Assembly: GCA_034722015.1 (NCBI GenBank)
Contig: JAYENI010000088.1
Span: 30,574 to 94,573, forward strand
From: Pseudomonadota bacterium
Lineage (GTDB): Bacteria; Pseudomonadota; Gammaproteobacteria; JAJDOJ01
Direction: 5' to 3'
DNA: 64,000 nucleotides
Of this stretch, positions 1 to 64,000 are shown one piece after another; positions within the stretch are counted from its first letter, which is position 1, and the number at the start of each line of letters is the position of its first letter. The notes beneath the pieces are model-generated. The model did no database searches. It worked only from the letters and a program-made list of their open reading frames with translations, and was not told the origin of the DNA. Position numbers and translations under genes: made by a program.

Positions 1-4
1 CTAC

Positions 5-1465
5 ATGGACTTTGTACTGTTTCCGACACAGTCGGCCGACGAGTTCTACATCCTCGCCGAACTGCCCAGCGGTTCGTCTCTCGAGCATACAGAGGAGAAG
101 CTGGCCGAGGTCGAGGCGATCGTGCAGGCGTTGCCCGCCGGGGAGCTGGATTCGATGGTGACCCGAGTGGGGACGCACGGACAGTTCAACCTGGGGGAAA
201 ACGAGAACTGGGCCATGGTCGGGGTCTACCTGACGCCCTTTGCGACCAGGAATCGCAACGCGGACGAGATTGTCGAGGCGCTGCGGGCGCGCGCCGCTGA
301 TCTAGAGGGGTTTGTCGGGCTCAAGTTCATCATCGACAGCGGCGGTCCTCCGGTAGGACGTCCGGTTACCCTGCGGGTGGTGGGAAGCGACGACGAGAAA
401 CGCAGTGACCTTGCCGACCTGTTGACGCAGCGCCTCGAGGACATGCCCGGCGTGAAGGATGTCGACCGGGACGACAAGACTGGAAAGCAGGAGATCCGGA
501 TCAATCTGGATTACACCCGACTCGCCGATCAGGGGATCAGTGTGGCAGACGTGGCCAGGAACATCCGCCTCTCATACGATGGCGAGATCGTGACCTCGGT
601 GCGTTACGGCGACGAGGACGTCGATTTCCGGGTGCAGCTGGACGAACAGGCCCGCCGATCAGCCGAAGGACTGGGCGAAATGATCGTCCCGACCCCGGAA
701 GACAGACTTGTTTACCTCTCCGAGGTGGCGACGTTCTCGGTGCAGCCCGGGCCGTCGAATTTCTATCACTTCGACAACGATCGCACCATCACCGTGACCG
801 CGGATGTGGTCAAGACGGTGACCACACCGCTCAAGGTGACCACGGATGTGATGCGGGGCATCGAGATGGACCGTGACTGGGAGGGCATGCGGGTTGTCGT
901 GGGCGGGGAGGCCGAGGAGACGCAGGATTCCATGGCGAGCCTGTTCGTTGCATTTCTGGCCGCCGCCGTCGGAATCTACCTGATTCTGCTGTTGCTGTTC
1001 AACTCGGCGGTTCAGCCGATACTGGTCATGTTCGCCGTACCCTTCGGTCTGGTGGGCGTCATCTTTGCGTTCGCCGTGCATCTCCAGCCACTGGGATTTC
1101 TGGCAATGCTCGGGGTCGTAGGCTTGACGGGCATCGTGGTGAACGATTCGCTGATCCTGGTGAATCTGCTGAACCGTTTGCGCCGGCAGCGCCCCGGGGA
1201 ACCCTTGAAGCAGCTGATCATCGAGGCGGCTTCGAACCGCCTGCGCCCGATCCTGTTGACTTCGGTGACGACCGTCGCGGGTCTGCTGCCGATGGCGTAC
1301 GGGCTCGGCGGGTCCGACCCGTTCTCGGCCCCCATGGCATTGGCGATGGGTTACGGAATCCTTTTCGCCACCCCATTGACCCTGTTGTTGCTGCCCTGTC
1401 TGCTGGTGCTGCATGAAGACGTGAGTGCACGTGCCGCGCGGCTATGGGCGGCACTGCACTGGTAG
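5..1465 (+). CDS. RND efflux transporter permease subunit (AcrB/HAE1-type), C-terminal portion; 5' end truncated by the window edge
   Basis: ORF continues from the window start; the translation has RND transmembrane-domain hallmarks (the FLAAAVGIYLILLLLFNS and LVNDSLILV helices, and the C-terminal GYGILFATPLTLLLLP). Confidence 0.85.
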   Translation: MDFVLFPTQSADEFYILAELPSGSSLEHTEEKLAEVEAIVQALPAGELDSMVTRVGTHGQFNLGENENWAMVGVYLTPFATRNRNADEIVEALRARAADLEGFVGLKFIIDSGGPPVGRPVTLRVVGSDDEKRSDLADLLTQRLEDMPGVKDVDRDDKTGKQEIRINLDYTRLADQGISVADVARNIRLSYDGEIVTSVRYGDEDVDFRVQLDEQARRSAEGLGEMIVPTPEDRLVYLSEVATFSVQPGPSNFYHFDNDRTITVTADVVKTVTTPLKVTTDVMRGIEMDRDWEGMRVVVGGEAEETQDSMASLFVAFLAAAVGIYLILLLLFNSAVQPILVMFAVPFGLVGVIFAFAVHLQPLGFLAMLGVVGLTGIVVNDSLILVNLLNRLRRQRPGEPLKQLIIEAASNRLRPILLTSVTTVAGLLPMAYGLGGSDPFSAPMALAMGYGILFATPLTLLLLPCLLVLHEDVSARAARLWAALHW

Positions 1466-1596
1466 TTGCCGCCCGTGAATTTCTGCGGATTCAGCTGACC
1501 GACAAGCAGACATTCATATCGCGGGTTTTTTTGCAATCGGGGCAGTGGTGTAATTCAATGTTGCTTCGTGCTCGTCGAGGTCGCAGGTGCTGAGGT

Positions 1597-2040
1597 ATGA
1601 GATATTTCGATAATTTGCTCCTTGTATTCGCCTTCTGGCTACTTGTATCCGACTGTTCCGCGGAATCACCCGAAATGGGCATAAATCCGGAGTATGAGGT
1701 CAGGCCCATCGGCTGGGTACGCAAGATCAACGGCAGGACCATCATCGAGGTGGACAGACAGTACCAGCCTGCCCTGCTGGGTGTGCAGGATCGCGAGGCC
1801 ATCTGGGTGCTGTACTGGTTCGACCGCAACGACACGCCGCAACGGCGGGCGATCCTTCAGGTGCACCCGCGTCGCAATCCGGAGAATCCGCTGCGCGGCG
1901 TATTCGCCACGCGTGCCCCGGTTCGGCCCAACCTCATCGGTCTGAGCCGCTGCCGGGTGCTCTCGGTTCACGATAACGTTATCGAAATCGACGACATCGA
2001 CGCCTTCGCCGACACACCGGTGCTGGACATCAAACCATGA
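1597..2040 (+). CDS. tsaA: tRNA-Thr(GGU) m6t6A37 methyltransferase TsaA (YaeB family, SAM-dependent)
   Basis: 147 aa; motifs RPIGWVR..IIEVD...LLGVQD..IWVLYWFD...RRNPENPLRGVFATRAPVRPNLIGLS are typical of YaeB/TsaA. Confidence 0.75.
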   Translation: MRYFDNLLLVFAFWLLVSDCSAESPEMGINPEYEVRPIGWVRKINGRTIIEVDRQYQPALLGVQDREAIWVLYWFDRNDTPQRRAILQVHPRRNPENPLRGVFATRAPVRPNLIGLSRCRVLSVHDNVIEIDDIDAFADTPVLDIKP

Positions 2041-2160
2041 CGCACGGTGAGAGTTCTGGAAATTGGTTGAAAGGCTCGTTGTTTGGCTCGGACCCTGTCA
2101 ACAATTCAAGCCAGACCGGGACATTCAAGCGCCCCAGGCTTGAGTGAATTTTTCGAAAGA

Positions 2161-3490
<1,330 letters not shown>

Positions 3491-3695
3491 TGACTGGCCT
3501 ATTCCGGGTTTGCATGGCTGCTTGACGGCCGCGACGCGGCAAAGCTATGTTGCCGGGGCGGCTGCTCGTCGACACGTGTCGTCATATCCCGGCCGCCGGC
3601 ACCGAATTATAACAACAGACGCTTCCCCGGAAGAGGCCGGACGTGGGTCTGCCGCCTGGTCCCCGATACCTTTTGTTGTCCAGCGAGGTCAGTTG

Positions 3696-3980
3696 ATGGT
3701 CGATTCGACGGAGACGGTCTGTGTGCGATGCCGCGTTACCGGGCGGGTCCAGGGCGTCTTTTTTCGCGCGTCCACCGTGGACAGGGCTCGGGGGCTGGGG
3801 CTGTCCGGCTATGCCCGGAATCTCGCCGACGGCAGCGTCGAGATCCATGCCTGCGGTCGTACCGATGCCGTGGAGGCCCTGAGGGCCTGGTTGTGGGAAG
3901 GTCCCCGGCACGCGCGCGTCGATGCGGTGGTGTGCGTGCCCGCCGAACCCGGGGAGCACAGTGGATTCGGCGTGAGATAA
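3696..3980 (+). CDS. acyP: acylphosphatase
   Basis: 94 aa beginning MVDSTETVCVRCRVTGRVQGVFFR (the acylphosphatase VxGxVQGVxFR signature); the track ORF has a non-homologous N-terminal extension. Confidence 0.8.
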   Translation: MVDSTETVCVRCRVTGRVQGVFFRASTVDRARGLGLSGYARNLADGSVEIHACGRTDAVEALRAWLWEGPRHARVDAVVCVPAEPGEHSGFGVR

Positions 3981-3985
3981 CCGGA

Positions 3986-4008
3986 CCCGGCGGCAGTCTG
4001 ATGCCGCC
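3986..4008. terminator. GC hairpin between convergent acyP and proS (cccggcggcag-tctga-tgccgcc)
   Basis: 7-bp perfect stem read directly; possible bidirectional terminator. No clear U-tract. Confidence 0.35.
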
Positions 4009-4059
4009 TTGACGGCCTTTCCGACGCCCCGGTCGGGCCATACCCTGGTGCGTATCCGG

Positions 4060-5772
4060 TCAGTTCGCTGCGAGTGCTGACCGCAGGTAGGGCACCAGTT
4101 CGTCCAGCGGAATATCGCGCGGTTTTTCATCCCTGCGCCCCTTGTATTCCGCCGTGCCCGAATCGAGCCCCCTTTCTCCCAGCACCACACGGTGAGGGAT
4201 ACCGATCAGTTCGAGGTCGGCGAACATGACGCCCGGCCGGATGTCCCTGTCGTCGAACAGTGTGTCGATTCCGGCCGCGAGCAATTCCCTGTAAAGGGCC
4301 TCGGCTGCAACGCGGGTTCGCTGTGACCGGCCCATGCTGATTGGCGCCAGTGCCACCTGGAAGGGTGCGACGGGAATGGGCCAGACGATGCCGCGATCGT
4401 CGTGGTTCTGCTCGATCGCCGCCGCAACGATGCGCGTGACACCGATGCCGTAGCAACCCATGATCATCTCCACGGCGCGCCCGCTTTCGTCCAGGGCGGT
4501 GGCGTTCATGGAATGGCTGTATTTCGAGCCGAGCTGGAAGATGTGCCCGACCTCGATCCCCCGAACAATGGATAGCACCCCCCGCCCGTCCGGGCCGGGG
4601 TCGCCGTCGACGACGTTTCGTATATCGACACTCTCGACCGCCGCCAGGTCGCGCCCCCAGTTGGCGCCGGCCAGATGCACTCCATCCCTGTTTGCGCCGC
4701 AGACGAAATCTGCGAGGCGGGCCGCAGCGTGGTCCACGAAGATCGGGATGTCCAGGCCGAGTGGGCCAATGGATCCGGGGCGGCAACCGCAGGCGGCGAG
4801 TACCGAAGATTCGTCGGCGAGTTCCAGCGGCGCGGCCACTCCGTCCAGCTTTTCGGCCTTGACGCGATTGAGTTCGTGATCGCCGCGAAGTACGAGCGCG
4901 ACGAGCGTATCGTTCTCTCCCTGAACGACGAGCGTCTTGACGCAACGCGATCCGGGTACGCCAAGAAACTCGCTGACCTCCGCAATCGAGTGGGCTCCGG
5001 GGGTTTCAACCTCACGCAATTCCTCACCCGGTGCCGCATGGGCAGCCCGCAGTGGTGTGACCGCGGCGAGTTCGACGTTGGCCGCATAATTACCTTCGGA
5101 GGAAAACGCAATGGCGTCCTCGCCCGAATCGGCAAGGACATGGAATTCGTGTGACGCGTTGCCGCCGATTGCCCCGGTGTCCGCCTGCACTGCCCGGTAG
5201 TCCAGACCGAGCCGGTCGAAGATGCGGCTGTAGGTGGCGTACATGACATCGTAGGTCTCGCTCAGGGAGTCCTGGTCCATGTGGAAGGAGTAGGCGTCCT
5301 TCATGATGAACTCGCGCGCCCGCATGACCCCGAATCTTGGTCTGACCTCGTCGCGGAACTTCGTCTGGATCTGGTAGAAATTGATCGGCAATTGCTTGTA
5401 GCTGCGGATCTCGCGCCGGGCAAGGTCGGTAATAACCTCTTCGTGCGTGGGTCCGTAGCAGAAATCCCGCCCGTGGCGGTCTTGCAGGCGCAGCAATTCG
5501 GGACCGTACATTTCCCAGCGGCCGGATTCGCGCCACAGTTCCGAGGGCTGGACCGCCGGCATCAGTACCTCGATGGCGCCACTGCGATCCATTTCTTCCC
5601 GAATAATGTTTTCGACCTTGCGCAGCACCCTCAGGCCCAGCGGCAACCAGGTGTAGAGACCGGTGGCCAGCTTGCGAATCATGCCGGCGCGAAGCATCAG
5701 TTTGTGACTGACGATCTCGGCGTCAGCCGGGGTTTCCTTGACGGTGGACAGCGGAAAACTGGACGTGCGCAT
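4060..5772 (-). CDS. proS: proline--tRNA ligase
   Basis: Near-colinear similarity to E. coli ProS starting at [19 protein letters not shown]; start codon placed at 5772 (forward-strand cat at 5770-5772), giving about 570 aa. Confidence 0.95.
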
Positions 5773-5942
5773 GGATAATTTCCGTTTCTTCGGCGCGTCG
5801 TCAGGAAGTCCCTCTGCAAATGGCAGCGTCTTGCGCTGCATCCGACTCGCTCATTTGTTCAGGGATTTCCCGGCGGGCGGGGATCCGGGGACCCGTTTCG
5901 TTGATGATGGAGATGCGGTGGTCGGCCAGCGTCTTCGGGATC

Positions 5943-6287
5943 TCAGAAGGTGCGGCCGTCGTAGCCCCACATCTTCCGCGGTGCGTCCACAAACTCGATA
6001 TAGGTCCGGGCACGCGGGACGTTGAGGTACTGCTCAACCAGCTCGCACAGTGCTGCCGACAATCCCGCCGTCGCCTCTTCGGACAGTCCGATGCTGGCCA
6101 GGCGCAGCAGGGCCAGCGGTTCCTTGCTCCCGGCGAATATCATGTTCGGGTTCTGCGCCGCGCGCACCATGATATAGCCTTCGGGCTTCCCCAGTTTCTC
6201 CGAAGTCAGGCGCGATGCGGCTTCTAGAAGGCCCGGCATGGCCTTGTCGTCGATCTGCCGGTTGGTTTCTATGCTTAGCAGGGGCAT
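5943..6287 (-). CDS. MIF / tautomerase-superfamily protein (Pro-1 tautomerase)
   Basis: 114 aa beginning MPLLSIETN (Met-Pro N-terminus needed for the Pro-1 catalytic base); about 115-aa MIF-like length; the upstream extension in the track has no homology. Confidence 0.7.
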   Translation of the reverse strand: MPLLSIETNRQIDDKAMPGLLEAASRLTSEKLGKPEGYIMVRAAQNPNMIFAGSKEPLALLRLASIGLSEEATAGLSAALCELVEQYLNVPRARTYIEFVDAPRKMWGYDGRTF

Positions 6288-6554
6288 TGTTGGGATCTCG
6301 TCAATGGATTGGGCATGATCGGCTGCAGGGTGCACCAGCCTGCTGGACAGGTCTGTACCATGAGGGGACGCTTTGGCGGCGGGGAACCGGGTGTTTAGGC
6401 GATTGCCGGAAAATGACATACCGGATTGCGCAGGATTTTCGTTCGTCATCAAGGCGCGACAACGGGCGCATAGTCGAACTATGGAACGGTTGTCGCAACA
6501 CAGAAGACGGACGAAGAGACCAACAGGATGGTATGTCAATTGACAGAAATCGCC

Positions 6555-7001
6555 TTAGTCGCAGAAACTGCTGATATTCGCCTCGGCCTCTCGAATGAGT
6601 TCCTGGCGCTCCTCTTCCGGCAGGATCCTGTACTCGTCGCCTTCCTTCAACTTGACGCGTCCGCGGCTGGTGAGCCGGGTCAGCGATTGCCTTGAAAGAT
6701 CGCAGTTCTGTCGGCGGGCTTCGGCTTCGCGCTGTTGCCTCGCGTCACCGGCTTCGGTTTCCATTCGCTCCAGGCGACGGTCCTCGTAGGCCTCCATCTC
6801 CTGCAGCAGTCGGGGATCCGGCTGCCCCGCGTTAGGAGGCGCCCTTTCCGGTGTGATTTCCAGGGCATTCGCATCGGGAGGCGGTGTCTGGGTGTAGTGA
6901 ATCTGTCCCGATGCGTCCCGCCACTTGTACATCGCCGCTGATACTGTCACGGGCGCCAGGATGCATGCCGCGGCGAAAAAGAAAACGATCCGGTTCAACA
7001 T
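6555..7001 (-). CDS. DUF4124 secreted protein
   Basis: Signal-peptide-like N-terminus MLNRIVFFFAAACILAPVTVSAA followed by the MYKWRDASGQIHYTQTPPP motif characteristic of DUF4124; charged coiled-coil C-terminus. Confidence 0.65.
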   Translation of the reverse strand: MLNRIVFFFAAACILAPVTVSAAMYKWRDASGQIHYTQTPPPDANALEITPERAPPNAGQPDPRLLQEMEAYEDRRLERMETEAGDARQQREAEARRQNCDLSRQSLTRLTSRGRVKLKEGDEYRILPEEERQELIREAEANISSFCD

Positions 7002-7215
7002 AGATCCAGCAGCCAGAGTGAATGTCGCGGAACTATACAAGAATCCAGGTCCCGATACATCCGCGTGCCGGATTGTCCGCCCCCGGGGGTGTATGGGGAA
7101 GGACCCACGGGCGTAAACGATTTGCGGGCCGTGACAGGAATGGCAGGCGCGAGTTTGAGATACCGGAGTGATATAATATATTTATCGCTCCAGACACAGT
7201 CTTTATGAGAAACCC

Positions 7216-8151
7216 ATGGCCGACCGACGATTGCAGGTCTTCTACACGGTAGCCCGCCTGTTGAGCTTCACCAAGGCGGCGGAGACGCTGCACATGACCC
7301 AGCCGGCCGTCACGTTTCAGGTCAGGCAGCTGGAGGACCACTTCAATACGCGTTTGTTCGACCGTACGCACAATCGTGTCTCTCTGACGGAGGCGGGGCG
7401 TCAGGCCTACGAATACGCGGAAAAGATCTTCGAGCTGTACGGTGAGATGGAGAACGTGGTAAAGGAACTCACCGGGGATGTCAGTGGCGCATTGACGCTG
7501 GGCGCGAGTACCACCATCGCCGAGTACATGCTGCCCGCGCTACTCAAGGACTTCAAGGAACAATACCCGGACCTTAATCTCATCCTCAAGGTGTCCAATT
7601 CAGACGGCATCGTATCGATGGTCGAGAACAGCATGATCGATCTCGGCGTCGTGGAGTCCCCGGTCACGAACAAGAACCTGCTGGTCGATGTCTGCCGCAT
7701 CGACCACCTCGTGGTGGTCGTCAAACCCGGTCATCCACTGAGCGAACGTGAGTCGCTGACGATGGACGAGCTGTTGAAGTTTCCCTTTATCTGCCGGGAA
7801 GAGGGATCGGGCACCCGCGACGTCATCATGGAGTACCTGGAGCGGTCCGGCGTCAAGCGCAACGAGCTCATGGTCTGCATGGAACTGGGAAGTCCCGAAT
7901 CCATCAAGGGGGCGGTCGAGGCCGGTATGGGCGTATCGATCCTTTCCAGGGCGACTCTCGTCAAGGAGCTGGCGCTGGGGACCCTGGTGGCCCTCGACCT
8001 GGAGCCGCCGCTAGAGCGGGAATTCTCTTTCGTGCGCCAGCGGCAGAAATTCAGTCATCAGGCCATGGAAGAGCTGTTGAACCATGCGCGCAGGTACTGC
8101 CAGCGTGATGCAGACGCCGAAGCGGCGAAGCGCGCTGCCTCCCAGGGCTGA
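7216..8151 (+). CDS. LysR-family transcriptional regulator
   Basis: N-terminal HTH (LQVFYTVARLLSFTKAAETLHMTQPAVTFQVRQLE) plus a C-terminal substrate-binding domain; divergent from the DUF4124 gene with an AT-rich spacer. Confidence 0.85.
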   Translation: MADRRLQVFYTVARLLSFTKAAETLHMTQPAVTFQVRQLEDHFNTRLFDRTHNRVSLTEAGRQAYEYAEKIFELYGEMENVVKELTGDVSGALTLGASTTIAEYMLPALLKDFKEQYPDLNLILKVSNSDGIVSMVENSMIDLGVVESPVTNKNLLVDVCRIDHLVVVVKPGHPLSERESLTMDELLKFPFICREEGSGTRDVIMEYLERSGVKRNELMVCMELGSPESIKGAVEAGMGVSILSRATLVKELALGTLVALDLEPPLEREFSFVRQRQKFSHQAMEELLNHARRYCQRDADAEAAKRAASQG

Positions 8152-8304
8152 CGCCGGTCCGGCGTTCGCCCGCAGGGGCCCACCGTCGACGCCAGTGGGT
8201 CGGCGCCGCATCGGACCGACGCCCGGTACGGATCGCTCGTTGTCGGGTAAAATCCACCGGTAGCCGGCGCGTCCCGCCCGGAAATACCAGTCAGGTCATC
8301 CCAG

Positions 8305-8709
8305 ATGCTCGGAAACATGCAACCCCTGGACGGTTCCCTCATTCGGGACGCAGCAACGCGAAAGCTTGTGAGGAATTTCTCCAGGCTGTCCCCCGGTGAT
8401 CGCGAAACGGTGATCGCGTTCGTCGAGTTTCTCCTGCAGCGATCCGAGGAGGGGCCTTCGGACGATGCCGGGGACACGCCTGCGGCGGTACCGCTGGATA
8501 TCCCGCGGCCGGCGGTCGAATCCGTCGTGAAAGCCATCAAGCGGTTGTCGGCCACCTACCCGATGGTGGAAAAATCGGAAATGCTGAACGAGACATCGTC
8601 ACTGATGACGCAGCACCTCGTGCAGGGTCGCCGGGCGTCGGAGGTGATCGACGATCTCGAAGCGATGTTCAGCGCTCACTTCGAGGTGTGGAAGGAGAAG
8701 CGAGGGTGA
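8305..8709 (+). CDS. hypothetical protein (134 aa, acidic, no recognizable domain)
   Basis: ORF only; stop overlaps the next gene start (GTGA), which suggests translational coupling with the AI-2E transporter. Confidence 0.4.
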   Translation: MLGNMQPLDGSLIRDAATRKLVRNFSRLSPGDRETVIAFVEFLLQRSEEGPSDDAGDTPAAVPLDIPRPAVESVVKAIKRLSATYPMVEKSEMLNETSSLMTQHLVQGRRASEVIDDLEAMFSAHFEVWKEKRG

Positions 8710-9836
8710 TCGATCTCCTGCGAAACTGGTACAAGCGGCACTTCTCGGACCCGCAGGTCGCCATCCTTGCGTTCATCATCCTGTGCGGGCTGGCCGTCAT
8801 CGTGCTGGCGGGCGACATCCTCGCGCCCTTGCTGTTTGCCATCGTCATCGCCTATGTCCTCGACGGCGCCATCGACCAGTTCGTTCGACTGAAGGTGCCG
8901 CGACTTGCTGCGCTGGGTGTCGTGTTTGCGATGTTTCTCACCTTCCTCGTTTCACTGATTTTCGGCCTGCTGCCCATGCTTTTCAGGCAGAGCGCGCAGT
9001 TCTTCAGGGAAGTGCCGAACATGATCTCCCAGGGGCAGGCACTGCTGATGGAACTGCCGGAGCGTTACCCGAAAGTGATCTCGCAGGAGCAGGTCATCGA
9101 TCTGATCGGCGCATTGCGCAACGAGGTGTCGGAGGCGGGCCAATACGTGCTCTCCACTTCGATTTCGTCCGTTATGGGCATGATCTCGCTCATGGTGTAT
9201 CTGATCCTGGTGCCGCTGCTGGTCTTCTTCTTCCTGAAGGACAAGCAGAAGATACTCGACTGGGCGGCCGGCTTCCTGCCCGAAGAGCGTGGGCTGTCCG
9301 TCGCCGTTTGGGGGGAGGTCAACCGCAAGATCGCGAGCTACATCCGGGGCAAGATCGGAGAGATCATTGTCGTCTGGGGCGTGTCCTATGTAACCTTCAT
9401 GGTCCTGGGACTCGACTTCGCGATGCTGTTGTCCTTTCTGGTCGGGATTTCCGTTGTCGTGCCCTATGTCGGCGCGGCCATCGTGACGCTGCCGGTGGCG
9501 GTGGTGGCGTACTATCAGTGGGGATTCACCTCGGATTTTGCCTATACGCTGGTTGCCTACGGCGTGATTCAGTTCATCGATGGAAATTTACTGGTCCCCA
9601 TTCTGTTCTCGGAGGTGGTCAATCTTCACCCGGTCGCCATCATCACCGCAGTGCTCGTTTTCGGCGGGATCTGGGGTTTCTGGGGGGTGTTTTTCGCGAT
9701 ACCTCTGGCGACGCTGATTCATGCGGTGATCAACGTCTGGCCGGACCGCGGAAAGGCCAACGAAGCCAGTCCGGTCTCGGAGGTTTCGACCAGGGTGTCC
9801 GCCGGCCCCGGTACCGGCCGGAAGACGGGTAGCTGA
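8706..9836 (+). CDS. AI-2E family transporter (PerM/YhhT-like permease)
   Basis: About 376 aa polytopic membrane protein with AI-2E-like helices; start probably GTG at 8706. Confidence 0.8.
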   Translation: MIDLLRNWYKRHFSDPQVAILAFIILCGLAVIVLAGDILAPLLFAIVIAYVLDGAIDQFVRLKVPRLAALGVVFAMFLTFLVSLIFGLLPMLFRQSAQFFREVPNMISQGQALLMELPERYPKVISQEQVIDLIGALRNEVSEAGQYVLSTSISSVMGMISLMVYLILVPLLVFFFLKDKQKILDWAAGFLPEERGLSVAVWGEVNRKIASYIRGKIGEIIVVWGVSYVTFMVLGLDFAMLLSFLVGISVVVPYVGAAIVTLPVAVVAYYQWGFTSDFAYTLVAYGVIQFIDGNLLVPILFSEVVNLHPVAIITAVLVFGGIWGFWGVFFAIPLATLIHAVINVWPDRGKANEASPVSEVSTRVSAGPGTGRKTGS

Positions 9837-9912
9837 GCGGGGCCAGTTCCCAGGCGATTTGCGCCAACCGGTCCGCGTGACCGCATCGAAATCCAATCGG
9901 TCCCTGCGTGCC

Positions 9913-10818
9913 CTATGGGTTTTCGCGAACCCGCAGAAAGGAGGCGTGCCTGGGATTTCCGTTACCGGTCAGACCATAATACTTGAACGTGATGGTGGAA
10001 CCGACCGGGGGCGGGTCCCGGCGCTGTGCATCGGTGAAGCCGGTGCCGACGCGGATACGCCGGTTACGCCAATCCAGCAGCAGCGCGCCCATCATCCCCT
10101 CGAATTTGCCACTGCCCGGCAGGTGCGCTATGACAATGCCCTCATCGTCGAGGTACGGTTTGAGTTTGAGCAGGTCGGACGACCGGCCCGCTGCGTAGTA
10201 CGAGTCACCCCTGTGTAGCATCAGACCCTCGCCACCTTTGGCGGTGACCTCTTCGAGCATCCGCGCCAGCATTGCCTCGTCCAGGACCCTGGTTTGTGGC
10301 ACGGAACGAAGATACGGGGAATCTGCCTTTCCCACGATGCTTGCGAGGGTCTCAAGGCGTTCGTCGAAGGTGGTCCGGAAACCCGGCAGGTCGAACGCCA
10401 TGAAACGGATGCCGCGCCACTCCGATTCGACCGGTTTCATTCTTCGCACGGCGGCTGACAGGGCCTCGAATGTCCCCCTGCCCATCCAGAGTTCGCCGTC
10501 AAGCGCGATGGCGGGGAATCCTTCGGTGAACCAATCGGGTGAGGCGATTTCATGTCCATTGCGCGAGAGCAGCCGGTCACCGTCCCACAAGGCCCGTACC
10601 CCGTCGTACTTTTCGCTCACCCGGTATTCCCGAAGGTCGATGCCCTTCTCGTAGACCTCCGCCAGTAACAGGGGCGGCACGGGACTTGCGGGCAACGGGA
10701 TCGCGGCGGTGCTGGCCAACAGAAGAAATGTTACCAAGGGGCGCGTGCCGTATTTCGACGCGCTTCGCACCCTCGTGCCGCCACCGGCCAGAACGTTTTC
10801 CCGCCTTGCAGGTTTCAT
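9913..10818 (-). CDS. minimal ATP-dependent DNA ligase, Lig E type, with N-terminal signal peptide (predicted periplasmic)
   Basis: Motif I SEKYDGVRALWDG (KxDG adenylation lysine), motif III-like IALDGELW, motif IV EGLMLH, motif V LLKLKP; hydrophobic leader RPLVTFLLLASTAAIPLPA; about 300 aa with no extra domains. Confidence 0.8.
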   Translation of the reverse strand: MKPARRENVLAGGGTRVRSASKYGTRPLVTFLLLASTAAIPLPASPVPPLLLAEVYEKGIDLREYRVSEKYDGVRALWDGDRLLSRNGHEIASPDWFTEGFPAIALDGELWMGRGTFEALSAAVRRMKPVESEWRGIRFMAFDLPGFRTTFDERLETLASIVGKADSPYLRSVPQTRVLDEAMLARMLEEVTAKGGEGLMLHRGDSYYAAGRSSDLLKLKPYLDDEGIVIAHLPGSGKFEGMMGALLLDWRNRRIRVGTGFTDAQRRDPPPVGSTITFKYYGLTGNGNPRHASFLRVRENP

Positions 10819-10862
10819 GGCGTCGTTCGCGTCAGTTCACGGTCCGCGCCGGGCGGATGTCC

Positions 10863-12269
10863 TCAAAGGGCTTCCGAGGCGAAGTCCGCGAGACGGGACC
10901 GTTCACCGCGCAGCAGGGTGATGTGTCCTGCGTGGGGCCATCCCTTGAAGTGGTCGACGACGTAAGTCAATCCGGAAGTCGTTTCCGTCAGGTAGGGTGT
11001 GTCGATCTGGGCGATATTGCCGATGCACACGAGTTTGGTTCCCGGCCCCGACCGCGTAATCAGTGTCTTCATCTGCTTCGGCGTGAGGTTCTGCGCCTCG
11101 TCGAGGATGATGTAGCGATTCAGGAAGGTTCGACCCCGCATGAAATTGACGGAGCGGATCTTGACCTTGCTGAGCACGATGTCGTTGGTGGCGGCACGCC
11201 CCCACTCGCCGCCTTCCCCTTTCTGCGTCAGCACCTCCAGGTTGTCCATCAGGGCGCCCATCCACGGTGTCATTTTTTCTTCCTCGGTCCCGGGGAGAAA
11301 ACCGATGTCCTCGCCGACCGGGATGGTGATGCGCGTCATGATGATTTCACGATATCTTTGTTCGTCGAGCGTCTGCGCCAGCCCGGCTGCCAGGGCCAGC
11401 AGGGTCTTGCCGCTGCCGGCGACGCCAACCAGGGAGACGAAGTCGATATCGGGATCGAGTAGAAGATTCAGCGCGAAATTCTGTTCGCGGTTGAGTGCCG
11501 TCACACCCCAGACACTGTGTCTGGGCTCAGTGTAGTCGTTGGCGTATTCGATGACGGCGTGGTCAGCTGCCACGTCACGTACAATTGCGCCGAATGGCTC
11601 CGCTCCCTCCAGGCTGAGGCAGAGGTTGGGAGTCCAGCTTGCCGCCAGTGGACCCTTGATTCTGTAGTAGGTATGGCCTTGTTCTTTCCAGGACTCCATC
11701 TCTTTACCGTGGGTCTCCCAGAAGTCGTCGGGAAGCTCCGCAGTGCCGCTGTACAAAAGGTCCACGTCCTCGAGGACCTGGTCGTTGTAGTAATCCTCGG
11801 CGTGAATCCCCAGGACTGCCGCCTTGATGCGCAGATTGATGTCTTTTGATACCAGCGTGACATGGGTCTGCGGGGAGTTCCCGCTAAGCGCCAGTGCAAT
11901 GCCGAGAATGGCATTGTCGGGTGTCGTGCCGGGCAGGCTGTCCGGCAATTCCACCGGTTGTTCCCGGGTTTGCAGAAAGAGTCTGCCACTGGCCTTGCCG
12001 GGGACCTCACCTATCTCACTGATCCGCAGGCCCTGCGTGATCTCGTCGCGGTTCCGGCCGGTGGTCAGTGCGTCGATGATCCTGCTGGCCTGGCGTACGT
12101 TGCGCGCCACTTCCGACACCCCTTTCTTGGCCTGGTCGAGTTCCTCGAGCACGACCATGGGCACGTAGATGTCGTGGCGTTTGAAACGGTACAGCGCCAT
12201 CGGGTCATGCATCAGGACATTCGTGTCAATGACAAAAAGGCGGTTCTCGGTGGTTGTTTTTTCAGGCAT
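10863..12269 (-). CDS. PhoH2-type protein: N-terminal PIN nuclease domain fused to a PhoH-like ATPase/helicase domain (YlaK-like)
   Basis: N-terminus LFVIDTNVLMHDP (PIN), central Walker A VGVAGSGKT, PhoH-family C-terminus. Confidence 0.85.
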   Translation of the reverse strand: MPEKTTTENRLFVIDTNVLMHDPMALYRFKRHDIYVPMVVLEELDQAKKGVSEVARNVRQASRIIDALTTGRNRDEITQGLRISEIGEVPGKASGRLFLQTREQPVELPDSLPGTTPDNAILGIALALSGNSPQTHVTLVSKDINLRIKAAVLGIHAEDYYNDQVLEDVDLLYSGTAELPDDFWETHGKEMESWKEQGHTYYRIKGPLAASWTPNLCLSLEGAEPFGAIVRDVAADHAVIEYANDYTEPRHSVWGVTALNREQNFALNLLLDPDIDFVSLVGVAGSGKTLLALAAGLAQTLDEQRYREIIMTRITIPVGEDIGFLPGTEEEKMTPWMGALMDNLEVLTQKGEGGEWGRAATNDIVLSKVKIRSVNFMRGRTFLNRYIILDEAQNLTPKQMKTLITRSGPGTKLVCIGNIAQIDTPYLTETTSGLTYVVDHFKGWPHAGHITLLRGERSRLADFASEAL

Positions 12270-12551
12270 GGCGTCTCACGGAAGGGATCGAAAACACAGG
12301 GAGCGTTCGGAATTTGGCGGTCCTGTTCCGGGTGTGTGACCCCGGCATCAGTGTCTTTCGGGTCTGCCCCCGTCGACGAGCGGGACTGGAGGGCACGAGT
12401 GATCCGCCGGGCCAGCGCCACGCGGAACAGGGGATACGCCCGTATTCCTGGATAAATCATGTGGTGCCCTCGAGGCAGCGCGACAAGCCGGAGGCGCCCG
12501 ACGGTTCCCGTCACCAATTACCCCGCCATACCACGCGTCCCAACGCATGGT

Positions 12552-13085
12552 TCAGGGAACCTTGATTGGCTCCAGGACACCGTCCAGGTTCAGTTCGTCG
12601 CAAAGATCCATGAATTCCTCCCGCAAGTGCGCAATGTGCAGCGAGGAAGGCACTTCAATCGTCATCCGGATTGTCAGCATGGGGGTAGCGGTGTGGGCCG
12701 CATGATAGGTGCTGGTGACCATGTCCTGGATATTGATGCCCCGGGTCGCCAGGAAGGCCGCAACCTGATTCACGATGCCGGGTTGGTCGAGGGTGACCAC
12801 ATCGAGGGTGTACGGCAGCATTCGTTCTTTGGACTTGCGCTGCTCGGTATTTCTCGAGGTAATGGTCAGGTTGAGCGGCCCCTGCAGCGCGGCTAGCGCG
12901 TTCTCCAGTTTGGCGAGATTGTTCCACTGGCCGGAGACGAGCTGGATCAGTGCAAACGATCCGCCGAGCACGGACATCCTGCTGTCTTCGATGTTACAGC
13001 GGTGTCCCGTCACGGTGGCCGAGAGTTTTTCCACGGTCCCCGCACGATCTTCGCCGATTGCCGAAATGACCAGATAATTCGCCAT
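12552..13085 (-). CDS. gcvR: glycine cleavage system transcriptional repressor GcvR (tandem ACT domains)
   Basis: 177 aa beginning MANYLVISAIGEDRAGTVEKLS (ACT); divergent from dapA as in E. coli gcvR-dapA-bamC. Confidence 0.75.
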   Translation of the reverse strand: MANYLVISAIGEDRAGTVEKLSATVTGHRCNIEDSRMSVLGGSFALIQLVSGQWNNLAKLENALAALQGPLNLTITSRNTEQRKSKERMLPYTLDVVTLDQPGIVNQVAAFLATRGINIQDMVTSTYHAAHTATPMLTIRMTIEVPSSLHIAHLREEFMDLCDELNLDGVLEPIKVP

Positions 13086-13270
13086 GCCCGATTCCGATAC
13101 GCTCACAAGTGCCTCAAGGTTACCAGTATTCAGGGTGTCCATAAACGGAAACTCGCGCTTGACGCACCGTTGCGGATTCCTGTCGGCCGGCCCTCCGGTA
13201 TGACCTCCGGTTTGCTTGTCAAGCCATACGGCCAACAGTACCATGGCTTGAATTTTTTGCGGAGAGGCCA

Positions 13271-14152
13271 ATGTTTCACGGCAGCATCGTTGCCCTGGTG
13301 ACACCCATGTCGGGGGACGGCGCAATCGACAACAGGGCGCTTGATGAGCTGATCGAGTTTCATATTGAGAGCGGTACCGATGGTATCGTTCCCGTCGGGA
13401 CGACCGGCGAATCCGCCACACTGGACCACGAGGAACACTGTGCAGTCATCCGGCGAGTCGTCGATCGGGTCGCCGGTCGTATACCGGTGATCGCGGGCAC
13501 GGGCGCGAATGCGACCAGTGAGGCGATCGAATTGACTCGGTGTGCCATGGAGGTGGGTGCCGATGCCTGTCTGCTCGTCACACCGTATTACAACAAGCCC
13601 ACCCAGGAGGGGCTCTACCGCCACTACAAGGCCGTGGCGGATGCAGTTCCCGTTCCGCAGATCCTTTACAACGTGCCGGGAAGGACGGCTTGTGACATGC
13701 TTCCCGAAACCGTTGAGCGTCTGGCCGGGTTGCCGAATATCGTTGGCATCAAGGAAGCCACGGGAGATCCCGCGAGATCGAAGGAGATCGCCGGGCGATG
13801 CGGAGACCGGCTTGACGTATTTAGTGGAGATGACGCTGTCGCGAGGGAGATTATACTTGGCGGCGGCAAGGGCGTGATCTCTGTCACCGCCAATGTGGCG
13901 CCGGCCGCGATGCGAGCGATGTGTGAAGCCGCGATCCAGGGGGATGCGGAGCGGGCGCTGGCACTCGACGGTCCTTTACTTGGTCTTCACCGCGATCTTT
14001 TCCTCGAGTCGAATCCTATCCCGGTGAAATGGGCCCTGGGTGAAATGGGGCTCATTCCCCGGGGTATTCGTCTGCCGCTGACACCATTTTCGGATACGTT
14101 TCAGCCGCGTCTCAGGCAGTCCATGATCCAGGCCGGTCTCCAGGTGGCATAG
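13271..14152 (+). CDS. dapA: 4-hydroxy-tetrahydrodipicolinate synthase
   Basis: MFHGSIVALVTPM....GTTGESATL... DapA signature; 293 aa. Confidence 0.95.
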   Translation: MFHGSIVALVTPMSGDGAIDNRALDELIEFHIESGTDGIVPVGTTGESATLDHEEHCAVIRRVVDRVAGRIPVIAGTGANATSEAIELTRCAMEVGADACLLVTPYYNKPTQEGLYRHYKAVADAVPVPQILYNVPGRTACDMLPETVERLAGLPNIVGIKEATGDPARSKEIAGRCGDRLDVFSGDDAVAREIILGGGKGVISVTANVAPAAMRAMCEAAIQGDAERALALDGPLLGLHRDLFLESNPIPVKWALGEMGLIPRGIRLPLTPFSDTFQPRLRQSMIQAGLQVA

Positions 14153-14157
14153 AAACC

Positions 14158-15315
14158 ATGGTCCAGACAAGAGAATTGCGGTTTTTCCTGCACCGTGCGG
14201 CGTTACTCGGGTTGTGCGTTTCTGTATCCGCCTGCTCGTTTTTCGACCGGCGTGCCGACAAGGAATACGCGGATAGCCGGTCAGTCGAGAAACTCGAGAT
14301 CCCACCGGACCTCACCCAGCCCAGCTGGAGTGAGCGCATGAACGTCCCCGGAGAAGAAAGCGTCCGCGCCAGCGCGAGAAGGGAAGGTGCCGCCGCGACG
14401 GCGGGTGCCGGAACCGTGGTGGCATCGCAGGGTCAGAGCAACGTAATCCCCGATTTTCAGAATATCTCGGTCGGGCGGGACGGCAACACGCGCTGGCTCG
14501 AGGTGCAGGTGACGCCGGATGCAGTATGGCCCGAACTTCAGGACTTCTGGAAAGATCAGGGGATCGACCTGGAGCGTAATGAACCGGTCCTCGGGGTGAT
14601 GCAGACGGAGTGGGTGGCGGAGCGGCACAGTTTGCCGGTGTTTGGCATCCAGGGCGTACTGACCAGCGTAACCGGTGTGCTGAAGGGTGGTGTCGGTGTG
14701 CGCGAGCGCTTTCGTACCCGTGTGGAGCGTCAGGGGGGCTCGGCAACCGACATCTATATCACTTCGGAACGCGCCGAGCTGGTTGCCGACCAGATGGACA
14801 ATGATCAGACCCCGGAATGGGGTATGGTTCCACCCGACCCGGGTGCTGATGCGGAGATGCTGACCCGCCTGATGGTATATCTCGGCACCAACGAGGAACG
14901 TGCACATGAAGCTGTCGCCACAGCCACCGGCACCGGTGTGTCAATCGGGATCGTCACTGAAGGAGAGACGCCGGTTCTGGTTGTGGACGATGAATTCGAC
15001 AGCGTCTGGCGCTTGACGGGGGTTGCGCTCGATCGGGCAGGGCTTTACGTGGAACAGCAGGATCGATCGGCAGGTACCTACTACTTTACCTACACCGAGG
15101 ACAGGCGCAAGAAGCGCAGTTTCTGGCAGAAATTGAAGGGCAGTAACGCAGGCGGATTGAAAACGGACGAGTTGTACGAGGTACACCTGACCCAGACCGG
15201 CGATGAGGTGCGAATCACCGCGCATGACAGCGGTGAAGAAGCCGAGCCGCTGGAGCCGGAGGGCGCCGAGGCGATTCTCGAGCGTCTGATGACGTCCTAC
15301 AAGGTAAGCAGCTAG
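14158..15315 (+). CDS. bamC: outer membrane protein assembly factor BamC (NlpB) lipoprotein
   Basis: Lipobox LGLCVSVSAC, about 385 aa, immediately downstream of dapA (conserved synteny). Confidence 0.8.
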   Translation: MVQTRELRFFLHRAALLGLCVSVSACSFFDRRADKEYADSRSVEKLEIPPDLTQPSWSERMNVPGEESVRASARREGAAATAGAGTVVASQGQSNVIPDFQNISVGRDGNTRWLEVQVTPDAVWPELQDFWKDQGIDLERNEPVLGVMQTEWVAERHSLPVFGIQGVLTSVTGVLKGGVGVRERFRTRVERQGGSATDIYITSERAELVADQMDNDQTPEWGMVPPDPGADAEMLTRLMVYLGTNEERAHEAVATATGTGVSIGIVTEGETPVLVVDDEFDSVWRLTGVALDRAGLYVEQQDRSAGTYYFTYTEDRRKKRSFWQKLKGSNAGGLKTDELYEVHLTQTGDEVRITAHDSGEEAEPLEPEGAEAILERLMTSYKVSS

Positions 15316-15327
15316 CGAATGTCGAAC

Positions 15328-15346
15328 TTGCCCTCGTGCAGGGCAA
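15328..15346. terminator. hairpin ttgccct-cgtgc-agggcaa followed by a T-rich tract, between convergent bamC and folE2
   Basis: perfect 7-bp stem read directly; downstream ttcaacgtttcaggatttt. Confidence 0.5.
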
Positions 15347-15460
15347 TTCAACGTTTCAGGATTTTATTCTTACGCCTGGCGGCCGCAGATGGGTATTTGA
15401 ATCCCTCCAGAGGCTTCTGTAACCCGCGCCGCCGATGGTTCGTCATCCGGCCGGGGATGT

Positions 15461-16303
15461 TCAGTCAGCTGTGCCGGCCGACGCCTCTTTTTCTTCCGCT
15501 TCCTTGTCCCTTTCGATCAGGGCGTATGCCGAGTGGTTGTGAATGGATTCGAAGTTTTCGGATTCCACGACATAGGCGGAGATCCTGTCGTCCTGGTTCA
15601 ACCGGACGGCCATGTCGCGAACCAGGTCCTCAACAAACTTGGGGTTATTGAAGGCCTGCTCCGTTACGTACTTTTCATCCGGGCGTTTCAGCAGGCCGTA
15701 GAGTTCGCTGGAGGCCTCCAGCTCGACGAGATCGATCAGATCTTCTATCCACACGAAATCGCGCAGCCTGACCTTGACCGTTACGTGGGAGCGCTGGTTG
15801 TGGGCGCCGTAGTCCGAGATTTTCTTGGAGCACGGACACAGGCTGGTGACCGGGACGACGGCCTTGATGAATGTGTGCGCCACCCCGTCGATGATTTCTC
15901 CAATGAGGGTGACATCGTAATCCATCAGGCTTTCAACGCCAGACACGGGGGCGGACTTGTTCACGAAATAGGGGAAGGACATCTCGATGTGGCCGGAGTC
16001 CGCCTCCAGTCGCTCCGTCATTTCCTGCAGCATTTCCCGAAACGACTTGACCGTGATCTCTCGTTCGTGAATGTTCAGTATTTCGACGAAACGCGACATG
16101 TGTGTGCCCTTGAAATTGTGCGGCAGGTTCACGTACATGTTGAAACGCGCTACGGTGTGCTGCTCCCCCCCCGTGCGATCCTGAATTCGAACCGGGTGGA
16201 GGATGTCCTTGATGCCGACTTTGTTGATCGGGATCTGACGCGTGTCGGGCGACGACTGGATGTCAGGAATGGACTTGACGAGTTTCTTGGCTACGGTATT
16301 CAT
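15461..16303 (-). CDS. folE2: GTP cyclohydrolase FolE2 (GTP cyclohydrolase I type 2 / MptA family)
   Basis: 280 aa with the conserved LCPCSK..GAHNQRS FolE2 motifs. Confidence 0.85.
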
Positions 16304-16487
16304 GATCGAATGACGACTGCTCCATCATGTCCGGAACACGCCCTTGGGATGCTTCGGCCATTGCTGAGTTGAACGGCGTAATTCCTGATTCGGGGCACCC
16401 AATTTCGGGATCTGGTCTCCCTCCTTTCACCCCGAAAAGACGCTTGGGCGGACGGGTTGCCGATGAATTGAATAACTGAGTAAAGCC

Positions 16488-18380
16488 CTAAGATATTACT
16501 TGAGAACGGAGCGGCTTGCAATTTGACTCGTCCCTGACAGAACGGATAGAGCGGAGGATACCGGCCTCGTCCAGACCCGCTTCGGAAAGCAACTGCTCAC
16601 GCGAGCCGTGCTCGAGAAACCGGTCTGGCAGCCCAAGATTGAGGGTGGATGGCTCCGGACCGCAGCTTGCCAGAATTTCGTTGACCGCACTTCCGGCCCC
16701 TCCCGCTACGGCATTGTCTTCGACGGTGACGATCAGGTCGTGGTTCGCTACCAGATCGTGGATCAGGTCTTCATCCAGAGGTTTGACGAACCGCATGTCC
16801 GCGACGGTCGCGTTCAGCGAATCCGCCGCAACCAGGGCGGCTGAAAGCGGGCTGCCAAACGCCAGAATCGCGATTCCTTTCCCTTTCCGGCGAATGACGC
16901 CCTTGCCGATGGGCAGGGACTGCATCTCGTCTTGTACGACCGCGCCGGGCCCCTTCCCACGTGGGTAGCGGACTGCCACGGGGCCGTCCTGAAGATAGCC
17001 CGTGTACAGCATCTGCCTGCATTCGTTTTCGTCTGAGGGTGCCATGACGATCATGTTCGGCACGCAACGCAGATAGGTCAGATCGAAGCTGCCGGAGTGC
17101 GTGGGTCCGTCGGGCCCGACAACACCGGCGCGGTCGACGGCGAACAGGACGGGGAGGTTCTGCAGCGCAACGTCGTGTATCAACTGGTCGTAGGCCCGCT
17201 GCAGGAACGTCGAGTAGATTGCGACCACGGGTCTGGCGCCCTCGCGCGCCATTCCGGCCGCGACCGTCACCGAATGCTGTTCGGCGATACCGACGTCGAA
17301 ATAGCGCCCCGGATATTCCCGGTCGAAGCGTACCAGACCCGATCCCTCCCGCATCGCGGGCGTGATGCCGATCAGTCGCTCGTCAGCGGCGGCCATATCG
17401 CAGATCCAGTCCCCGAATATCTTTGTGTAAGTCGGACTGGACGGGCCCTTGTCCGCCACGACGCCCACATTCGGGTCGAACCTGGGTACGGCGTGATAAC
17501 CGACCGGGTCCGCTTCGGCCGGTTCATAGCCCTTCCCCTTGCGGGTCACCGTGTGCAGCATTCGGGGGCCTTTGTGCGACCTCAGGTTGCGCAGGGTCTG
17601 GACAAGCGCGACCACGTCGTGTCCGTCCACGGGTCCGAAATAGTTCACCCCGAGTTCCTCGAACAGCGTCCCGGGGGCAATCATGCCCTTGACGTGCTCC
17701 TCGGTCCGCTTCGCCAGTTCCCACATCGGCGGCATTTGTTTCAGCAGTTTCTTGCTCCCCTCGCGCATCGAGGAGTACACCTTGCCGGAAAGCAGCCGGG
17801 TGAGATAGTTGGTCATGGCGCCCACGTTGGGCGATATCGACATTTCATTGTCGTTGAGTATCACCAGGACGTCGGCATAGACGTCACCCAGGTGATTGAG
17901 CGCCTCGAATGCCATGCCGGCGGTCATGGCACCGTCGCCGATGATCGCAACGCACTTGTGCTGTTCGCCCCGCTGTCTGAAAGCCAGGGCCATACCCAGC
18001 GCTGCACTGATGGAGGTGCTGGAATGTCCCACGCCGAAGGTGTCGTACTCGCTTTCCTGCGGGGTCGGGAACGGTGCGAGCCCGCCCTGTTGCCGAATCG
18101 AGGATATCCGGTCACGCCGGCCGGTCAGGATCTTGTGGGGGTAGGACTGGTGACCGACGTCCCACACCAGCCTGTCGAAAGGGGTGTCGAAGGCATAGTG
18201 CAGGGCCACTGTCAGTTCGATCGTGCCCAGACCGGCCGCGAAGTGCCCGCCGCACCCCGAGACGGTGTGCAGGAGATACGAGCGCAACTCATCGCACAGC
18301 ACCGGCAAATCCTGCACCGGCAACTTGCGGAGGTCGGCGGGCGTGTCGATACACGCCAGTAATGGGTACTCGTCGTTCAT
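16488..18380 (-). CDS. dxs: 1-deoxy-D-xylulose-5-phosphate synthase
   Basis: 631 aa from [20 protein letters not shown]; TPP-binding GDG..N motif; the upstream 124-codon extension in the track has no homology. Confidence 0.95.
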
Positions 18381-18762
18381 AATATTCAATTTAATCGACA
18401 GATTATCCTGTTCGGCCGGAATCCATGCAAGCCGTTTTCCTTTCGCTGCCCGGTTTTCGACTGGAATCCGGTAGAGGAAACGATCGCCCGCAAACCGGGC
18501 ATTTTCCCGGAAACCGGCCAGGGGTGGAGCAATCGGTACCCTCCGGGGGGGCGTTACGTGATCCAGGGGCGGGGCCCCGCGACCTGCCGGAATTGCGGTT
18601 GGCGCGAGCAGAGCGGCGCCGGCACACGATTTCCGAAACACCCGGGGTGTCCAAAAACCTGGTGACGGCTTGCGCGCCAGGACAGCCGGCCGCTTGCCGC
18701 GACCCATCGCGGAATCTCGAAATTGGGGGCCAGGAAGTCCCGGGCGATCCACTTGGGCTGAT

Positions 18763-19665
18763 TCAGCTTTCTCTCGTGACGATGAAGGCGGCGATGTCTT
18801 TCAACAGTGACGCGTCATCTCCCAGTCCGGACAGGCTGTCCGTCGCGTCGTTATACAGGTCCAGCGCGCGGACCCTGGATTCCGCCAGGCCGAGGATCGC
18901 CGGGTAAGTGGGTTTATTCAGATCTCTGTCGGACCCCTGCGGTTTCCCGAGTATTTCGGTATCACCTTCCACGTCCAGCACGTCGTCGTGGATCTGGAAG
19001 GCGAGTCCGATGCATTTCGAGAAGTGGTCCAGTCGACCCAGAGTGTCGGTTTCGATGCCGGGTTTCGCATGCGCGGCCAGCATGACGCTGGTACGGATGA
19101 GCGCCCCGGTCTTGTGAATGTGCATGTCTTCCAGTTCGGTCAGGCTGAGCGCCATGCCGACTGATGCCAGATCGATGGCCTGTCCTCCGGCCATGCCGCG
19201 TGATCCCGCGGCATGTGCCAGAACCTCTATCATTTTCAGTCTTATCGTGGCCGACACCGGTCCCTCCGGGTCCGAGGCGATAATGTTGAATGCCAGCGCC
19301 TGGATCGCGTCTCCGGCCAGGATGGCCGATGCCTCATCGAAGGCCTTGTGGCATGTCGGTTTGCCGCGTCGCAGGTCGTCATCGTCCATTGCGGGCAGGT
19401 CGTCGTGAATGAGCGAATAGGCATGAATCAACTCGACTGCCGCCGCGGCCCCGTCGAGCGACTTCAGGGGAACGCCGAGCGCCATGCCCGTGGCATACAT
19501 GAGGGCCGGGCGAATGCGCTTGCCGCCGTTCAGGACGGAGTAGCGCATCGCTTCGTGCAGGGAGGCCGGGTGAATGTTCTCCCGTGGAAGCCAGCGTTCC
19601 AGGGCCGATTCCACGCGCTGGCTGAGGAAGCTGAGTTGTTCCTCGGTCACTTTCAGCCGGTCCAC
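18763..19665 (-). CDS. ispA: (2E,6E)-farnesyl diphosphate synthase / geranyltranstransferase
   Basis: [14 protein letters not shown] and FQIHDDVLD aspartate-rich prenyltransferase motifs. Confidence 0.9.
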
Positions 19666-19866
19666 CGGTTCTCCTTGTAGATTGTCTCGTGGTGTCCCGC
19701 AGGGACCGGCGGGACTCGGTTGATTGACGCCCGGAGATCGAGCAGGTGACCGGTACCGGGAGGCGGCGAGTGTCAGGCGACGAAAACACTCGCGGCGAAG
19801 CGGACATGTCGGTCCATCGCTCGCCGGGGCGCGCCACGGGCCAGGGCGCAGTCTATCATCATCCCG

Positions 19867-20148
19867 TCAGCGTTCCACTGATTCGTCCCCGGCGGTGCCG
19901 GTGCCAGACGGGGTGAATTCGTGTTCGGTGCCGTCGGCAGACAGCATCCTGACCTTCTGTTCGGCGGTCTTCAGCTCGGCTTCGCAAGCTTGAACCAGGC
20001 GAATACCGAGTTCGAAGGACTCGAGTGATTTTTCCAGGGAGAACTCTCCCTGTTCGAGTTGTCCCACCAACTTTTCCAGTGCCTCGAGTTTGCCTTCGAA
20101 GCCCCGTGGCATGGAGGGCGAATTTTTCGATGTTTTTTCCTGCGCCAC
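19867..20148 (-). CDS. xseB: exodeoxyribonuclease VII small subunit
   Basis: FEGKLEALEKLVGQLEQGEFSLEKSLESFELGIRLVQACEAELKTAEQKV matches XseB; start is either GTG at 20148 or ATG at 20112. Confidence 0.8.
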   Translation of the reverse strand: MAQEKTSKNSPSMPRGFEGKLEALEKLVGQLEQGEFSLEKSLESFELGIRLVQACEAELKTAEQKVRMLSADGTEHEFTPSGTGTAGDESVER

Positions 20149-20258
20149 TATATAATCCCCGCGGTTGCGATTTCGTACCCGGCAAAACATTAACACGGCG
20201 TCATTTTCAATGGACCCGCATGTCATGTTGACAAGCAACCCGCCTTAACTTAGAGTTC

Positions 20259-20276
20259 AATTCTAGGTTTAGAATT
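20259..20276. promoter_or_regulatory. 7-4-7 perfect inverted repeat AATTCTA-GGTT-TAGAATT in the rubrerythrin promoter region; candidate repressor operator (PerR/Fur/Rrf2-like)
   Basis: Read directly. It lies between a TTGACA hexamer (20228-20233) plus a TAGAGT -10-like element and the rubrerythrin start (20329), overlapping the -10 and the transcription start region. Confidence 0.4.
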
Positions 20277-20328
20277 AGTCTAAATCGATGATGTCCGATC
20301 TTCATCCACTTCCCGGAGGTAACTGAAT

Positions 20329-20748
20329 ATGTCACTGAAAGGCTCAAAAACCGAGCAGGCTCTCAAGGACGCATTTGCTGGCGAGTCACAGGCCAATCGC
20401 CGCTACCTGTATTTCGCATCCAAGGCCGACGTCGAGGGTTACAACGATGTAGCCGCCGTGTTCCGTTCCACTGCCGAGGGCGAGACCGGGCATGCACATG
20501 GTCACCTGGAATATCTCGAGGAATGCGGTGACCCCGCCACGGGGCTGCCTTTCGGGCCGACCGACGAGAATCTGAAGACCGCGATCGCCGGTGAGACCCA
20601 TGAGTACACCGACATGTATCCCGGCATGGCCAAGGGCGCGCGCGACGAAGGTTTCGACGAGATTGCCGACTGGTTCGAGACCCTGGCAAAGGCCGAACGG
20701 TCCCACGCCAATCGTTTCCAGAAAGCTCTGAATACTCTCGGCGACTAA
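20329..20748 (+). CDS. rubrerythrin-family diiron protein (ferritin-like domain only, no rubredoxin domain)
   Basis: 139 aa with three E-x-x-H diiron motifs ([25 protein letters not shown]). Confidence 0.8.
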
Positions 20749-20761
20749 ACCCGCGTCGGAC

Positions 20762-20796
20762 GGGAAACGGGGCCGCTGAACCGGCCCCGTGTTCCC
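20762..20796. terminator. strong GC hairpin (gggaaacggggccg-ctgaa-cggccccgtgttccc) downstream of the rubrerythrin gene
   Basis: about 14-bp stem with one bulge, read directly; no clean U-tract, so it may be a partial terminator or attenuator before the CCG Fe-S gene. Confidence 0.4.
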
Positions 20797-20912
20797 CCGA
20801 TCTTTCCGGGCTACGGTTCCGGGACCTTGACAACCGGTTACCGCGCCTTTGGCATCGCTGGTATCGTATGCGTGGCGACGTTGTATCGACTAGATCAGAG
20901 GCTTTAGAGACT

Positions 20913-22259
20913 ATGGCGACACCGACCGAGGGGCAGCGTGAAGGCAGCCTGGAGGCGCCTACACGACACCCGCTGGATTGGCGCAATCCGGAGTTCTTTG
21001 ACGAGGGCTCGTTGTTTTCGGAACTGGAGCGTATCTACGAAATATGCCACGGTTGTCGTCGTTGCGTCAGTCTGTGCAACTCTTTCCCGACGCTGTTCGA
21101 TCTCATCGACGAGTCGGAGACCATGGAAGTCGATGGCGTCGACAAGAAAGACTACTGGCAGGTTGTGGATCACTGCTACCTGTGTGACCTCTGTTATCTG
21201 ACGAAGTGTCCCTACGTGCCCCCTCACAAGTGGAATGTCGACTTTCCCCACCTGATGCTGAGGGCCAAGGCGGTCAAATATAAAAAGGGTGACGTCAAGC
21301 GTCGCGACAGGATACTTACCTCGACGGATACCGTCGGGCGGCTTGCGGGCATTCCGGTCGTGGTCCAGGCGGTCAATGCCGCCAATCACAACGGCGCGTC
21401 GCGCAAGCTGCTGCGGAAGACACTCGGCGTACATCCCGATGCGATCTTGCCCGAGTACCATTCGAATACCGCGCGAAAGCGCCTGTCGGGGAATCTCGGT
21501 TCTGCCGCCAACCCCGTACCGTCGGGCAGGACGCGGGGGCGTGTCGCCCTGTTCGCGACCTGTTACGGCGACCGCAACGAGCCGCAGGTAGTCGAGGATC
21601 TGGCCAGGGTTTTCGAACACAACGCAATCGAAGTGACGCTGGCTGACAAGGAACGATGTTGCGGCATGCCCAAGCTGGAACTGGGGGACCTGGAAGCAGT
21701 CGAGGTGGCAAAGGAGGCCAACATACCGGTGCTGGCGCGCATGATCGACGAAGGCTGGGACATCGTGGCGACTGTTCCGTCCTGCGTGCTGATGTTCAAG
21801 CAGGAACTCCCGCTGATGTTCCCCGACGATGAGGAAGTCGCCAGGGTTCGGGATCATTTTTTCGACCCGTTCGAGTACCTGATGATCCGTCATGCCGACG
21901 GCAAGCTGAACACCGACTTCAAGAACGCGCTGGGCAAGGTCGCGTATCACGCTGCGTGTCACCTGAGGGTCCAGAAAATCGGGCTAAAAACCCGGGACCT
22001 GCTCAATCTCGTCCCGGGCACGGAACTCGACGTGATCGAACGCTGTTCCGGACATGACGGGACCTATGCCGTCAAAGAGGAGTATCACGAGATATCGATG
22101 AAGATCTGCCGCCCGGTGGTCAATCGTGTGAAGAAGGCGCAGGCCGACCACTACTCGAGTGACTGCCCGATGGCCGGGCACCAGATCGAGAATGGTCTGA
22201 GGGACGGCAGCACACCCGAACATCCACTGTCGCTGCTGCGGCAGGCCTACGGGATTTGA
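20913..22259 (+). CDS. Fe-S oxidoreductase, HdrD/GlpC/GlcF-like: two 4Fe-4S ferredoxin motifs plus two CCG domains
   Basis: CHGCRRCVSLC and CYLCDLCYLTKCP ferredoxin motifs; CCG domains (..ATCYGDRN...ERCCGMP and ..AACHLRVQ...ERCSGHDG). Confidence 0.8.
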   Translation: MATPTEGQREGSLEAPTRHPLDWRNPEFFDEGSLFSELERIYEICHGCRRCVSLCNSFPTLFDLIDESETMEVDGVDKKDYWQVVDHCYLCDLCYLTKCPYVPPHKWNVDFPHLMLRAKAVKYKKGDVKRRDRILTSTDTVGRLAGIPVVVQAVNAANHNGASRKLLRKTLGVHPDAILPEYHSNTARKRLSGNLGSAANPVPSGRTRGRVALFATCYGDRNEPQVVEDLARVFEHNAIEVTLADKERCCGMPKLELGDLEAVEVAKEANIPVLARMIDEGWDIVATVPSCVLMFKQELPLMFPDDEEVARVRDHFFDPFEYLMIRHADGKLNTDFKNALGKVAYHAACHLRVQKIGLKTRDLLNLVPGTELDVIERCSGHDGTYAVKEEYHEISMKICRPVVNRVKKAQADHYSSDCPMAGHQIENGLRDGSTPEHPLSLLRQAYGI

Positions 22260-22279
22260 TCAAACCAGGGACATGACAG

Positions 22280-22573
22280 ATGGCAAACGAAGGCTTCCAT
22301 GAATCGATCGACGAACTCTCGGACGAAACGCGCGACATGCATCGTGCGATTGTCTCCCTGATGGAAGAACTGGAGGCCGTGGACTGGTACAACCAGCGGG
22401 TCGACGCCTGTCGGGACGAGGAGCTGCGCGCCATTCTCGCCCATAATCGTGACGAAGAGAAAGAGCACGCGGCCATGGTGCTGGAATGGATCCGGCGGCG
22501 CGATCCGTCCATGGACAAGGAGTTGAAGGATTATCTGTTTACCGAAGGTTCCATCGCCTCACTGGAGCACTAG
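22280..22573 (+). CDS. EncFtn-like (encapsulated-ferritin-like) mini-ferritin, about 97 aa
   Basis: HRAIVSLMEELEAVDWYNQRVDACRDEELRAILAHNRDEEKEHAAMVLEWIRRRD closely resembles the metal-binding core of the Rhodospirillum rubrum EncFtn as I recall it (the E...EEKEH motif); no encapsulin shell gene is adjacent. Confidence 0.6.
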   Translation: MANEGFHESIDELSDETRDMHRAIVSLMEELEAVDWYNQRVDACRDEELRAILAHNRDEEKEHAAMVLEWIRRRDPSMDKELKDYLFTEGSIASLEH

Positions 22574-22838
22574 TGCTCTATCCAGGCGATAATTACGGAT
22601 TCAGCGTTCCCCTGGTGTTTCGCAGTAAGGCGCAGCGTGCAGGCAATGGTCATTCCCTTGTCAAACGCTGCAACGCGGCTGCGGGACACCAGGGGAGCGC
22701 CCGGAGGGTTAGCTTGTCATCGCCCATGGACGGTGTTGCGCCGCTTGGAAAGGGAGCGGCCATTCCCGGCGAGGCGCGCCTTGCCATGCGCGCTGGCAAG
22801 CTTAACTGAACTCGCAATTATCACCTGGATAGAGCACT
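22572..22838. mobile_element. MITE-like element, copy A1 (about 267 bp) with 14-15-bp terminal inverted repeats (a)gtgctctatccagg / cctggatagagcac(t), flanked by TA...TA
   Basis: Inverted termini read directly; a second, shorter copy with the same termini is at 37728-37850; the left TA of the flank forms part of the TAG stop of the upstream gene. Confidence 0.6.
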
Positions 22839-22852
22839 AAGGACTGATACCG

Positions 22853-23437
22853 ATGGACAAGTTGAAACGCGAAGACCTCTATTCCCTGGAAAAGTATTCC
22901 GAGATACGGTCCGAATTCCGAAAGGGGGTTATCGCGCACAAGAAGGTCCGGCTGGTGCATGTCGGTCCCAATGTCACGATACATTTCGAAGACCAGCTGG
23001 TCATGCAATACCAGATTCAGGAAATGCTGCGCGCGGAGAGGATTTTCGAGGGTGAGGCGATCCAGGAAGAGCTGGATGCCTACAACCCGCTGATCCCGGA
23101 CGGGTCCAACTGGAAGGCAACGCTGATGATCGAGTTCGATGACGAGGACGAACGTCGGCGTCAGCTGGCCCAGCTCAAGGGTCTTGAGGCCGCGACCTGG
23201 GTTCGCGTCGGGACGCAGGACAAGGTTCACCCGATTGCGAACGAGGACCTGGAGCGCGAGACCGAGGAAAAGACCTCCTCGGTCCATTTCCTGCGGTTCG
23301 AACTGACGCCCGAAATGGTGGCCCAGGCAAAGGGTGGGGTCCCGATCGGCGTCGGTATCGATCACCCGAAATACGAGCATGAGATAGTCGCGGTGTCCGA
23401 GCCCGTACGGACTTCCCTGGTCAACGACCTCGACTGA
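22853..23437 (+). CDS. uncharacterized conserved protein (194 aa; possibly a DUF3501-type partner of the rubrerythrin / CCG Fe-S genes)
   Basis: ORF with good coding appearance, no catalytic motif recognized. The DUF3501 assignment is from memory of that family co-occurring with rubrerythrin and HdrD-like genes; unverified. Confidence 0.5.
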   Translation: MDKLKREDLYSLEKYSEIRSEFRKGVIAHKKVRLVHVGPNVTIHFEDQLVMQYQIQEMLRAERIFEGEAIQEELDAYNPLIPDGSNWKATLMIEFDDEDERRRQLAQLKGLEAATWVRVGTQDKVHPIANEDLERETEEKTSSVHFLRFELTPEMVAQAKGGVPIGVGIDHPKYEHEIVAVSEPVRTSLVNDLD

Positions 23438-23472
23438 TCCCGAAGCCATCCGGCATCCGCCGGACGGATACG

Positions 23473-25437
23473 CTATTTCCCGCCGCCCAGTCGTTTCTCC
23501 AGCAGCTCGCCCAGGCTCGCGATCGTTGGATGATCGAACAGGTCCGTGACGTCGATGGTCTCGGGAAAGGCTATCTCGATGCCTTCGTGTATCCGGGCCA
23601 GTTCGAGTGAACTCGTTCCGATGTCGAACAGGTTGTCTGCGATGCCCACGTCCTTTCCTTCCAGAACCTCGTCGCAGACGGCCTTGAGCTGGCCCTCGAT
23701 CTTCGTCAGGTCCTGGTCGTAACCTTCCTTCGGGGCCAGCGAGATTTCCTCGAGTCGGGCCAGGACATCGGCGAAATCACCGCCGCGGTAGGCTTCGACC
23801 AGCAAGTGCCGCTGGACCTTGCCACTGGTGGTCTTCGGGATCCGCTTCACCGGGATGATGTGCAGGGCCTCGAGACCGGTGTGTGCATTGAGCACGGCAT
23901 GGACTTCGCGGGCGATCCCCGTCACGTCTTGGACGTTCCCCTTATGCAGCAGGAAGACGAGTAACTCGTCGCTGTCACTCCCGTGCGGACGCCATGCCGC
24001 CGTCACGATCTTTCCGAGCTCGATCCCTGTTTCCCGCTCCACGATGGACTCGAGGTCGTGCGGGTAATAGTTTTGCCCGTTGGCGAAGATGATTTCCTTG
24101 GATCGCCCGGTCACTACCAGACCGCAATCCGTCGTGAATCCAAGGTCGCCCGTATCGAGCCATCCGTCCGGTGTGAACGCCGCGTGGTTCGCCTCGTCAT
24201 TACGGAAATAGCCCCTTGTCACGTTTGCGCCACGGATCTGGATATGGCCCACGCTCCGCTCGGGCAGGGTCGTGCCCGACGCGTCGCAGATCCGCATCTC
24301 GCAGCCCGCGACCGGCTGGCCCGTGCAAACCAGCGACAATGCCGCGGGATCGTCCCCGTTTACGATTTGCACGCCGGTCCCGGTCTGCAAGCTGTCGCGC
24401 TCGACGCTGACCGGCGTGATGCCCGTGCCCACCGCGGGGAAAGTGACCGCAAGGCTGGCCTCGGCCAGGCCGTAGACGGGAAACATGCACGACGGGTCGA
24501 GACCGTGCGGCGCCAGCGCTTCGAGGAACTCCCGGCACAGGTCGACAGAAATAGGTTCAGCACCGTTGATGATCAGGCGTATACGATTCAGGTTCAGTTC
24601 CCCGGGTGGATGCTTCCCAAGCGCCCGGAGTAGGTGCTTTAAACCGAAATTGGGCGAGCAGGTCACGCTGACGCCCAGCTCGGCGGACTTCTCGAGCCAC
24701 AGCAACGGGCGGCGGACAAACAGGTCGGTGGGCATCAGGCAGTGGTCCGCACCGGTGGCCAGGGGTGTGAGATGAAACCCGATCAGCCCCATATCGTGTG
24801 TCAGTGGCATCCAGCTCAGCCCCCTGTCCTGCCCGCTCACCCGGATGCCGGCGGCGATGGCATGAATGTTGGCGAGAATATTTTCGTGACTCAGCACCAC
24901 GCCCTTGGGCTCGCTGGTCGATCCTGATGAGAACTGGATGAAGGCGGTGTCCGCGGGGGCGGCGCTGTGCAGACGCCCCTGAGCGCCAGACAACACTACG
25001 TTTCCCGACTCGATAGTGCGTGATGACAACACCTCCGGGACCGCATCTTCTCCCGCCTCGTTTTCCAGGGTGCCGAGCCGTTTCAGGGTACTGGCGTCGG
25101 TGAAGAGCCAGGGGTCGGACAGCATCCGGAATATACGAATCAGCTTGAATCTGTGCTCGTCGCTGATGCCAGGCGCGACGGGTACGGGTACGATCCCGCC
25201 CAGGATGCAGGCCCAGAACGCGTAGAGGAATGGTTCGTTGTCGTTGACATGTATAATCAATTCGCTCCCCGGCCCTAGTCCCCGGGTCTGCAGTGCGTAC
25301 AGCAGGGCGCTTGCGCGGGTATGGAGTGCTGCGATCGGCATTTCCTGCGACCGTTCCGCGCCCGTCAACAGAATGATCCGGCCCTCCCCCCCGGCCCTTT
25401 CCGCCAGTGCTTGCGTCAGTGTTTTGAAGTTTGTCAT
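23473..25437 (-). CDS. fatty acyl-AMP ligase (AMP-binding adenylation domain) fused to a C-terminal acyl/peptidyl carrier protein domain (FAAL-ACP)
   Basis: AMP-binding motifs FSSGSTSEPKGV, YGLAEAS, DTGDLG, and KTTSGKVQR; C-terminal PP-binding motif DNLFDIGTSSLELARI (serine attachment site); start at 25437 (MTNFKT). The upstream extension in the track has no homology. Confidence 0.85.
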   Translation of the reverse strand: MTNFKTLTQALAERAGGEGRIILLTGAERSQEMPIAALHTRASALLYALQTRGLGPGSELIIHVNDNEPFLYAFWACILGGIVPVPVAPGISDEHRFKLIRIFRMLSDPWLFTDASTLKRLGTLENEAGEDAVPEVLSSRTIESGNVVLSGAQGRLHSAAPADTAFIQFSSGSTSEPKGVVLSHENILANIHAIAAGIRVSGQDRGLSWMPLTHDMGLIGFHLTPLATGADHCLMPTDLFVRRPLLWLEKSAELGVSVTCSPNFGLKHLLRALGKHPPGELNLNRIRLIINGAEPISVDLCREFLEALAPHGLDPSCMFPVYGLAEASLAVTFPAVGTGITPVSVERDSLQTGTGVQIVNGDDPAALSLVCTGQPVAGCEMRICDASGTTLPERSVGHIQIRGANVTRGYFRNDEANHAAFTPDGWLDTGDLGFTTDCGLVVTGRSKEIIFANGQNYYPHDLESIVERETGIELGKIVTAAWRPHGSDSDELLVFLLHKGNVQDVTGIAREVHAVLNAHTGLEALHIIPVKRIPKTTSGKVQRHLLVEAYRGGDFADVLARLEEISLAPKEGYDQDLTKIEGQLKAVCDEVLEGKDVGIADNLFDIGTSSLELARIHEGIEIAFPETIDVTDLFDHPTIASLGELLEKRLGGGK

Positions 25438-25642
25438 CTTTACGTGAGAGCGGAATCGGTAGTTTGAGGCCGTCGAGGGTGGTCGGGTATCGCGGCCTGC
25501 CTGGGCACGTACGGAGCCGTGAACGCGGGGCCCGCGCGCAGGTGCGGTTTTCAACGGGAATATTTTGTGCCTGGCAAGTATACGACGATGACAGGAGGTG
25601 TCGCGAGCGGCGGGCCTGGCCAGATGACGGGGCGGTCTGTCC

Positions 25643-26344
25643 GTGGCTGAGATGGCGGACGACATCGGGTTGCCGTTACACAAGCGATTGCTCTTTCCTG
25701 TCCTCGCGCCGCTTGCCGCCTGGTTGCTGAGGTTTTTCTGGTTCGTTTGCAGGGTACGGCGAATCGAGGGCGAGGAACATCTCGAGGCGCTGAATGCGGG
25801 GGGCGCCATCATCCCCTGTCACTGGCACCAGCGGCATATCTTCTGTGCGTACTATCTGGTCCGAAAACTGTCCGGCAAATACAGGATCGGATACCTTGTG
25901 AGTCCCTCCAAGGACGGGGACCTCGGGGCCATGATCCTGAGGCGACTCGGAGTGATACCGATCCGTGGATCGGCGAACCGCACGGGCGCCCAGGCCATCC
26001 GCGACATGTACCTCTGCCTCTCTCGGGACGGGGTCTCGCCCGTACTGACTCCGGATGGTTCCGAGGGGCCGATCTACAAGTTCAAGCCGGGGCCGGTGAT
26101 GCTGGCGCAATTGTCCGGGGCGCCGCTGGTCCCGATGAGCTACGCCGCGCGCAGCGCGTGGACGCTCAATTCCTGGGACCGGTTCATGATCCCGAAACCG
26201 TTCACCCGCGTGGCCATCGTGATCGGCCGGCCCCGCTACGCGGAAAAGACCGGCAGGCTGGACGGGACCGGTTCCCTGCAGGAGCAGATGGAACAGGAGC
26301 TGAACCGGCTGGGGATGGAGGCGGAGGCGGCCCTGGACGCCTGA
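25643..26344 (+). CDS. DUF374-type lysophospholipid-acyltransferase-superfamily protein
   Basis: 233 aa; the N-terminal hydrophobic segment and the GG.IIPCHWHQRHIF...GSANRTGAQAIRDM region look like DUF374/LPLAT; divergent from FAAL-ACP. Confidence 0.65.
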   Translation: MAEMADDIGLPLHKRLLFPVLAPLAAWLLRFFWFVCRVRRIEGEEHLEALNAGGAIIPCHWHQRHIFCAYYLVRKLSGKYRIGYLVSPSKDGDLGAMILRRLGVIPIRGSANRTGAQAIRDMYLCLSRDGVSPVLTPDGSEGPIYKFKPGPVMLAQLSGAPLVPMSYAARSAWTLNSWDRFMIPKPFTRVAIVIGRPRYAEKTGRLDGTGSLQEQMEQELNRLGMEAEAALDA

Positions 26345-26348
26345 CAGG

Positions 26349-26480
26349 CTGTTGCAAAACTCTCATGCGGCACCATTCGGCGTTAAAATCGGGCTCCGAA
26401 TGCTCATTTACTGCGAGTAAACTGCGCTTCCTCACCCGATATTGCCTTGCCAGGCACTCACCTGAGACTTTTTCAACAGC
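26349..26480. repeat. intergenic repeat family B, copy B1 (about 132 bp); inverted relative to copy B2
   Basis: Reverse complement aligns at about 75-80% identity with 37858-37988 (shared blocks such as GAGGAAGCGC.GTTTAC.CGCAG.AAA and TTTAACGCC.AATGGTGCCGC.TGAG). Confidence 0.55.
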
Positions 26481-26503
26481 CGGCTGGCTGCCGGCGTTGC
26501 AAG

Positions 26504-27862
26504 TCATTCGAGTGATCGCAGATGGTCGATCGCCTCGATCAACCGGTTTGCGGTAAGCACCTTGAGTTTTCCGCTGCTGCTCCTGGGGGCGTTTGCCCCG
26601 GGGACGAGGGCATAGCGGAAACCGTGTGTCTCGGCCTCCGCCAGCCGCTCCTGACCGTTGGGCACGGGCCGGATTTCCCCCGCAAGGCCGAGTTCCCCGA
26701 AGACGACCAGGTCAGCAGGCAGGGGCCGGTCCCGGAAGCTGGACAGCGCGGCCAGCACAACGGCCACATCGGCCGCCGTCTCGGTCACGCGGACGCCCCC
26801 CACCACGTTCACGAAGACGTCCTGATCGACCATCGGTATGCCGCCGTGGCGGTGCAGTATGGCGAGCAGCATCCCGAGTCGGTTCTGGTCGAGGCCAACC
26901 GAGACCCGCCTGGGGTTGGCGAGGTGGCTCTCGTCCACCAGCGACTGTATCTCCACCAGCATGGGGCGGCTCCCCTCCCGCGTCACGACGATGACGCTCC
27001 CCGACACCGGCGCCTCGTGCCGGGAAAGGAAGATCGCGGAGGGGTTGCCCACTTCCCTGAGCCCCGATTCGCTCATCGCGAACACACCGATTTCGTTGAT
27101 CGCGCCGAACCGGTTCTTGACCGCGCGCAGGATCCGGTATCGCCCTCCCGGGTCCCCCTCGAAGTAGAGTACCGTATCCACCATGTGTTCGAGCACCCGG
27201 GGGCCGGCCAGCGCCCCCTCCTTGGTGACGTGTCCGACGAGAAAGATGGTCGTGCCGCTGGTCTTGGCGAACCGTACGAGTCGGGCCGCGCTTTCCCTTA
27301 CCTGGCCGACGGATCCGGGTGCCGACTGAAGGTTGTCCGAGAACAGGGTCTGGACCGAGTCGATCACCGCGAGGCGGGTACGCTCGCGGGCCAGTACTTC
27401 GATGATCCGCTCCACGCTGGTTTCGGTGAGCAGTCTGAGATGCGGCGCCTCGAGCCCCAGTCTTCGGGAACGCAGGGCGATCTGTCCGGCCGATTCCTCC
27501 CCGCTGACGTAGAGATTCGAGTGCTGGGCGACCGTGGCGAGCATCTGCAGCAGGAGTGTCGATTTACCGATGCCGGGGTCACCACCGATCAGAATCACCG
27601 AGCCTTCGACGATGCCCCCGCCGAGCACCCGGTCGAGTTCCGCGATGTGGCTTGGAACGCGGGGTTCCTCACCGGAAGTGACCGACGAAAGCGCCACCAC
27701 GGCGGTGTTCCCGGACCCGGTCCAGCCGCCACGCCGGTCTTGCCGTGCAGGCGCGATCTCCTCGATGACGTTCCATTCCCCGCAGTCGGTGCACTGTCCG
27801 GACCACTTGCTATGCGATGCCCCGCACGAGCCGCATTGATAGGCTGGTTTCGTCCTGGCCAT
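26504..27862 (-). CDS. radA: DNA repair protein RadA/Sms
   Basis: N-terminal zinc finger YQCGSCGASHSKWSGQCTDCGEW, Walker A GDPGIGKST, Lon-like C-terminal domain. Confidence 0.95.
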   Translation of the reverse strand: MARTKPAYQCGSCGASHSKWSGQCTDCGEWNVIEEIAPARQDRRGGWTGSGNTAVVALSSVTSGEEPRVPSHIAELDRVLGGGIVEGSVILIGGDPGIGKSTLLLQMLATVAQHSNLYVSGEESAGQIALRSRRLGLEAPHLRLLTETSVERIIEVLARERTRLAVIDSVQTLFSDNLQSAPGSVGQVRESAARLVRFAKTSGTTIFLVGHVTKEGALAGPRVLEHMVDTVLYFEGDPGGRYRILRAVKNRFGAINEIGVFAMSESGLREVGNPSAIFLSRHEAPVSGSVIVVTREGSRPMLVEIQSLVDESHLANPRRVSVGLDQNRLGMLLAILHRHGGIPMVDQDVFVNVVGGVRVTETAADVAVVLAALSSFRDRPLPADLVVFGELGLAGEIRPVPNGQERLAEAETHGFRYALVPGANAPRSSSGKLKVLTANRLIEAIDHLRSLE

Positions 27863-27970
27863 GGTCTGCTCAGTTTCGGGTGTTACGGGCTGTCGTCATA
27901 CAGTGGTTCCCGGATCGTCGAACGGCGCGGGCAGGATTCGTTCCCGAACCACCGCTCGCGTCGGCGTTTC

Positions 27971-29245
27971 TCAGGAACCTTTGGTTTTTCGCCACTTCGG
28001 TCGTATCCGGACGGTAATTACCGCGTTGGCCTTTGTCTGTATCACCTCTACGGGATAGCCATTGATCATGAGACTGGTACCCGGCGCGGGGATGAACTCC
28101 ATGTGTTCCGTTACAAGACCGTTGATCGTGCGGGGTCCGCTGTCCGGAAGTTGCCAGCCCAGGCTGCGATTGAGATCCCGGATGTGTGTGCCGCCGTCCA
28201 CGATATAGCTGCCGTCGCCCTGCGGCAGGATATCCTTGTCGTAGGCGCTGGGATCGCTGGTGAATTCCCCGACAATCTCTTCCAGCAGGTCCTCCAGGGT
28301 AACGAGTCCCTGGATGTCGCCGTATTCATCAACGACGAGCCCGGAACGTTGCCTTCCCATCCGGAAATTGAGTAACTGCCGGGAAAGGCTCGTACCTTCC
28401 GGGATGAAGTGCGGATCACCAATGGCCTTCTCCAGTTCCTCGGGCGTCAGTTCGTCGCGGGACAACAGCGGAAGAACCTTGCGGACGTGGAGAAATCCCG
28501 CCACGTTGTCGATGCTGCCCCGATACACGGGAATGCGGCTGAAATGACCGTCGTGGAGTTCAGTGAGAACCTGCTCCCAGTCATCTTCCAGATCGATGCC
28601 GGTAATCTCGTTACGCGGCACCATGATGTCCTGGACGATCGCCTTTTCCAGGTCGAGAATCCCGACCAGCATCTCGCGGTGCTCCCTGGGAATCATGCCC
28701 CCGGCCTCGGTGACGACCACCCGAAGTTCTTCGCGTGAGAGGGCATGACTGTCTGCCCCCTCCGGGGAAACGCCGAACAGCCTGATAAGACCCGAGGAGA
28801 CCTTCGTCAGCAACCAGACAATGGGGTAGAGAAACCGGGACAGCGGGGTGTACACCCAGGCGGCTGGAAAGGCGAACTTTTCCGAATGCACCGCCGCCAG
28901 TGTCTTCGGCGTGATCTCCGCAAAGATCAGCAGCGTCAGCGTCAGTACCCCGGTGGCAATGGCGATACCGGCATCTCCGTACAGTCGATAGCCGAGATAT
29001 GTCGCCACCTGGGTAATGACAATGTTGACGAAATTGTTCCCCAGCAGGATCAGTGTGATCAGGCGGCCGGGGTTTTCCAGCAGTTGCTGCGCCCTTTCCG
29101 CGCCCCCGTGTCCGGTCCGCGCCAGGTGGCGAAGCCGGTAACGGTTCAGGGCGATCAGCGCCGTTTCTGAACCGGAAAAGAACGCTGACAGCAGGAACAG
29201 TGCGAAAAGGGCGAGGAACAGTGTACTGAGAGGCAGGGTATCCAA
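27971..29245 (-). CDS. CNNM/DUF21-CBS-CorC_HlyC family transporter (CorC/HlyC-like)
   Basis: N-terminal DUF21 TM domain, tandem CBS, C-terminal CorC_HlyC; 424 aa. Confidence 0.85.
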   Translation of the reverse strand: MDTLPLSTLFLALFALFLLSAFFSGSETALIALNRYRLRHLARTGHGGAERAQQLLENPGRLITLILLGNNFVNIVITQVATYLGYRLYGDAGIAIATGVLTLTLLIFAEITPKTLAAVHSEKFAFPAAWVYTPLSRFLYPIVWLLTKVSSGLIRLFGVSPEGADSHALSREELRVVVTEAGGMIPREHREMLVGILDLEKAIVQDIMVPRNEITGIDLEDDWEQVLTELHDGHFSRIPVYRGSIDNVAGFLHVRKVLPLLSRDELTPEELEKAIGDPHFIPEGTSLSRQLLNFRMGRQRSGLVVDEYGDIQGLVTLEDLLEEIVGEFTSDPSAYDKDILPQGDGSYIVDGGTHIRDLNRSLGWQLPDSGPRTINGLVTEHMEFIPAPGTSLMINGYPVEVIQTKANAVITVRIRPKWRKTKGS

Positions 29246-29319
29246 GGGGGTGGCCGGGTCATGGAAGTGCCGTCATTACACGGTGACACGGCTAGGGCTG
29301 TCAAGCGTGAAACGGGCTG

Positions 29320-30132
29320 TCAAACCGTCCGCTCCAGGACCAGTTCAAGCACGAACTTGCTGCCGAAATAGGCCAGCATCAGCACGACGAATCCACCCAG
29401 TGTCCACCGGATCGCGGTGCGTCCCCGCCAGCCGAAACGCCAGCGCCCGACAAGCAGGACCACGAAGACCACCCACGCCAGGATGGACAAAATGGTCTTG
29501 TGGACGAGATGCTGCGCAAAAATGTCTTCCAGATAAAAAAAGCCCGTTGCCAGTGAGACGCTGAGCAGCAGCACCCCCAGGCCGATCAGGCCGAAGAGGA
29601 GTTGCTCCATCAGCTGTAGTGGTGGAAGGGCGCGGATGATCCCCCCAGGGCGATGGTTGTGGATATGTCGGTCCTGCACCGCGAGCAGGACCGCCTGGAG
29701 CGCCGAGAGCGTCAGCACGCTGTACGCGAGCAGGGAAAAGAGTACGTGGACCTGAAGGGCGGGCTTGTCCGCGCTGATGATTGCGGCCTGGGCCGGGGCG
29801 AACTGGGTCAGGATGACACTCAGGGTGCATAGCGGCAGCACGGCGATGCCAAGGTTCTCCAGGGGGCGAACCGTCGCGCCGAGCCACAATACGCAAGAGA
29901 TCGTCAGCGCGACCAGGGCGGAGGCGTTGAAAATATTGAGGTCCAGCCCCAGTGGCAACAGGAGATGGTCATGAACCACAAGCGCGTGCAGGGGGATCGC
30001 GGCTGCCCACAGCAACAATGCGCCGGTCTTTTCCGTTTCGCCGCCCATGGCTATTCTGCGCAGACGCAGCAGCAGAAATGCCGTGGCGGACAGGTAAAGC
30101 AGTGCGGTGATCAGGCTGAAGGCGATATACAT
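29320..30132 (-). CDS. cytochrome c assembly-family inner membrane protein (YpjD-like)
   Basis: About 270 aa polytopic protein from MYIAFSLITALLY; adjacent to the corC-like gene as ypjD-yfjD in E. coli; the 86-codon upstream extension in the track is ignored. Confidence 0.7.
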   Translation of the reverse strand: MYIAFSLITALLYLSATAFLLLRLRRIAMGGETEKTGALLLWAAAIPLHALVVHDHLLLPLGLDLNIFNASALVALTISCVLWLGATVRPLENLGIAVLPLCTLSVILTQFAPAQAAIISADKPALQVHVLFSLLAYSVLTLSALQAVLLAVQDRHIHNHRPGGIIRALPPLQLMEQLLFGLIGLGVLLLSVSLATGFFYLEDIFAQHLVHKTILSILAWVVFVVLLVGRWRFGWRGRTAIRWTLGGFVVLMLAYFGSKFVLELVLERTV

Positions 30133-30405
30133 TTCGGTGTGCGCATTCGTTCCACGTAACGGGACTACTGTCGGTGAATCGGTTCCCGGTGGCAAGAAAC
30201 TGTTGACTGGTCGTGACGAATGACCGGTCGCTGCGATTGCGGCTATTGACGTCTTCGTCTGGTGGATCCGGGATGGACGAAGACCCTGTCGGTTCCAGCT
30301 ACCTTGATCGACCGTATCGTGGTAGCGTTGCCGCCAGTGTGAATCCAGTCCGACCGGGCGCTCCACCGGGGGGCTGCCGGATGTCTCCACAACCCCGGAC
30401 TATTC

Positions 30406-31101
30406 ATGTACCGACTGCTGCGCCTGTTTCGAACCTCGATCGGCAGCAAGCTGATGATGGCTGTCAGCGGCCTGGTACTGGTCGGGTTCGTGACGGGGCA
30501 TCTTGTCGGTAACCTGAAGGTCTTCCAGGGACAGGAGGCAATCAACGATTACGCAGCCTGGCTTCAGGGACATCCCCTGTTGTGGGGGATCCGTCTGACG
30601 ATTCTCGCGGTCTTCGCACTGCATGTCTACACGGGGATACGACTCGCCCGCGAGAACAGCGCCGCGAGACCCCGTCGGTACGCCGTTCGCACCGTTGTCG
30701 ACACCGGGTTTGCCGCCCGCCATATGCTCTTCAGCGGACTGACGGTCCTGGCCTTCGTGATCTATCACCTGCTGCACCTGACGATAGGGGTGATCCAGCC
30801 AGAGTACGCCGGTCTGCTTGACCGGGCGGGCCGCCCGGACGTCTACACACGCCTGGTTCTCGGACTGTCAAACCCCTGGCTGGCGGCAATCTACGCAACT
30901 GCCGTCGTCCTGGTGGGACTACATCTATGGCACGCCGTACGCAGCATGCTGCAGACCCTCGGGCTGGGACACGACGCCTGGCGACGCGCAACCGACGTTG
31001 GAACCGGCGTCTTCAGCACCCTGGTCGTTGCCGGGTTCCTGTCCATGCCCGTAGCGGCGCAACTCGGCTGGCTGAGCGTACCGCTCACGGTGCCACGATG
31101 A
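30406..31101 (+). CDS. sdhC: succinate dehydrogenase / fumarate reductase diheme cytochrome b subunit (type B, five-helix)
   Basis: 231 aa with conserved His in helices ([31 protein letters not shown]); stop overlaps the sdhA start. Confidence 0.75.
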
Positions 31102-33017
31102 GTGTGCGGCTCGATGCGCGTGTGCCGGATGGCGCCCTGGAAGACAAGTGGAACCACCGCCTGGACGCACTCAAACTGGTGAGCCCGGCCAATCGGCGAA
31201 AATATCGTGTGCTCGTGGTCGGTTCCGGACTTGCCGGTGCGTCGGCGGCAGCCACGCTGGCCGAACTTGGTTACCAGGTGGAGTGTTTTACCTTTCACGA
31301 CAGCCCGCGACGCGCGCACTCGGTCGCCGCGCAGGGCGGGATCAACGCGGCAAAGAACTACCAGAACGACGGGGACAGTGTCTACCGCTTGTTCCATGAC
31401 ACGATCAAGGGGGGCGATTTCCGGGCGCGCGAGGCGAACGTGTATCGCCTGGCTCAGGTCAGCAACCGCATCATCGACCACTGCGTGGCGCAGGGGATTC
31501 CGTTTGCGCGCGAGTACGGCGGGCTGCTGGACAACCGTTCCTTCGGTGGCGCTCAGGTCTCGAGAACTTTTTACGCGCGCGGCCAGACCGGACAGCAGTT
31601 GTTACTGGGGGCCTACGGGGCGTTGAACCGGCAGATCCACGCCGGACGTGTTCGGGTCCACACCCGCTGCGAGATGCTCGATCTCGTTCTGGTGGACGGC
31701 AGGGCGCGGGGGATCGTCACCCGCGACCTGGTGAGCGGTGGCATCGGACGGCATGCCGGACACGCGGTGGTGCTCGCCACCGGTGGTTACAGCAACGTCT
31801 TCTTCCTGTCCACCAACGCCCTGGGTTGCAACGTGACGGCCACCTATCGGGCCTGCAAGCGCGGCGCCTTGTTCGCGAACCCGTGTTTTACCCAGATTCA
31901 TCCGACCTGCATCCCGGCCAGTGGCGCGCACCAGTCCAAGCTCACCCTGATGTCGGAGTCCCTGCGCAATGACGGTCGCATCTGGGTACCGGTAAATCCC
32001 GGGGAAACGAGGGTGGCCGACAAGGTCCCCGAAGGTGAGCGTGACTACTATCTCGAGCGCCGTTATCCGGCCTTTGGCAACCTGACGCCCCGGGATATCG
32101 CGTCCCGGGCGGCCCGGCAGGTCTGCGATGAGGGGTGTGGTATCGGACCGACCGGGCGCGGCGTCTATCTGGATTTCGCGCAAGCCATTGGCCGTCTGGG
32201 GCGCGCTGCGATTGAGCAGCGTTACGGTAACCTGTTCAGCATGTATGAGCGCATCACCGGGGAAGACCCCTATCGGGTGCCGATGCGTATCTATCCGGCG
32301 GCGCACTACACCATGGGTGGTCTGTGGGTGGACTACGATCTGATGAGTAACGTCCCGGGGTTGTTTGTTATCGGCGAGGCCAACTTTTCGGACCATGGGG
32401 CGAACCGGTTGGGGGCGAGCGCGCTCATGCAGGGCCTGGCCGACGGTTACTTCATCCTGCCCCAGACCCTTGGCCACTATCTGGCCGTTGAGAGACCGGA
32501 CCTGCCGGATCCCGGTTGCGAATCCTTCAGTTCGGTGGAAGAAGACGTCGCGGTGCGTACGGCAAGACTGCTGGACATCGGTGGCGATCGCCCGGTCGAG
32601 AGCTTTCACAGGGAATTGGGCGAAATCATGGATTCGTGTTGTGGCATGGCCCGGAACGAAGCGGGGCTCAGAGAGGCGCTGGTTGCCATTCCCACGCTGC
32701 GTGAGGCGTTCTGGCGTGAGGCCTGCGTGTGCGGGAACGGGGAGGAGTTCAATGTGTCTCTGGAGCGGGCGGGACGCGTGGCCGATTTTCTGGAGTTCGC
32801 CGAGTTGCTTTGCCATGATGCGCTGGCGCGGGAGGAGTCCTGCGGCGCGCACTTCCGGGAGGAGCACCAGACCGGGGAAGGCGAGGCGGTTCGTGATGAC
32901 AAACACTTTTCGCACGTGGCGGCGTGGGAATACCGGGGGCAGGGTGTCGCGCCGCGTTGTCACCCCGAGCCCCTGACATTCGAGACGGTGCACGCTGTAA
33001 CCCGGAGTTACAAATGA
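31098..33017 (+). CDS. sdhA: succinate dehydrogenase / fumarate reductase flavoprotein subunit
   Basis: FAD-binding [12 protein letters not shown], covalent-FAD region [12 protein letters not shown], about 639 aa; start ATG overlaps the sdhC stop. Confidence 0.95.
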
Positions 33018-33799
33018 GACTCAGGCTCCGGGTGTGGCGCCAGCGATCCGCGGAACATGCCGGCCAGCTGGTCGGGTACGACGTGGACGGGGTGGAGGGG
33101 GACATGTCGTTTCTCGAAATGCTCGATCTGCTGAATCTGGGGCTGTCGCGAAAGGGCGAGGAGCCGGTTGCCTTTGATCACGACTGCAGGGAGGGCATCT
33201 GCGGGTCATGCTCCCTGGTTATCGACGGGGTCCCCCACGGACCGCGTTCGGCGACGACCGCCTGCCAGCTATACATGAGGCACTTCCGCGATGACCAGGC
33301 GATCGTCGTCGAGCCCTGGCGAGCCGCGGCCTTTCCGGTCATTCGGGACCTTGTCGTCGATCGAGGGGCCCTCGACAGGGTCTTGCAGGCCGGTGGCTAT
33401 GTATCCGTCAAGGCCGGGTCGGCCCCCGATGCAAACACACTGCCGGTCGCGCGACAGTGCGCGGAGCGTGCGTTCCAGGCCGCGTCCTGCATCGGCTGCG
33501 GCGCCTGTGTCGCCGCATGTCCAAATGCGTCGGCGATGCTCTTCGTGGCGGCCAAGCTCGGTCAGTTCGCCGCGCTACCGCAGGGACAGCCCGAGCGGAT
33601 GCATCGCGCCATCGCGATGGTCGAGTCCATGGACGACGAAGGGTTTGGAAACTGCGGGAATCACTACGAGTGCGTTGCCGTTTGTCCTAAGTCCATTCCC
33701 CAGGATTTTATCGCCCGGCTCAATCGGGAGTTCTTCCACGCCGCGATGACCGCCCACGAGTTTGCGTCGTTACCGGAGCACGAGGAGCATGAGGAGTAG
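33014..33799 (+). CDS. sdhB: succinate dehydrogenase / fumarate reductase iron-sulfur subunit
   Basis: 2Fe-2S ([10 protein letters not shown]) plus 4Fe-4S/3Fe-4S cysteine motifs ([24 protein letters not shown]); ATGA overlap with sdhA. Confidence 0.9.
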
Positions 33800-33801
33800 G
33801 G

Positions 33802-36648
33802 TTACGTCCCGGGCTCTTCTGCCGGGCCGGGTTTCGCGGGCAGCGGGCCGACGTCATCGTCTGAATCGTTTCGTCCCGCTCTCGAATCGGGTTCCGCAGA
33901 ACAGATCATCCTGAAAAACGCCTCGGCGGTTACCGGCCTTCCGAAGTGGAATCCCTGGAACACGTGGCACCCGCGTTTCTTCAGGAACTCGAACTGATCC
34001 TCGGTCTCGACGCCTTCGGCGACAGCTTCCAGCCCCAGATGTCCGGTGATGGAGATGATGGTTTCCACGATAGCGGCGTCCTGTGCGTCGGTCGAGATGT
34101 CCCGGACGAAGGAGCGATCGATCTTCAGGATATCCAGCGGCAGACGCTTGAGATAGGTCAGTGACGAATATCCGGTACCGAAATCGTCGATAGAAAGGTG
34201 CAGACCGTAGCGCTTCAGCCGGCGCATCTTGTGAATGATCTCGTCCAGATCGCCGAGAAGGGCGCCCTCGGTGATCTCGATTGTGATACGACTCGAGTCG
34301 ACCCCCGTTTCCTCAATGATTGAGGCGACGCCATTGACGTAGTCGTTCTGACGGAATTCGATCGGGCTGACGTTGATCGCCAGATAACGCATGCCGTCTT
34401 GACATTCACCGGTCTCCATCCAGCGCTTTAGCTGGAGACAGGCCTGGCGCATCACCCACCGGCCAACATGTAGTATCAGCCCCGTTTCCTCCGCCACGGG
34501 GACGAAACTGGCCGGTGGCACGGGTCCCCGGACAGGGTGGTCCCAGCGGAGCAGGACCTCCGCACCCACGATGTCGCCGGAGGCCTGTACCAGAGGCTGA
34601 TAGCTCAGGGATAGCTGGTCTTCGTCCAGCGCGTCGCGTAACTGGCTTTCCAGCGACAGGCGATGGTCCGCCTCTTTCTGCATTCCCGGCTCGAAGAAGC
34701 GGGTCCCGTTTCCACCGGCGTGTTTCACCTTGTACATGGCGGCATCGGCGTTGCGCAGTATGTCTTCGGACTGGCTACTGTCATCGGGAAACAGGGAGAT
34801 GCCGATGCTGGCCGTGACCTGGTAACGGTGCCCGCCGAGTTCAAAGGGTTCGGCGAGTGCCCGGCGGAGCTTGTCGGCAACGGCACGCACATCGGCGCCC
34901 GAATTCCCGGGTCCCGCGCCGAGTTCCGGCAGCACGACCACGAACTCGTCACCACCGATTCGCGCCACGCTGTCCTCGGCCCGCAGTGACCCGACCAGTC
35001 GCCGTCCTGCCTGGCGCAGCAGCTCATCGCCTACTGCGTGTCCCAGGGCGTCATTCAGCGTCTTGAAGCGATCGAGGTCGAAAAACAGTACCGCACCCTT
35101 TTTCGAATGCCTTGCCGCGAGTTGCATGTCGTGTTGCAGCCGGTCCAGCAGCAGGCGACGGTTGGCCAGACCGGTCAGGGGATCGAAGTAGGCCAGTCGT
35201 TCGATCGCTTCGGCGTCGCGGCGTTTACTGATCCCCATGCTGAGGACGTCTGCGACCTGCTCGAGAAAGGCCTGCTCGTGGGTCGAGTAAGCGTGTCCGT
35301 GGGGCACGTAGAACACCATGGCACCCAGGGTGGTCCGGTTGTCCGCCATAATCGGCACGTTGTAGTGCCCGTGAGGGGCCATGCCGGGGTACCGGGTGAC
35401 GTGGCGATCGTCCACGCAGTTGGCGAATTGCGTGCAGTGTTCCAGCGCCGCGCGTCCGCACAGGCACTGTCCGAACGGGACTTTCGCGCACAATTGCCGG
35501 ATTTCAGGCGCGAGATTGTGGCTGGAAACCAGTCTCAGTTCCTCACCGGTCTCAGTCGCCACGAAGATGCCGGCCTGTGGCAACACCTCCAGCCAGGGAA
35601 TCGCGTGGATCAGGCTGTCGAGCGACTGCTGCAGGAAAATTTCGAGGGGGTGACCTTCCAGGGACAGGCGAAGCAACACGCCCAGTGTCTGTTCCTCCGC
35701 CTCGGAACGGTCGCGCTGCTCGATATTGCCACGGAGTACCCTCGTCCTGCGCTGCAGGACGAGCTCGAATATCAGAAAGAGCAGCAGGATAGCCAGGGCC
35801 GAGCCGATCACGCCCAGCAGTGCCCAGCCGAACCAGCCGGGCCATTCCGAATGGGGCGCCTCGTCCAGCCATTCCTCGAGCAATCCGTAATAGATCGAGT
35901 CCGGATCCGCCTTGAGGTCTCCCAGGCGTCTGTCGATAGCCGCGACCAGCTCCGCACCGCCGGCCTTGTCCCCGGGCATCGCCAACCTGAGTCCTACGGG
36001 ATTGAAGATGACGGGCGTCCGCTCGATACCGCTTGACCTGCTTTCCGGTCCGGAAAACAGACGGGTTGCCAGGCCTGCGTCCGCATGCCCGAGTGCGATC
36101 GAATCCAGCACCTGGTCGTAGTTTGAGAAATCCCGGAAATCGATGGATATCTCGTAGGCGTCGGCCAGTTCGCGCAGCTTCCGGTAATGTATGTCGTCGC
36201 TGACGACGGCCACCCGCTTGCCGTCGAGGTCCCGGATCGACTCAATCCTGAGTCCGTCGCGCGCGAAGATCTTCCCCCAGTTGATAATGAAATTCCTGCG
36301 GTTGAACCGATAGCGCCGCAGTCGATCCGCATTCACCGCAATGGGTATGAGCAGGTCGATATCACCCGCGTCGAGCATCGCGAGACAGCGGGGAAATTCA
36401 CAGTGTACGTAGTCGAGTTTCCAGCCTTCCCGGGTGGAGATATCGTTGAACAACGCCGGAAGAAAGCCATCGATCTGTCCGGACTGGTCGAGAAAGACCA
36501 GCGGAGGGTTGTCGTATACGCCGATACGGAAGCTGGTATCGGTCCCGGCGCGGGCCGCGAAAGGAGCGGACAATAGCAGTGCTCCCAGCAGCAGCCAGCC
36601 GTAGGCCGGGCCTACCGACTGGCACGTTCGTCTGAATCCGCGTCCCAT
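33802..36648 (-). CDS. sensor protein: signal peptide - 2x periplasmic solute-binding (SBP_bac_3-like) - TM - GAF - GGDEF - EAL (c-di-GMP cyclase/phosphodiesterase)
   Basis: RIGGDEFVV (GGDEF); EAL-domain motifs (EVLLRW, DDFGTGYSSL, QGFHFGRP); GAF region between them; 948 aa. Confidence 0.85.
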   Translation of the reverse strand: MGRGFRRTCQSVGPAYGWLLLGALLLSAPFAARAGTDTSFRIGVYDNPPLVFLDQSGQIDGFLPALFNDISTREGWKLDYVHCEFPRCLAMLDAGDIDLLIPIAVNADRLRRYRFNRRNFIINWGKIFARDGLRIESIRDLDGKRVAVVSDDIHYRKLRELADAYEISIDFRDFSNYDQVLDSIALGHADAGLATRLFSGPESRSSGIERTPVIFNPVGLRLAMPGDKAGGAELVAAIDRRLGDLKADPDSIYYGLLEEWLDEAPHSEWPGWFGWALLGVIGSALAILLLFLIFELVLQRRTRVLRGNIEQRDRSEAEEQTLGVLLRLSLEGHPLEIFLQQSLDSLIHAIPWLEVLPQAGIFVATETGEELRLVSSHNLAPEIRQLCAKVPFGQCLCGRAALEHCTQFANCVDDRHVTRYPGMAPHGHYNVPIMADNRTTLGAMVFYVPHGHAYSTHEQAFLEQVADVLSMGISKRRDAEAIERLAYFDPLTGLANRRLLLDRLQHDMQLAARHSKKGAVLFFDLDRFKTLNDALGHAVGDELLRQAGRRLVGSLRAEDSVARIGGDEFVVVLPELGAGPGNSGADVRAVADKLRRALAEPFELGGHRYQVTASIGISLFPDDSSQSEDILRNADAAMYKVKHAGGNGTRFFEPGMQKEADHRLSLESQLRDALDEDQLSLSYQPLVQASGDIVGAEVLLRWDHPVRGPVPPASFVPVAEETGLILHVGRWVMRQACLQLKRWMETGECQDGMRYLAINVSPIEFRQNDYVNGVASIIEETGVDSSRITIEITEGALLGDLDEIIHKMRRLKRYGLHLSIDDFGTGYSSLTYLKRLPLDILKIDRSFVRDISTDAQDAAIVETIISITGHLGLEAVAEGVETEDQFEFLKKRGCHVFQGFHFGRPVTAEAFFRMICSAEPDSRAGRNDSDDDVGPLPAKPGPAEEPGT

Positions 36649-36848
36649 TTCCCCGTTTTCATCCTCTGTTCTGAAATAGGGGTAAGCCCGTACGCCGAAT
36701 TCTACCGCGTTCCCGGTCAGGCCACATTGGCGCGTACCATGGAGTCCGCCCGTGACAGATGCGCACAGGGAGGTTCGCCAATCCCTTGCGTACGTCCGCG
36801 GCAGGATAAGCTTTTCTGCGCTGTTGTGACGCAGTCAACAACAGTGAA

Positions 36849-36864
36849 TGTGAGGCATTTCACA
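36849..36864. promoter_or_regulatory. perfect CRP-consensus box TGTGA-ggcatt-TCACA, about 97 bp upstream of the class-II phosphodiesterase gene
   Basis: Read directly; a second, imperfect palindrome TGTTGTGAC-gca-GTCAACAACA lies just upstream (about 36822-36843). Confidence 0.5.
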
Positions 36865-36960
36865 GCAAGCGGCATTCTACATCCCGGGATGCGGTACGGA
36901 GGATTATGGCGTGCTAGCATCGGTTGTCCGGCGGCTAGAGCGTGAAGAGCGGCGATATCA

Positions 36961-37728
36961 ATGCGCGTTGAAATTCTGGGTTGCAGCGGGGGAATTGGCG
37001 AGGGCCTGCGAACCACATCCATGCTGTTGGGAGACGAGGTACTGATCGACTGCGGGACCGGTGTCGGTAACCTGTCTGTCGAGCGGATGCGAAAGCTTCG
37101 GCACATCTTTCTCACACACCAGCACCTCGACCACATCGCAAGCCTGCCGCTGCTGGCCGATACGCTCTACGAGACCCTACAGGTGCAACCCCTGGTGGTC
37201 CATTGCGAACCCTCCACTTACGAGACCTTGCGCGCTCATGTATTCAATTGGGAGGTCTGGCCGGATTTTTTTCGGTTGCCGCAAGGGAAGGACCCGGTGC
37301 TTCGGTACCTGCCGATCATGCCGGGCGAGTCCCACAGGGTGAATGACCTCGAAATCCAGGCCATACGCGTCAACCATGTGGTTCCGGCGCTGGCGTATTA
37401 CGCCTCCGACGCCCACTCAGCGATGTCCTTCAGCGGTGACACGACGACCAACGACACGCTTTGGGATGCCCTGAATGCCCATGAGTGTCTGGATCTGCTC
37501 GTCGTCGAATGTGCCTATCCGGAGAGCGGGCGGGAACTGAGCACGATGGCCCGTCACTATTGCCCCTCGCTGCTGGCGCAGGACCTCGGCAAACTGAACC
37601 ACGATCCCAGGATCTGCATTTCCCACCTCAAGCCCGGTTCCGAACCGGAAACCATAGACGAGATCAACGCACTTCTGTCGGGTCAGGTAGGTCACCGGCT
37701 GACAAACGGAGAAGTGTTCGAGATCTAG
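36961..37728 (+). CDS. class-II-type 3',5'-cyclic-nucleotide phosphodiesterase (MBL fold)
   Basis: THQHLDHIASLPLL matches the class-II cAMP-PDE signature H-x-H-L-D-H; 255 aa, no signal peptide. Confidence 0.7.
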   Translation: MRVEILGCSGGIGEGLRTTSMLLGDEVLIDCGTGVGNLSVERMRKLRHIFLTHQHLDHIASLPLLADTLYETLQVQPLVVHCEPSTYETLRAHVFNWEVWPDFFRLPQGKDPVLRYLPIMPGESHRVNDLEIQAIRVNHVVPALAYYASDAHSAMSFSGDTTTNDTLWDALNAHECLDLLVVECAYPESGRELSTMARHYCPSLLAQDLGKLNHDPRICISHLKPGSEPETIDEINALLSGQVGHRLTNGEVFEI

Positions 37729-37850
37729 TGCTCTATCCAGGTGATGTGCGAGTTCAGTTGACAAGAGAATGGCCATTGCCTGCACACTACGCCTCGCTGC
37801 GAAACACCAGGGGGAACGCTGAATCCGTAATTATCAGTTGGATAGCGCAC
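37728..37850. mobile_element. MITE-like element, copy A2 (about 123 bp; an internally deleted relative of A1) with the same terminal inverted repeats
   Basis: Termini gtgctctatccagg ... ccagttggatagcgcac; the internal sequence is colinear with the ends of A1. It again abuts a TAG stop codon, this time of the phosphodiesterase gene. Confidence 0.55.
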
Positions 37851-37857
37851 TGGTGCG

Positions 37858-37988
37858 CTGCTGAAAAATGTCTCGGGTGTGTGCCACGCAAAGCAGAATC
37901 GGGCGAGGAAGCGCGGTTTACACGCAGAAAATATGCAACCGGGGCCCGACTTTAACGCCAAATGGTGCCGCCTGAGGGCTTTCATCAG
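37858..37988. repeat. intergenic repeat family B, copy B2 (about 131 bp)
   Basis: See B1; located immediately after MITE A2 and upstream of ffh. Confidence 0.55.
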
Positions 37989-38069
37989 ATTGCCAGGGCG
38001 CCTGGCCGCGTTGGCAGCCCGTGATCGTCTATAATGCGGCACTTTTCAGATAGCGCAAACGGGTAAACG

Positions 38070-39431
38070 ATGTTCGAGAACCTGAGTGAGCGACTTGCGG
38101 GCACCGTCAAGCACCTGAAGGGGCAGGCGCGGCTCACCGAAGACAATATCAGCGATACCCTGCGGGAAGTCCGCATGGCACTGCTGGAGGCGGATGTGGC
38201 GCTTCCCGTCGTCCGGTCCTTTATCGATGACGTCCGGGAACGCGCCCGCGGTCAGGATGTGTTGCACAGCCTGACGCCGGGGCAGGCGCTGATCAAGGTC
38301 GTCAATGACGAGTTGGTGCGGGTCATGGGTGAGGCCAACGAGGGCCTGAACCTTCAGGCACGGCCTCCCGCGGTGGTCATGATGGCCGGTCTGCAGGGCG
38401 CGGGCAAGACGACGACCGTCGGCAAGCTGGCGCGCTGGCTCGCGGAAAATTCCGGCAAGCAGGTGATGGTCGCGAGCTGCGACGTGTACCGTCCCGCCGC
38501 CATACAGCAGCTGGAAAAACTTGCCGCAGAGGTTGGGGCGGTTTTCTATCCGAGCGAAAACGGACAAGACCCGGTGGAGATTGCGAAGGGCGCCCTGGAA
38601 AGAGCGCGTACGCAGGTCGTGGACGTTCTGATACTGGACACCGCCGGCCGTCTTCATATCGATGAAGCGATGATGGAAGAGGTCGCCCGTATCCATTCGG
38701 CGGTCGATCCCGTCGAGACGCTGTTCGTCGTGGACAGCATGACCGGGCAGGATGCGGCAAACTCCGCCAGGGCGTTCAACGACGCACTGCCACTGACCGG
38801 TGTCATCCTGACCAAGACCGATGGCGACGCCAGGGGCGGCGCGGCGCTATCGGTCAGGCATGTGACCGGAAAACCGGTCAAGTTTATCGGTGTGGGTGAG
38901 AAAACCGCCGCGCTGGAACCGTTTTATCCGGATCGTATCGCCTCGCGCATACTGGGGATGGGCGACGTCCTGGGTCTGGTGGAAGAGGCGCAGCGCAACG
39001 TCGATCAACGCGAGACCGAGAAACTTGCCAAAAAGCTGAAGTCCGGCAAGGGATTCAGCCTGGAAGACCTGAAAACACAACTCGAGCAAATGCTCAATAT
39101 GGGAGGTGTCGCCGGGTTGCTGGACAAACTCCCCGGCGCAACGTCTCTGCCGGCCGCCGTCAAGAACCAGGCCGACGACGGCGAAATTCGCCGGATGATT
39201 GCCATCGTCGACTCAATGACTCGCCGTGAACGGCGTTTCCCCGAGATGATCAAGGGGTCTCGAAAGCGACGGATTGCCAACGGCTCGGGAACCCGCGTCC
39301 AGGACGTGAACCGACTGCTGAAGCAACATACCCAGATGCGCAAGATGATGAAGAAATTCTCCAAGGGCGGCATGAACCGTTTAATGAGGGGAATGAAAGG
39401 CAGGATGCCCCCTGGCATGCCTTTCGGATAG
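38070..39431 (+). CDS. ffh: signal recognition particle protein Ffh
   Basis: N, G (GLQGAGKTTT) and Met-rich M domains; 453 aa. Confidence 0.97.
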   Translation: MFENLSERLAGTVKHLKGQARLTEDNISDTLREVRMALLEADVALPVVRSFIDDVRERARGQDVLHSLTPGQALIKVVNDELVRVMGEANEGLNLQARPPAVVMMAGLQGAGKTTTVGKLARWLAENSGKQVMVASCDVYRPAAIQQLEKLAAEVGAVFYPSENGQDPVEIAKGALERARTQVVDVLILDTAGRLHIDEAMMEEVARIHSAVDPVETLFVVDSMTGQDAANSARAFNDALPLTGVILTKTDGDARGGAALSVRHVTGKPVKFIGVGEKTAALEPFYPDRIASRILGMGDVLGLVEEAQRNVDQRETEKLAKKLKSGKGFSLEDLKTQLEQMLNMGGVAGLLDKLPGATSLPAAVKNQADDGEIRRMIAIVDSMTRRERRFPEMIKGSRKRRIANGSGTRVQDVNRLLKQHTQMRKMMKKFSKGGMNRLMRGMKGRMPPGMPFG

Positions 39432-39622
39432 ATGCTCCGGGCGTGGCTGACCGGACTCCGGATCGGGATCAGGTGGCTTGTGTGGCCGTGGCGCAGCAAC
39501 TTTTGCTCGTCTGAATCGTTTTCGCCTCTTCACTTTTCTCCAGATTAGGATAGAATCGCCGGTTTTGGTCAAGGCCTAATCGGGCTGCGGATCGTGTAAT
39601 TCCGTCATTGGAAGCAGAAAAA

Positions 39623-39871
39623 ATGGTGACAATGCGTCTTTCTCGGGCTGGCGCCAAAAAGCGGCCCTTCTATCACATCGTTGTTACGGATTCCCGGAGG
39701 AGACGTGACAGTGGATACATCGAGCGCATCGGGTACTTCAATCCCGGTGCCCGTGGAAAGGAAGTGAAACTGAACATCGACATGGCCCGTGTAGAGCACT
39801 GGCTATCGGTCGGCGCCGGGACTTCCGACCGGGTCGATACCCTGATCCGGGAGCAGCGAAAGGCCGGCTGA
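39623..39871 (+). CDS. rpsP: 30S ribosomal protein S16
   Basis: [21 protein letters not shown]. Confidence 0.95.
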
Positions 39872-39882
39872 AGGGGCCCCAG

Positions 39883-40386
39883 TTGCCGACGGAGCCGCTG
39901 GTGCTCGGCCAGGTTTCGGGCCTGTACGGGGTGCATGGTTGGGTCAAGATCCATTCATACACCCAACCAAGAGAAGGTATTACGCAGTACGATTCGTGGC
40001 TGCTACGCGAAAATGACGGGTGGCGTCGATATCGGGTGCTATCCGGAAGGCCGCAAGGCCGAACCGTGGTGGCCAGGCTGGATGGCATCGACGATCGCGA
40101 TCAGGCGGCCGGGGTGGTAGGGCTGCGGATTGCAATTGAACGCGATCAGCTTTCTCCGCTCGAGGACGGGGAGTACTACTGGGACCAGTTGATCGGCCTG
40201 CATGTCGTGAACTTGCGTGGGGAGTCCCTGGGCGAGGTGCGGCACATGATGCAGACCGGTGCCAACGACGTCATGGTCGTGCAGGGAGAACGCGAAAGAT
40301 TGATTCCCTGGGTGCGTGGTTCAGTGGTGAAGTCGGTCGACGTGGGTTTGGGGACGATCCATGTGGATTGGGGTGCCGACTATTAG
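39883..40386 (+). CDS. rimM: 16S rRNA processing protein RimM
   Basis: LGQVSGLYGVHGWVKI PRC-barrel protein, operon position. Confidence 0.9.
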   Translation: MPTEPLVLGQVSGLYGVHGWVKIHSYTQPREGITQYDSWLLRENDGWRRYRVLSGRPQGRTVVARLDGIDDRDQAAGVVGLRIAIERDQLSPLEDGEYYWDQLIGLHVVNLRGESLGEVRHMMQTGANDVMVVQGERERLIPWVRGSVVKSVDVGLGTIHVDWGADY

Positions 40387-40400
40387 CGTGGGGGGGCACC

Positions 40401-41195
40401 TTGCGCGTTGACGTACTCACCCTGTTCCCGGAGTTCGTGGCTCAGGTGCTCGGTTACGGCGTCACGGCGCGTGCCGTCGAGCGTGGGTTGATCGAAGTGC
40501 ATACGCACAATCCCCGGGAGTATGCAACGGATCGGCACCGGAGCGTGGATGACCGGCCTTTCGGCGGCGGACCGGGAATGGTGATGACCGTCGAACCCCT
40601 GCGGACCTGTATTCGGGCCGTCAGGAAGGAGATCCGCGCTGAAGCGCGGACTGTGTTTCTGAGTCCTCAGGGCAAGCCGCTCGACCAGGACACGGTCAAC
40701 ACGTGGGCCAGGTTCCCCGGATTGGTGCTGGTGGCCGGGCGCTACGAAGGCGTTGACGAACGTTTCATTGAAACTGAGATCGACGACGAGTGTTCCATCG
40801 GCGACTATGTGCTGAGTGGCGGGGAACTCGCGGCCATGGTAATCGTTGACGCGCTGGCCCGATTGTTGCCGGGTGCCTTAGGTCACGCCGATTCCGCACG
40901 GGAAGACTCGTTTATGGAAGGACTGCTCGATTGTCCTCACTATTCCCGTCCGGCTTCGGTCGACGGGCTTGGCGTGCCGCAGGTTCTGTTAAGTGGCGAT
41001 CATGAGGCGATCCGGCGCTGGCGATTGAAACAGTCGCTCGGACGGACATGTGTCAGGCGCCCCGAGTTGCTGGCGCGTCGGCGCCTTGACGAAGTTGAAA
41101 GGGCCTTGCTGGACGAATATCTGAACGAACAGGGGATAGACGCAGGATCCTGTTCCGACGTAGTGGATAGTGTACGAGGGAAAACTCATGGGTAA
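40401..41195 (+). CDS. trmD: tRNA (guanine37-N1)-methyltransferase
   Basis: [10 protein letters not shown]..., SPQG...., [21 protein letters not shown]; start probably TTG at 40401 (the track shows TTG starts as M). Confidence 0.9.
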
Positions 41196-41535
41196 CGTCA
41201 TTGACGAACTGGAATCGGAACAGCTGAAATCCGATATTACGGAATTCGCGCCGGGTGACACGGTCGTGGTGCAGGTAAAGGTTTCCGAAGGCGGTCGTGT
41301 GCGGCTGCAGGCCTTCGAGGGTGTGGTGATCGGCAAGCGTAACCGGGGGCTGAATTCCTCGTTTACCGTGCGCAAGATATCTCACGGCGAGGGTGTCGAG
41401 CGCGTGTTTCAGACCCACAGTCCGCTTGTCGCGGGCATCACAGTAAAACGCCGCGGCAATGTGCGCCGGGCCAAGCTGTACTATCTTCGAGGCCGGACAG
41501 GCAAGGCTGCCAGAATCAAGGAAAAGCTCGGCTGA
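41188..41535 (+). CDS. rplS: 50S ribosomal protein L19
   Basis: [41 protein letters not shown]. Confidence 0.95.
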
Positions 41536-41878
41536 TGATACTCGGCCGGCACGATGCCACGCGGGTGTCCGGATTCTGGTGTGAAAACGGTTGATTCGCA
41601 CGCCCCGGCCCCTGATCGACAGGGTTTCAGTGCTTCGCCGCCGGTCTTTTTGACGGTTGCGTTCCCGCGGCGGGATATGGGTATCAGCTCGAAGTGCTGC
41701 ATGCGTTATCGCACGTCGGTTGTTCATGCATGGCGCCGCCCTGGTCCGGGTTTCAGGAGAGCGCGTTTGCCGGCGTGAATGAGACCGGCGGGCCGGTTCG
41801 ATCCCGTCCCGGTTGCCTCAGGCCTCAAATACCTCCCCTTCATACGTACGACCAACTGTACGCTTGCGATTCTTTTCG

Positions 41879-42607
41879 ATGAAGATTCACTATCTGATGC
41901 ACGTACCCTTCGAGGGATTGGGGGGAATTGAGCCGTGTCTGGTCGGGCGCGGATTCGCACTTTCCAGAACGCGTCTGTTTGCGGCGCAGCGATTGCCCGA
42001 ACCGGGGTCGGTCGATGGATTGATCGTCATGGGCGGACCCATGTCTGTCGGCGATGCCGGTCCGTACTCGTGGTTGCTGGAGGAAAAACGCTTTATCGCA
42101 AAGGTGCTGCATAGCGGGAAACCGGTTCTCGGCATCTGTCTGGGGGCGCAGCTTCTGGCGGATGTCCTCGGAGTGCGGGTCTATCGAAATCGCGAAAAGG
42201 AAATCGGCTGGTTTCCCGTCGCGTTGACTCCCGACGGCAGGTCGAGCCCGTTTTTCCGGGGCTTTCCCCCGGAATTCGATGCGTTTCACTGGCACGGAGA
42301 CACGTTCGATATCCCCGCCGGCGCCTTCGGAATCGGTTTCAGCGAAGCCTGTGACAATCAGGGATTTGTGCTGGACAATGCAGTCGCATTGCAGTTTCAT
42401 CTCGAGTCGCAGCCCTCCGGCGTCATGGATCTTTGCTCGGAATGCGCGGACGAACTCGTTCCGGCGCCCTTTGTGCAGACTCCCGAGAAGATGCTCGTCG
42501 ATCCCGGTCGCTTTTCGACACTTCAGGATCTGAATCGCACCCTGCTCGGGAACCTGTTCGTCCCGGACGATCCGGTGATCGGTGATATCCCCCGGGAGGC
42601 TACCTGA
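41879..42607 (+). CDS. class-I glutamine amidotransferase (GMP-synthase-like GATase1 domain protein)
   Basis: GICLGAQLL catalytic Cys motif and a His/Glu region (FHWHGD); 242 aa. Confidence 0.75.
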
Positions 42608-42698
42608 TTTACCGGTTCGCGTTGCGGAACCACTTGAGAATCGGCGGTTTCATCCCCATTTTCCCCATTCGATACCAGCACCTGCGGAGCATCAAGGC

Positions 42699-44624
42699 AT
42701 GATAGTAGCAACACAGAAGGAAACGCTTCAATTCCAGACTGAAGTGACTGAGTTACTTCACCTGATGATTCATTCCCTGTATTCCAACCGCGAGATCTTT
42801 CTGCGCGAGTTGATCTCCAATGCCTCGGATGCCTGCGACAAGCTGCGTTTCGAGGCGATCTCGGACGAAGCGCTGTTTGAGCAGGATACGGACCTGAAGA
42901 TCGAGGTTGAATTCGACAAGGACAAGCGCACTGTGACCATTCGCGACAACGGGATTGGTATGTCCCGTGATGAGGTGGTCAGCAACATCGGCACAATCGC
43001 CAAGTCCGGCACTCGCGAATTCTTTGAGTCCCTGACCGGTGACCAGGCGAAGGACGCCGGGCTGATCGGGCAGTTCGGCGTCGGTTTTTATTCCGCGTTT
43101 ATCGTCTCGGACAAGGTCAGTCTCGTAACCCGTCGGGCGGGAATGGGTCCCGAACACGGGGTGCGCTGGGAGTCTGACGGAAAAGGCAGTTTCGAGATCG
43201 AGAACGTCGAAACCGAAGCCCGGGGTACGGAGGTCACCCTGTGGTTTAAGGAGGAAGAGGCGGAATTTGCGGACAGCTGGCGTCTGAGATCGATTATCCA
43301 CAAATACTCGGATCACATTCCGCTTCCCGTGCGAATGCTGAAGGAGCAGGGGGATGGGGAAGAAGCTTCCGGGGATCAGAAAGAGGCGCAATGGGAGACT
43401 ATTAACAAGGCCTCGGCGCTGTGGTCGCGACCGAAATCCGATATCAGCGAGGAAGAATACAAGGAATTTTACAAACACGTCGGACATGATTTTCAGGACC
43501 CTCTGGCCTGGACCCATAACAGGGTAGAAGGCACGCAGGAGTACACGACGTTGCTCTATATTCCCTCCAAGGCACCTTTCGATATGTTCGACAGGGAGCA
43601 TATGCACGGCGTCAAGCTGTATGTGAAGCGGGTCTTCATCATGGATGATGCCGAGCAATTGTTGCCAAAGTATCTTCGTTTTGTCCGCGGCGTCGTCGAC
43701 TCCAGCGATCTGCCGCTCAACGTTTCACGCGAGATCCTGCAGAGCAACAAGGTTATCGACAACATTCGCGGAGGGGCCGTCAAGAAGATCCTCGGGCTGC
43801 TGGGGGACATGGCGGGCAAGGAACCGGAAAAGTATGTGACGTTCTGGTCGGAATTCGGCAAGGTCATGAAGGAAGGGCCGGCCGAGGACTTTGCCAATCG
43901 CGAACAGATCGCCGGACTGTTGCGTTTCTCTTCCAGTCATGACGATAAAGAGACGCAGGCAGTGTCCCTGGACGACTACATCGATCGCATGAAGGAGGGA
44001 CAGGAGAAGATCTACTACGTGACCGCCGACAGTTTCGCCGCCGCGAAGAGCAGTCCCCACCTGGAGATCTTTCGCAAAAAGGGTATTGAGGTGCTGTTGA
44101 TGCACGATCGGGTCGACGAGTGGCTGGCCGGCAATCTGAACGAATACAAGGGCAAGTCGTTGCAGTCCGTCGCGAAAGGTGAACTCGATCTTGGCGATGT
44201 GGAGTCGGAGGACGACAAGAAGGAGTACGAGAAGGTCGAGAAGGACGCGGAAGAGGTTGTTGGACGCATCAAGAATGCCCTCGGGGACCGCGTTGATGAG
44301 GTGCGGGTATCACACCGGTTGACCCGTTCTCCCGCGTGCATCGTGTTGAACGAGCACGATATGGCAATGTACATGCAGCACCTGCTCAAGCAGGCGGGCC
44401 ATGAGATGCCCGCGAGTCGACCGTCACTGGAGATCAACCCGACCCACCCGCTGCTCGGGCGTATGGGGGAGGAGTCGGATGACGAACGGTTCGGGGACTG
44501 GTCTACGATGCTGTTCGAACAGGCCGTTCTGGCGGAAGGCGGGCAGCTGGAGGATCCCGCTGGTTTCGTGACGCGGCTCAATGCCCTGATGATGGATATG
44601 GCCTCGAATCCCGCAACGGACTGA
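42699..44624 (+). CDS. htpG: molecular chaperone HtpG (Hsp90)
   Basis: [44 protein letters not shown]-terminal ATPase signature; 641 aa. Confidence 0.97.
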
Positions 44625-44680
44625 GCGAAGCCGCCAAGGCCGGGTTGCCCTTCAACCTGTGAAGCGGGCCTTTCGCCGGA

Positions 44681-45082
44681 ATGCGTAAATGCGACACAGA
44701 TGACGATGCCATTCGCCTGGACAAGTGGCTCTGGGCGGCTCGCCTGTTCAAGACGAGAGGACTTGCAACACAGGCGATCGGAGGCGGGAAAGTGCATGTC
44801 AATGGTGAGCGGGTGAAAGCCGGCAGACGGGTGAGGTCCGGGGACACCCTCGAAGTGACACGTGGCAATGAGCGGATGACCGTCGTCATTCGGGGGATCG
44901 CCATGCGAAGGCGATCCGCGCCGGAGACTGTAGGTTTGTACGAGGAAACCGCCGAAAGCCGGGAGCGCCGGGAACGGGAGCAAGAGGCGAGGAGACTCGC
45001 CAGTGTTGCCGTGCAGAGACCGAATCGGCGGCCGGATAAACGTGAGAGGAAGTCGTTACGCAGGTTAGGCGGGAAGGATTGA
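44681..45082 (+). CDS. hslR: ribosome-associated heat shock protein Hsp15 (S4 domain)
   Basis: [37 protein letters not shown]4 RNA-binding motif and a basic C-terminal tail; follows htpG. Confidence 0.85.
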
Positions 45083-45525
45083 TCGTGGCGCGTCCGGAAA
45101 CTCCGCTGCTGGCCGTGGATGTCGTTATTCGTGTGACGATCCCCGATGGGAAGCGCCGTATCGTACTCATCGAGCGCAGAAATCCGCCGTACGGATGGGC
45201 CTTGCCTGGGGGGTTCGTCGACATCGGGGAAACCCTGGAGTCGGCAGCCGTACGGGAAATGAGGGAGGAGACGAGCCTTGATGTAACGCTCGAGGCACTC
45301 CTGGGTTGCTATTCTGACCCCTCCCGCGACACCAGGGGGCACACGGTGAGTGCGGTCTACGTCGGCTCCGCGGAAGGTACGCCGATGGCCGCGGACGATG
45401 CGAAGGCGATTCGTGTCGTGGACCCGGAGAGTCCGGGTGTCGAACTAGCTTTCGATCACCACCTGATTCTGGGAGATTACCTCACATGGTCCAGTTCCGG
45501 CCGAGCGGCGCCCCTCAGGCCCTGA
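45079..45525 (+). CDS. NUDIX hydrolase
   Basis: Nudix box [24 protein letters not shown]; TTG/GTG start overlapping the hslR stop. Confidence 0.7.
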
Positions 45526-45526
45526 G

Positions 45527-46534
45527 CTACACACCGTAGTAGTCCCGGTACCATTCGACGAATCTCCGAACGCCCGTTTCTACCGGCGTTCTCGGTTTGT
45601 AGCCGACATCGTGAACCAGATCCGAAACATCGGCATAGGTGTCTGGTACGTCGCCGGGCTGGAGCGGAAGCAGGTTTTGCACGGCCTTGCTCCCCAGACA
45701 ATCCTCCAGCACCTCAATGTAGTGCCTCAATTCCACGGGCTGGTTGTTGCCGATGTTGTACAGTCGCCACGGAGCCATACTGGTGGCGGAATCGGGCGCG
45801 TCACCGTTCCAGTCGGGGTTGGGCTCGGGGATCGAATCCAGGGTTCGAATAACACCCTCGACGATATCGTCTATATAGGTAAAGTCCCTGCGGTGGTTCC
45901 CGTAGTTGAAGACATCGATGGGTTCACCAGCGAGGATCCTGGCGGTAAACAGGAACAGCGCCATGTCCGGTCGGCCCCAGGGTCCGTAGACGGTAAAGAA
46001 CCTCAGTCCAGTGGTCGGAATTCGGTAAAGGTGGCTGTATACGTGCGCCATCAGCTCATTGGCCTTCTTGCTCGCGGCATACAGGCTGAGGGGATGATCT
46101 ACGTTGTCGTGAACGGAAAACGGCATGTGCGTGTTGGCGCCGTAGACCGAACTGCTCGAGGCATAGACCAGGTGCTCCACCTGGTGGTTTCGGCAGCCTT
46201 CGAGCACGTGGAGGAAGCCAACCAGGTTGCTGTCCACGTAAGCGTGCGGATTTTCGATTGAATATCGGACACCCGCCTGAGCGGCCAGGTTGACCACACG
46301 CTGCGGCTCATGGGCCGTGAACACCCGCTCGATGGCTGTGCGGTCCTCCAGGCTGGCGCGGACGTCGGTAAACGTCTCGTAGGCCCGGGTGCGCTCTAGT
46401 CGGGCCTCCTTGATTCGAATATCGTAGTAGTCGTTGAGATTGTCGATTCCAACAACCTCGTCCCCGCGCTCCAGGAGCCTGAGGGACAGTGCCGAACCGA
46501 TGAAACCCGCAGATCCCGTCACAAGTACCTTCAT
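45527..46534 (-). CDS. NAD-dependent epimerase, UDP-glucuronate 4-epimerase-like (extended SDR)
   Basis: [16 protein letters not shown] Rossmann motif, YAASK catalytic motif, about 335 aa, similar to the Cap1J/LpsL/WbpP group. Confidence 0.8.
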
Positions 46535-46950
46535 ATCCGCTCCCTGTTGCAATTGTCGGTTATTCACGCCAGCGTACAGGCGGGTGGCTATCGTACCAAA
46601 CCGGGTGGTTTCGGGTTCGGAGCTCGGGTACTAGAGTAGGGTGCCAGGGGGCAGAGTCTCGGGTACTGGGGGCAGAGTGTGGCGACAAACTGACGGACTG
46701 ATGCGTCGCAGCCACAATTGTGAGAAGATACGGGGAAACGAGAAATGGGAGTCTCGGCAACTCCCTGGCCGGGGCTAGAATCGAAGAACCCGAGTGATTC
46801 CAAAAGGTTAGTTTCACCAGGCGCCATTGTGAAAGTGCCCGGGACTCAAGGTTCCCGACGCGCTGCCACGATTGATCGATGTCACGCGATTTTGTCGACC
46901 TGGTGCGCATTAGTTAAGGTTGCGAGTGGTAAACTTGCCGATATTTCTGT

Positions 46951-48312
46951 ATGAGAAATAATGCCCGGGGCCGGAAATTGCGCACGATATGGTCCACACG
47001 GTTCATGAACAGCAGGGAACAAAGTATGGGTATTCTCAGTTTATTGCAGAGCAGTCGCGGAGAAGCTTACGGGGTCGCAGGTATTTCAATTCCTGACCGG
47101 TTGAAGAATCTGGCTCCTGCTTCCCTTGCGGCCACGCTAATCACCGTTCTTGCTCCTTCGCTGGTCTGGGCGGAGGCTTGGGAACTCGAACCCGAGTTCA
47201 GTATTGGTGGTAATTACAACACCAATTTCCGGCTGTCGACGACGGATCCCGACGAAGTCGGGACCGGGCGAGTCGCCGGTGCGCTCAAGTTCAGCCGTCT
47301 CACCGAGTCCTTCGAGCTTGCGGGACTTGCGCGACTGGATTTCGTCGGTTTCGTCGGGGATACCGACAGACTGTCCAACACGGGCAATCAGTTGTTCGGG
47401 TTCGAGTCGAAGAAAAAATTCGAACGCTCCAATATCGGTCTTGACGCGTTGTGGAAGCGTGACACGGTACTCAGGAGCATCAGGGTGGTGGGAGACCCCG
47501 ACAACCCGGCCATTGAGCCTGACCAGTCGGTTGACGACAACATCGTGAACGAGAACATTCGTCGCAACGCGATCGATGTTCGCCTCCCGTACAAGTATGA
47601 TCTCACGGAACGAGATAGATTGGGCGCGAGGTTGCGGTTTAATACTACCCTCTATGAGGAGAACGATTTTCTGGATGATTACCGGCAAGGTTCGCTGAGG
47701 CTCGATTACAACCACGAACTGACGGAAAAGGACAATATTATCGCCCTGTTCCAGACATCGCGATTCGACTCCGACAGCGGGCGCACGACGGATAACTACG
47801 AACTGCAGGCCGGATACCGGTACGCCTTTTCGGAGACGACGAGCGCCGGATTTACCGCGGGCGGGCGCTATACGGTCTTCGACAACCCCGGTTCCGGGGA
47901 TGACGGCACCAATACAGGTTTTGTGGCCCGGTTGCAGGCCTCGAAGATTACGGGTAAGGCGCGGTACGATGTCAGGCTTGAGAGAAACCTCTCCCCCAGT
48001 GGTGTTGGCGATCTGGTAGAGACCGATGAACTGAACGCCAACATGAGCTACCAGCTCCAAGAGAGATGGACTTTCGCGATTAGGTCACGATTGTTCGAGA
48101 ACGAAAATATCGACAACCCCGAGTCGGGCAGCAACCGGCGGTTCTTTTCGCTGCTTCCCGTTTTGTCGTATCGGTTTACGCCAGACTGGCGCGTGGAAAC
48201 GGCCTATCGGTATCTGAGACAGAAGCGGTTCAGCGAACCGACCAGCGCCGACAGCCACACGGTGTTCCTTAATGTGCGATGGACGAAAGTTACGCCGATC
48301 GATACGCTTTAA
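46951..48312 (+). CDS. outer-membrane beta-barrel protein, PEP-CTERM/EPS-locus-associated type (TIGR03016-like)
   Basis: Signal peptide (AATLITVLAPSLVWA), alternating beta-strand pattern, aromatic-rich C-terminus; the first gene of the polysaccharide locus; exact start uncertain (46951 to 47026). Confidence 0.55.
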   Translation: MRNNARGRKLRTIWSTRFMNSREQSMGILSLLQSSRGEAYGVAGISIPDRLKNLAPASLAATLITVLAPSLVWAEAWELEPEFSIGGNYNTNFRLSTTDPDEVGTGRVAGALKFSRLTESFELAGLARLDFVGFVGDTDRLSNTGNQLFGFESKKKFERSNIGLDALWKRDTVLRSIRVVGDPDNPAIEPDQSVDDNIVNENIRRNAIDVRLPYKYDLTERDRLGARLRFNTTLYEENDFLDDYRQGSLRLDYNHELTEKDNIIALFQTSRFDSDSGRTTDNYELQAGYRYAFSETTSAGFTAGGRYTVFDNPGSGDDGTNTGFVARLQASKITGKARYDVRLERNLSPSGVGDLVETDELNANMSYQLQERWTFAIRSRLFENENIDNPESGSNRRFFSLLPVLSYRFTPDWRVETAYRYLRQKRFSEPTSADSHTVFLNVRWTKVTPIDTL

Positions 48313-48475
48313 GCTGGACGCTGCCCCCCAGGGTGGAGTCAGTCGTTCGGGGGGCCAGCCCTCAGGACGTGTCTCGAAGGGATATGACATAACACCCGGA
48401 GGCATGGCTTTTGCCGATGGTTGGAAAAATTAGGTGACTCCTTACCATTTCTCGGGTGACGAACGCAGGTAACAA

Positions 48476-50248
48476 ATGGGAAAGCAGGATCGCCAGGCGG
48501 GGTACGAGTTACGAGAGTATGTCGGCATACTACGGCGCAGAAAGCGGGAAATTTTCCTGCCTGCCGCAGGCATACTTTTGCTGGCGGTGGTCGTAGCATT
48601 TATGTTGCCCGTCGTTTACCGGGCCCCGGTAACCATCCTGATCGAGAGCCAGGACGTCCCGGAGACCTTTGTCGCCGCGACAATGCGTGAAGAATTGTCG
48701 GAGCAGATGCAGAGTGCCATGTTGCGCGTGCTGGACCGGGACACGTTGCTTGGAATTGTCGAGTCCAACAATCTTTTCCTCGACGAGACAGACGAGCTGC
48801 TGCCGGCGCAACTGGCCGGGATGTTGCGCAAATCCATCGGGATGGAGATCGCACAGTTCCAGGCGGTGAAATCTGAAGATACCGCATCGGCCACGATGGC
48901 GATCCAGATCTACGCTGATCTCGATGAACCGGTCGCCGCGGCCGCTGTATCAAACGAAGTTGCGAGCCTGTTTCTCAGTGAAGACCGTGCCAAGCGCAAC
49001 GAGGAAGCGGAATCGGTCTATAATTTCCTGCAGGCCGAGGCCGAAAAGCTAAACACGGTCATTGAGGAACTGGAGCGGAAACTTGCGACTTTCAAGGTTG
49101 GAAACATCAACCAGCTTCCGGAACTCAAGGACTTCAACATGCGCCTCTATGAGCAGACAGGGAACAAACTGGAGCGCACGGAAGAGGAAATTCGTTCTCT
49201 GGAGGACAGAAAACTCAATCTGGAATCCCAGATGGCCGTCACGAATCCATACGGCACCCTGTACGCGGAGCCTGGCAAGACCCTGCTTTCCGGTCCGGAG
49301 CGTCTGCGCACTCTGCTGACCGAGTACCTCAGGGTATCTTCCCAATATACCCCCAATCACCCTGACGTCATCAAGCTTCGAAGGGAAATCAATTCACTGG
49401 AAGGCCAGGTGGGTGGCTCGAGCAGGGCGAGTAGCCTGGTCAACAAACTGACAGTGACGCGCGAGCAACTGTCCGAACTAAAACAGAAATACACCAGAGA
49501 ACATCCCGACATCGTGAAGCTGAACAACAGTATTCCTTTGCTTGAAAGGGAATTGCGGGAATTTACCGAGGCTCAGGGCATGGCTGGAGGCGGAGTGGCG
49601 AGCCCGACAAATCCTGCATATGTCTCGCTGAAAACACAGCTTGATACCATTAGTGCCAATCTCAGGGCGAAGTACGAACAGAAAACGAGTCTTCAGTCCA
49701 AGCTGAACGACTACGAGGAACGCCTCAGCCAGACGCCGATTGTCGAGCGGGAATATCTTTCGTTGAGCCGTGACTACGATAATGCGATGGGTAAATATAA
49801 GGAAATCAAGGACAAGCAGCTCGAAGCGCAATTGGCGCTGGGCCTTGAGGGTGACTCGAAAGCACAGCGATTGACCCTGGTTCGGAGGGCCAATGTGCCA
49901 ATAGCGCCGTACAGCCCAAATCGGCCGGCATTGTTTGCAATCGGATTGGTGCTGGGTCTGATTGTCGGAGTGGGCGTCGCGACTATCGCCGAATACAACG
50001 ACGAGACCGTCAGAGGCAAGCGGGGTGTTTTGGATGTCTTTGGTGCGCCTCCCCTGGCGACGATTCCCTACATTGAGAACAGTGTCGACGTCATAGCAAG
50101 GTCCAGACGAACCAGAATGATCCTGGTTGTTGCTGGAGTGGTTTTCACGGCGGTGCTTGCCTATGCCTACTACTTGTGGTCTTCACAGGCTGTCGTAGAA
50201 AAAGCGGATAGTACATCAGGGAATGCGTATAGTTCCCTGCGTGGCTAG
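48476..50248 (+). CDS. polysaccharide chain-length determinant / co-polymerase protein (Wzz-like, PEP-CTERM-locus subfamily-like) with a long coiled-coil periplasmic domain
   Basis: N-terminal TM after YELREYVGILRRRK, extensive coiled-coil, second TM near the C-terminus (LFAIGLVLGLIVGVGVATIA). Confidence 0.75.
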   Translation: MGKQDRQAGYELREYVGILRRRKREIFLPAAGILLLAVVVAFMLPVVYRAPVTILIESQDVPETFVAATMREELSEQMQSAMLRVLDRDTLLGIVESNNLFLDETDELLPAQLAGMLRKSIGMEIAQFQAVKSEDTASATMAIQIYADLDEPVAAAAVSNEVASLFLSEDRAKRNEEAESVYNFLQAEAEKLNTVIEELERKLATFKVGNINQLPELKDFNMRLYEQTGNKLERTEEEIRSLEDRKLNLESQMAVTNPYGTLYAEPGKTLLSGPERLRTLLTEYLRVSSQYTPNHPDVIKLRREINSLEGQVGGSSRASSLVNKLTVTREQLSELKQKYTREHPDIVKLNNSIPLLERELREFTEAQGMAGGGVASPTNPAYVSLKTQLDTISANLRAKYEQKTSLQSKLNDYEERLSQTPIVEREYLSLSRDYDNAMGKYKEIKDKQLEAQLALGLEGDSKAQRLTLVRRANVPIAPYSPNRPALFAIGLVLGLIVGVGVATIAEYNDETVRGKRGVLDVFGAPPLATIPYIENSVDVIARSRRTRMILVVAGVVFTAVLAYAYYLWSSQAVVEKADSTSGNAYSSLRG

Positions 50249-50553
50249 ATATCCATGAAAACAGCGCTTGTATAGCGACAAAACGACGAAAGAGGCATCC
50301 CTTTCTTTGGGGTGGATATAGGATTCTGGTACGTTCGGTGCGGTTGTGCCGGATTGAGGATGTTTGATGGCCATAGTGTCCACCGAATATGCAACTGTTT
50401 CGTCCCCGTGTATGACGTGATAGGAAAGACATAGGGCAGGATCGGCGGTAGCAATTGCGGGTGTAGCGCGTCCCGGTTTCAATAAACCTGTTGTGCAATT
50501 TATCAGGTTTATACTCGGTGGAATTGACGATCAAGGTGTAACTGGAAAGTATT

Positions 50554-51360
50554 ATGGACAGCATTTCAAAAGCAATGTCGCTCGCGAAGAGTAACATCAA
50601 GCGATCTCCAGTGGCGCTGAGAGAGGAAGAAGAAAAGAATATACGATACTCCAAGACCCGGAACTACAGCATTCGCGAAGATGTTCTAAAAGAGAATCGT
50701 TTGCTTAGCGAGTCCTCGGACAAGAGGGTCGTGGACGCATTCCGTTTGTTGCGAACACGTGTGATGAGTCGGATGCAGCAAAACCAGTGGAATACGCTTG
50801 GAATAACAAGCTGTAGGCCGAATGAGGGGAAATCCCTGACCGCGATCAATCTCGCGATAAGTATCGCGATGCGCCACAACTACACAGTCATGATGGTTGA
50901 CACTGATCTGAGACGACCCAGCATCCACTCGTTTTTTGGTATTACTCCGAAATACGGGCTCGCAGATTACCTTATCAGGGACGTGCCAATCGAAGAGGTC
51001 CTGGTTCACCCGGGGATTGAACGTTTTGTCATGCTCCCAAGTGGGGGATCTCTTGATGCGCAGTATCATTCTTCGGAGTATCTTGCTTCGCCGAAGATGG
51101 CGCAACTGGTCGACGAACTCAAGACGCGTTACCCCTCCCGGTTGGTTCTCTTCGATCTTCCTCCCATCCTGATTGGTGATGACGTCGTTGCGTTTTCCAC
51201 CTATCTGGACGCGATCATGCTGGTCGTCGAGGACGGAAAGACACGTGAGGGGGAACTGGCTCACGCGCTTGATCTTGTTTCCGAGGTAGAGGTCATCGGC
51301 ACTGTTCTTAACAAGTCGGATGAACTGACGCAGGATAATCACTACCAGGGTTATTACTAG
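50554..51360 (+). CDS. tyrosine-kinase-like P-loop ATPase of the CpsD/CapB/EpsG family (separate cytoplasmic partner of the Wzz-like protein)
   Basis: Degenerate Walker A (PNEGKSLTAINLAISIA), Walker A' (VMMVDTDLRRP), Walker B (LVLFDLPP); C-terminal Tyr-rich tail YQGYY. Confidence 0.7.
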   Translation: MDSISKAMSLAKSNIKRSPVALREEEEKNIRYSKTRNYSIREDVLKENRLLSESSDKRVVDAFRLLRTRVMSRMQQNQWNTLGITSCRPNEGKSLTAINLAISIAMRHNYTVMMVDTDLRRPSIHSFFGITPKYGLADYLIRDVPIEEVLVHPGIERFVMLPSGGSLDAQYHSSEYLASPKMAQLVDELKTRYPSRLVLFDLPPILIGDDVVAFSTYLDAIMLVVEDGKTREGELAHALDLVSEVEVIGTVLNKSDELTQDNHYQGYY

Positions 51361-51559
51361 TGTTGACCGTCCCCTTTCGGTACGCTCAACAGTAGCAGAA
51401 CCCTTGTACCTGGACATGGATCGATGTTCTGCAATCTGGAAGGAAGCAAGGACTCATGAATCACCGTATCCGGAAGGGATATGCGTGAGGCGCCATAGAC
51501 GAATTGACAGGGTCTAGCATTCCCCTTCCGCTCCGATCCCGAACACCCGGTAGAAAAAT

Positions 51560-52333
51560 ATGAAAGCCGTTTTGCTGGCTGGCGGTCTTGGCACGCGCCT
51601 GTCCGAGGAAACTTCGATTCGCCCGAAACCCATGGTAGAAATAGGCGGTAAGCCTATCCTGTGGCATATCATGAAGATCTACCATGGTCACGGAATCAAG
51701 GAATTCATTGTGTGCTGTGGTTACAAGGGCTTCGTTATCAAGGAGTACTTTGCGAACTACAGGCTGTATATGTCAGACGTGACATTCGATATTCGGGCGA
51801 ACGAGATGAAAATCCATCAGAGCGATGCCGAGGATTGGAAAGTGACCCTGGTCGACACCGGTGTAGACACAATGACGGGTGGAAGGATGCGGCGGGTGCA
51901 AGACTACCTTGGTGACGAAACATTCCTGATGACCTACGGTGACGGTGTCGGTGATATCGATATTGGAAAACTGATTTCGTTTCACCGGGAGCAAGGTACG
52001 CTCGCGACATTGACTGCGGTACAGCCGTCCGGGAGATTCGGTGCCTTTACACTCACGGATGATCAGAAAAAGATCGACCATTTCCGGGAGAAGCCAAGAG
52101 GTGACAATGCGTGGATCAACGGCGGGTATTTCGTCCTGGAGCCGGAAGTCCTCGACTACATCGAGGGTGATGATACCGTCTGGGAAAGAGATCCTATGGA
52201 ACGACTTGCTTCCGAGGGGCGACTATCCGCCTATCAGCATCACGGTTTCTGGCATCCGATGGACACACTGCGGGACAGGGACAATCTGGAATCAATCTGG
52301 GAAAGTCGCGATGCACCCTGGAAAAACTGGTAA
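51560..52333 (+). CDS. rfbF: glucose-1-phosphate cytidylyltransferase (CDP-glucose pyrophosphorylase)
   Basis: MKAVLLAGGLGTRL...PKPMVEIGGKPILWHIM, 257 aa, RfbF/DdhA family. Confidence 0.9.
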   Translation: MKAVLLAGGLGTRLSEETSIRPKPMVEIGGKPILWHIMKIYHGHGIKEFIVCCGYKGFVIKEYFANYRLYMSDVTFDIRANEMKIHQSDAEDWKVTLVDTGVDTMTGGRMRRVQDYLGDETFLMTYGDGVGDIDIGKLISFHREQGTLATLTAVQPSGRFGAFTLTDDQKKIDHFREKPRGDNAWINGGYFVLEPEVLDYIEGDDTVWERDPMERLASEGRLSAYQHHGFWHPMDTLRDRDNLESIWESRDAPWKNW

Positions 52334-52338
52334 CGGCA

Positions 52339-53532
52339 GTGACGGATTTCCTGGTTATCGGGGGCGGGATTATCGGCATCAGTATTGCCCGGGAACTGAA
52401 ACGAACCTACGCCGACGCATCGGTTGAAGTTGTAGAGAAGGAGTCCTCGGGAGGCGAGCATGCGAGTGGCCGCAACAGTGGTGTACTGCACGCAGGATTC
52501 TACTATACGGCAGACAGTCTGAAGGCCCGTTTTACAAGAGACGGCAACCGGGAACTCACGGAGTATTGTGAAAGTAGAAAAATCCCGCTGAACAAATGCG
52601 GGAAGCTTGTCGTGGCGAAGAACGAGACCGAAGACGTGATGCTGGACGAGTTGATGGTACGCGGCAGAAAAAATGGTGTTCTGCTCGATGAGGTGACGGC
52701 CGAGGAGGCGAAGGAGATCGAACCGAGGGTGAAGACTTACCGTCGCGCCCTGTTTTCGCCCACGACATCATCTGCTGATCCCCGGCAGGTACTTGCCGCC
52801 ATGGAGGCGGATGCCAAACGGGAAGGAATTCGGATTAGCTACTCGGTGAGCTTTGTCTCCAGGACGCGGGACGGGATTCGGGTGTCTGACGGCGTACGTA
52901 ATGTAGGATATGTCGTCAATGCGGCAGGCTTGTATGCGGACCGTATCGGTAAGGAGTTCGGATTTTCCGAAAACTACACGATTCTTCCCTTCAAGGGACT
53001 CTATCTGAGTTCGGATGAGCCTCCTGGGGCGTTTCGAACGAATATTTATCCAGTTCCTGACCTCAGAAATCCGTTTCTTGGCGTGCATTTTACGGTGAAG
53101 GCAGACGGACGTGTAAAGATCGGGCCCACGGCAATACCTGCCTTGTGGCGGGAACAGTACAGTGGATTCGAAAATTTCAATTCGGGAGAGGCATTCGAGA
53201 TGGCATTGCGTTCCGCGAGCCTGCTATTTTCCTCGGGTTTCGGATACTCGGGTCTTGCACTGTCGGAAGTCAGGAAATATTCAAGACGGTACATGGTGAA
53301 ACTTGCGGGAGAGCTTGCGACCGGTATCGAAGTTTCCGCCTTCCGGAAATGGGCGAGACCTGGAATCAGGGCCCAGCTTCTGGACACGCGGACGCGACGT
53401 TTGGAGATGGATTTCGTGCTCGAAGGAGACTCGCGATCGATGCATGTGCTGAACGCGGTGTCCCCAGGCTGGACGTGTTCCTTGCCGTTTTCCGCCCATG
53501 TCGTCAAGGCAATCGATAAAAAACTGGGATAA
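52339..53532 (+). CDS. FAD-dependent oxidoreductase of the L-2-hydroxyglutarate oxidase (LhgO/YgaF) / glycerol-3-phosphate-oxidase-like family
   Basis: N-terminal dinucleotide motif VIGGGIIGISIA..E, 397 aa; embedded between rfbF and the sugar epimerase genes. Confidence 0.75.
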   Translation: MTDFLVIGGGIIGISIARELKRTYADASVEVVEKESSGGEHASGRNSGVLHAGFYYTADSLKARFTRDGNRELTEYCESRKIPLNKCGKLVVAKNETEDVMLDELMVRGRKNGVLLDEVTAEEAKEIEPRVKTYRRALFSPTTSSADPRQVLAAMEADAKREGIRISYSVSFVSRTRDGIRVSDGVRNVGYVVNAAGLYADRIGKEFGFSENYTILPFKGLYLSSDEPPGAFRTNIYPVPDLRNPFLGVHFTVKADGRVKIGPTAIPALWREQYSGFENFNSGEAFEMALRSASLLFSSGFGYSGLALSEVRKYSRRYMVKLAGELATGIEVSAFRKWARPGIRAQLLDTRTRRLEMDFVLEGDSRSMHVLNAVSPGWTCSLPFSAHVVKAIDKKLG

Positions 53533-53551
53533 GAAAAAGAGGTAGTCGCTG

Positions 53552-54595
53552 GTGAATATCGTTATAACGGGGAACATGGGTTACATTGGTCCGACTCTGG
53601 TGAGAATGCTTCTGTCATCCGAACCAGATGCAAACATTTATGGGATCGATTCCGGCTTTTTTGCGCATTGCCTGACCGGAGTCAGATCGTTTCCGGAACA
53701 CAACCTAAAGGCGCAGTTCTTCCGGGACATACGGGATATCGACGAGACCCTGCTGCAAGGCATGGATGGCGTTATTCATCTGGCAGCGATTTCAAACGAC
53801 CCAATGGGAAAAGCCTTCGAGGAAGTGACGGCAGACGTCAATTACCGCGCAAGTGTCAAACTGGCAAAGTTGGCAAGGAAGGCTGGTGTTGGGCGGTTTG
53901 TATTTGCATCGAGTTGTAGTGTCTACGGTTATGCGGAGGGCGAAGCACGGGATGAGCGTTCCGAGCTGAATCCTCTTACGGCGTATGCCCGTTCCAAGAT
54001 AGCCACGGAAAAGGACATCGAGCCGCTGGCGAGTGAGGAATTCGTTATCACCAGCCTGCGATTCCCCACTGCGTGCGGCATGAGCGACAGGCTTCGCCTG
54101 GATCTGGTTCTCAATGATTTCGTCGCCTCTGCTGTCTCAACAGGAAAGATCAGGATCCTTAGCGACGGAACGCCGTGGAGACCATTGATCGATATAAAGG
54201 ATATGAGCCGTTCGATGAGCTGGGCGGTTGAACGCAATCCCGAAGACGGGGGGAATTTTCTTGCGGTGAACGTGGGACGCACCGAGTGGAACTATCAGGT
54301 CAGGGACGTAGCCGAGGCCGTAAGGGCGGAAATGCCACACGTGGAGATTGAAGTCAACAAGGATGCCATGCCTGACAAGCGATCCTATCAGGTTGACTTT
54401 GGCATGTATGCGGGTCTCGCACCGGACCACCTGCCGGAAGTGGATCTCGCCCAGTCGATTCGGGAGCTCAGGAAAGGACTGACCGATATGGGGTTCGACA
54501 ACGGTGAGTTTCGAAATTCGGACTTCATGCGACTGAAGGTACTTACGGGCCTGCGTGAGCGCGGGATGCTGGATGAGGAATTACGTTGGCAATAG
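53552..54595 (+). CDS. NAD-dependent epimerase/dehydratase-family protein (extended SDR, nucleotide-sugar modifying)
   Basis: ITGNMGYIG Rossmann motif, YARSK catalytic YxxxK; 347 aa. Confidence 0.75.
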   Translation: MNIVITGNMGYIGPTLVRMLLSSEPDANIYGIDSGFFAHCLTGVRSFPEHNLKAQFFRDIRDIDETLLQGMDGVIHLAAISNDPMGKAFEEVTADVNYRASVKLAKLARKAGVGRFVFASSCSVYGYAEGEARDERSELNPLTAYARSKIATEKDIEPLASEEFVITSLRFPTACGMSDRLRLDLVLNDFVASAVSTGKIRILSDGTPWRPLIDIKDMSRSMSWAVERNPEDGGNFLAVNVGRTEWNYQVRDVAEAVRAEMPHVEIEVNKDAMPDKRSYQVDFGMYAGLAPDHLPEVDLAQSIRELRKGLTDMGFDNGEFRNSDFMRLKVLTGLRERGMLDEELRWQ

Positions 54596-54722
54596 CACAG
54601 TCGATTTTGGTGTTCCGGTTTTCCGATGTTGGTTGAGGCGTGTTTCTTTTCTGGGCAAGGCCCCATCTGACCCGCCAATGTGTCGTGAGTGCGGGAGAAA
54701 TCCGGACTCAGTGAGATAAGCA

Positions 54723-55253
54723 ATGAAATTTACAGAGACCCGATTGCCCGGCGCATACGTCGTGGAGCCCGAACCGCTCGTTGATGAGAGGGGGTTCTTC
54801 GCCCGTGCCTGGTGCAGCAGCGAATTCGAGAAGAATGGGCTGGTGAACCGGTCGGTACAGGCGAACATGTCGAGCACCAGGAAAAAGGGAACGATGAGGG
54901 GACTGCATCATCAGGTCCCTCCTCATGCCGAGACCAAGTTTTTTCGGTGTACCAGAGGCAGTCTGTTCGATGTCATCGTGGACCTGCGCAAGGATTCCCC
55001 CACCTTCCGGCAATGGACGGGATTGGAATTGTCCGCGGAAAATCACGTGGCCATCTATGTGCCGGAAGGATTCGCGCACGGTTATCTTACGCTGGAAGAC
55101 GAAACAGACGCCTATTACCAGGTTTCAGAGTTCTATACGCCGGGCGCCGAACGCGGTTTCAGATATGATGACCCGGCTTTCGGCATAGATTGGCCGATAG
55201 AACCCCGTGTCGTGTCGGACAAGGACCTGTCATGGGAACCCTTCGGGTGTTGA
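54723..55253 (+). CDS. dTDP-4-dehydrorhamnose 3,5-epimerase-family (RmlC-like cupin) sugar-nucleotide epimerase
   Basis: RGFFARAW....RGLHHQ...K.FRCTRGSLFDVIVDLR...YVPEGFAHGY, typical RmlC motifs; 176 aa. Confidence 0.85.
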   Translation: MKFTETRLPGAYVVEPEPLVDERGFFARAWCSSEFEKNGLVNRSVQANMSSTRKKGTMRGLHHQVPPHAETKFFRCTRGSLFDVIVDLRKDSPTFRQWTGLELSAENHVAIYVPEGFAHGYLTLEDETDAYYQVSEFYTPGAERGFRYDDPAFGIDWPIEPRVVSDKDLSWEPFGC

Positions 55254-55303
55254 GGCGACGAGCCCTCGATGGAGATCCGCATAAATCATGATGGAATGGA
55301 AGG

Positions 55304-56140
55304 ATGTCTAGCGAAAATGACTTGAATGACGTAGCGGTAATCAGACCTCCGAAGAGCTGGGAGCTTCTCGATTTCAGGGAGTTGCTCGCCTATCGCGATC
55401 TTTTTTACTTTCTGGTGTGGAGGGACATCAAGGTTCTCTACGCCCAGACGGTACTGGGATTCGCATGGGCCATACTTAACCCGCTGATACAAATCATCAT
55501 TTTCAGCGTAATTTTCGGAAAGGTTGCGCGCCTGGATACGGGAGGAATTCCGTATGTTCTTTTCTCTACGGTTGCCATCATCCCGTGGACCTATATGTCT
55601 GAGGCAATGTCGGCGTCAAGCCAGAGCCTGGTCACCGGGCAGAATATGCTGGGAAAGGTCTATTTTCCCAGATTGATTTTTCCGCTGACCCCGGTTCTGG
55701 CAAAGCTGGTTGATTTCAGTATTTCTCTGTTGCTCCTCGTTGGCGTGATGATCTACTACAAGATTACCCCGTCGATCAATCTTGTCTACCTGCCCGTATT
55801 TGTGCTGCTGATGATGGCCATTCCCGCCGGTGTCGGGTTGTGGATGTCGTCTCTGGCCATTCGATTCAGGGATGTCAAGTTCGCCATGCCGTTTGTCATG
55901 CGCATGCTGATCTATACCGCCCCGATTCTCTATTCCGCGGAGAAGATCCCGGAGCAGTACCGGTTGCTTTACTCTCTCAACCCGATCGTTGGTGTGATCG
56001 AAGGTTATCGGGCCTGCCTGCTCGGGACGGAAATGCAGTGGGAGTACATCCTTCCGGGGGTGGTGACGGGGGTATTGTTACTGGTAAGCGGTGCAATGTA
56101 TTTCCGGCGCATGGAACGTGTGTTCGTCGACGTCATTTGA
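55304..56140 (+). CDS. wzm: ABC-2 type polysaccharide/O-antigen export permease
   Basis: 6-TM ABC-2 permease, about 278 aa, paired with the downstream ATPase. Confidence 0.85.
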   Translation: MSSENDLNDVAVIRPPKSWELLDFRELLAYRDLFYFLVWRDIKVLYAQTVLGFAWAILNPLIQIIIFSVIFGKVARLDTGGIPYVLFSTVAIIPWTYMSEAMSASSQSLVTGQNMLGKVYFPRLIFPLTPVLAKLVDFSISLLLLVGVMIYYKITPSINLVYLPVFVLLMMAIPAGVGLWMSSLAIRFRDVKFAMPFVMRMLIYTAPILYSAEKIPEQYRLLYSLNPIVGVIEGYRACLLGTEMQWEYILPGVVTGVLLLVSGAMYFRRMERVFVDVI

Positions 56141-56197
56141 TCGTAACAGGAGGCGGCGGTTTCCCGGAACGCGGGGCGTCGCACGTTTGGTAAGAAG

Positions 56198-57520
56198 ATG
56201 AAAAAAGATCTCGCCATCGAAGTTGAAAATATCAGCAAGATCTACCGAATCGGAACGCGCGAAAAGTCGAATGACAACTTCGCCGGTGCGATGTTCGATT
56301 ATGTGAGAAGTCCGCTTGAGAATTTCAGAAAATACAAATCATTGTATGATTTCTCAGACGTCGAACAGTCGACCGGGGAAGATGAAGACCCGTCGGTGCT
56401 TTGGGCGTTGCGGGACGTCTCGTTCGAAATTCCCAGAGGAGAGGTCGTCGGTGTGATCGGTACAAATGGTGCCGGCAAGTCTACGCTACTGAAGATCCTT
56501 TCCAGGATTACACCGCCGACGCGTGGACAGGTCGGTATCCGCGGCAGGGTGAGCAGCCTTCTGGAGGTTGGCACCGGTTTTCACCAGGAATTGACGGGAC
56601 GCGAAAACGTCTACCTTAACGGCACTATTCTCGGTATGCGCAAGCGCGAGGTCGACAGGAAGTTCGACGAAATCGTCGACTTCTCCGGAGTGGACAAGTT
56701 CCTGGATACCCCGGTGAAGCGCTATTCGAGCGGCATGCGGGTACGTCTGGCGTTTGCGGTCGCAGCGCATCTCGAGCCGGAGATATTGATCATCGACGAA
56801 GTGCTCGCGGTGGGCGATGCCACTTTTCAGCAGAAATGCATGAACAAGATGCAGGACGTTGGTCAGCAGGGACGCACAGTGCTGTTCGTGTCTCACAACA
56901 TGGCTGCCGTTACGAGACTCTGTCCGCGGGCGATCCTGCTCGATCAAGGCGGTCTGGTCGAGGACGGGCCTTCGAACAGGGTCGTAGAGCACTATCTCAA
57001 GACCGGGCTGGGAACGACACCCGTGAGGGCGTGGGACGATTTGACGAACGCGCCGGGAGATGACGTCGTCAGGTTACGCCGTATCAACGTATCCACCGAG
57101 CAGGGGGAGTCTCCGGACAGCGTCGATATCAGGCGGCCGTTGGGATTGCGGATGGAATACCGAGTGCTGAAGGAAGGAAAGGTACTGTTTCCGTACTTCA
57201 TCGTCACCAATGAACAGGGCGTCATGGTATTTTCCACGATCGACCAGGATCCCGAATGGCTGGGGCGTCCGCGTCCCCCGGGGGATTACGTCAGTACGGC
57301 CTGGATTCCGGGAAATCTGCTCAGCGAAGGAATTTTCTACGTCAACCCCGTGATGCGGGCACCGGAGCGCAGAATCAGGCACTTCAACGAGAAGGACGCG
57401 GTGGCTTTTAACATCATCGATCCGGCTGAGGGCGACTCCTCGCGCGGGCACTGGACCGGACGGCTCAGCGGCGTTGTCCGCCCCATGCTCAGATGGGAAA
57501 CTGAATTTACGCCAGCCTAG
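56198..57520 (+). CDS. wzt: polysaccharide/O-antigen ABC transporter ATP-binding protein with a C-terminal substrate-binding (Wzt_C-like) domain
   Basis: Walker A GTNGAGKST, signature YSSGMRVRLAF, Walker B ILIIDE; about 190-aa extra C-terminal beta-rich domain. Confidence 0.85.
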   Translation: MKKDLAIEVENISKIYRIGTREKSNDNFAGAMFDYVRSPLENFRKYKSLYDFSDVEQSTGEDEDPSVLWALRDVSFEIPRGEVVGVIGTNGAGKSTLLKILSRITPPTRGQVGIRGRVSSLLEVGTGFHQELTGRENVYLNGTILGMRKREVDRKFDEIVDFSGVDKFLDTPVKRYSSGMRVRLAFAVAAHLEPEILIIDEVLAVGDATFQQKCMNKMQDVGQQGRTVLFVSHNMAAVTRLCPRAILLDQGGLVEDGPSNRVVEHYLKTGLGTTPVRAWDDLTNAPGDDVVRLRRINVSTEQGESPDSVDIRRPLGLRMEYRVLKEGKVLFPYFIVTNEQGVMVFSTIDQDPEWLGRPRPPGDYVSTAWIPGNLLSEGIFYVNPVMRAPERRIRHFNEKDAVAFNIIDPAEGDSSRGHWTGRLSGVVRPMLRWETEFTPA

Positions 57521-57610
57521 CTGCGCATGCCGCCGGCACGCGCCAGGTAATATCCGAGCCCCTCACAGGTGGGCGGTTGCGTACCGTTGCCGAGGCGGCT
57601 CGGGCCCGTG

Positions 57611-58081
57611 TCACATGTGGTGACTGAACAAACCTTCCCTAGCGTTGCCCATCAGGGCGCGAAAATTATCCGCGCTTACCTTGACAAGGGATTCGTGATC
57701 ACCTGCCTCGAAATAGACTTCCTGCTCTCGCCCCAGATGTGAGTCCCAGAGTGCCTGTATCCCGTAGGCGTCCCCGACTGGAGGTGCGGCACCGCGGGCG
57801 CAATCCGGGAACAGGTCGCTGAGTTCGTCCTCGGTTGCCATGCCCACGATGTTGTGAATTTCCTCACCGACCTTTTCAAGATCGAGGTGATAGTCGGCGG
57901 GAATCACGACCATGGCGTAGTGGTCGTGCGTCTTTACGACGACGGCCTTTGCCAGCCGGTCACCGGGAACGTGTGCCTCCTCGGCCGACTCCAGACTCGA
58001 CCCGGTACGCGTGTGCGACACAAGTTCGAAAGGAATCCCGTTCGAATTCAGGTAGGTGTTCAGTTTGGTTGCGATTGCCAT
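57611..58081 (-). CDS. YbaK/ProX-family aminoacyl-tRNA deacylase domain protein
   Basis: 156 aa from MAIATKLNTYLNSNGIPFELVSH with the YbaK-like fold signature (..KAVVVK....VVIPADYHLDL.K). Confidence 0.65.
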   Translation of the reverse strand: MAIATKLNTYLNSNGIPFELVSHTRTGSSLESAEEAHVPGDRLAKAVVVKTHDHYAMVVIPADYHLDLEKVGEEIHNIVGMATEDELSDLFPDCARGAAPPVGDAYGIQALWDSHLGREQEVYFEAGDHESLVKVSADNFRALMGNAREGLFSHHM

Positions 58082-58248
58082 TTGTCGCCCTCGGTTCCGG
58101 AAAATGGTTTCCAATGAAATCATGGACTGGATCCGGGGGGCTTGCAAGCGGAGTCGCCGGGTTGTCTGATTGATGTCAACGCAGGGGCGGATCGGCGGCC
58201 GCGAGAACGGCCAGGCCCCCTGTCGGCGGGCTCTGCCAAGCATGCGAT

Positions 58249-58965
58249 ATGATGCGCTCCATGGACAGAAATGAATCGCTTATCCGGGTAAGAGACCTGC
58301 ACCGGGCCTATCGCGAGGGTGATCGGTCCCGTGTTGTGCTGGACGGTATCAACCTGGATGTGCCGCAGGGGGAAATCGTCGGATTGCTGGGTCGTAGTGG
58401 ATCCGGCAAGTCGACCCTGCTGAATCTCCTGGCGGGAATCGACCGTGCCGACCAGGGTGAGGTTTGGATCGCAGGGATCGATCTACAGGGTGGTTCGGAG
58501 CGTCGGCGAACCTTGTTCCGGCGGACCCACATCGGATTTGTCTATCAGTTCTTCAATCTGATTCCCACACTGACCGCCGCTGACAATATCCGTCTTCCGC
58601 TGGAACTCAACGGCGCAGGCACCCGCGAGGCACAGGTACGCGTATATCGATTGCTCGAGTCCGTGGGTCTGGAGGACCGGGGGGGGGCGTTTCCGGATGA
58701 CCTCTCCGGCGGAGAGCAACAGCGTGTCGCCGTCGCGCGCGCACTCGCCCACCGCCCCCCGGTCGTGCTTGCTGACGAGCCGACCGGGAATCTGGACGCC
58801 GAGACCGGAAAGTCGGTCATGGATCTATTGGCCCGGATGGTCGTGGAACACGGCACAACCCTGATTCTGGTGACCCACAGCGCCGCCGTCGCGGGGTTTG
58901 CAGATCGATGCCTGACCCTGGAAGCGGGGCGATTGTCCGGAGACCACGATACTACGGCATGGTGA
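58249..58965 (+). CDS. ABC transporter ATP-binding protein (MacB/LolD/YbbA-type)
   Basis: Walker A GRSGSGKST, signature LSGGEQQRVAVARAL, Walker B VVLADEPTGNLD. Confidence 0.9.
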   Translation: MMRSMDRNESLIRVRDLHRAYREGDRSRVVLDGINLDVPQGEIVGLLGRSGSGKSTLLNLLAGIDRADQGEVWIAGIDLQGGSERRRTLFRRTHIGFVYQFFNLIPTLTAADNIRLPLELNGAGTREAQVRVYRLLESVGLEDRGGAFPDDLSGGEQQRVAVARALAHRPPVVLADEPTGNLDAETGKSVMDLLARMVVEHGTTLILVTHSAAVAGFADRCLTLEAGRLSGDHDTTAW

Positions 58966-61472
58966 ACCGGACCCTTTTGCGAGGTGCGACGGCCTTTCAT
59001 GCGAGGCACCCCTGGCAAGCGGTATTGGCCGTGGTGGCGGTGGCACTGGGTGTTGCCATGGTGGTCGCCGTGGATCTAGCCAATGAGAGCGCCCTTCGGG
59101 CCTTCCGGCTTTCCGCCGAAGCGGTGACGGGAACGGCAACGCATCAGCTGACGTCTCCTCCCGTTGGGATTGCGGAGCACATTTATACGGACCTCCGCCT
59201 GCGTCACGGTTTCAGGCTTAGCGCGCCATTTGTGGAGGGTGCGGCCGCCTATCACGGAGAGACCCTTCGGCTGCTGGGGATCGACCCGCTCGCCGAGGCA
59301 CCCTTCCGGAACTGGCGCTCGTCAGGTGCGGGCGGCGGGGCGTCGCGTCTACTGTCCGAGCCGGACACTGTGCTCATGGCAAGTTTGACCGCAGACCGAA
59401 TGAAGATCTCCGAGGGCGATCAGCTCAACCTCGTCGTGAGCGGGCGTCAGGTGTTGGTCACGGTGGCGGGCATCTTCGAGAATGAAAATCCGCAGGCGAT
59501 CGATGGTGTGATGCTGGCGGACATCGCCACTGCACAGGAGCTGCTCGGCAGTGAAGGCCGAATTGACCGGATCGATCTCATCCTGACCACCGACGACGCG
59601 GACCGTCTTGCCCGATTGCTTTCTCAGGGAATGGTGCTGGAGGCGGCTTCGGCGGGTACGCGCAACATGCTGAACATGACTCGCGCGTTCCACACCAACC
59701 TCTCGGCGATGAGCCTGCTTTCCGTCCTGGTCGGCGGGTTTCTGATCTACAACATGATGACCTTTACGATCCTGCGCCGACGCGCGACCCTGGGGATTCA
59801 GCGCATGCTGGGTGTCACGAGGCGCGAGATCTTTCTGCTCGTGCTGGCAGAGACACTTGCACTGGGCCTGATTGGCTCGCTGTCGGGTGTCGTTCTTGGC
59901 TGGTTTCTGGGTCACGGTCTGCTCCGGCTGGTGGCACGTACGATCAACGACATCTATTTTGCCGTCAACGTGACGTCGCTGAGCTTCGAGCCGTGGTTGC
60001 TGACCAAGGGCATCATCGTCGGCGCCGGCGCCGCGGTACTCGCCGGCCTCGGCCCGGCCATTGAGGCCTCGAGGGCCTCGCCGCTCGAAGTGCGGCGCCG
60101 GTCCTCGCTGGAGAGAAGCGGACATCGCTGGGCCCCCTGGCTCTCGTTGGCGGGATTGCTGGTCTGCGGGGCCGGATATGGTGTATTGCGACTGGTGGAA
60201 AGAGACCTCGGATTCGGCTTCGTCGCACTGTTTCTACTGGTGACAGGTTACGCCATGATGGTTCCCGCTGCGGTCTTGTTGATGCTGCGCGTCGCCGCGC
60301 CGGTGATGGGCGGGCTCACCGGGGTGACCGGGCGTTTCGCCGTGCGGGGTGTCTCCGCGGGCCTCAGCCGCACAGGGCTGGCAATTTCCGCGCTTGTGGT
60401 TGCGACGGCGGCCACCGTCGGTGTGGGAATAATGATCGGGAGTTTCCGCGATTCCGTCTCCGTCTGGCTGCACCAGACGTTGCAGAGCGACATCTATGTG
60501 TCCGTAGACGGGCCCGGATCGGACGCCTTGCTGGATCCTCGGGTCGAGGGGCTGATGCGGGAGGTCCAGGGCGTCGATTCACTGAGTACGGGGAGGGTGG
60601 TGCCGCTTCGTACGGCCTTCGGTGACGTCGATGCGCTGGTACTTGGACCAGGCACACACAGCAGGGACGGATACCGCTTGCTCGGTGACGATATCGAACG
60701 GATCTGGCCCCGGTTAGAGAACGCGGAGGTCGTACTGGTATCCGAGCCCCTGGCCTGGCAACACGGGATCCGGTCGGGCGACACAATCGAATTGCTGGCC
60801 GGCACCGCTGGCCCGCTGCAGGTGCCTGTCGGCGGTGTATTTCGTGACTACAGTTCGAGCAGCGGATTGCTGGTCATGGCCCGTGCGCTGTACGAGCGCT
60901 ACTGGGATGATCCCGGAGTCGCGACGGTGGGGGTCAGGCTGGATCCGGCCGCGGATCCGGACGAACTGGCCGGGCGACTTCGCATGGCCCTGTCGGAAAC
61001 AGGTCAGGACCTGAGGGTGAGTCACGCCGCTGCGATTCGCGAGATGTCACTGGAGGTCTTTGACCGCACGTTTGCCGTGACCCGGGTCTTGAGGTGGTTG
61101 ACCATCGGGGTAGCGGTTGTCGGATTTCTGAGTGCCCTGCTCGCGCTGCAGATTGAGCAGGCCAGGGAACACGCCTTGCTGCGTGCAACCGGGGTCACAC
61201 CCGCAGGGCTGTTTGCGCTGGTCCTGTCCCAGACGGGCATCATGGGCTTGATGGCCGGGCTGCTGGCCCTGCCGCTGGGCGGGTTGATGTCGGTCGTACT
61301 GATTCACGTGATCAACCAGCGCGCGTTCGGCTGGAGCATGGAGACCACAATACCGCCGGAGGTCATACCCGAGGCCCTGGTGCTGTCCCTTGTGGCGGCC
61401 CTGGTCGCCGGGACGCTCCCCGCGTTACGCATGAGCCGGATTCCTCCCGCCTTGGCACTGAGGGAGGAGTAA
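58959..61472 (+). CDS. ABC transporter permease with two FtsX-type 4-TM domains and large periplasmic domains (YbbP/MacB-like)
   Basis: 837 aa; the FtsX topology is duplicated; ATG overlaps the stop of the ATPase gene. Confidence 0.85.
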   Translation: MVNRTLLRGATAFHARHPWQAVLAVVAVALGVAMVVAVDLANESALRAFRLSAEAVTGTATHQLTSPPVGIAEHIYTDLRLRHGFRLSAPFVEGAAAYHGETLRLLGIDPLAEAPFRNWRSSGAGGGASRLLSEPDTVLMASLTADRMKISEGDQLNLVVSGRQVLVTVAGIFENENPQAIDGVMLADIATAQELLGSEGRIDRIDLILTTDDADRLARLLSQGMVLEAASAGTRNMLNMTRAFHTNLSAMSLLSVLVGGFLIYNMMTFTILRRRATLGIQRMLGVTRREIFLLVLAETLALGLIGSLSGVVLGWFLGHGLLRLVARTINDIYFAVNVTSLSFEPWLLTKGIIVGAGAAVLAGLGPAIEASRASPLEVRRRSSLERSGHRWAPWLSLAGLLVCGAGYGVLRLVERDLGFGFVALFLLVTGYAMMVPAAVLLMLRVAAPVMGGLTGVTGRFAVRGVSAGLSRTGLAISALVVATAATVGVGIMIGSFRDSVSVWLHQTLQSDIYVSVDGPGSDALLDPRVEGLMREVQGVDSLSTGRVVPLRTAFGDVDALVLGPGTHSRDGYRLLGDDIERIWPRLENAEVVLVSEPLAWQHGIRSGDTIELLAGTAGPLQVPVGGVFRDYSSSSGLLVMARALYERYWDDPGVATVGVRLDPAADPDELAGRLRMALSETGQDLRVSHAAAIREMSLEVFDRTFAVTRVLRWLTIGVAVVGFLSALLALQIEQAREHALLRATGVTPAGLFALVLSQTGIMGLMAGLLALPLGGLMSVVLIHVINQRAFGWSMETTIPPEVIPEALVLSLVAALVAGTLPALRMSRIPPALALREE

Positions 61473-62606
61473 GTGCGGCGACTGGTCCTGTTGTGGTGTG
61501 CCTTTCTGGTGGCCGGCTGTGCTCCCCGGGAAGAATCGTTGCCCCGCCTCGACATCACCGAATTTTTGTCCGGTGAGGAAGTGCAGGGGTACCCTCGGGC
61601 ATTGGCGCCACGTGACTTCCGTTTTCCCGAGGATCACGGGGCACACCCAGAATTCCGCAGCGAGTGGTGGTACGTTACCGGTAACCTCGAGGACACGTCC
61701 GGCAGGCCCTTCGGGTTCCAAATCTCATTTTTCCGCTACAACCTGGCGCCGGGCCAGGTAGAGCGCAGCTCGGCCTGGGGCACGAATCAGGTTTGGATGG
61801 CGCACCTTGCCGTCAGTGATATCGAGACCGGTGAACACCTCGCCGACGAACGCCTCGCCCGGGGCGCGATGGGACTGGCTGGCGTGGAGCAGGATCCTTT
61901 CCGCGTCTGGGTCGAGGACTGGGAAATGTCGGGCCCTGCGGAATTTCCCTGGCACATCCAGGCATCAACCGAAAATTTTTCCATGGATCTGACGATCCGG
62001 CCCGAAAAGCCTGTCGTGCTGCAGGGCGATCGGGGTCTGAGCCCGAAGAGTGATATCGAGGGAAACGCGTCGTACTACTATTCGCTCACGAGACTGCGTA
62101 CCGATGGCCAGGTGCGCATCGGTGGTCGCACACATCACGTGACGGGTACCTCGTGGCTGGACCGTGAGTGGGGTACCAGCGCGCTCGCGTCCAATCAGGA
62201 AGGGTGGGACTGGTTCGCGCTCCAGCTTGAGGGGCGTCGGGAGTTGATGTTCTATCGGCTTCGGCGACGTGATGGATCCAAGGACCCGGCAAGCCGCGGG
62301 GTACTGGTGGATCCTGACGGGGCCTCGATCAAATTGTCGGCAGGGGACGTGATCGTTCATCCCCTACAAACCTGGACCGGTCCCCGCGGCGATTCCTGGC
62401 CCGTGAAATGGCGGCTTCGCGTTCCCGACCAGGAGATCGACTGGATCGTGTCCGCAGCGTTCGAGGACCAGTTGGTCGATCTCGCGTTTCGCTACTGGGA
62501 GGGCAGCGTGCGAGTTCAAACATTCGAGGGTGGTGCGCCGGTCGGATACGGCTATCTGGAAATGACGCGCTACGGCGGATTGCGGACCGGGAATCCGGCT
62601 CCCTAG
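61473..62606 (+). CDS. lipocalin-like / CrtC-domain lipoprotein (AttH-like)
   Basis: Lipobox LVAGC; DHGAHPEFRSEWWYVTGNL...WLDREWGT motifs of the AttH/hydroxyneurosporene-synthase-like family; GTG start right after the permease stop. Confidence 0.65.
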   Translation: MRRLVLLWCAFLVAGCAPREESLPRLDITEFLSGEEVQGYPRALAPRDFRFPEDHGAHPEFRSEWWYVTGNLEDTSGRPFGFQISFFRYNLAPGQVERSSAWGTNQVWMAHLAVSDIETGEHLADERLARGAMGLAGVEQDPFRVWVEDWEMSGPAEFPWHIQASTENFSMDLTIRPEKPVVLQGDRGLSPKSDIEGNASYYYSLTRLRTDGQVRIGGRTHHVTGTSWLDREWGTSALASNQEGWDWFALQLEGRRELMFYRLRRRDGSKDPASRGVLVDPDGASIKLSAGDVIVHPLQTWTGPRGDSWPVKWRLRVPDQEIDWIVSAAFEDQLVDLAFRYWEGSVRVQTFEGGAPVGYGYLEMTRYGGLRTGNPAP

Positions 62607-62730
62607 TGATTCCGATGTTGTGCCGTGGCAGGTATCATCGGGCCGTCGTGGGTTGATCGGATGACAACCGGTGGATCGTGACCGGCTACGGTCATTTCAG
62701 TTACCAACGGGAAACAGGAACGGAGGAAAA

Positions 62731-63201
62731 ATGGCCATAGAAGAAGGGAAGGCCGCGCCACTGTTTACCTTGTCAGATACGCACGGTGACAAGGTGACGT
62801 TGAAGTCGTTTCGCGAGTGGGACGTCATCGTCTATTTCTATCCACGCGACGATACGCCGGGCTGCACGAAGGAGGCCTGCGGTTTTCGCGATCTATGGGG
62901 TGAAATCGAGGCGCTGGGCGCGGTCGTGCTGGGAATCTCGCCTGACGGCGCCGACTCGCATGCCAGGTTCGCCGGAAAGTACGACCTGCCGTTCACGTTG
63001 CTTTCCGATCCGGACAGAAAGGTGATGACGAAGTATGGCGCCTACGGGGAAAAGATGATGTACGGCAAGAAGACCATGGGTGTGATCCGGTCGACCGTTT
63101 GGATCGGGCCGAACGGCAAGGTGGTCAGGCACTGGCGACGTGTCCCCAAGGCGGCAGACCATCCCGCGAAGGTGCTGGAGGCGATTAAGGCCGGCGCCTG
63201 A
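62731..63201 (+). CDS. bcp: thiol peroxidase Bcp (peroxiredoxin Q)
   Basis: FYPRDDTPGCTKEAC peroxidatic Cys motif; GGAGGA ribosome-binding site 8 bp upstream. Confidence 0.9.
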   Translation: MAIEEGKAAPLFTLSDTHGDKVTLKSFREWDVIVYFYPRDDTPGCTKEACGFRDLWGEIEALGAVVLGISPDGADSHARFAGKYDLPFTLLSDPDRKVMTKYGAYGEKMMYGKKTMGVIRSTVWIGPNGKVVRHWRRVPKAADHPAKVLEAIKAGA

Positions 63202-63801
63202 TCAATTCACCTTGCCAGTGAGTTGCCTGAGGAAATCGATGTAGGGTGGTGTGTTCCAGGGGCGGCCGCCGAGCGCCTGGTAGTGTATACGACCTTCCGG
63301 ATCCACCAGGAACGTCGAGGGCAGCCCGCGAGGTTGCCAAACACCGGTCACCTTGCCGTCGGGATCCATCAGCGTTTCGAGGTCCGGTGCAACGGCACTG
63401 AGGAACATGAAGACCTGGTCCTCGGTCTCGGCCGTGTTGACCATGAGTATGTCGAGCAACTCAGGGCCAAGCGCCTCGGACATGCGCTGGATCGTGGGCA
63501 TTTCTTCGCGGCAGGGTCCGCACCAGCTGGCCCAGAAGTGTACGAAGGTCCAGCGTCCGGCGGAGTCCCGCAGGCTACGTATTTCCCCGTCCATATCCTG
63601 CAGTTCGAGCGGGGGCGCGGTCAGGGTGTCAACCCGCAAGATGCCTTTTGGAAGCGGGTCCGTCCCTGCAGTGGCCCACGTGGAAACCAGCATCATGCAG
63701 GCCAGGGCGACTGACCGGAATGACACATGTCTCGTGAACCGGGAAACCAGCAGTAAACGGTTCCGAGGGCGTACCGGTATGCAGGGCGATGTGCGCTCCA
63801 T
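63202..63801 (-). CDS. TlpA/ResA-like periplasmic thiol:disulfide oxidoreductase (thioredoxin fold)
   Basis: WASWCGPCREE CxxC motif, signal-peptide-like VALACMMLVSTWATA; start is approximate. Confidence 0.7.
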   Translation of the reverse strand: MERTSPCIPVRPRNRLLLVSRFTRHVSFRSVALACMMLVSTWATAGTDPLPKGILRVDTLTAPPLELQDMDGEIRSLRDSAGRWTFVHFWASWCGPCREEMPTIQRMSEALGPELLDILMVNTAETEDQVFMFLSAVAPDLETLMDPDGKVTGVWQPRGLPSTFLVDPEGRIHYQALGGRPWNTPPYIDFLRQLTGKVN

Positions 63802-64000
63802 CGCCGGGCTGCCCGGTCGGTCCGGGTCGATATGTTCCTTTCGCCCTGTGCTGCTTCCTTCCCGTTGGTTCGCTGTGGTTTCCATTGTCTACTCCGCGTC
63901 CCGCGCACAGCGTACTTCGTCGTAACGTATGTGGATCGGCTCGCCGTCCCGTTTCGCGCCGGTCGAGAAGTTCGCTTCCAGGGAGAACGGCCCCGGCACT

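Follow-up and report, generated by a model that had tools for sequence, protein, structure and literature searches.

Probable chance adjacency of a phoH2-type gene and a Lig E-type DNA ligase gene in a narrow bacterial clade

The locus analyzed here raises the question of whether a phoH2-type gene and a Lig E-type DNA ligase gene, lying next to each other on one strand, form a functional module or are chance neighbors. The pair is found in the window, i.e., the entire 64,000-nt stretch of DNA from a Pseudomonadota bacterium (GCA_034722015.1) that we analyzed, in the following setting:

8688..9836, plus strand: gene of an AI-2E family transporter, running convergently to phoH2 and the ligase gene; in relatives it usually lies next to the phoH2 3' end
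9837..9912: 76-nt spacer separating the 3' ends of the ligase and AI-2E transporter genes, which converge here
9913..10818, minus strand: Lig E-type minimal ATP-dependent DNA ligase ORF, 301 aa counted from the ATG
10819..10862, minus strand: phoH2/ligase spacer, 44 nt from the phoH2 stop codon to the first in-frame ligase ATG
10863..12269, minus strand: phoH2-type gene, 468 aa, with PIN and PhoH domains
12552..13085, minus strand: gcvR-like ACT-ACT regulator gene, about 177 aa, the conserved same-strand upstream neighbor of phoH2, from which it is separated by a 282-nt spacer

The original prediction had named both genes, placed them 44 bp apart on the minus strand, and proposed that they constitute a stress, competence or biofilm-eDNA response module. 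Our analysis bears out the gene identities and the arrangement, with the caveat that a GTG start codon of the ligase would widen the gap to 92 nt, and speaks against the module. We consider it highly probable that two functionally unrelated genes were juxtaposed by a lineage-specific event.

The two gene products and their transcriptional setting

A Pfam search of the 468-aa protein returned PIN_4 (PF13638; residues 12-160, E = 2e-35) and the PhoH P-loop ATPase domain (PF02562; residues 256-453, E = 3e-44). The acidic motifs of the PIN domain are intact (IDTNV 14-18, LEELD 41-45, TPDNAIL 116-122, and SKDINL 141-146, with acidic residues D15, E42/E43, D118, and D143), as are Walker A (GVAGSGKT, 282-289) and Walker B (LDEAQN, 389-394) of the PhoH domain; by analogy with PIN and P-loop domains in general, we take these acidic residues and the Walker A/B motifs to be catalytic. 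Judged from its family, the protein would act in the cytoplasm, combining an ATP-driven RNA helicase with a PIN RNase. Residues 10-467 align to profile positions 2-422 of 427 in NCBIfam model NF053827, which represents the characterized mycobacterial RNA 5'-3' helicase PhoH2, and despite this full-length alignment the score (229 bits) misses the equivalog cut-off (680 bits). By sequence, the window protein has the mycobacterial PhoH2 architecture, although by the NCBI criterion it would not be classed as an equivalog. The 282-nt spacer 5' of phoH2 is poorly conserved relative to that of L083, a close relative with assembly accession GCA_022340215.1, and in this comparison holds no conserved phoAT-like small upstream ORF.

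The ligase carries DNA_ligase_A_M (PF01068; residues 65-220) and DNA_ligase_OB_2 (PF14743; residues 234-298) and no other Pfam domain in its 301 aa, confirming the minimal Lig E architecture of an adenylation and an OB-2 domain with no appended DNA-binding domain. With NCBIfam model PRK09125 ("DNA ligase") it reaches 348 bits, above the equivalog cut-off of 200, and with the NCBIfam models of Lig D, Lig C, and Lig B it stays far under the respective cut-offs. Its top PDB matches are 4D05 (242 bits), 6GDR, and 8U6X, the first two being Lig E enzymes. Motifs I (SEKYDGVR 68-75, with catalytic lysine K70), III (DGELW 107-111), IIIa (FMAFDLP 139-145), IV (EGLMLH 197-202), and V (LLKLK 216-220) are intact, and their key residues are invariant columns across an alignment of 24 homologs.

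Two further features concern the N terminus of the ligase:

10687..10770, minus strand: Sec-type signal peptide at residues 17-44, as predicted from hydropathy and the -3/-1 rule
10770, minus strand: alternative ligase start codon GTG, giving a 285-aa protein and a gap of 92 nt to phoH2

The leader has the signal-peptide architecture that had been anticipated for this ligase, namely a basic n-region, the hydrophobic core LVTFLLLASTAAI (residues 28-40; Kyte-Doolittle values up to 2.15), and the c-region PLPA, with likely cleavage before S45. The PLPA-S junction directly precedes the conserved mature start PxLLLA; an equivalent hydrophobic leader stands before PxLLLA in all 23 aligned homologs, and the alignment to the leaderless crystal construct 4D05 begins at ligase residue 47. 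We infer from this layout that the ligase is exported via its signal peptide, in which case it would be expected, as a member of its family, to act on duplex DNA in the periplasm or outside the cell by sealing nicks.

The GTG at 10770 may be the true start codon, because in L146, a metagenome contig with 94% nucleotide identity to the window, the ligase ATG is replaced by GTG and the changes in codons 1-16 are mostly non-synonymous (5 non-synonymous and 1 synonymous). Codons 47-301 differ between the two sequences by 22 synonymous versus 15 non-synonymous changes in 255 codons, mostly at third positions, which indicates that the mature ligase is under purifying selection in the window and L146. 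We also considered whether lig E is a fresh foreign insert and rejected this possibility, as its composition (GC 0.62, GC3 0.735) falls inside the range of the neighboring genes.

With regard to transcription, phoH2 and lig E have the arrangement expected of an operon: they share a strand, the gap between them is short (44 nt, or 92 nt if translation begins at the GTG), and there is no terminator-like site in between. A scan of positions 9600-12800 detected neither a minus-strand intrinsic terminator nor a sigma-70 consensus, a result that is uninformative at 60% GC, and a terminator scan of the 76-nt ligase/AI-2E spacer (9837..9912) found no terminator-like hairpin. Moreover, RNA spanning the end of phoH2, the spacer, and the start of lig E is predicted to fold no better than shuffled sequence (z = -0.04), and positions 9500-13500 gave no Rfam matches (E<=1). 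Read-through from phoH2, and hence co-transcription, is plausible because no terminator is detectable between the two genes; alternatively, lig E may have an internal promoter. By either route, transcription of lig E would reflect its site of insertion and would not be evidence of a joint pathway.

The whole window was additionally searched for the competence-type CRP-S pattern (TGCGA-N6-TCGCA, <=2 mismatches), which is not enriched, with 43 matches versus 44.5 expected by chance. The single match near the gene pair lies at 10754..10769, and we rejected it as a promoter element since it falls within the ligase ORF itself, immediately behind the alternative GTG codon. As a counterpoint to the reading of the pair as chance neighbors, co-expressed genes can acquire joint regulation, and phoH2 and lig E lie on the same strand 44 to 92 nt apart.

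Recurrence of the pairing in other genomes

A bicistronic phoH2-lig E module, co-transcribed and co-regulated in a stress, competence or biofilm-eDNA response, would comprise a cytoplasmic RNase/helicase that adjusts transcripts and an exported ligase that repairs periplasmic or extracellular DNA. In its favor, the genes are 44 nt apart on the same strand with no terminator- or promoter-like consensus between them, and both the pair and an identical spacer architecture are kept in the 94%-identical L146. Furthermore, Lig E has been linked to competence and biofilm in Neisseria, where it has been associated with the formation of biofilm and with transformation by damaged DNA (bioRxiv 10.64898/2026.03.22.713542), and PhoH2 has been tied to stationary-phase SigF regulation in Mycobacterium smegmatis, whose PhoH2 proteins act on sigF transcripts (PMC7390352). 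The original prediction had named a survey of Lig E neighborhoods for PhoH2 linkage as its own check, with a lack of recurrent linkage counting against the module.

To survey from the ligase side, one genome per GTDB species was scanned with a 24-sequence Lig E alignment, which yielded >591 confirmed relatives. We examined the best 80 of these (45-59% identity to the query) with 6-kb flanks; the loci originate from Gamma- and Betaproteobacteria and a few other phyla, and at least 1.5 kb of sequence is present upstream in 75 and downstream in 76 of the 80. No PhoH-like gene was found within about 6 kb of Lig E at any of these best 80 of >591 loci using tblastn with the window PhoH2 (E<=1e-5), and relaxing the threshold to E<=10 added noise only. 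Likewise, none of 59 metagenome Lig E loci carries a PhoH-like gene. All positive controls of the PhoH search scored.

In all-against-all clustering of the flanking ORFs, every family was confined to 10 or fewer of the 139 Lig E loci; thus, Lig E is without a conserved neighborhood. The same lack of conserved synteny has already been published (PMC7470946; bioRxiv 10.64898/2026.03.22.713542), and for the classical Lig E taxa Neisseria, Haemophilus, Vibrio, and Campylobacter, which lie outside the 80-locus sample, this literature statement is the one that applies. Among the papers searched, none connects PhoH with Lig E, the sole one containing both terms being a paper on lignin chemistry.

On the phoH2 side, the protein is 70-76% identical across many uncultured Gammaproteobacteria, Thioalkalivibrio, and Ectothiorhodospira. 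We compared seven distinct phoH2 relatives, i.e., L082/L083 (91% identity; the two may stem from one sample) and L084, L085, L086, L147, L148, and L149 (74-76%). The gcvR-like ACT gene lies directly upstream of phoH2 on the same strand in 7 of 7, the divergent dapA-bamC and gcvR-like-phoH2 arrangement is found wherever the contig reaches far enough, and the convergent AI-2E transporter-hypothetical-LysR group lies downstream in most of the seven. The window carries this block (dapA-bamC, divergent gcvR-like-phoH2, convergent AI-2E transporter-hypothetical-LysR).

An intact Lig E gene beside phoH2 was found in none of the seven distinct relatives. The junction after phoH2 is empty in L084 and L148 (37-90 nt). 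In L085, L147, and L149 it is filled by a gene for a Ser/Thr kinase-HDOD-GAF protein some 760-810 aa long, and in L086 a LysR gene comes directly after phoH2. These observations suggest that phoH2 is a vertically inherited housekeeping-type gene in a conserved gammaproteobacterial block, and that the short convergent junction behind it may be a variable site, occupied by different accessory genes from one relative to the next.

Among the loci examined, no linkage of Lig E to PhoH2 was found outside the window's own clade, and the proposal of a joint module is not supported because the pairing does not recur at other Lig E loci (0/80 from genomes and 0/59 from metagenomes, i.e., 0/139) or beside other phoH2 genes (0/7). 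In addition, other relatives have unrelated genes at this site, the PhoH2 and Lig E proteins differ both in the compartment where they work and in the nucleic acid they act on, and in the nearest relative Lig E has apparently been deleted while phoH2 is retained at 91% identity. We therefore regard a co-regulated module as very improbable.

Gain, retention, and deletion of lig E

Among the loci examined, the intact pair occurs solely in the window's own clade (L081 and L146), and the L146 contig extends from the phoH2 3' end through the same spacer and Lig E to the 3' end of the AI-2E gene. In L082/L083, the spacer after phoH2 is 221 nt long, and an ATG located 52 nt past the phoH2 stop codon opens MNHSGLLILSLLLVTGVVFPLSANTAPSLLLAD. 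This peptide presents a full n/h/c signal-peptide layout followed by APSLLLA, a mature-N-terminus motif that occurs verbatim in several Lig E homologs, after which unrelated sequence extends up to the AI-2E 3' end. In a six-frame search of 1.27 Mb, the three best matches of this stump peptide are Lig E N termini in register, namely L146 (E = 0.023), L081 (E = 0.10), and L068 (E = 0.26); Lig E N termini make up 7-9 of its top 40 matches, and such sites constitute about 1% of the search space. Relative to the window, the segment missing in L082/L083 is as follows:

about 9873..10657, minus strand: ~785 bp, starting near Lig E codon 55 and ending roughly 40 nt beyond the stop codon of the gene

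The DNA on either side of this segment aligns to the window. It is likely, from these comparisons, that the L082/L083 stump is a remnant of Lig E, meaning that the gene was gained in a recent ancestor and then lost.

The pairing would also lack a function if Lig E had been inserted into the window lineage alone, after its split from L082/L083; the stump would then resemble Lig E by chance or represent some small, unrelated ORF with a signal peptide. Consistent with such a late insertion, a full-length Lig E HMM gave no significant match on the L083 spacer in a six-frame search of the phoH2-relative loci (the top weak match, E of about 0.4, being on the opposite strand), the stump is just 44% identical to the window leader, and the non-coding spacers of the window and L083 are otherwise too diverged to align well, so that a recognizable pseudogene fragment is somewhat unexpected. 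However, in position and strand the stump coincides exactly with the start of Lig E in the window, it combines an ATG and a complete n/h/c layout with APSLLLA, its best matches are led by the window-clade ligases in register, and the flanks of the proposed deletion align on both sides. Taken together, we judge a late insertion unlikely.

The most parsimonious history is a single gain followed by retention and a deletion in the sister lineage. More specifically, Lig E would have been gained once at the phoH2/AI-2E junction of a recent ancestor, in the orientation of phoH2; it would then have been retained in the window lineage, and the sister lineage would have largely deleted it (~785 bp) while phoH2 stayed intact.

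A further scenario is that Lig E was captured into the gcvR-like/phoH2 transcription unit within this narrow clade and is expressed there in response to whatever signal controls phoH2; by analogy with PhoH2 of mycobacteria, this might be a signal of stress or of stationary phase. We find this improbable; if true, the capture would represent a clade-specific regulatory rewiring and might point to the conditions under which Lig E is of use.

Meaning of the adjacency and comparison with known systems

The role of Lig E is debated, with functions in competence and in eDNA/biofilm having been proposed, and, unlike Lig B, C, and D, Lig E comes without an informative gene neighborhood, such that a recurrent partner would have been a real clue. 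The phoH2-lig E adjacency instead appears to be a positional accident of one clade, which fits the known lack of synteny of Lig E. As a single, recent, and partly reversed insertion, the pairing conveys no functional information beyond Lig E being an accessory gene that is freely gained and lost. Each gene is an ordinary representative of its known family, and public MAG records already contain the sequence; the negative result spares the pursuit of a false module.

The window PhoH2 shares its full-length two-domain architecture with the mycobacterial PhoH2 proteins of M. tuberculosis and M. smegmatis. The mycobacterial genes are preceded by a co-transcribed, antitoxin-like phoAT, whereas the window phoH2 has the gcvR-like ACT regulator gene in that place.

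The ligase has its two-domain layout, motifs, and leader in common with the Lig E enzymes of Psychromonas sp. SP041 (Psy-Lig, 4D05), Alteromonas mediterranea (Ame-Lig, 6GDR), and Neisseria gonorrhoeae, and its identity to Lig E proteins of other clades does not exceed about 60%. It differs from known Lig E proteins in a leader that is possibly unusually long (44 aa) if the ATG is used, in H291 at a position where F is nearly invariant, and in a one-residue deletion near residue 252. The Lig E family is reported to lack conserved synteny, and the window ligase is no different.

The closest parallels to the arrangement itself are the clusters formed by Lig B with Lhr helicase and MPE-exonuclease, by Lig C with PrimPolC, and by Lig D with Ku, in which an accessory ATP-dependent ligase gene lies beside a same-strand gene of helicase or nuclease type, as it does here. 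Those clusters show conservation in a wide range of taxa and consist entirely of cytoplasmic DNA-repair enzymes (PMC7470946). In contrast, the linkage in the window is confined to one narrow clade, the partner of the ligase is an RNA enzyme, and the ligase itself is predicted to be exported.

A variable slot between phoH2 and the AI-2E transporter gene

Comparison with loci carrying relatives of phoH2 (L082-L086 and L147-L149) shows that the 3' end of phoH2 and the convergent AI-2E transporter gene flank a slot whose content varies.

Window 9837-10862: variable slot at the convergent junction
L083 9461-9560: short unannotated ORF directly 3' of phoH2 (identical situation in L082)

The slot holds Lig E, the gene for an ATP-dependent DNA ligase with a predicted signal peptide, in the window and in L081 and L146 of its own clade, is empty in L084 and L148, and is occupied by a Ser/Thr kinase-HDOD-GAF gene (~760-810 aa) in L085, L147 and L149. 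In L082 and L083, which have the closest phoH2 relatives, it contains a probable Lig E stump: the product of the short L083 ORF consists of a signal peptide followed by 'APSLLLAD', and this ORF is apparently the 5' remnant of a deleted Lig E gene.

The Lig E start in the window is ambiguous between ATG 10818 and GTG 10770. L146, a metagenome contig that is 94% identical, has GTG in place of the ATG at 10818, and its Lig E start was assigned by the gene caller to the equivalent of GTG 10770; codons 1-16 show no visible evolutionary constraint.

The gcvR-like gene upstream of phoH2

Window 12552-13085, minus strand: gcvR-like ACT-ACT gene, conserved same-strand upstream neighbour of phoH2

This gene lies upstream of phoH2 on the same strand in all loci examined (9/9), and is divergent from dapA-bamC in every locus whose contig extends that far. 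The mechanically called ORF (12552..13421, 289 aa) is over-extended; the protein is 177 aa long in relatives. Between the gcvR-like gene and phoH2, the spacer of 282 nt (12270-12551) is poorly conserved except for ~12 nt ahead of the phoH2 ATG.

Additional observations on the window and on Lig E relatives

GC content, ~0.60 in the rest of the window, falls to 0.51-0.55 across 48001-56000; this segment is a possible island of horizontal origin.

Six of the 139 Lig E loci (80 genome loci, the best 80 of >591 relatives, plus 59 metagenome loci) have a gene for a small secreted protein of the DUF4124 type just upstream of the ligase gene.

L090 4441-4890: DUF4124-type secreted protein gene, one of the 6 loci
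Window 6555-7040, minus strand: DUF4124 gene, ~3 kb from Lig E

The proximity of DUF4124 genes to Lig E is probably coincidental.

Lig E is essentially proteobacterial according to the literature. Close relatives (45-55% identity) were also found in MAGs with non-proteobacterial labels (L011, L030, L047, L064 and L076), namely, Vicinamibacterales/Vicinamibacteria (Acidobacteriota), Limisphaerales and Lentimonas, the latter two of which we take to be Verrucomicrobiota; these occurrences could reflect either horizontal transfer or binning errors.

What the first reader, a model, noticed from the sequence alone, without database searches (positions are those of the whole stretch)
20228..23437. 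Conserved-looking iron/peroxide redox module: rubrerythrin + HdrD/GlpC-like CCG Fe-S oxidoreductase + EncFtn-like mini-ferritin + uncharacterized protein, behind a palindromic operator
Four co-directional genes (20329-23437) combine a diiron rubrerythrin, a two-CCG-domain heterodisulfide-reductase-like Fe-S protein (which could re-reduce a thiol or quinone-type electron donor), an EncFtn-like ferroxidase-fold protein and a 194-aa protein with no recognizable motif. Upstream sits a TTGACA...TAGAGT promoter overlapped by a perfect 7-4-7 palindrome AATTCTAGGTTTAGAATT. A strong hairpin after the rubrerythrin gene (20762-20796) could allow differential expression. I know of no characterized pathway that links an HdrD-like protein to a rubrerythrin and a mini-ferritin, so this looks like a candidate dedicated peroxide or iron detoxification electron-transfer chain.
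Basis: partly seen in the sequence, partly recalled or inferred. Interest (0 to 1): 0.6.

Follow-up and report, generated by a model that had tools for sequence, protein, structure and literature searches.

The report
Rubrerythrin peroxide-defence operon with extra mini-ferritin
This is a member of the already described three-gene "aerobic-type rubrerythrin" peroxide-defence operon. It carries an extra shell-less mini-ferritin gene, sits behind an iron-regulator-type operator that is conserved across many bacteria, and was recently split by a small mobile element.

Summary
They are a 139-aa rubrerythrin without a rubredoxin domain, a GlpC/HdrD-like Fe-S protein with two CCG domains, a 97-aa EncFtn-like protein, and a DUF3501 protein.

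The Rbr / Fe-S oxidoreductase (RFO) / DUF3501 trio is not unknown. It was described in 2016 as the "aerobic-type rubrerythrin system" (PMC5114695), but its electron path has never been shown experimentally.

Three things go beyond that paper:
1. The EncFtn-like gene is a short, targeting-peptide-less "s-FLP" (best structure 3K6C). It lies between RFO and DUF3501 in 14 of 80 species-level relatives, and beside DUF3501 alone in one more.
2. This 7-3-7 box resembles the Irr "iron control element". Of 43 such sites in 1 Mb of related loci, 41 lie just upstream of rbr. Irr-like Fur-family genes sit next to the cluster in some Gammaproteobacteria.
3. A 268-bp MITE-like element (22571-22838) was inserted at the EncFtn stop codon. 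An empty site exists in a 97%-identical relative.

A GC-rich hairpin after rbr is conserved in position. Overall this is a new variant of a known kind, of moderate interest.

The parts
19867..20112 (-). xseB (exonuclease VII small subunit), first gene of the divergent xseB-ispA-dxs unit. Context only; it bounds the 216-nt control region.
   Evidence: ORF, with the real start taken at MPRGFEG. The same divergent neighbours (PF02609, polyprenyl_synt, DXP synthase) occur in L011 and L106 and in 26-28 of the related loci.
20228..20256 (+). Sigma-70-type promoter: TTGACA (20228-20233), 17-nt spacer, TAGAGT (20251-20256).
   Evidence: Found. TTGACA is invariant and a TAGAGT/TACAGT/TAAAGT-like -10 recurs at the same distance from the operator in orthologous loci.
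20259..20276 (.). It is real but not conserved. Its right arm is the left half of the conserved operator.
   Evidence: (0 of 95 loci).
20268..20284 (.). Conserved ICE-like operator TTTAGAA-TTA-GTCTAAA (7-3-7). It starts 12 nt after the -10, so it covers the expected transcription start.
   Evidence: Only match in the window, 0 expected. 41 of 43 sites scoring at least 11/12 in 1.0 Mb of loci lie within 250 nt upstream of rbr. 17/17 identical in L106 and L023. The ICE consensus TTTAGAA-N3-TTCTAAA is given in PMC1698941.
20329..20748 (+). Aerobic-type rubrerythrin (139 aa, no rubredoxin domain). RBS GGAGG at 20315-20319.
   Evidence: PF02915 4e-30. Best solved relatives are B. pseudomallei Rbr 9ONM/4DI0 at 3.5e-74 and sulerythrin 1J30 at 8e-51.
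20762..20795 (+). GC-rich hairpin after rbr, with a weak T tract. Probably a partial terminator or an mRNA-stabilising stem.
   Evidence: Position conserved in 54/69 loci, 11 of them with a T-rich tail.
20913..22259 (+). [quoted passage not shown] It has two ferredoxin-type Cys motifs (CHGCRRCVSLC..P, CYLCDLCYLTKCP) and two CCG domains. The longest ORF starts at 20868.
   Evidence: PF02754 with 2 stretches, plus Fer4_8/Fer4_17. Best NCBIfam match is GlpC PRK11168 at 237.6 bits, below the cut-off of 278. Start inferred. No solved relative by sequence.
22280..22573 (+). Short EncFtn-like ferritin (s-FLP, 97 aa) without a targeting peptide. Ferroxidase-centre residues E30, E60, H63 and Y37 are conserved. 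The last two ancestral residues (KD) were cut off by the insertion.
   Evidence: PF22277 4e-44 and TIGR04535 136.8 bits, matching only model positions 1-91 of 114. Best structure is 3K6C NE0167 at 4.5e-45, then R. rubrum EncFtn 5DA5. Closest homologues end in ...LEHKD.
22571..22838 (.). 268-bp MITE-like insertion with 34-nt terminal inverted repeats (22571-22604 / 22806-22839, 88%) and nested internal inverted repeats.
   Evidence: RNA fold -162 kcal/mol, z -10. Other copies of about 100 nt, about 160 nt and more than 240 nt lie in unrelated contigs L096-L099. Empty site in L100 and a 5-nt gap in L106.
22839..22847 (+). AAGGACTGA, the remnant of the ancestral end of the EncFtn gene (Lys-Asp-stop). 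It holds the AAGGA ribosome-binding site of DUF3501.
   Evidence: Alignment to the empty site in L100.
22853..23437 (+). DUF3501 protein (194 aa), a helical plus beta-sandwich fold with no conserved cysteines.

Best explanation
The locus is an operon for the aerobic-type rubrerythrin system, extended by a shell-less mini-ferritin.

**Enzymes**
- Rbr is the di-iron peroxidase that reduces H2O2 or organic hydroperoxides. This activity is shown for homologues, not for this protein.
- Rbr has no rubredoxin domain. RFO, with two [4Fe-4S]-type motifs and two CCG domains, is inferred to be its dedicated reductase. The electron donor is unidentified; quinol or a low-molecular-weight thiol are the plausible candidates.
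- DUF3501 has no cofactor motif and no enzyme-like fold. It is inferred to be a docking or adaptor subunit between RFO and its di-iron partner.
- The short EncFtn-like protein keeps its ferroxidase-centre residues but has neither a targeting peptide nor a neighbouring shell gene. It is inferred to work outside an encapsulin. It may oxidise Fe2+ that would otherwise drive Fenton chemistry, or it may act as a second di-iron acceptor served by DUF3501/RFO.

**Regulation**
- Transcription starts at a TTGACA/TAGAGT promoter.
- It is inferred to be repressed by an Irr-like Fur-family protein bound to the ICE-like box over the transcription start. On that model the iron-rich system is made when iron is sufficient and/or peroxide is present.
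- A hairpin after rbr probably makes Rbr more abundant than its partners.

**Recent change**
- A MITE-like element recently landed on the EncFtn stop codon. It broke the 5-nt coupling to DUF3501.
For: **Identity of the proteins**.

**Conserved gene order**
- The Rbr-RFO-DUF3501 order is nearly universal in 80 species-level loci.
- This matches the published three-gene system (PMC5114695; PMC7050145).

**Function of homologues**
- The H. thermophilus homologue Fpx is an NADPH/FNR-dependent peroxidase needed for aerobic growth (PMC3317640).
- B. pseudomallei Rbr is part of the oxidative stress response, and its operon partners were proposed as the rubredoxin replacement (PMC12154734).
- An OxyR-like LysR gene is adjacent in 10 loci. 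No other redox partner is conserved in the flanks.

**EncFtn-like gene**
- It lies in the cluster in 14/80 loci, plus L011, L100 and L106.
- It pairs with DUF3501 alone in L086.
- The ancestral gap to DUF3501 is 5 nt.
- It lacks a targeting peptide and has no shell neighbour.

**Operator**.
- Irr-like genes lie next to the cluster in L056, L067, L068 and L102/L103. Their best NCBIfam hits are IrrA/Irr.
- L102 has both the regulator gene and the box.
- ICE over a transcription start means repression in B. japonicum and R. sphaeroides (PMC3413700).

**Hairpin**.

**MITE-like element**.
Against: - No biochemical evidence exists that RFO or DUF3501 reduce Rbr.
- The only tested donor for a homologue is FNR/NADPH, in an organism where RFO is unlinked from rbr.
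- Thermoproteales have Rbr and DUF3501 without RFO (PMC5114695).
- Close EncFtn-like homologues (86% identity) stand alone in unrelated contexts. The link of the EncFtn-like gene to the cluster is therefore facultative.
- No Fur-family gene lies in the 64-kb window.
- The Irr-like hits are below NCBIfam equivalog cut-offs.
- Only 34 of 71 orthologous promoters carry the box. Others carry ATAG-N7-CTAT (OxyR-type) motifs instead.
- The window hairpin lacks a proper U-tract.
Confidence: 0.6

Rival explanations
1. The EncFtn-like protein is a true encapsulin cargo. On this reading its short C-terminus is an unrecognised binding sequence, the shell gene lies elsewhere in the genome, and its place in the Rbr operon reflects only co-regulation of iron and peroxide defences.
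For: - It scores above the curated cut-off of the NCBIfam 'encapsulin-associated ferritin-like protein' model (136.8 against 125).
- The homologous 3K6C forms the same decamer as encapsulated EncFtn, and the review PMC11202242 leaves encapsulation of s-FLPs open.
- EncFtn alone cannot store iron (established knowledge from work on R. rubrum EncFtn).
Against: - The match stops at model position 91 of 114, so the tail that carries the targeting peptide is absent.
- No Linocin/encapsulin family was listed next to any EncFtn-like gene in the loci examined with Pfam tables.
- None was found among the window ORFs of shell-like size.
- Thousands of homologues are 94-101 aa long.
- The ancestral gene overlapped the ribosome-binding site of DUF3501.
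- The pair DUF3501 plus s-FLP persists without Rbr/RFO in L086.
Confidence: 0.12
2. The conserved TTTAGA-N5-TCTAAA box is bound not by an Irr-like protein but by another regulator, such as a different Fur paralogue like PerR or an unrelated family. It would then respond mainly to peroxide rather than to iron or haem.
For: - No regulator gene lies in the window.
- Irr-like genes are adjacent in only a few loci.
- The Irr-like proteins also score on PerR models.
- OxyR-type regulators and motifs accompany the same cluster in other lineages, which shows that peroxide control is common for it.
- Rodionov et al. found no Irr/ICE outside Alphaproteobacteria in 2006.
Against: - The box has the 7-3-7 geometry and 13 of the 14 defined bases of the ICE consensus. 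Classical Fur, PerR and Zur boxes are 7-1-7 (established knowledge).
- The two sites not upstream of rbr are upstream of a di-haem cytochrome c peroxidase that lies beside an Irr-like gene. This is the same minimal Irr regulon predicted in some Alphaproteobacteria.
- Irr-like proteins are widespread in gamma- and betaproteobacterial assemblies.
Confidence: 0.25
3. The trio is not primarily a peroxidase. The di-iron protein with RFO and DUF3501 would instead perform another redox task, for example O2 reduction, or iron delivery and repair for Fe-S or di-iron enzymes. The EncFtn-like protein would then be part of an iron-handling function rather than a peroxide-handling one.
For: - B. pseudomallei Rbr binds several metals promiscuously, and sulerythrin activities depend on the metal (PMC12154734).
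- The operator is of an iron-regulator type.
- A ferroxidase gene has repeatedly joined the cluster.
Against: - Peroxidase activity and an aerobic growth requirement were shown for the homologue Fpx.
- The cluster sits next to OxyR-type regulators in 10 loci.
Confidence: 0.15

Closest known systems
Aerobic-type rubrerythrin system: Rbr + RFO + DUF3501 (Cardenas, Quatrini & Holmes 2016, PMC5114695). Also seen in mitochondria of Andalucia and other protists (PMC7050145).
   Same: - Rubredoxin-less 139-aa Rbr, 85-93% identical to orthologues.
- A GlpC-like CCG Fe-S oxidoreductase and DUF3501 in the same order and on the same strand.
- The same proposed role: an electron supply that replaces the rubredoxin domain.
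   Different: - An extra EncFtn-like gene lies between RFO and DUF3501. That paper's figure legend lists only a 'HYP' hypothetical protein, and no ferritin-like partner is discussed in the text I searched.
- An ICE-like operator is present.
- A MITE-like element is inserted.
Ferriperoxin (Fpx) of Hydrogenobacter thermophilus, sulerythrin (1J30), and B. pseudomallei Rbr (4DI0/9ONM)
   Same: The same domain-swapped di-iron four-helix family. Fpx is a proven peroxidase.
   Different: Fpx was assayed with FNR/NADPH. In that organism RFO is unlinked from rbr. No RFO or DUF3501 dependence has been tested for any of these proteins.
Encapsulated ferritin EncFtn (R. rubrum 5DA5) and the s-FLP class (N. 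europaea NE0167, 3K6C)
   Same: The two-helix EncFtn fold and the E/E/H ferroxidase-centre residues. The closest structure is the s-FLP 3K6C.
   Different: No C-terminal targeting peptide and no adjacent shell gene. Here the gene is embedded in, and ancestrally coupled to, a rubrerythrin operon.
Irr / iron control element (ICE, TTTAGAA-N3-TTCTAAA) regulon of Alphaproteobacteria (PMC1698941, PMC3413700)
   Same: - 7-3-7 palindrome with 13/14 defined bases.
- It overlaps the promoter or transcription start, as at the repressed genes blr7895 (rubrerythrin-like) and bfr.
- The targets, rubrerythrin and cytochrome c peroxidase, match the minimal Irr regulons.
   Different: - It is found here in Gamma- and Betaproteobacteria, with a C/G preference at the inner positions (TTTAGAC-N3-GTCTAAA).
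- The regulator is only Irr-like (below equivalog cut-offs) and was not found in this window.
GlpC (anaerobic glycerol-3-phosphate dehydrogenase subunit C) and HdrD
   Same: An N-terminal 2x[4Fe-4S] ferredoxin-like part followed by two CCG domains.
   Different: - It scores below the GlpC cut-off (237.6 against 278).
- There are no glpAB or hdrE neighbours.
- The second CCG motif reads CSG.

Membership tests
Aerobic-type rubrerythrin system (Rbr-RFO-DUF3501) | Rubrerythrin of about 140 aa lacking the C-terminal rubredoxin domain | tested here: met
   139 aa with only PF02915/PF00210. Best solved relatives are BpRbr and sulerythrin.
Aerobic-type rubrerythrin system (Rbr-RFO-DUF3501) | Co-localised COG0247-type Fe-S oxidoreductase with CCG domains (RFO) | tested here: met
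   PF02754 with two stretches plus Fer4. The gene lies directly downstream of rbr and is orthologous (57-77% identity) to the RFO of 70+ loci.
Aerobic-type rubrerythrin system (Rbr-RFO-DUF3501) | Co-localised DUF3501 (PF12007) gene | tested here: met
   1e-71. Same strand, last gene of the cluster.
Aerobic-type rubrerythrin system (Rbr-RFO-DUF3501) | Peroxidase activity that depends on the partner proteins | not testable with these tools
   Only homologue data exist (Fpx with FNR/NADPH, PMC3317640). No partner dependence has been shown anywhere.
Encapsulated ferritin (Family 1 encapsulin cargo) | EncFtn two-helix fold with E/E/H ferroxidase-centre residues | tested here: met
   PF22277 4e-44. 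Alignment to 5DA5 and 3K6C places E30, E60, H63 and Y37 at the known positions.
Encapsulated ferritin (Family 1 encapsulin cargo) | C-terminal targeting peptide after a disordered linker | tested here: not met
   The protein ends about 8 residues after the last helix. The TIGR04535 match covers model positions 1-91 of 114. Relatives are 94-101 aa.
Encapsulated ferritin (Family 1 encapsulin cargo) | Encapsulin shell gene adjacent to the cargo gene | tested here: not met
   The neighbours are RFO and DUF3501. No shell family appears in the Pfam tables of related loci or among window ORFs of 230-310 aa. The rest of the genome is not available.
s-FLP (short EncFtn-like, 3K6C type) | About 95-aa EncFtn-like protein without a targeting peptide, closest to NE0167 | tested here: met
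   3K6C is the best solved relative, 4.5e-45 over residues 1-93. The class is defined in PMC11202242.
GlpC (anaerobic G3P dehydrogenase subunit C) | Score above the curated equivalog cut-off, and a glpA/glpB context | tested here: not met
   237.6 bits against a cut-off of 278, and 163.6 against 279.9. No glpAB genes nearby.
Irr/ICE regulon | 7-3-7 palindrome matching TTTAGAA-N3-TTCTAAA in the promoter region | tested here: met
   TTTAGAATTAGTCTAAA at 20268-20284, 13/14 defined bases. Unique in the window and conserved upstream of rbr.
Irr/ICE regulon | An irr gene in the same genome | not testable with these tools
- Irr-like genes are adjacent to the cluster in L056, L067, L068 and L102/L103.
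Irr/ICE regulon | Regulator meets the Irr equivalog threshold and binds the box | tested here: inconclusive
   The adjacent regulators of related loci hit IrrA/Irr best, at 116-138 bits. This is below the cut-offs of 150/170. Binding is not testable.
MITE (non-autonomous inverted-repeat element) | Terminal inverted repeats, small size, no transposase, several copies at unrelated sites, and an empty site in a relative | tested here: met
   - 34-nt TIRs at 88%.
- 268 bp long.
- Copies in four unrelated contigs.
- Empty site in L100 and L106.
MITE (non-autonomous inverted-repeat element) | Target-site duplication | tested here: inconclusive
   Comparison with the empty site gives no clean duplication. 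A TA duplication was considered but is not supported by the other copies.

The most novel reading that the evidence does not exclude
Two linked readings remain open.

1. DUF3501 may be a general docking or reduction adaptor for ferritin-like di-iron proteins. The shell-less EncFtn-like decamer would then be a second client of the RFO/DUF3501 reductase. That would make it a catalytic Fe2+/peroxide scavenger that needs no encapsulin, and it would give the large and unexplained s-FLP class its first functional context.

2. An Irr-type regulator with an ICE-type box may be widespread outside Alphaproteobacteria, with the aerobic-type rubrerythrin operon and cytochrome c peroxidase as its core regulon.
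Probability: 0.3. Interest if true: 0.6.

Novelty: new variant of a known kind. Interest (0 to 1): 0.42.

Why it matters
- **Rubrerythrin system.** It is widespread in aerobic bacteria, archaea and even mitochondria, yet its electron path is still unproven. This compact four-gene version, with its clear promoter and operator, is a convenient system for reconstitution.
- **Short EncFtn-like proteins.** The repeated recruitment of a targeting-peptide-less EncFtn next to DUF3501 gives a testable context for the abundant short EncFtn-like proteins. Whether those proteins are ever encapsulated is an open point in the encapsulin field.
- **Regulation.** The ICE-like box upstream of rbr in many Gamma- and Betaproteobacteria, together with Irr-like genes beside the cluster, suggests that Irr-type control is not confined to Alphaproteobacteria.

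Tried and rejected
- **Rfam.** A scan of 19800-23700 at E up to 1 gave only a chance snoRNA hit. The hairpin and the inserted element are therefore not known RNA families.
It was searched in 95 loci and found in none.
- **Fur homologue.** A tblastn search with E. coli Fur found nothing in the window.
- **Encapsulin.** Ten window ORFs of suitable size gave no shell family.
- **RFO structure.** A sequence search of the PDB gave no solved relative.
- **TA target-site duplication.** I considered an IS630/mariner-like TA duplication for the inserted element. I dropped it after aligning the empty site and inspecting other copies.
- **Literature.**
  - A search for the box sequence returned only CRISPR/primer papers.
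  - A search for Irr, ICE and rubrerythrin in Gamma- or Betaproteobacteria returned nothing.
- **Origin of the window.** A look-up of the window's own EncFtn protein on contigs found nothing on record. The assembly and the rest of the genome could not be reached.
- **Second operator.** I looked for a second full ICE site between -35 and -10, as in L011 and L016. Only a degenerate remnant (cTTAGAGT) is present in the window.

Full report
**1. Observation**

The four co-directional ORFs exist as described.
- ORF1 (20329-20748, 139 aa) is a rubrerythrin with no rubredoxin domain (PF02915, 4e-30).
- ORF2 (20868-22259) carries two CCG stretches and ferredoxin-type Fe-S motifs.
- ORF3 (22280-22573, 97 aa) matches EncFtn-like PF22277 at 4e-44.
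- ORF4 (22853-23437, 194 aa) is DUF3501 (1e-71), so it is not motif-less.

NCBIfam places ORF2 nearest GlpC but below the curated cut-off (237.6 against 278). It places ORF3 just above the cut-off of the encapsulin-associated ferritin model, but matching only model positions 1-91 of 114.

Homologues of ORF2 align from about residue 15, and the syntenic orthologue is called at 448 aa. The true start is therefore probably ATG 20913.

The promoter-like TTGACA-17-TAGAGT site is found at 20228-20256. As a single consensus hit it is not above chance.

The hairpin at 20762-20795 is real. Its MFE is -37.6 kcal/mol with z -3.3.

**2. The core module is already described**

A full-text search for DUF3501 led to Cardenas, Quatrini and Holmes 2016 (PMC5114695). 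They defined the "aerobic-type" rubrerythrin lineage and its two co-localised, co-occurring partners. [quoted passage not shown] All three occurred together in 185 genomes. The authors proposed that RFO compensates for the lost rubredoxin domain.

The same trio was later found, with mitochondrial targeting, in Andalucia and other protists (PMC7050145). A 2025 preprint on Burkholderia pseudomallei Rbr repeats the idea that the operon partners are the missing electron-transfer partner (PMC12154734).

The closest solved structures agree with this picture:
- BpRbr 9ONM/4DI0 (3.5e-74) and sulerythrin (8e-51) for ORF1.
- 3FJV, an "uncharacterized novel protein" of B. pseudomallei, for DUF3501 (1.7e-55).

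A homologue, ferriperoxin of Hydrogenobacter thermophilus, is a proven peroxidase with NADPH/FNR as donor in vitro. It is needed for aerobic growth (PMC3317640). No paper I could find shows electron transfer from RFO or DUF3501.

**3. Neighbourhood conservation**

I scanned one genome per species with a DUF3501 alignment. This gave 592 relatives, of which 80 loci were fetched.

A tblastn search with the four window proteins shows the order Rbr-RFO-DUF3501 in nearly all loci that are long enough.

An EncFtn-like gene lies between RFO and DUF3501 in 14 of the 80. These include Thioalkalivibrio, Chromatiaceae, a lucinid-clam symbiont, a Burkholderiales MAG and several gammaproteobacterial MAGs. 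The same arrangement is found in the syntenic metagenomic relatives L011, L100 and L106.

In a Thiomargarita MAG (L086), DUF3501 and the EncFtn-like gene sit together with no Rbr or RFO within 6 kb.

On the other hand, EncFtn-like proteins that are 86% identical stand alone in unrelated contexts. One lies beside a LysR regulator and a peroxiredoxin-glutaredoxin gene.

Clustering of flanking ORFs found no further conserved redox partner. It found only the divergent xseB-ispA-dxs genes (26-28 loci) and an OxyR-like LysR gene adjacent in 10 loci.

**4. The mini-ferritin**

Its best solved relative is 3K6C (NE0167 of Nitrosomonas europaea, 95 aa, 4.5e-45). R. rubrum EncFtn 5DA5 follows. The ferroxidase-centre residues align (E30, E60, H63, with Y37).

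A 2024 review calls this class s-FLP: short, no targeting peptide, decameric. It states that it is unclear whether these proteins are encapsulated (PMC11202242). The review does not mention a rubrerythrin context.

More than 8000 homologues of 94-101 aa were found.

No shell gene is adjacent here or in any examined locus. No shell-like family was found among window ORFs of suitable size. The rest of the genome could not be examined.

**5. The operator**

I listed perfect inverted repeats in the 220 nt upstream of rbr in 71 loci. This revealed a recurrent TTTAGA-N5-TCTAAA element, most often TTTAGAC-N3-GTCTAAA.

With at least 11 of 12 defined bases required, 43 sites occur in 1.0 Mb of held sequence. 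Of these, 41 lie within 250 nt upstream of rbr, in 34 of 71 loci. The other two lie upstream of a di-haem cytochrome c peroxidase gene that sits beside a Fur-family gene next to the cluster.

In the window the site is TTTAGAATTAGTCTAAA at 20268-20284. It is unique in 64 kb, with none expected.

That palindrome is absent from all 95 loci then held and is not conserved in the closest syntenic relative. In that relative, TTGACA and the 17-nt box are identical to the window.

The promoter architecture is conserved: TTGACA, about 17 nt, a TAGAGT-like -10, then the box. Loci with two boxes place the first box between -35 and -10. This conservation is what supports the promoter call.

The box has the 7-3-7 geometry and 13 of the 14 defined bases of the Irr "iron control element", TTTAGAA-N3-TTCTAAA (PMC1698941). 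That paper reported no Irr/ICE outside Alphaproteobacteria. It also noted minimal Irr regulons consisting of a cytochrome c peroxidase or a rubrerythrin-like gene.

The Fur-family genes adjacent to the cluster in L056, L067 and L068 hit NCBIfam IrrA/Irr best. Their scores are 116-138 bits, below the cut-offs of 150/170 but far above Fur and Zur. They carry the HHH(H) motif seen directly in their sequences.

Homologues of these proteins number over a thousand. They include proteins from Ectothiorhodospira, Thiobacillaceae and Burkholderiales assemblies.

L102 has the Irr-like gene, a LysR gene and the cluster together, with TTAGAATAATTCTAA about 85 nt upstream of rbr.

An ICE placed over the transcription start acts in repression at blr7895 and bfr in B. 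japonicum (PMC3413700).

I therefore infer repression by an Irr-like regulator encoded elsewhere in this genome. No Fur homologue lies in the window. Loci without the box often carry ATAG-N7-CTAT motifs and an adjacent OxyR-like gene instead.

**6. The hairpin**

In 65 of 70 loci the first 90 nt after the rbr stop codon fold to -20 kcal/mol or lower. An uninterrupted GC-rich stem of at least 7 bp is present in 54 of 69 loci, and 11 of those have a T-rich tail.

The stems differ in sequence but keep their position. This fits a partial terminator or a stabilising 3' stem that raises Rbr relative to its partners. The window version has a poor T tract, so its strength as a terminator is uncertain.

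**7. The insertion**

The 280-nt gap between ORF3 and ORF4 is bounded by 34-nt inverted repeats (22571-22604 and 22806-22839) and contains nested repeats. As RNA it folds to -162 kcal/mol, z -10.

The terminal repeat occurs once in the window. It also occurs in four unrelated metagenomic contigs, as elements of about 100 nt, about 160 nt and more than 240 nt with different flanks.

L100 encodes a 97%-identical EncFtn-like protein and shows the empty site GAGCAC|AAGGACTGA...ATG. L106 has a 5-nt gap at the same place.

The element therefore entered at the last codons of the gene. The window protein ends ...LEH with a TAG supplied by the element, whereas relatives end ...LEHKD. The remnant AAGGACTGA at 22839-22847 still carries the AAGGA ribosome-binding site, 5 nt before the DUF3501 start.

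The insertion is recent. It shows that the ancestral EncFtn-like and DUF3501 genes were tightly coupled. Whether DUF3501 is still co-transcribed through this structure is unknown.

**8. DUF3501**

The alignment shows many invariant charged and aromatic residues but no conserved cysteine.

Together with the reported DUF3501-RFO fusions in Nitrosomonas (PMC5114695), this fits a docking subunit rather than a redox enzyme. This is inference.

**9. Verdict**

- The interpretation matches the published hypothesis for a known system rather than a new pathway.
- The locus is a new variant of a known kind.
- Three points appear not to be covered in the literature I could search: the recurrent s-FLP insertion coupled to DUF3501, the ICE-like operator with Irr-like regulators outside Alphaproteobacteria, and the MITE-like insertion.
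- The mechanistic steps (donor to RFO, then DUF3501-mediated docking, then the di-iron site) remain inferred.

Noticed in passing
window 22571-22838: A 268-bp MITE-like element with 34-nt terminal inverted repeats is inserted at the stop codon of the EncFtn-like gene. Other copies of different length occur in contigs JAAUYE010179094, JAAUYE010172016, JAAUYF010075062 and JAAUYF010100102 (L096-L099). No clean target-site duplication and no parent transposase were identified.
   Followed up: yes
L056 1713-3550 and L067 (lucinid symbiont MAGs): An Irr-like Fur-family gene lies between the rbr cluster and a di-haem cytochrome c peroxidase gene. A perfect ICE-like box lies upstream of the peroxidase gene, and an 11/12 box lies upstream of rbr. 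This looks like a compact two-target regulon in a gammaproteobacterium.
   Followed up: partly
L086 6001-6950 (Thiomargarita MAG): DUF3501 and the short EncFtn-like gene form a pair between grpE and a HAD hydrolase gene. No rubrerythrin or RFO lies within 6 kb.
   Followed up: partly
L022, L037, L046, L059, L067, L078 (upstream of rbr): These loci carry ATAG-N7-CTAT palindromes (LysR/OxyR-type) instead of, or besides, the ICE-like box. An OxyR-like LysR gene is adjacent to the cluster in 10 of the 80 loci. The same operon therefore appears to have switched regulators between lineages.
   Followed up: partly
L014 4945-7148: An EncFtn-like gene 86% identical to the window's stands alone. It is flanked by a divergent LysR regulator gene and a peroxiredoxin-glutaredoxin fusion gene, which suggests an oxidative-stress role independent of the rubrerythrin cluster.
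   Followed up: no
window 23473-26344: - Downstream on the minus strand is a 779-aa ORF. Its syntenic counterpart in L106 is called at 660 aa and has AMP-binding and PP-binding (carrier) domains.
- A DUF374 gene and radA follow. The same neighbours occur in L106.
- The long N-terminal extension of the window ORF is probably an artefact of taking the first start codon.
   Followed up: no
window 62671-63201: A Bcp/PrxQ-type peroxiredoxin (AhpC-TSA, 2e-36) is encoded 39 kb from the rubrerythrin operon. No ICE-like box lies near it.
   Followed up: no
window 9913-10818: A 301-aa ORF with ATP-dependent DNA ligase and OB domains and a signal-like N-terminus. It resembles the periplasmic LigA-independent 'Lig E' type ligases.
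   Followed up: no

Follow-up and report, generated by a model that had tools for sequence, protein, structure and literature searches.

To our knowledge, late acylation of lipid A draws on housekeeping acyl-ACP or, in Rhizobium and its relatives, on AcpXL. In that system the dedicated carrier AcpXL gives a hydroxylated long fatty acid to the lipid A late acyltransferase LpxXL, and dedicated FAS-type enzymes assemble the chain on AcpXL. AlmG of Vibrio cholerae belongs to the LpxL/LpxM family, and Aas of Escherichia coli works with free ACP and has the flippase LplT as its partner. In the AlmEFG system of V. cholerae, a ligase loads a phosphopantetheinylated carrier, and an enzyme of the late-acyltransferase type places glycine on lipid A (PMC4278540). 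The characterized members of the DUF374 family are LpxJ enzymes, i.e. lipid A 3' secondary acyltransferases, which handle C12-C16 chains and function in heterologous E. coli without a dedicated carrier (PMC6148475). Bacterial fatty acyl-AMP ligases (FAALs) are said to be "always" found in a PKS/NRPS context (PMC8460268).

Here we describe a divergent gene pair in a stretch of 64,000 nucleotides (hereafter the window). One gene encodes a FAAL fused to a carrier domain (FAAL-ACP), and the other encodes a DUF374 protein. Many proteobacteria share the pair, which is probably an undescribed route of outer-membrane lipid acylation. The arrangement appears to be uncharacterized, as an earlier note on this DNA had held: full-text searches for LpxJ with FAAL yielded no paper describing it, searches for FAAL with ACP, P450, and lysophospholipid acyltransferase found nothing, and none of the DUF374 and LpxJ papers found concerns FAALs.

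The DUF374 protein of the window shares with LpxJ (Helicobacter, Campylobacter, Wolinella, and Rickettsia) the Pfam family, six essential residues, the lack of an HX4D motif, a similar size, an N-terminal hydrophobic helix, and the LPLAT fold. Unlike LpxJ, it belongs to a distinct clade whose genes are nearly always FAAL-ACP-linked, and it would accept acyl groups from a fused dedicated carrier instead of housekeeping acyl-ACP. The proposed logic of adenylate-forming ligase, carrier, and transferase to lipid A is that of AlmEFG (PMC4278540). However, AlmE is an amino-acid ligase and AlmF a separate small carrier, whereas in the window a FAAL is fused to its carrier, the transferase is a DUF374 protein, and the transferred group is presumably a fatty acid. 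As in AcpXL/LpxXL, a dedicated carrier would supply a dedicated lipid A-type transferase, but a module of the window type would capture its chain ready-made via the FAAL (in relatives, after P450 oxidation). The FAAL-ACP didomains of HapA, NocH, AmbG, and the olefin synthase loading domain have the same architecture and the FAAL hallmarks. Didomains of the HapA/NocH/AmbG type feed PKS or NRPS modules, whereas the partner in the window is a lipid A-type acyltransferase.

The earlier note had likened the pair to a split Aas. This picture stands as a functional analogy only: as with Aas, a free fatty acid would be adenylated, held as a carrier thioester, and passed on to a membrane lipid with no involvement of CoA. 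Homology was not supported. The acyltransferase of Aas is PlsC-type and carries HX4D, which DUF374 lacks, and the window proteins are separate. The Aas profile PRK08633 matched the adenylation part only, with 97.8 bits (cut-off 1221), and orthology to Aas was rejected on this score.

Organization of the Locus

The features of the locus are compiled in Table 1. The mechanical minus-strand ORF at the FAAL-ACP locus comprises 779 aa (23473-25812), but homologues with 650-660 aa and a query coverage of 99-100% start at an internal Met (MTNFKTL...). The 779-aa frame was rejected on this ground and because its extension overlaps the start of the DUF374 gene. Thus, the real gene is 23473-25437, in agreement with the 654-aa protein placed here by the earlier note. 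The DUF374 gene, reported about 200 bp away on the opposite strand, was likewise confirmed by its PF04028 match and a gap of 205 bp. The FAAL-ACP gene is faced by a convergent DUF3501 gene (plus strand, 22853-23437) and the DUF374 gene by a convergent radA (minus strand, 26504-27862), and it is therefore deduced that both genes are monocistronic.

The 205-bp spacer contains a GC-rich palindrome (25520-25553) and no traces of P450 or PPTase genes. A promoter-like block upstream of FAAL-ACP was the sole sigma-70-like match when 22700-26700 was scanned for promoters and terminators, and by itself this match is not above chance. It coincides with an 18-nt identical block, GTCATCGTCGTATACTTG, plus TCGCGA, common to the intergenic regions of the window and of the orthologous locus L001, which are otherwise poorly alignable. 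The putative promoter gained weight only through this conservation in L001.

When the window was searched by tblastn, no counterpart of the P450 and PPTase genes of relatives was found at E <= 1e-3, and no LpxL/LpxM-type gene was found in the 64 kb. The 30 Pfam-annotated ORFs between about 14 and 51 kb represented housekeeping genes and a polysaccharide region, with no lipid A (lpx) gene among them.

Table 1. Features of the FAAL-ACP/DUF374 locus (positions in the window)
Feature	Position	Strand	Details
FAAL-ACP gene	23473-25437	-	654 aa + stop codon; translation, Pfam, NCBIfam, homologues
Carrier (PP-binding) domain	23500-23670	-	residues 590-646; Pfam PF00550, E 5e-8, above gathering score
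Ser610 codon	23608-23610	-	carrier serine
AMP-binding (adenylation) core	24205-25335	-	residues 35-411; Pfam PF00501, E 5.8e-48
FAAL-specific insertion	24328-24426	-	~residues 338-370; alignment to EcFAAL 3PBK and M. smegmatis FadD32
FAAL-specific helix equivalent	24709-24729	-	T237-R243; gapless alignment to EcFAAL T252-R258
Divergent intergenic region	25438-25642		205 bp between FAAL-ACP and DUF374 genes
Promoter-like block upstream of FAAL-ACP	25575-25609	-	-35 GCGACA, 16 nt, -10 TATACT
DUF374/LpxJ-family acyltransferase gene	25643-26344	+	233 aa; GTG start, ATG at 25652
N-terminal hydrophobic helix	25676-25747	+	residues 12-35 (AF2); probable membrane anchor
W61-H62, predicted catalytic base pair of residues	25823-25828	+	invariant in 22 DUF374 sequences
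PF04028 core	25877-26071	+	residues 79-143, with D91 and D138; Pfam
W178-D179	26174-26179	+	counterpart of R. typhi LpxJ W172/D173

The Adenylation Domain of FAAL-ACP

The ANL adenylation core motifs were present in FAAL-ACP, namely SSGSTSEPKG (residues 170-179) and YGLAEA (322-327), followed by intact TGDLG (429-433), GRSKE (444-448), and PKTTSGKVQR with K540, the A10 lysine. The FAAL-specific helix as defined in the literature (PMC8460268) has its equivalent in T237-R243, a region that is helical (H237-242) in the AF2 model (pLDDT 81). The bulky pocket residues W224, M231, and F279 of EcFAAL correspond to W209, M216, and F264; of the conserved Pro/Thr positions at the alternative pocket, EcFAAL P226 was mapped and corresponds to P211. 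The helix, the three bulky residues, and P211 were invariant in 17 homologues. Alignment across the FAAL-specific insertion was nearly gapless, interrupted only by single-residue gaps (two for EcFAAL and one for FadD32); CoA ligases and aryl-AMP ligases aligned only C-terminal to the insertion, and McyG has a gap at this place. The top NCBIfam matches were FAAL models, the best of them PRK09192 (fatty acyl-AMP ligase) with 357 bits, below its curated cut-off of 600. Judged from its sequence, the adenylation domain is FAAL-type, with insertion, helix, and CoA-blocking bulky residues all present. The insertion, matched in the alignment to EcFAAL 3PBK and FadD32, and the grouping with FAALs and not with CoA ligases by profile and structure bear out the assignment made in the earlier note. 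Didomain homologues ran into thousands (at least about 8,000 FAAL-ACP homologues in the first search), and the best 120 measured 644-690 aa.

A Foldseek search with the model returned McyG A-PCP, a keto-acid A domain, and FAALs among the top 39 PDB matches, and no CoA ligase was among them. The best-scoring solved relatives activate non-fatty substrates: McyG acts on phenylpropanoids and its complex holds phenylalanyl-adenylate, and the other is a keto-acid-selecting A domain. In relatives, moreover, a P450 gene lies directly upstream, and an oxidized acid is the likely substrate there. These points would agree with the loading of some other carboxylic acid (aryl, keto, hydroxy, or dicarboxylic), which would lead to an unusual acyl group on a lipid, as in AlmEFG. 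We regard this as quite improbable. In its HDMGL motif, insertion, helix, and W/M/F pocket residues, the domain follows FAALs and not McyG or the keto-acid domains, which have PLDH[VI]G; the best curated profile matches are FAALs; and the partner family consists of lipid acyltransferases handling C12-C16 chains.

The Carrier Domain of FAAL-ACP

The C-terminal carrier domain claimed in the earlier note was recovered as a PF00550 match (E 5e-8, residues 590-646). The motif DNLFDIGTSSLELARI occupies residues 601-616, and its S610 lines up with the GGHS Ser of McyG A-PCP and was invariant in 17 homologues. The AF2 model places four helices over 577-651, which fits a helical carrier domain. At least 35 orthologous clusters contain a gene for an Sfp-type PPTase, and this dedicated PPTase argues for the predicted use of the FAAL-ACP carrier domain in the holo-form.

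The DUF374 Protein

The second protein matched Pfam PF04028 (DUF374) with an E value of 1.2e-16 and 60.4 bits against a gathering score of 26.8; the family holds about 11,000 cluster representatives. The Kyte-Doolittle maximum over 19 residues was 1.8 at residues 17-35. In LpxJ from R. typhi, W60, H61, D86, D132, W172, and D173 were proven essential by mutagenesis (PMC6148475). By motif order and spacing, on which the match rests, these residues correspond to W61, H62, D91, D138, W178, and D179, all of them invariant in 22 sequences including lipid A-operon members. An HX4D/E motif was not found in the protein, there being no Asp or Glu four residues after H62. The AF2 model (pLDDT 91) gave LpxM from A. 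baumannii (5KNK, E 2e-6) as the top Foldseek match, followed by PatA and GPAT, with TM-scores of only about 0.45-0.5. The LPLAT fold of the model is common to PatA, a PIM acyltransferase, and GPAT. The earlier note had taken DUF374 for a family without assigned substrate, which is not correct in view of LpxJ, the lipid A 3' secondary acyltransferase (PMC6148475).

Co-conservation of FAAL-ACP and DUF374

Among 67 loci that were chosen by the FAAL-ACP gene alone and had sufficient flank, 62 (93%) encode a DUF374 protein within 5 kb of FAAL-ACP. The linked loci span several gammaproteobacterial lineages and several orders, including Steroidobacteraceae, Thioalkalispiraceae, Thiohalophilus, Thiotrichaceae, and Endozoicomonas, and the linkage holds despite changes of orientation (divergent, same strand, or downstream). 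In the reverse search, DUF374 homologues at 47% and 41% identity adjoined P450 and FAAL-ACP genes, and homologues above about 40% identity were FAAL-linked wherever checked; further DUF374 matches lie on contigs whose lengths equal those of contigs with FAAL-ACP matches. The pairing is beyond chance, and the co-conservation expected in the earlier note was thereby established.

Across taxonomically diverse loci only FAAL-ACP, DUF374, P450, and PPTase genes recur; in a subset of the loci (Steroidobacteraceae and Betaproteobacteria), an LpxL/LpxM-type acyltransferase gene recurs as well. The ancestral cluster consists of four genes, with DUF374 and an Sfp-type PPTase divergent from cytochrome P450 and FAAL-ACP. 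In most relatives the P450 is encoded just upstream of FAAL-ACP; it has been lost repeatedly while the FAAL-ACP/DUF374 pair stayed together. The window pair is a reduced two-gene form from which the P450 and PPTase genes have been lost. No PKS, NRPS, or thioesterase gene recurred in the flanks, and neither the window nor any of more than 80 related loci has a PKS or NRPS gene. Neither a KS nor a C domain recurred in the related loci, the sole exception being a KAS III in locus L085. Because no KS, C domain, or thioesterase recurs, DUF374 and the LpxL/LpxM-type acyltransferases are the only recurrent candidates for off-loading, and DUF374 is the sole candidate in the window.

The two proteins might be neighbours without substrate transfer, DUF374 being an ordinary LpxJ that uses housekeeping acyl-ACP and FAAL-ACP feeding an unlinked pathway or requiring the P450 of the relatives. 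LpxJ needs no dedicated carrier in heterologous E. coli (PMC6148475), each gene of the window pair is its own transcription unit, and five well-flanked loci have FAAL-ACP with no DUF374 gene nearby. We nevertheless consider this improbable: 93% linkage over several orders has survived rearrangement of gene order and orientation, the closer DUF374 homologues (above about 40% identity) are FAAL-linked, the pair was kept through repeated P450 loss, and the window flanks offer no other acceptor enzyme, only the LpxL/LpxM type recurring in related loci.

Two further neighbours of DUF374 were set aside. In locus L086, DUF374 lies beside an AMP-binding gene, which was not counted because its product is unlike FAALs and lacks a carrier domain. 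Large GGDEF-EAL proteins adjoin DUF374 in 62 loci and were considered as a fifth component. The GGDEF-EAL protein of the window differs in architecture from those of the relatives and is 7.5 kb away; the association was therefore treated as lineage synteny.

Links to Lipid A and the Likely Acceptor

In a neighbour-joining tree the FAAL-linked DUF374 proteins formed one clade. The members of its sister group are encoded between lpxB and lpxK, in the operon order lpxD-lpxC/fabZ-lpxA-lpxB-DUF374-lpxK, and are only 33-41% identical to the FAAL-linked proteins. Fusions of DUF374 to WaaA, the Kdo transferase, and to LpxK also exist. In 29 of 80 related loci, Betaproteobacteria included, no more than 1.1 kb separates the FAAL-ACP stop from a PF03279 gene of the LpxL/LpxM type (six of the 29 have a tandem pair), although these LpxL-like neighbours score below curated cut-offs and much of the evidence comes from one family, the Steroidobacteraceae. 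The known function of the DUF374 family and this gene context in relatives point to lipid A as the acceptor, which is now clearly favoured over the other options raised in the earlier note, a lyso-lipid and a lipoamino acid.

The module could also work as proposed on some other membrane lipid, i.e. a lysophospholipid (Aas-like repair), a lyso-ornithine or amino lipid (OlsA-like), or a glycolipid. The distinctness of the FAAL-linked clade, with its low identity to lipid A-operon members, would fit this, as would the lack of lipid A genes among the annotated ORFs around the window pair, the occurrence of the LPLAT fold in PatA and GPAT, and a survey that reports a FAAL clade with LPAT/AGPAT-like domains in its context (PMC12820801). 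However, all characterized DUF374 members act on lipid A, the fusions and operon contexts of the family point the same way, and LpxL/LpxM-type genes abut the cluster in 29 loci. Moreover, neither an LplT-like transporter gene nor an OlsB-like gene is recurrent around the related loci, and the HX4D motif typical of phospholipid acyltransferases is missing from DUF374. Another acceptor thus appears unlikely to us, yet still deserves consideration.

Proposed Pathway

On the strength of sequence and gene context, we see an even chance that FAAL-ACP and DUF374 form a dedicated acylation module that is independent of CoA and of housekeeping ACP and acylates lipid A or a precursor, the acceptor being the one favoured above. 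The FAAL domain, a class assignment tested by alignment, would adenylate a free fatty acid, presumably long-chain. The acyl group would then move onto the phosphopantetheine arm at Ser610 of the fused carrier, which a PPTase encoded elsewhere must serve, as none was found in the window. The membrane-anchored DUF374 protein, with a His62/Asp138 dyad, would take the acyl-S-carrier as donor and, on the cytoplasmic side of the inner membrane, esterify a hydroxyl group of a membrane glycolipid. This acceptor would most likely be lipid A or one of its precursors, lipid IVA or Kdo2-lipid IVA, resulting in a secondary acyloxyacyl chain. In most relatives, the P450 probably oxidizes the fatty acid before it is loaded onto FAAL-ACP, whereas the window form, without P450 and PPTase, would install an unmodified fatty acid, possibly scavenged.

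More broadly, and more tentatively, the pair may represent an unrecognized branch of lipid A biosynthesis and remodelling that is widespread in environmental Gamma- and Betaproteobacteria, in which FAAL-ACP captures free fatty acids, scavenged or P450-oxidized, and passes them to a dedicated LpxJ paralogue for the secondary chain, with LpxL/LpxM-type partners in some lineages. A FAAL-carrier protein coupled to an LpxJ-type transferase would join the fields of lipid A acylation and FAALs. If the proposal is true, lipid A gains a CoA-independent uptake of ready-made, possibly exogenous or hydroxylated fatty acids, FAALs gain a role in envelope biogenesis, and the lipid composition of the outer membrane is coupled directly to the external or oxidized fatty-acid pool. 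The large orphan FAAL-ACP family and the DUF374 subclade would receive a testable function. Unusual lipid A species are predicted for Steroidobacteraceae, Thioalkalispiraceae, Endozoicomonas, and relatives, and the pair offers itself as a two-gene cassette for placing chosen fatty acids in lipid A.

Two observations concern the acyl donor of the LpxJ family. In heterologous E. coli, LpxJ must draw on the acyl pool of the host, which speaks against a module. For this family, a donor in the form of a large fused carrier would be a novelty.

Layout of the Gene Pair

A 654-aa minus-strand protein joining a fatty-acyl-AMP ligase (FAAL) domain to a carrier domain (FAAL-ACP), with a divergent DUF374 gene beside it, had been read from the sequence in the earlier note, and this was borne out by homologue starts, Pfam matches, and the 205-bp spacer. 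The ORF called mechanically on the minus strand comprised 779 aa (23473-25812). Its first 125 codons (25438-25812, minus strand) overlapped the DUF374 start and had no counterpart in homologues. The 779-aa protein was rejected as a real gene, because the best 120 FAAL-ACP homologues (644-690 aa, query coverage of 99-100% in nearly all) opened at the internal MTNFKTL. The gene boundaries listed in the table were therefore deduced from the homologue start and the homologue sizes; a longest-ORF annotation pipeline would yield the false 779-aa protein here. DUF3501 and radA, at the outer ends of the pair, both converge on it, and thus FAAL-ACP and DUF374 are separate transcription units. The surroundings in the window are of housekeeping type (bamC, folE2, dxs, ispA, xseB, radA, a CNNM transporter, sdh/frd, ffh, rimM, trmD, and htpG).

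Features of the gene pair and the adjoining rubrerythrin cluster
Feature	Position	Strand	Length	Remarks
Rubrerythrin	20329-20748	+		First of a four-gene cluster (20329-23437)
CCG-domain Fe-S protein, GlpC- or heterodisulfide reductase-like	20868-22259	+		Second gene of the cluster
EncFtn-like "encapsulin-associated ferritin"	22280-22573	+		TIGR04535 above cut-off
DUF3501	22853-23437	+		Last gene of the cluster
FAAL-ACP	23473-25437	-	654 aa	Start set by homologues at MTNFKTL
Spacer between FAAL-ACP and DUF374			205 bp	Divergent pair
DUF374	25643-26344	+	233 aa	GTG start, ATG three codons in; PF04028 above gathering score

The sole promoter-like site of the region (-35 GCGACA, -10 TATACT; 25604 to 25577, minus strand) is not significant by itself. 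It falls, however, where the spacer is conserved in L001, a gammaproteobacterial MAG (76% identity, full synteny); this single conserved block has 18 identical bases and TCGCGA. The coincidence of site and block suggests that FAAL-ACP has a real promoter or operator here. An imperfect GC-rich palindrome (TGAACGCGGGGCCCGCGCGC / GCGCGCAGGTGCGGTTTTCA; 25520-25553) lies between this block and the FAAL-ACP start and is absent from the L001 spacer, which is shorter.

Adenylation and Carrier Domains of FAAL-ACP

Pfam searches placed an AMP-binding domain at residues 35-411 (E 5.8e-48) and a PP-binding domain at residues 590-646 (E 5e-8). The carrier motif quoted in the earlier note spans residues 601-616; within it, Ser610 takes the alignment position of the phosphopantetheine-bearing residue in McyG A-PCP, a solved adenylation-carrier didomain, and is invariant in 17 homologues. 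The region of the FAAL-specific insertion (~338-370) aligned with single-residue gaps only to E. coli FAAL (EcFAAL, 3PBK) and M. smegmatis FadD32, whereas CoA ligases, aryl-AMP ligases, and luciferases aligned only downstream of it. Hallmarks of EcFAAL are the helix T252-R258, the bulky residues W224, M231, and F279, and the proline P226 (Patil et al., PMC8460268). The matching columns of FAAL-ACP, T237-R243, W209, M216, F264, and P211, are all invariant in the family alignment, and T237-R243 is predicted to be helical in the AlphaFold model. The top curated profile matches were FAAL models, yet below their strict cut-offs. The first 39 PDB structural neighbors of the model consisted of McyG A-PCP, a keto-acid-selecting A domain, and FAALs (E. 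coli, Legionella, the cyanobacterial olefin synthase, and mycobacteria), with no CoA ligase. Alignment, profiles, and structural neighbors thus upheld the FAAL-type assignment, with the insertion present and no clustering with CoA ligases. A caveat is that the two top-scoring solved relatives of the adenylation domain activate non-fatty acids, as would be expected if the acyl substrate were non-fatty; in its diagnostic HDMGL motif and insertion, however, the window protein sides with FAALs and not with these two, and we consider a non-fatty substrate very unlikely.

Co-conservation of FAAL-ACP and DUF374

One genome per species was scanned with patterns derived from the FAAL-ACP alignment. This yielded 80 loci with FAAL-ACP orthologues of 45-51% identity, from Steroidobacteraceae, Thioalkalispiraceae, Thiohalophilus, Thiotrichaceae, Endozoicomonas, Panacagrimonas, Burkholderiales and other Betaproteobacteria, and one Bacteroidota MAG. 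Where at least 3 kb of upstream flank was available, a DUF374 gene (38-51% identical to that of the window) was found within 5 kb in 62 of 67 loci. Most of these DUF374 genes diverge from FAAL-ACP, those of eight loci share its strand, and that of Endozoicomonas lies downstream in convergent orientation; the linkage outlasts gene rearrangement. In the reverse direction, DUF374 homologues of 47% and 41% identity adjoined P450 and FAAL-ACP genes, several others came from contigs equal in length to those of FAAL-ACP matches, and the checked homologues of 33-41% identity had no FAAL linkage. The FAAL-linked DUF374 proteins formed one clade in a neighbor-joining tree without bootstrap. By locus counts, reverse-direction context, and the single DUF374 clade, the two genes are thus co-conserved. 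FAAL-ACP and DUF374 are probably coupled functionally, and it is unlikely that they are mere neighbors acting independently.

A GAF-PAS-GGDEF-EAL protein (~890 aa) adjoins DUF374 in 62 related loci (L005, 4415-7090, and 61 others), including Thioalkalispiraceae and Thiohalophilus. In the window, a GGDEF-EAL protein is encoded at a distance of 7.5 kb (33802-36648), but its sensor part differs (SBP_bac_3-GAF). This neighbor may reflect lineage synteny or a regulatory link.

A Wider Four-gene Cluster

In most related loci, the gap between FAAL-ACP and DUF374 is occupied by other genes. FAAL-ACP is immediately preceded by a same-strand cytochrome P450 gene (~435 aa) in ~60 of the 80 loci, and an Sfp-type 4'-phosphopantetheinyl transferase (PPTase) gene often adjoins DUF374. 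As PPTases are a divergent family, the count of 35 loci for the latter is a minimum. The most frequent architecture was DUF374(-) PPTase(-) / P450(+) FAAL-ACP(+), with 28 loci; the same order with no detectable PPTase occurred in 21, and the bare pair in seven, including the window and its closest relative. Upon clustering of flanking ORFs, only FAAL-ACP, DUF374, P450, and PPTase recurred across taxonomically diverse loci. The P450-bearing form was distributed over the whole FAAL-ACP neighbor-joining tree, and P450-less forms fell into at least four separate clades, one of them consisting of the window and L001. From this distribution, the four-gene cluster, itself undescribed, is the wider form, and the window carries a derived, reduced one. 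No P450 or PPTase gene was found anywhere in the 64-kb window, and no remnant of either within the spacer.

The best solved relatives of the cluster P450 were CYP97, CYP3A, CYP4B1, and CYP102. CYP4 and CYP102 enzymes are fatty acid hydroxylases; that the cluster P450 may be one too is only a lead. In the metagenomic locus L085, a KAS III (FabH-like) gene (1622-2590) follows FAAL-ACP in a P450/FAAL-ACP/DUF374 cluster, a hint that in some variants the chain on the carrier undergoes extension or condensation.

DUF374 as a Member of the LpxJ Family

The view that DUF374 has no assigned substrate is out of date: characterized members from Helicobacter, Campylobacter, Wolinella, and Rickettsia are LpxJ, the lipid A 3' secondary acyltransferase, a family without HX4D (PMC6148475). 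Mutagenesis of R. typhi LpxJ identified W60, H61, D86, D132, W172, and D173 as essential and H84 as dispensable (PMC6148475). When 21 homologues, the most distant at 29% identity, were aligned with the window protein, W61-H62, D91, D138, and W178-D179 were invariant in all 22 sequences, in the order and spacing of the R. typhi essential residues, and no acidic residue stood four positions past H62. The DUF374 members from lipid A operons have, in addition, the H-x-D of R. typhi H84/D86. In the AlphaFold model (pLDDT 91), residues 12-35 form a hydrophobic helix at the N terminus, and the core is of LPLAT type; the closest solved structure was A. baumannii LpxM, with PatA and GPATs ranking next. 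By all features of sequence and modeled structure open to comparison, the window protein belongs to the LpxJ family as a distinct subclade, with a predicted activity. An Aas homologue was rejected, the Aas profile scoring far below cut-off and DUF374 lacking HX4D, so the suggested likeness to a split Aas does not reflect homology.

In locus L086 (6001-8544), a DUF374 gene (37% identical to that of the window) is convergent with one for a 603-aa AMP-binding/AMP-binding_C enzyme, which has no carrier domain and no similarity to FAAL at E <= 1e-3. Here DUF374 may have been paired independently with an acyl-activating enzyme.

Evidence for Lipid A as the Proposed Acceptor

Four independent lines, all from outside the window itself, point to lipid A as the acceptor. 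First, lipid A acylation is the sole demonstrated activity of the DUF374 family. Second, three of the seven distant homologues whose context was looked up sit in lpxD-lpxC/fabZ-lpxA-lpxB-DUF374-lpxK operons, between lpxB and lpxK; these three, with one further protein, P0192, form the neighbor-joining sister group of the FAAL-linked clade. Third, a family profile search of 1.8 billion representatives gave about 11,000 DUF374 members, and two of the top matches were fusions, one with Kdo transferase and the other with LpxK. Fourth, 29 of the 80 loci selected by FAAL have a PF03279 gene, of the LpxL/LpxM type, no farther than 1.1 kb from the stop codon of FAAL-ACP, usually convergent and as a tandem pair in six; in 14 further loci it is 5-8 kb away. 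The 29 include the Betaproteobacteria, in whose short flanks no DUF374 was seen. These PF03279 neighbors best matched lipid A lauroyl-acyltransferase profiles, below curated cut-offs. Another lipid as acceptor is rather unlikely.

Tandem PF03279 pairs lie directly downstream of FAAL-ACP in L008, L009, L011, L018, L037, and L065 (~11950-13830), with DUF374 on the same strand as FAAL-ACP; such a locus looks like a compact "late acylation" locus. Two further DUF374 fusions were P0256 (380 aa) and P0359 (458 aa), one with an ApeI-like dehydratase domain and the other with a ~230-aa C-terminal extension lacking a Pfam match.

Proposed Reaction Sequence

The FAAL domain, whose class was tested by the comparisons, would adenylate a free fatty acid and be unable to use CoA. 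The acyl group would then pass to phosphopantetheine on Ser610. Use of a holo-carrier is supported by the dedicated PPTase of relatives; the window must depend on a PPTase encoded elsewhere, since none lies within its 64 kb. Finally, the membrane-anchored LpxJ-type enzyme would use the acyl-S-carrier as donor and acylate a hydroxyl of lipid A or a precursor. Apart from the KAS III gene of the single locus L085, the clusters have no ketosynthase, condensation domain, or thioesterase, which leaves DUF374, joined where present by the LpxL/LpxM-type acyltransferase, as the sole recurrent candidate to unload the carrier. The complete sequence, lipid A included, we hold to be about evenly balanced between right and wrong.

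AcpXL/LpxXL resembles this ligase, carrier, and lipid A-transferase logic, but its parts are different. V. cholerae AlmEFG (PMC4278540) follows the same logic from ligase to carrier to lipid A-type transferase, again with different parts. Reviews, PMC8460268 among them, put bacterial FAALs in PKS/NRPS contexts, and an association of one FAAL clade with LPAT/AGPAT-like domains is noted, but not characterized, in a 2026 survey (PMC12820801). No link of DUF374 or LpxJ with FAALs was found in the literature searched, in agreement with the earlier note, which had called the arrangement uncharacterized.

Other Features of the Window

The rubrerythrin, CCG-domain, EncFtn-like, and DUF3501 genes are likewise adjacent in L001; no encapsulin shell gene adjoins the cluster in the window. 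The stretch ~45500-57000 has a GC content of 0.51-0.57 versus ~0.60-0.64 in the rest of the window. Its genes include those for an NAD-dependent epimerase/dehydratase, an outer-membrane beta-barrel-like protein, a Wzz/GNVR chain-length determinant, and a ParA/tyrosine-kinase-like ATPase, and it is probably a polysaccharide (EPS or O-antigen) island.

Follow-up and report, generated by a model that had tools for sequence, protein, structure and literature searches.

The window, i.e., the complete 64 kb stretch of DNA analyzed here, contains a gene for a putative cyclic-nucleotide phosphodiesterase (PDE), which is separated from a divergently oriented gene for a GGDEF-EAL protein by an intergenic region of 312 bp. 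The following features were assigned.

29320-30390, minus strand: ypjD
30406-33799, plus strand: sdhC-sdhA-sdhB, B. subtilis-type succinate:quinone oxidoreductase (domain search)
33802-36648, minus strand: SBP_bac_3-TM-GAF-GGDEF-EAL protein of 948 aa, the divergent neighbor (domain search)
36825-36840, no strand assigned: weak second CRP-like site TGTGACGCAGTCAACA with 2 mismatches, within an imperfect palindrome at 36822-36843
36849-36864, no strand assigned: CRP-type operator TGTGAGGCATTTCACA, TGTGA-GGCATT-TCACA, with perfect half-sites
36912-36920, plus strand: TGCTAGCAT, extended -10-like element TG-n-TAGCAT, inferred PDE promoter (motif conservation)
36961-37728, plus strand: putative cytoplasmic MBL-fold class-II-type 3',5'-cyclic-nucleotide phosphodiesterase of 255 aa (Pfam, fold, metal ligands)
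38070-39431, plus strand: ffh (SRP54; TIGR00959, 575.8 bits), followed by rpsP-rimM-trmD-rplS

The divergent 948-aa protein had been predicted as a GGDEF-EAL enzyme, and SBP_bac_3, GAF, GGDEF, and EAL domains were indeed recovered. Searching the whole window against Rfam at gathering threshold yielded zero RNA families, thus the intergenic region is devoid of a known riboswitch or sRNA. PADLOC returned no defense-system match for the PDE and the GGDEF-EAL proteins.

For comparison, 80 orthologous loci obtained by a metagenome scan with alignment and 3 close loci from a single-protein contig scan were employed. Their usual layout was corC-ypjD<>PDE-ffh, with ypjD in the position occupied by the GGDEF-EAL gene in the window. 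Solely in the window and in loci L113/L114 of one close relative (GCA_022340215.1 for L113), an inserted block of sdhCAB and the GGDEF-EAL gene separates ypjD from the PDE gene. Judged from this distribution, the GGDEF-EAL neighbor is a recent lineage-specific insertion outside of the conserved module. The original prediction had proposed a physical coupling to c-di-GMP signaling. This part is not supported, the adjacency being confined to these loci, and a combined cAMP/c-di-GMP node is not a conserved feature. On the other side, 52 of the 67 loci that could be tested have ffh as the next gene 3' of the PDE gene, at a median distance of 66 bp. In the window this distance amounts to about 340 bp, compared to a usual spacing of about 30-130 bp across the loci, and no terminator-like site was found between both genes in the three loci scanned.

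The putative phosphodiesterase and its family

The open reading frame predicted to encode a cytoplasmic class-II-type PDE with an HQHLDH signature was confirmed as a gene for a 255-aa cytoplasmic MBL-fold protein, which carries THQHLDH at residues 52-58. Its AF2 model reached a pLDDT of 96.5, and the best Foldseek matches were YhfI (6KNS, E 9e-17), 1ZKP, and yeast PDE1 (4OJV). Pfam matches were obtained for Lactamase_B_2 (54.7 bits) and for PDEase_II (PF02112; 49.4 bits versus a cut-off of 23.7), the latter limited to profile positions 82-141, i.e., 60 of 340. The protein is about 100 residues shorter than typical class II PDEs, so that only this core block fits the Pfam profile. Of the PROSITE-type class II signature, only the first part is matched. 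The putative metal ligands H53, H55, D57, H58, H139, D160, and H222 were invariant in 30 homologs, and an HxHLDH...HxFNxxIWPD block (aligned as HVFNxxxWPD) was common to the 255-aa protein and yeast PDE1. Overall, two features expected for a class II PDE were found, namely an MBL fold with a binuclear metal site as well as HxHLDH together with a profile score above threshold.

The family turned out to be large. Clustering at 90% identity yielded 6106 clusters (E<=1e-3), and at 50% identity 2396 clusters at E<=1e-3, 1132 at E<=1e-10, and 313 at E<=1e-30 were obtained. For this family, these numbers do not bear out the notion of a class of phosphodiesterases seldom found in bacteria. Database names for family members vary between "3',5'-cyclic-nucleotide phosphodiesterase" and "ribonuclease BN", the latter used by JGI. 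Comparing the family profile to RNase Z, YhfI, and PDE1, near-equal scores of about 1e-12 were observed. In a sister clade, a gene for a cyclase (CHASE2-class III) directly preceded the PDE gene in 12 of 12 loci, which was usually followed by a gene for a cNMP-binding protein. On the basis of gene order, this 12-locus cluster ties the family to cyclic-nucleotide signaling and points to a 3',5'-cNMP as the likely substrate. Taking the fold and sequence similarity to PDE1/YhfI, the intact metal ligands, and the sister-clade cyclase/PDE/cNMP-binding cluster together, the enzyme assignment is considered probable.

The CRP-type operator, its conservation, and the inferred promoter

Using TGTGA-N6-TCACA as pattern for the whole 64 kb window, a single exact match was found at 36849-36864, in full agreement with the original prediction of a perfect CRP box. 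Shuffled sequences contained 0.04 exact matches on average, with at least one match in 4 of 100 shuffles. The spacing between the box and the ATG of the PDE gene (36961) was counted as 96 nt, compared to the predicted 97 bp or so. A second site had been proposed next to the main box. The palindrome at 36822-36843 exists and contains TGTGACGCAGTCAACA, which precedes the centre of the main box by 24 bp. However, CRP-like matches with up to 2 mismatches were not enriched in the 64 kb window (15 found versus 21 expected), and this one was kept in the closest relative (L028/L113) only, i.e., it is a lineage-specific match at chance level. A perfect palindrome of 12 bp, CATCCCGGGATG (36880-36891), was considered as second operator and dropped, as it is not conserved in L113.

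Within 849,494 bp of fetched orthologous loci, 9 perfect boxes (6 of them non-redundant) were identified, 9 of 9 upstream of the PDE gene. The 80 non-redundant orthologous upstream regions contained 6 perfect boxes versus 0.015 in shuffles, 14 versus 0.56 when up to one mismatch was allowed, and 33 versus 8.4 for up to two mismatches. No box with up to one mismatch was found in the PDE coding regions scanned. A box with 0-1 mismatches was located at -99 to -107 from the ATG in L028/L113, L029 (GCA_027031805.1), L033, L035, and L080. All members of the window's clade (window, L028/L113, L035, L033, and L029; protein identity 56-82%) retained the box at -99.5 to -107.5, the copy of L028/L113 with one mismatch (GCACA), while the flanks could not be aligned. 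The arms were constant and the spacer differed (GGCATT, GGCAAC, GTGTAA, GCCAGA). Fixed arms combined with a variable spacer and unalignable flanks form the pattern expected of a protein-binding site. The position of the box relative to the PDE ATG was unchanged with either divergent gene, GGDEF-EAL (window, L113) or ypjD (L029, L035). Besides the window's clade, the box was kept in parts of a second clade. Many other orthologous promoters, including those of a beta-proteobacterial clade, were found without it, therefore this mode of regulation is confined to certain clades. Missing conservation in orthologous promoters had been named in advance as a reason to reject the prediction; the site was found conserved. 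The comparison supports the view that the box represents a real, conserved CRP-type cis-element upstream of a probable cyclic-nucleotide phosphodiesterase.

Furthermore, among 69 upstream regions of orthologs linked to ffh, 14 carried a perfect TGnTAGCAT element, versus 0.28 in shuffles, mostly 35-52 bp before the PDE ATG. In six diverged loci, among them L080 from another clade with different G+C content, the distance from the box centre to the start of the TGnTAGCAT hexamer was 58.5-59.5 bp. If the hexamer occupies -12 to -7, this spacing places the box centre at about -70.5/-71.5. Class I CRP sites are centred near -61.5, -71.5, -82.5, and -92.5. The geometry of the box, with the transcriptional start site (TSS) deduced from the motif, would thus fit class I CRP activation. 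A usable -35 is absent at the PDE promoter of the window (CGGTAC), and this -35-less promoter was not picked up by a simple promoter scan. On the minus strand a weak sigma-70-like match was observed at 36930-36903, which corresponds to chance level (1 found versus 0.6 expected). Another recurrent motif, TGATGGCAT, was considered as start codon of ypjD on the opposite strand and dropped, as no long ORF begins there.

A feedback model and its alternatives

In the model favored here, a cNMP-receptor transcription factor of the CRP/Vfr type would take the 16-bp palindrome as operator, which lies about 70-71 bp ahead of the TSS deduced for an extended -10, -35-less promoter. Rising cAMP would bring cAMP-CRP to the box, RNA polymerase would be recruited via the alpha-CTD, and transcription of the gene for the 255-aa binuclear-metal MBL-fold phosphodiesterase would increase. 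Converting 3',5'-cAMP to 5'-AMP, the enzyme would then lower the signal in a homeostatic negative feedback. Since the position of the box suits activation, negative feedback on cAMP is the best reading. We regard a cAMP-CRP to PDE loop acting through a class I promoter as the best explanation of the data, with somewhat better than even chances of being correct. From the feedback node originally proposed, the conserved box at an activator position upstream of a probable PDE was retained, while the c-di-GMP arm was lost. By tblastn, no crp, class III cyclase, or cNMP-binding protein was found in the 64 kb window. For CRP, using the E. coli sequence as query, the cNMP-binding protein of L096 was the sole match over all fetched loci. 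The hosts appear to be sulfur-oxidizer-like Gammaproteobacteria, and the literature searched contained nothing relevant on CRP/cAMP in Chromatiales and Ectothiorhodospiraceae.

Vfr, Clp, GlxR, and mycobacterial Crp have a common TGTGA-N6-TCACA specificity, thus the ligand is not identifiable from the sequence alone. A CRP-family regulator sensing another ligand, either c-di-GMP as in the case of Xanthomonas Clp or cGMP, would turn the loop into a control of another nucleotide or would tie the c-di-GMP status to cNMP turnover. The GGDEF-EAL gene as divergent neighbor in the window and in L113 is in line with such a regulator. The related MBL-fold PDE Rv1339, which hydrolyzes cAMP, cGMP, and 2',3'-cNMPs, speaks for a wider choice of nucleotides, however, it is inactive on c-di-GMP (PMC9293780). 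We consider a different ligand unlikely, as the box is conserved far beyond the few close relatives with GGDEF-EAL adjacency and neither a Clp-like nor a cGMP-specific regulator is in evidence. Slightly less credence is given to a functional box in front of an enzyme other than a cAMP phosphodiesterase, which would be an ordinary CRP regulon member without feedback. Candidates are a small RNase Z/ElaC-like nuclease, a hydrolase for 2',3'-cNMP or cCMP/cUMP (Apyc1-like), and a general phosphodiesterase. NCBIfam ranked models of RNase Z first, at 53 and 50 bits, the family profile fits RNase Z as well as PDE1, the Foldseek matches include RNase Z and Apyc1, precomputed Pfam tables give PF23023 Apyc1, and JGI labels relatives as ribonuclease BN. 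Nevertheless, the RNase Z scores stayed far under their cut-offs (NF000801, 53.2 versus 252; TIGR02651, 50.5 versus 292.95), and 255 aa appear too short to accommodate an exosite for tRNA binding. The HxFNxxIWPD block links the protein specifically to yeast PDE1, the 12 sister-locus clusters point to 3',5'-cNMP, and the negative PADLOC result goes along with an absent phage context.

The box might also serve mainly the divergent gene, GGDEF-EAL here and ypjD elsewhere, or both genes. The two genes diverge from the intergenic region that contains the box, the start of GGDEF-EAL is about 208 bp away, the weak sigma-70-like match lies on the minus strand, and c-di-GMP enzymes under CRP control were described for K. 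pneumoniae (PMC5025149). The spacing to the PDE ATG and to TGnTAGCAT is fixed, whereas the divergent gene and its distance vary, and with the minus strand match at chance level we regard this assignment as quite improbable. A functionless chance palindrome can almost certainly be dismissed. At about 0.04 exact matches per 64 kb, a few such sites are expected per genome of a few Mb, but the conserved position and sequence across diverged loci, and the fact that every perfect box of the 849 kb precedes this one gene, effectively refute this explanation.

Implications and comparison with known systems

Three independent lines, i.e., fold and motif, the CRP-type operator, and the cyclase/receptor operon, point to cyclic mononucleotides and provide comparative-genomic support for the function of a large, uncharacterized protein family. 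A CRP/Vfr-type regulon would be implied for poorly studied uncultured Gammaproteobacteria near Ectothiorhodospira, Thioalkalivibrio, and Acidihalobacter. A farther-reaching proposal, which we see as speculative and rather improbable, combines the family, enclosed by ypjD and ffh, as the main cAMP PDE of many non-enteric, largely sulfur-oxidizing/chemolithoautotrophic Gammaproteobacteria with readthrough from the CRP promoter into the downstream ffh-rpsP-rimM-trmD-rplS genes, as suggested by the usually short distance to ffh and by the three scanned loci that yielded no terminator. If true, the genes for SRP and ribosome maturation would be controlled by cAMP in organisms without classical catabolite repression.

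Among known enzymes, Apyc1 (7U2R, 7U2S) combines an MBL fold with phosphodiesterase activity on cyclic mononucleotides and is similar in size to the window protein (TM-score 0.71-0.73; 7U2R 0.73). The window locus, in contrast, is chromosomal and of housekeeping character beside ffh. PF23023, although listed in the precomputed tables, was not returned by hmmscan, even at E<=1. The RNase Z chains matched by Foldseek are about 50-65 residues longer than the window protein, and the short length suggests that the flexible-arm exosite is absent from the latter. With equivalog scores below the cut-offs and a compact 255-aa domain, the protein falls outside of RNase Z/ElaC. In size (about 250 aa) and fold it resembles Rv1339 of M. 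tuberculosis and YhfI of B. subtilis (6KNS), and its THQHLDH conforms to their [T/S]HxHxDH motif (PMC9293780). The sequence identity to YhfI is about 20%, and despite the common motif the score for the atypical class II equivalog NF041851 was 41.7 bits versus a cut-off of 400, which places the protein outside of this group. Yeast PDE1 (4OJV; query-normalized TM-score to the model 0.83), V. fischeri CpdP, and Dictyostelium PdsA (PF02112) share HxHLDH, the H-x-F-N-x-x-I-W-P-D block, and the MBL fold with it, however, CpdP is periplasmic and the window protein cytoplasmic.

With regard to regulation, C. glutamicum cpdA is reportedly controlled by GlxR. This global regulator is a CRP homolog with TGTGA-N6-TCACA-like sites, and CpdA (Cg2761) has been described as an MBL-fold "class II" cAMP phosphodiesterase (Schulte et al., 2017; PMC7026483, PMC9293780). 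In contrast to the window protein, it is placed with Rv1339 and YhfI among the "atypical class II" enzymes, and its host is from a different phylum. In P. aeruginosa, Vfr-cAMP is reported to activate cpdA (Fuchs et al., 2010, cited in PMC3535393). The P. aeruginosa CpdA is a class III (calcineurin-like) enzyme, unlike the MBL-fold, class-II-type protein of the window, and for the window the regulation is deduced from comparative genomics alone. Since Pseudomonas already provides an established case of a receptor that activates the enzyme degrading its signal, the conceptual advance is modest. What both systems would have in common is a cAMP-bound CRP-family regulator, which raises a cAMP PDE from a TGTGA-type operator in a negative feedback.

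The CRP-type box and its conservation

The region around the gene for a putative MBL-fold class-II-type 3',5'-cyclic-nucleotide phosphodiesterase (PDE) contains the following features.

33802-36648, minus strand: divergent neighbour, 948 aa, domains SBP_bac_3, GAF, GGDEF and EAL
36849-36864: CRP-type box TGTGAGGCATTTCACA, exact TGTGA-N6-TCACA
36880-36891: perfect 12-bp palindrome CATCCCGGGATG, downstream of the CRP box and ahead of the -10-like element
36961-37728, plus strand: PDE open reading frame, 255 aa, THQHLDH at residues 52-58

The original prediction of an exact CRP box ahead of the PDE gene was verified for sequence and distance. The divergent intergenic region that holds the box is 312 bp long; the PDE ATG is 96 nt downstream of the box, and TGTGA-N6-TCACA occurs a single time in the 64 kb window, with 0.04 per window expected from dinucleotide-preserving shuffles. 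The adjacent imperfect palindrome proposed as a second site (36822-36843) exists and holds a CRP-like site with 2 mismatches (36825-36840); as a second site it is weak, with sites of this quality unenriched across the window (15 observed versus 21 expected). The sole other CRP-like site with at most 1 mismatch in the window, TGTGAATTTCCTCACC at 57853-57868, was found within a coding ORF (57611-58243, minus strand; aminoacyl-tRNA editing domain) and is consistent with chance, 1.6 such matches being expected. The palindrome CATCCCGGGATG was not kept in the orthologous locus L113, and Rfam yielded no RNA family in the box region.

Orthologous loci carrying the same PDE family (L numbers) were collected by a genome scan (3 close loci), exact-protein look-ups (additional loci) and a metagenome scan using an alignment of 30 homologues (80 loci). 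Boxes were counted in 80 non-redundant 300-bp upstream regions and compared with mononucleotide shuffles.

CRP-type boxes in 80 regions upstream of PDE genes
Mismatches; observed; shuffle mean
0; 6; 0.015
at most 1; 14; 0.56
at most 2; 33; 8.4

The PDE coding sequences, comprising 2.5 times more DNA than the upstream set, contained zero sites with at most 1 mismatch. Reading the distribution on a neighbour-joining tree of PDE-family proteins, the conservation in orthologous promoters on which the prediction hung was found in the window's clade and in parts of a second clade. Every member of the window's clade (window, L028/L113, L035, L033, L029; proteins 56-82% identical) carries a box with 0-1 mismatch, centred 99.5-107.5 bp ahead of the ATG. 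In the second clade, L080 has a perfect box at -106.5, L102 one with 1 mismatch and L056 a perfect one at -264.5; in the remaining clades the box is degenerate or absent. Across these conserved boxes the arms stay the same, the 6-bp spacer is free to vary (GGCATT, GGCAAC, GTGTAA, GCCAGA, ATTCCG) and the flanking DNA is unalignable, a pattern that fits an operator for a dimeric protein and not an RNA hairpin.

Proposed promoter geometry and gene neighbourhood

A second conserved element, TGnTAGCAT, was located 35-52 bp ahead of the PDE ATG; 14 of the 69 ffh-linked loci carry a perfect copy, versus 0.28 in shuffles. It has the form of an extended -10 (TG-n-TAgcAT), while the matching -35 position of the window, CGGTAC, is effectively no -35. 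From the box centre to the start of the TAGCAT hexamer 58.5 or 59.5 bp were counted in six diverged loci (window, L028, L029, L033, L035, L080); taking the hexamer as -12 to -7, the box would be centred at about -70.5/-71.5. In E. coli, the CRP sites of class I activated promoters are centred near -61.5, -71.5, -82.5 and -92.5, and activator-dependent promoters usually combine a weak core with an upstream site at such phase.

In L056 (box 1401-1416) and L102 (box at -136.5 from the ATG) CATGTTAGCAC/CATGTTATCAC-TAG occurs 54.5 bp after a good CRP box. This motif lies a long way ahead of the PDE ATG (about -210 in L056), suggesting an extended 5' leader or the use of another start site in this clade. 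A further recurring non-coding motif, (a)aTGATGGCATa, was observed in ypjD-PDE intergenic regions about -110 to -277 from the PDE ATG (L041, L042, L044, L046, L048, L055 with two copies, L063, L067, L081, L086, L089), with a TGATGGCAC variant in L045 and L051. It differs in position from TGnTAGCAT, and it was ruled out as the ypjD start codon, as no long ORF begins there.

The common layout was corC(-) ypjD(-) <> PDE(+) ffh(+) rpsP rimM trmD rplS, with ffh directly 3' of the PDE gene in 52/67 testable loci (median gap 66 bp) and ypjD as divergent neighbour in 52/66. In the window, an inserted block separates ypjD from the PDE gene, which places corC and ypjD 6.8-7.8 kb away from the latter.

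30406-36648 (L113: 2471-8709): inserted block of about 6.3 kb, sdhCAB (B. subtilis-type succinate:quinone oxidoreductase) and the SBP-GAF-GGDEF-EAL gene

Among the fetched loci, this insertion was found in one other lineage only, the close relative L113/L114 (Ffh 91%, PDE 82% identical to the window); L032 represents the window's own sequence in a second assembly. The divergent GGDEF-EAL gene was present as described; the proposed second-messenger node that it would form with the PDE gene did not hold up as a conserved arrangement: judged by this distribution, the adjacency of the c-di-GMP enzyme is recent and lineage-specific. No terminator-like structure was detected between the PDE gene and ffh in the window (37729-38069), L113 (9803-10000) or L029 (6769-6974), and the gap is only 27-130 bp in most loci, so the PDE gene may be co-transcribed with ffh-rpsP-rimM-trmD-rplS.

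The putative phosphodiesterase family and its sister clade

Pfam assigned Lactamase_B_2 (54.7 bits) and PDEase_II (49.4 bits, cut-off 23.7), the latter match limited to profile positions 82-141 of 340. All NCBIfam scores were sub-threshold (RNase Z 53 versus 252, Rv1339-type equivalog 41.7 versus 400). The best single-sequence match among PDB sequences was yeast PDE1 (4OJV), with the HxHLDH and subsequent HVFNxxxWPD blocks aligned; using the family profile, RNase Z, YhfI and PDE1 scored about alike, near 1e-12. For the AlphaFold model (pLDDT 96.5), Foldseek ranked B. subtilis YhfI (6KNS), B. anthracis BA1088 (1ZKP) and yeast PDE1 (query-normalised TM-score 0.83) at the top, then RNase Z and Apyc1. 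The canonical MBL metal ligands are all invariant within the family, and the protein lacks a signal peptide, since in the model its N-terminus already forms beta-strand 1 of the fold. Rv1339, YhfI and C. glutamicum CpdA have been classed as "atypical class II" cNMP phosphodiesterases, which carry [T/S]HxHxDH and are relatives of the typical HxHLDH class (PMC9293780); the PDE analyzed here fits both motifs. The supposed rarity of class-II phosphodiesterases in bacteria was contradicted for this family by 6106 clusters at 90% identity (E<=1e-3), and an exhaustive search of 50%-identity representatives yielded 2396 (E<=1e-3), 1132 (E<=1e-10) and 313 (E<=1e-30).

In a sister clade (44-47% identity; Sideroxydans-like and others) the gene immediately ahead of the PDE gene encodes a CHASE2-class III nucleotidyl cyclase (743 aa) in 12/12 loci (L001 3749-10288; L096 1749-8271; L002, L003, L087, L094, L098, L099, L101, L107, L110, L112), and the PDE gene is usually followed by those for a cNMP-binding/rhodanese protein (358 aa) and a GAF-MshEN-T2SSE ATPase (about 800 aa). 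This cluster is tight and same-strand, its PDE gene does not adjoin ffh, and it looks like a self-contained cyclase/PDE/receptor module that may control a type II/IV secretion or pilus ATPase. The clustering provides strong guilt-by-association for 3',5'-cNMP as the putative substrate of the family.

Regulatory interpretation and known systems

We favour, with moderate confidence, a class I-type promoter of the PDE gene that would be activated by a CRP-type regulator, the resulting phosphodiesterase acting on cAMP or another cNMP and thereby providing negative feedback. That the box arose by chance is hardly credible, given 6 perfect boxes against the shuffle mean and 9/9 perfect boxes in 849,494 bp of collected locus DNA upstream of the PDE gene. 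Control of the divergent gene by the box is improbable: the PDE-side spacing is unchanged whether that gene is GGDEF-EAL (window, L113) or ypjD (L029, L035), which argues for the PDE gene as target.

Another substrate of the enzyme appears rather unlikely, and a regulator sensing another ligand we regard as unlikely. By Ffh comparison the host is an uncultured gammaproteobacterium, with Ectothiorhodospira, Thioalkalivibrio, Acidihalobacter, Thiohalobacter and a Solemya symbiont as nearest named relatives (71-76% identity). No crp, cyclase or cNMP-binding genes were found within the 64 kb window, and a literature search on cAMP-CRP in these taxa came back empty; the phased operator conserved in several lineages is indirect evidence for a regulator of CRP-type specificity there.

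The favoured feedback promoter resembles P. aeruginosa, where the cAMP receptor Vfr activates the cAMP phosphodiesterase gene cpdA (Fuchs 2010, as cited in PMC3535393), an arrangement established there and proposed here. MBL-fold cAMP phosphodiesterases are already known from C. glutamicum and mycobacteria (PMC9293780). New is that the operator is carried by a different, large, experimentally uncharacterised branch of class-II-type PDEs in Gammaproteobacteria, and that comparative data provide two independent links between this branch and cNMP signalling.
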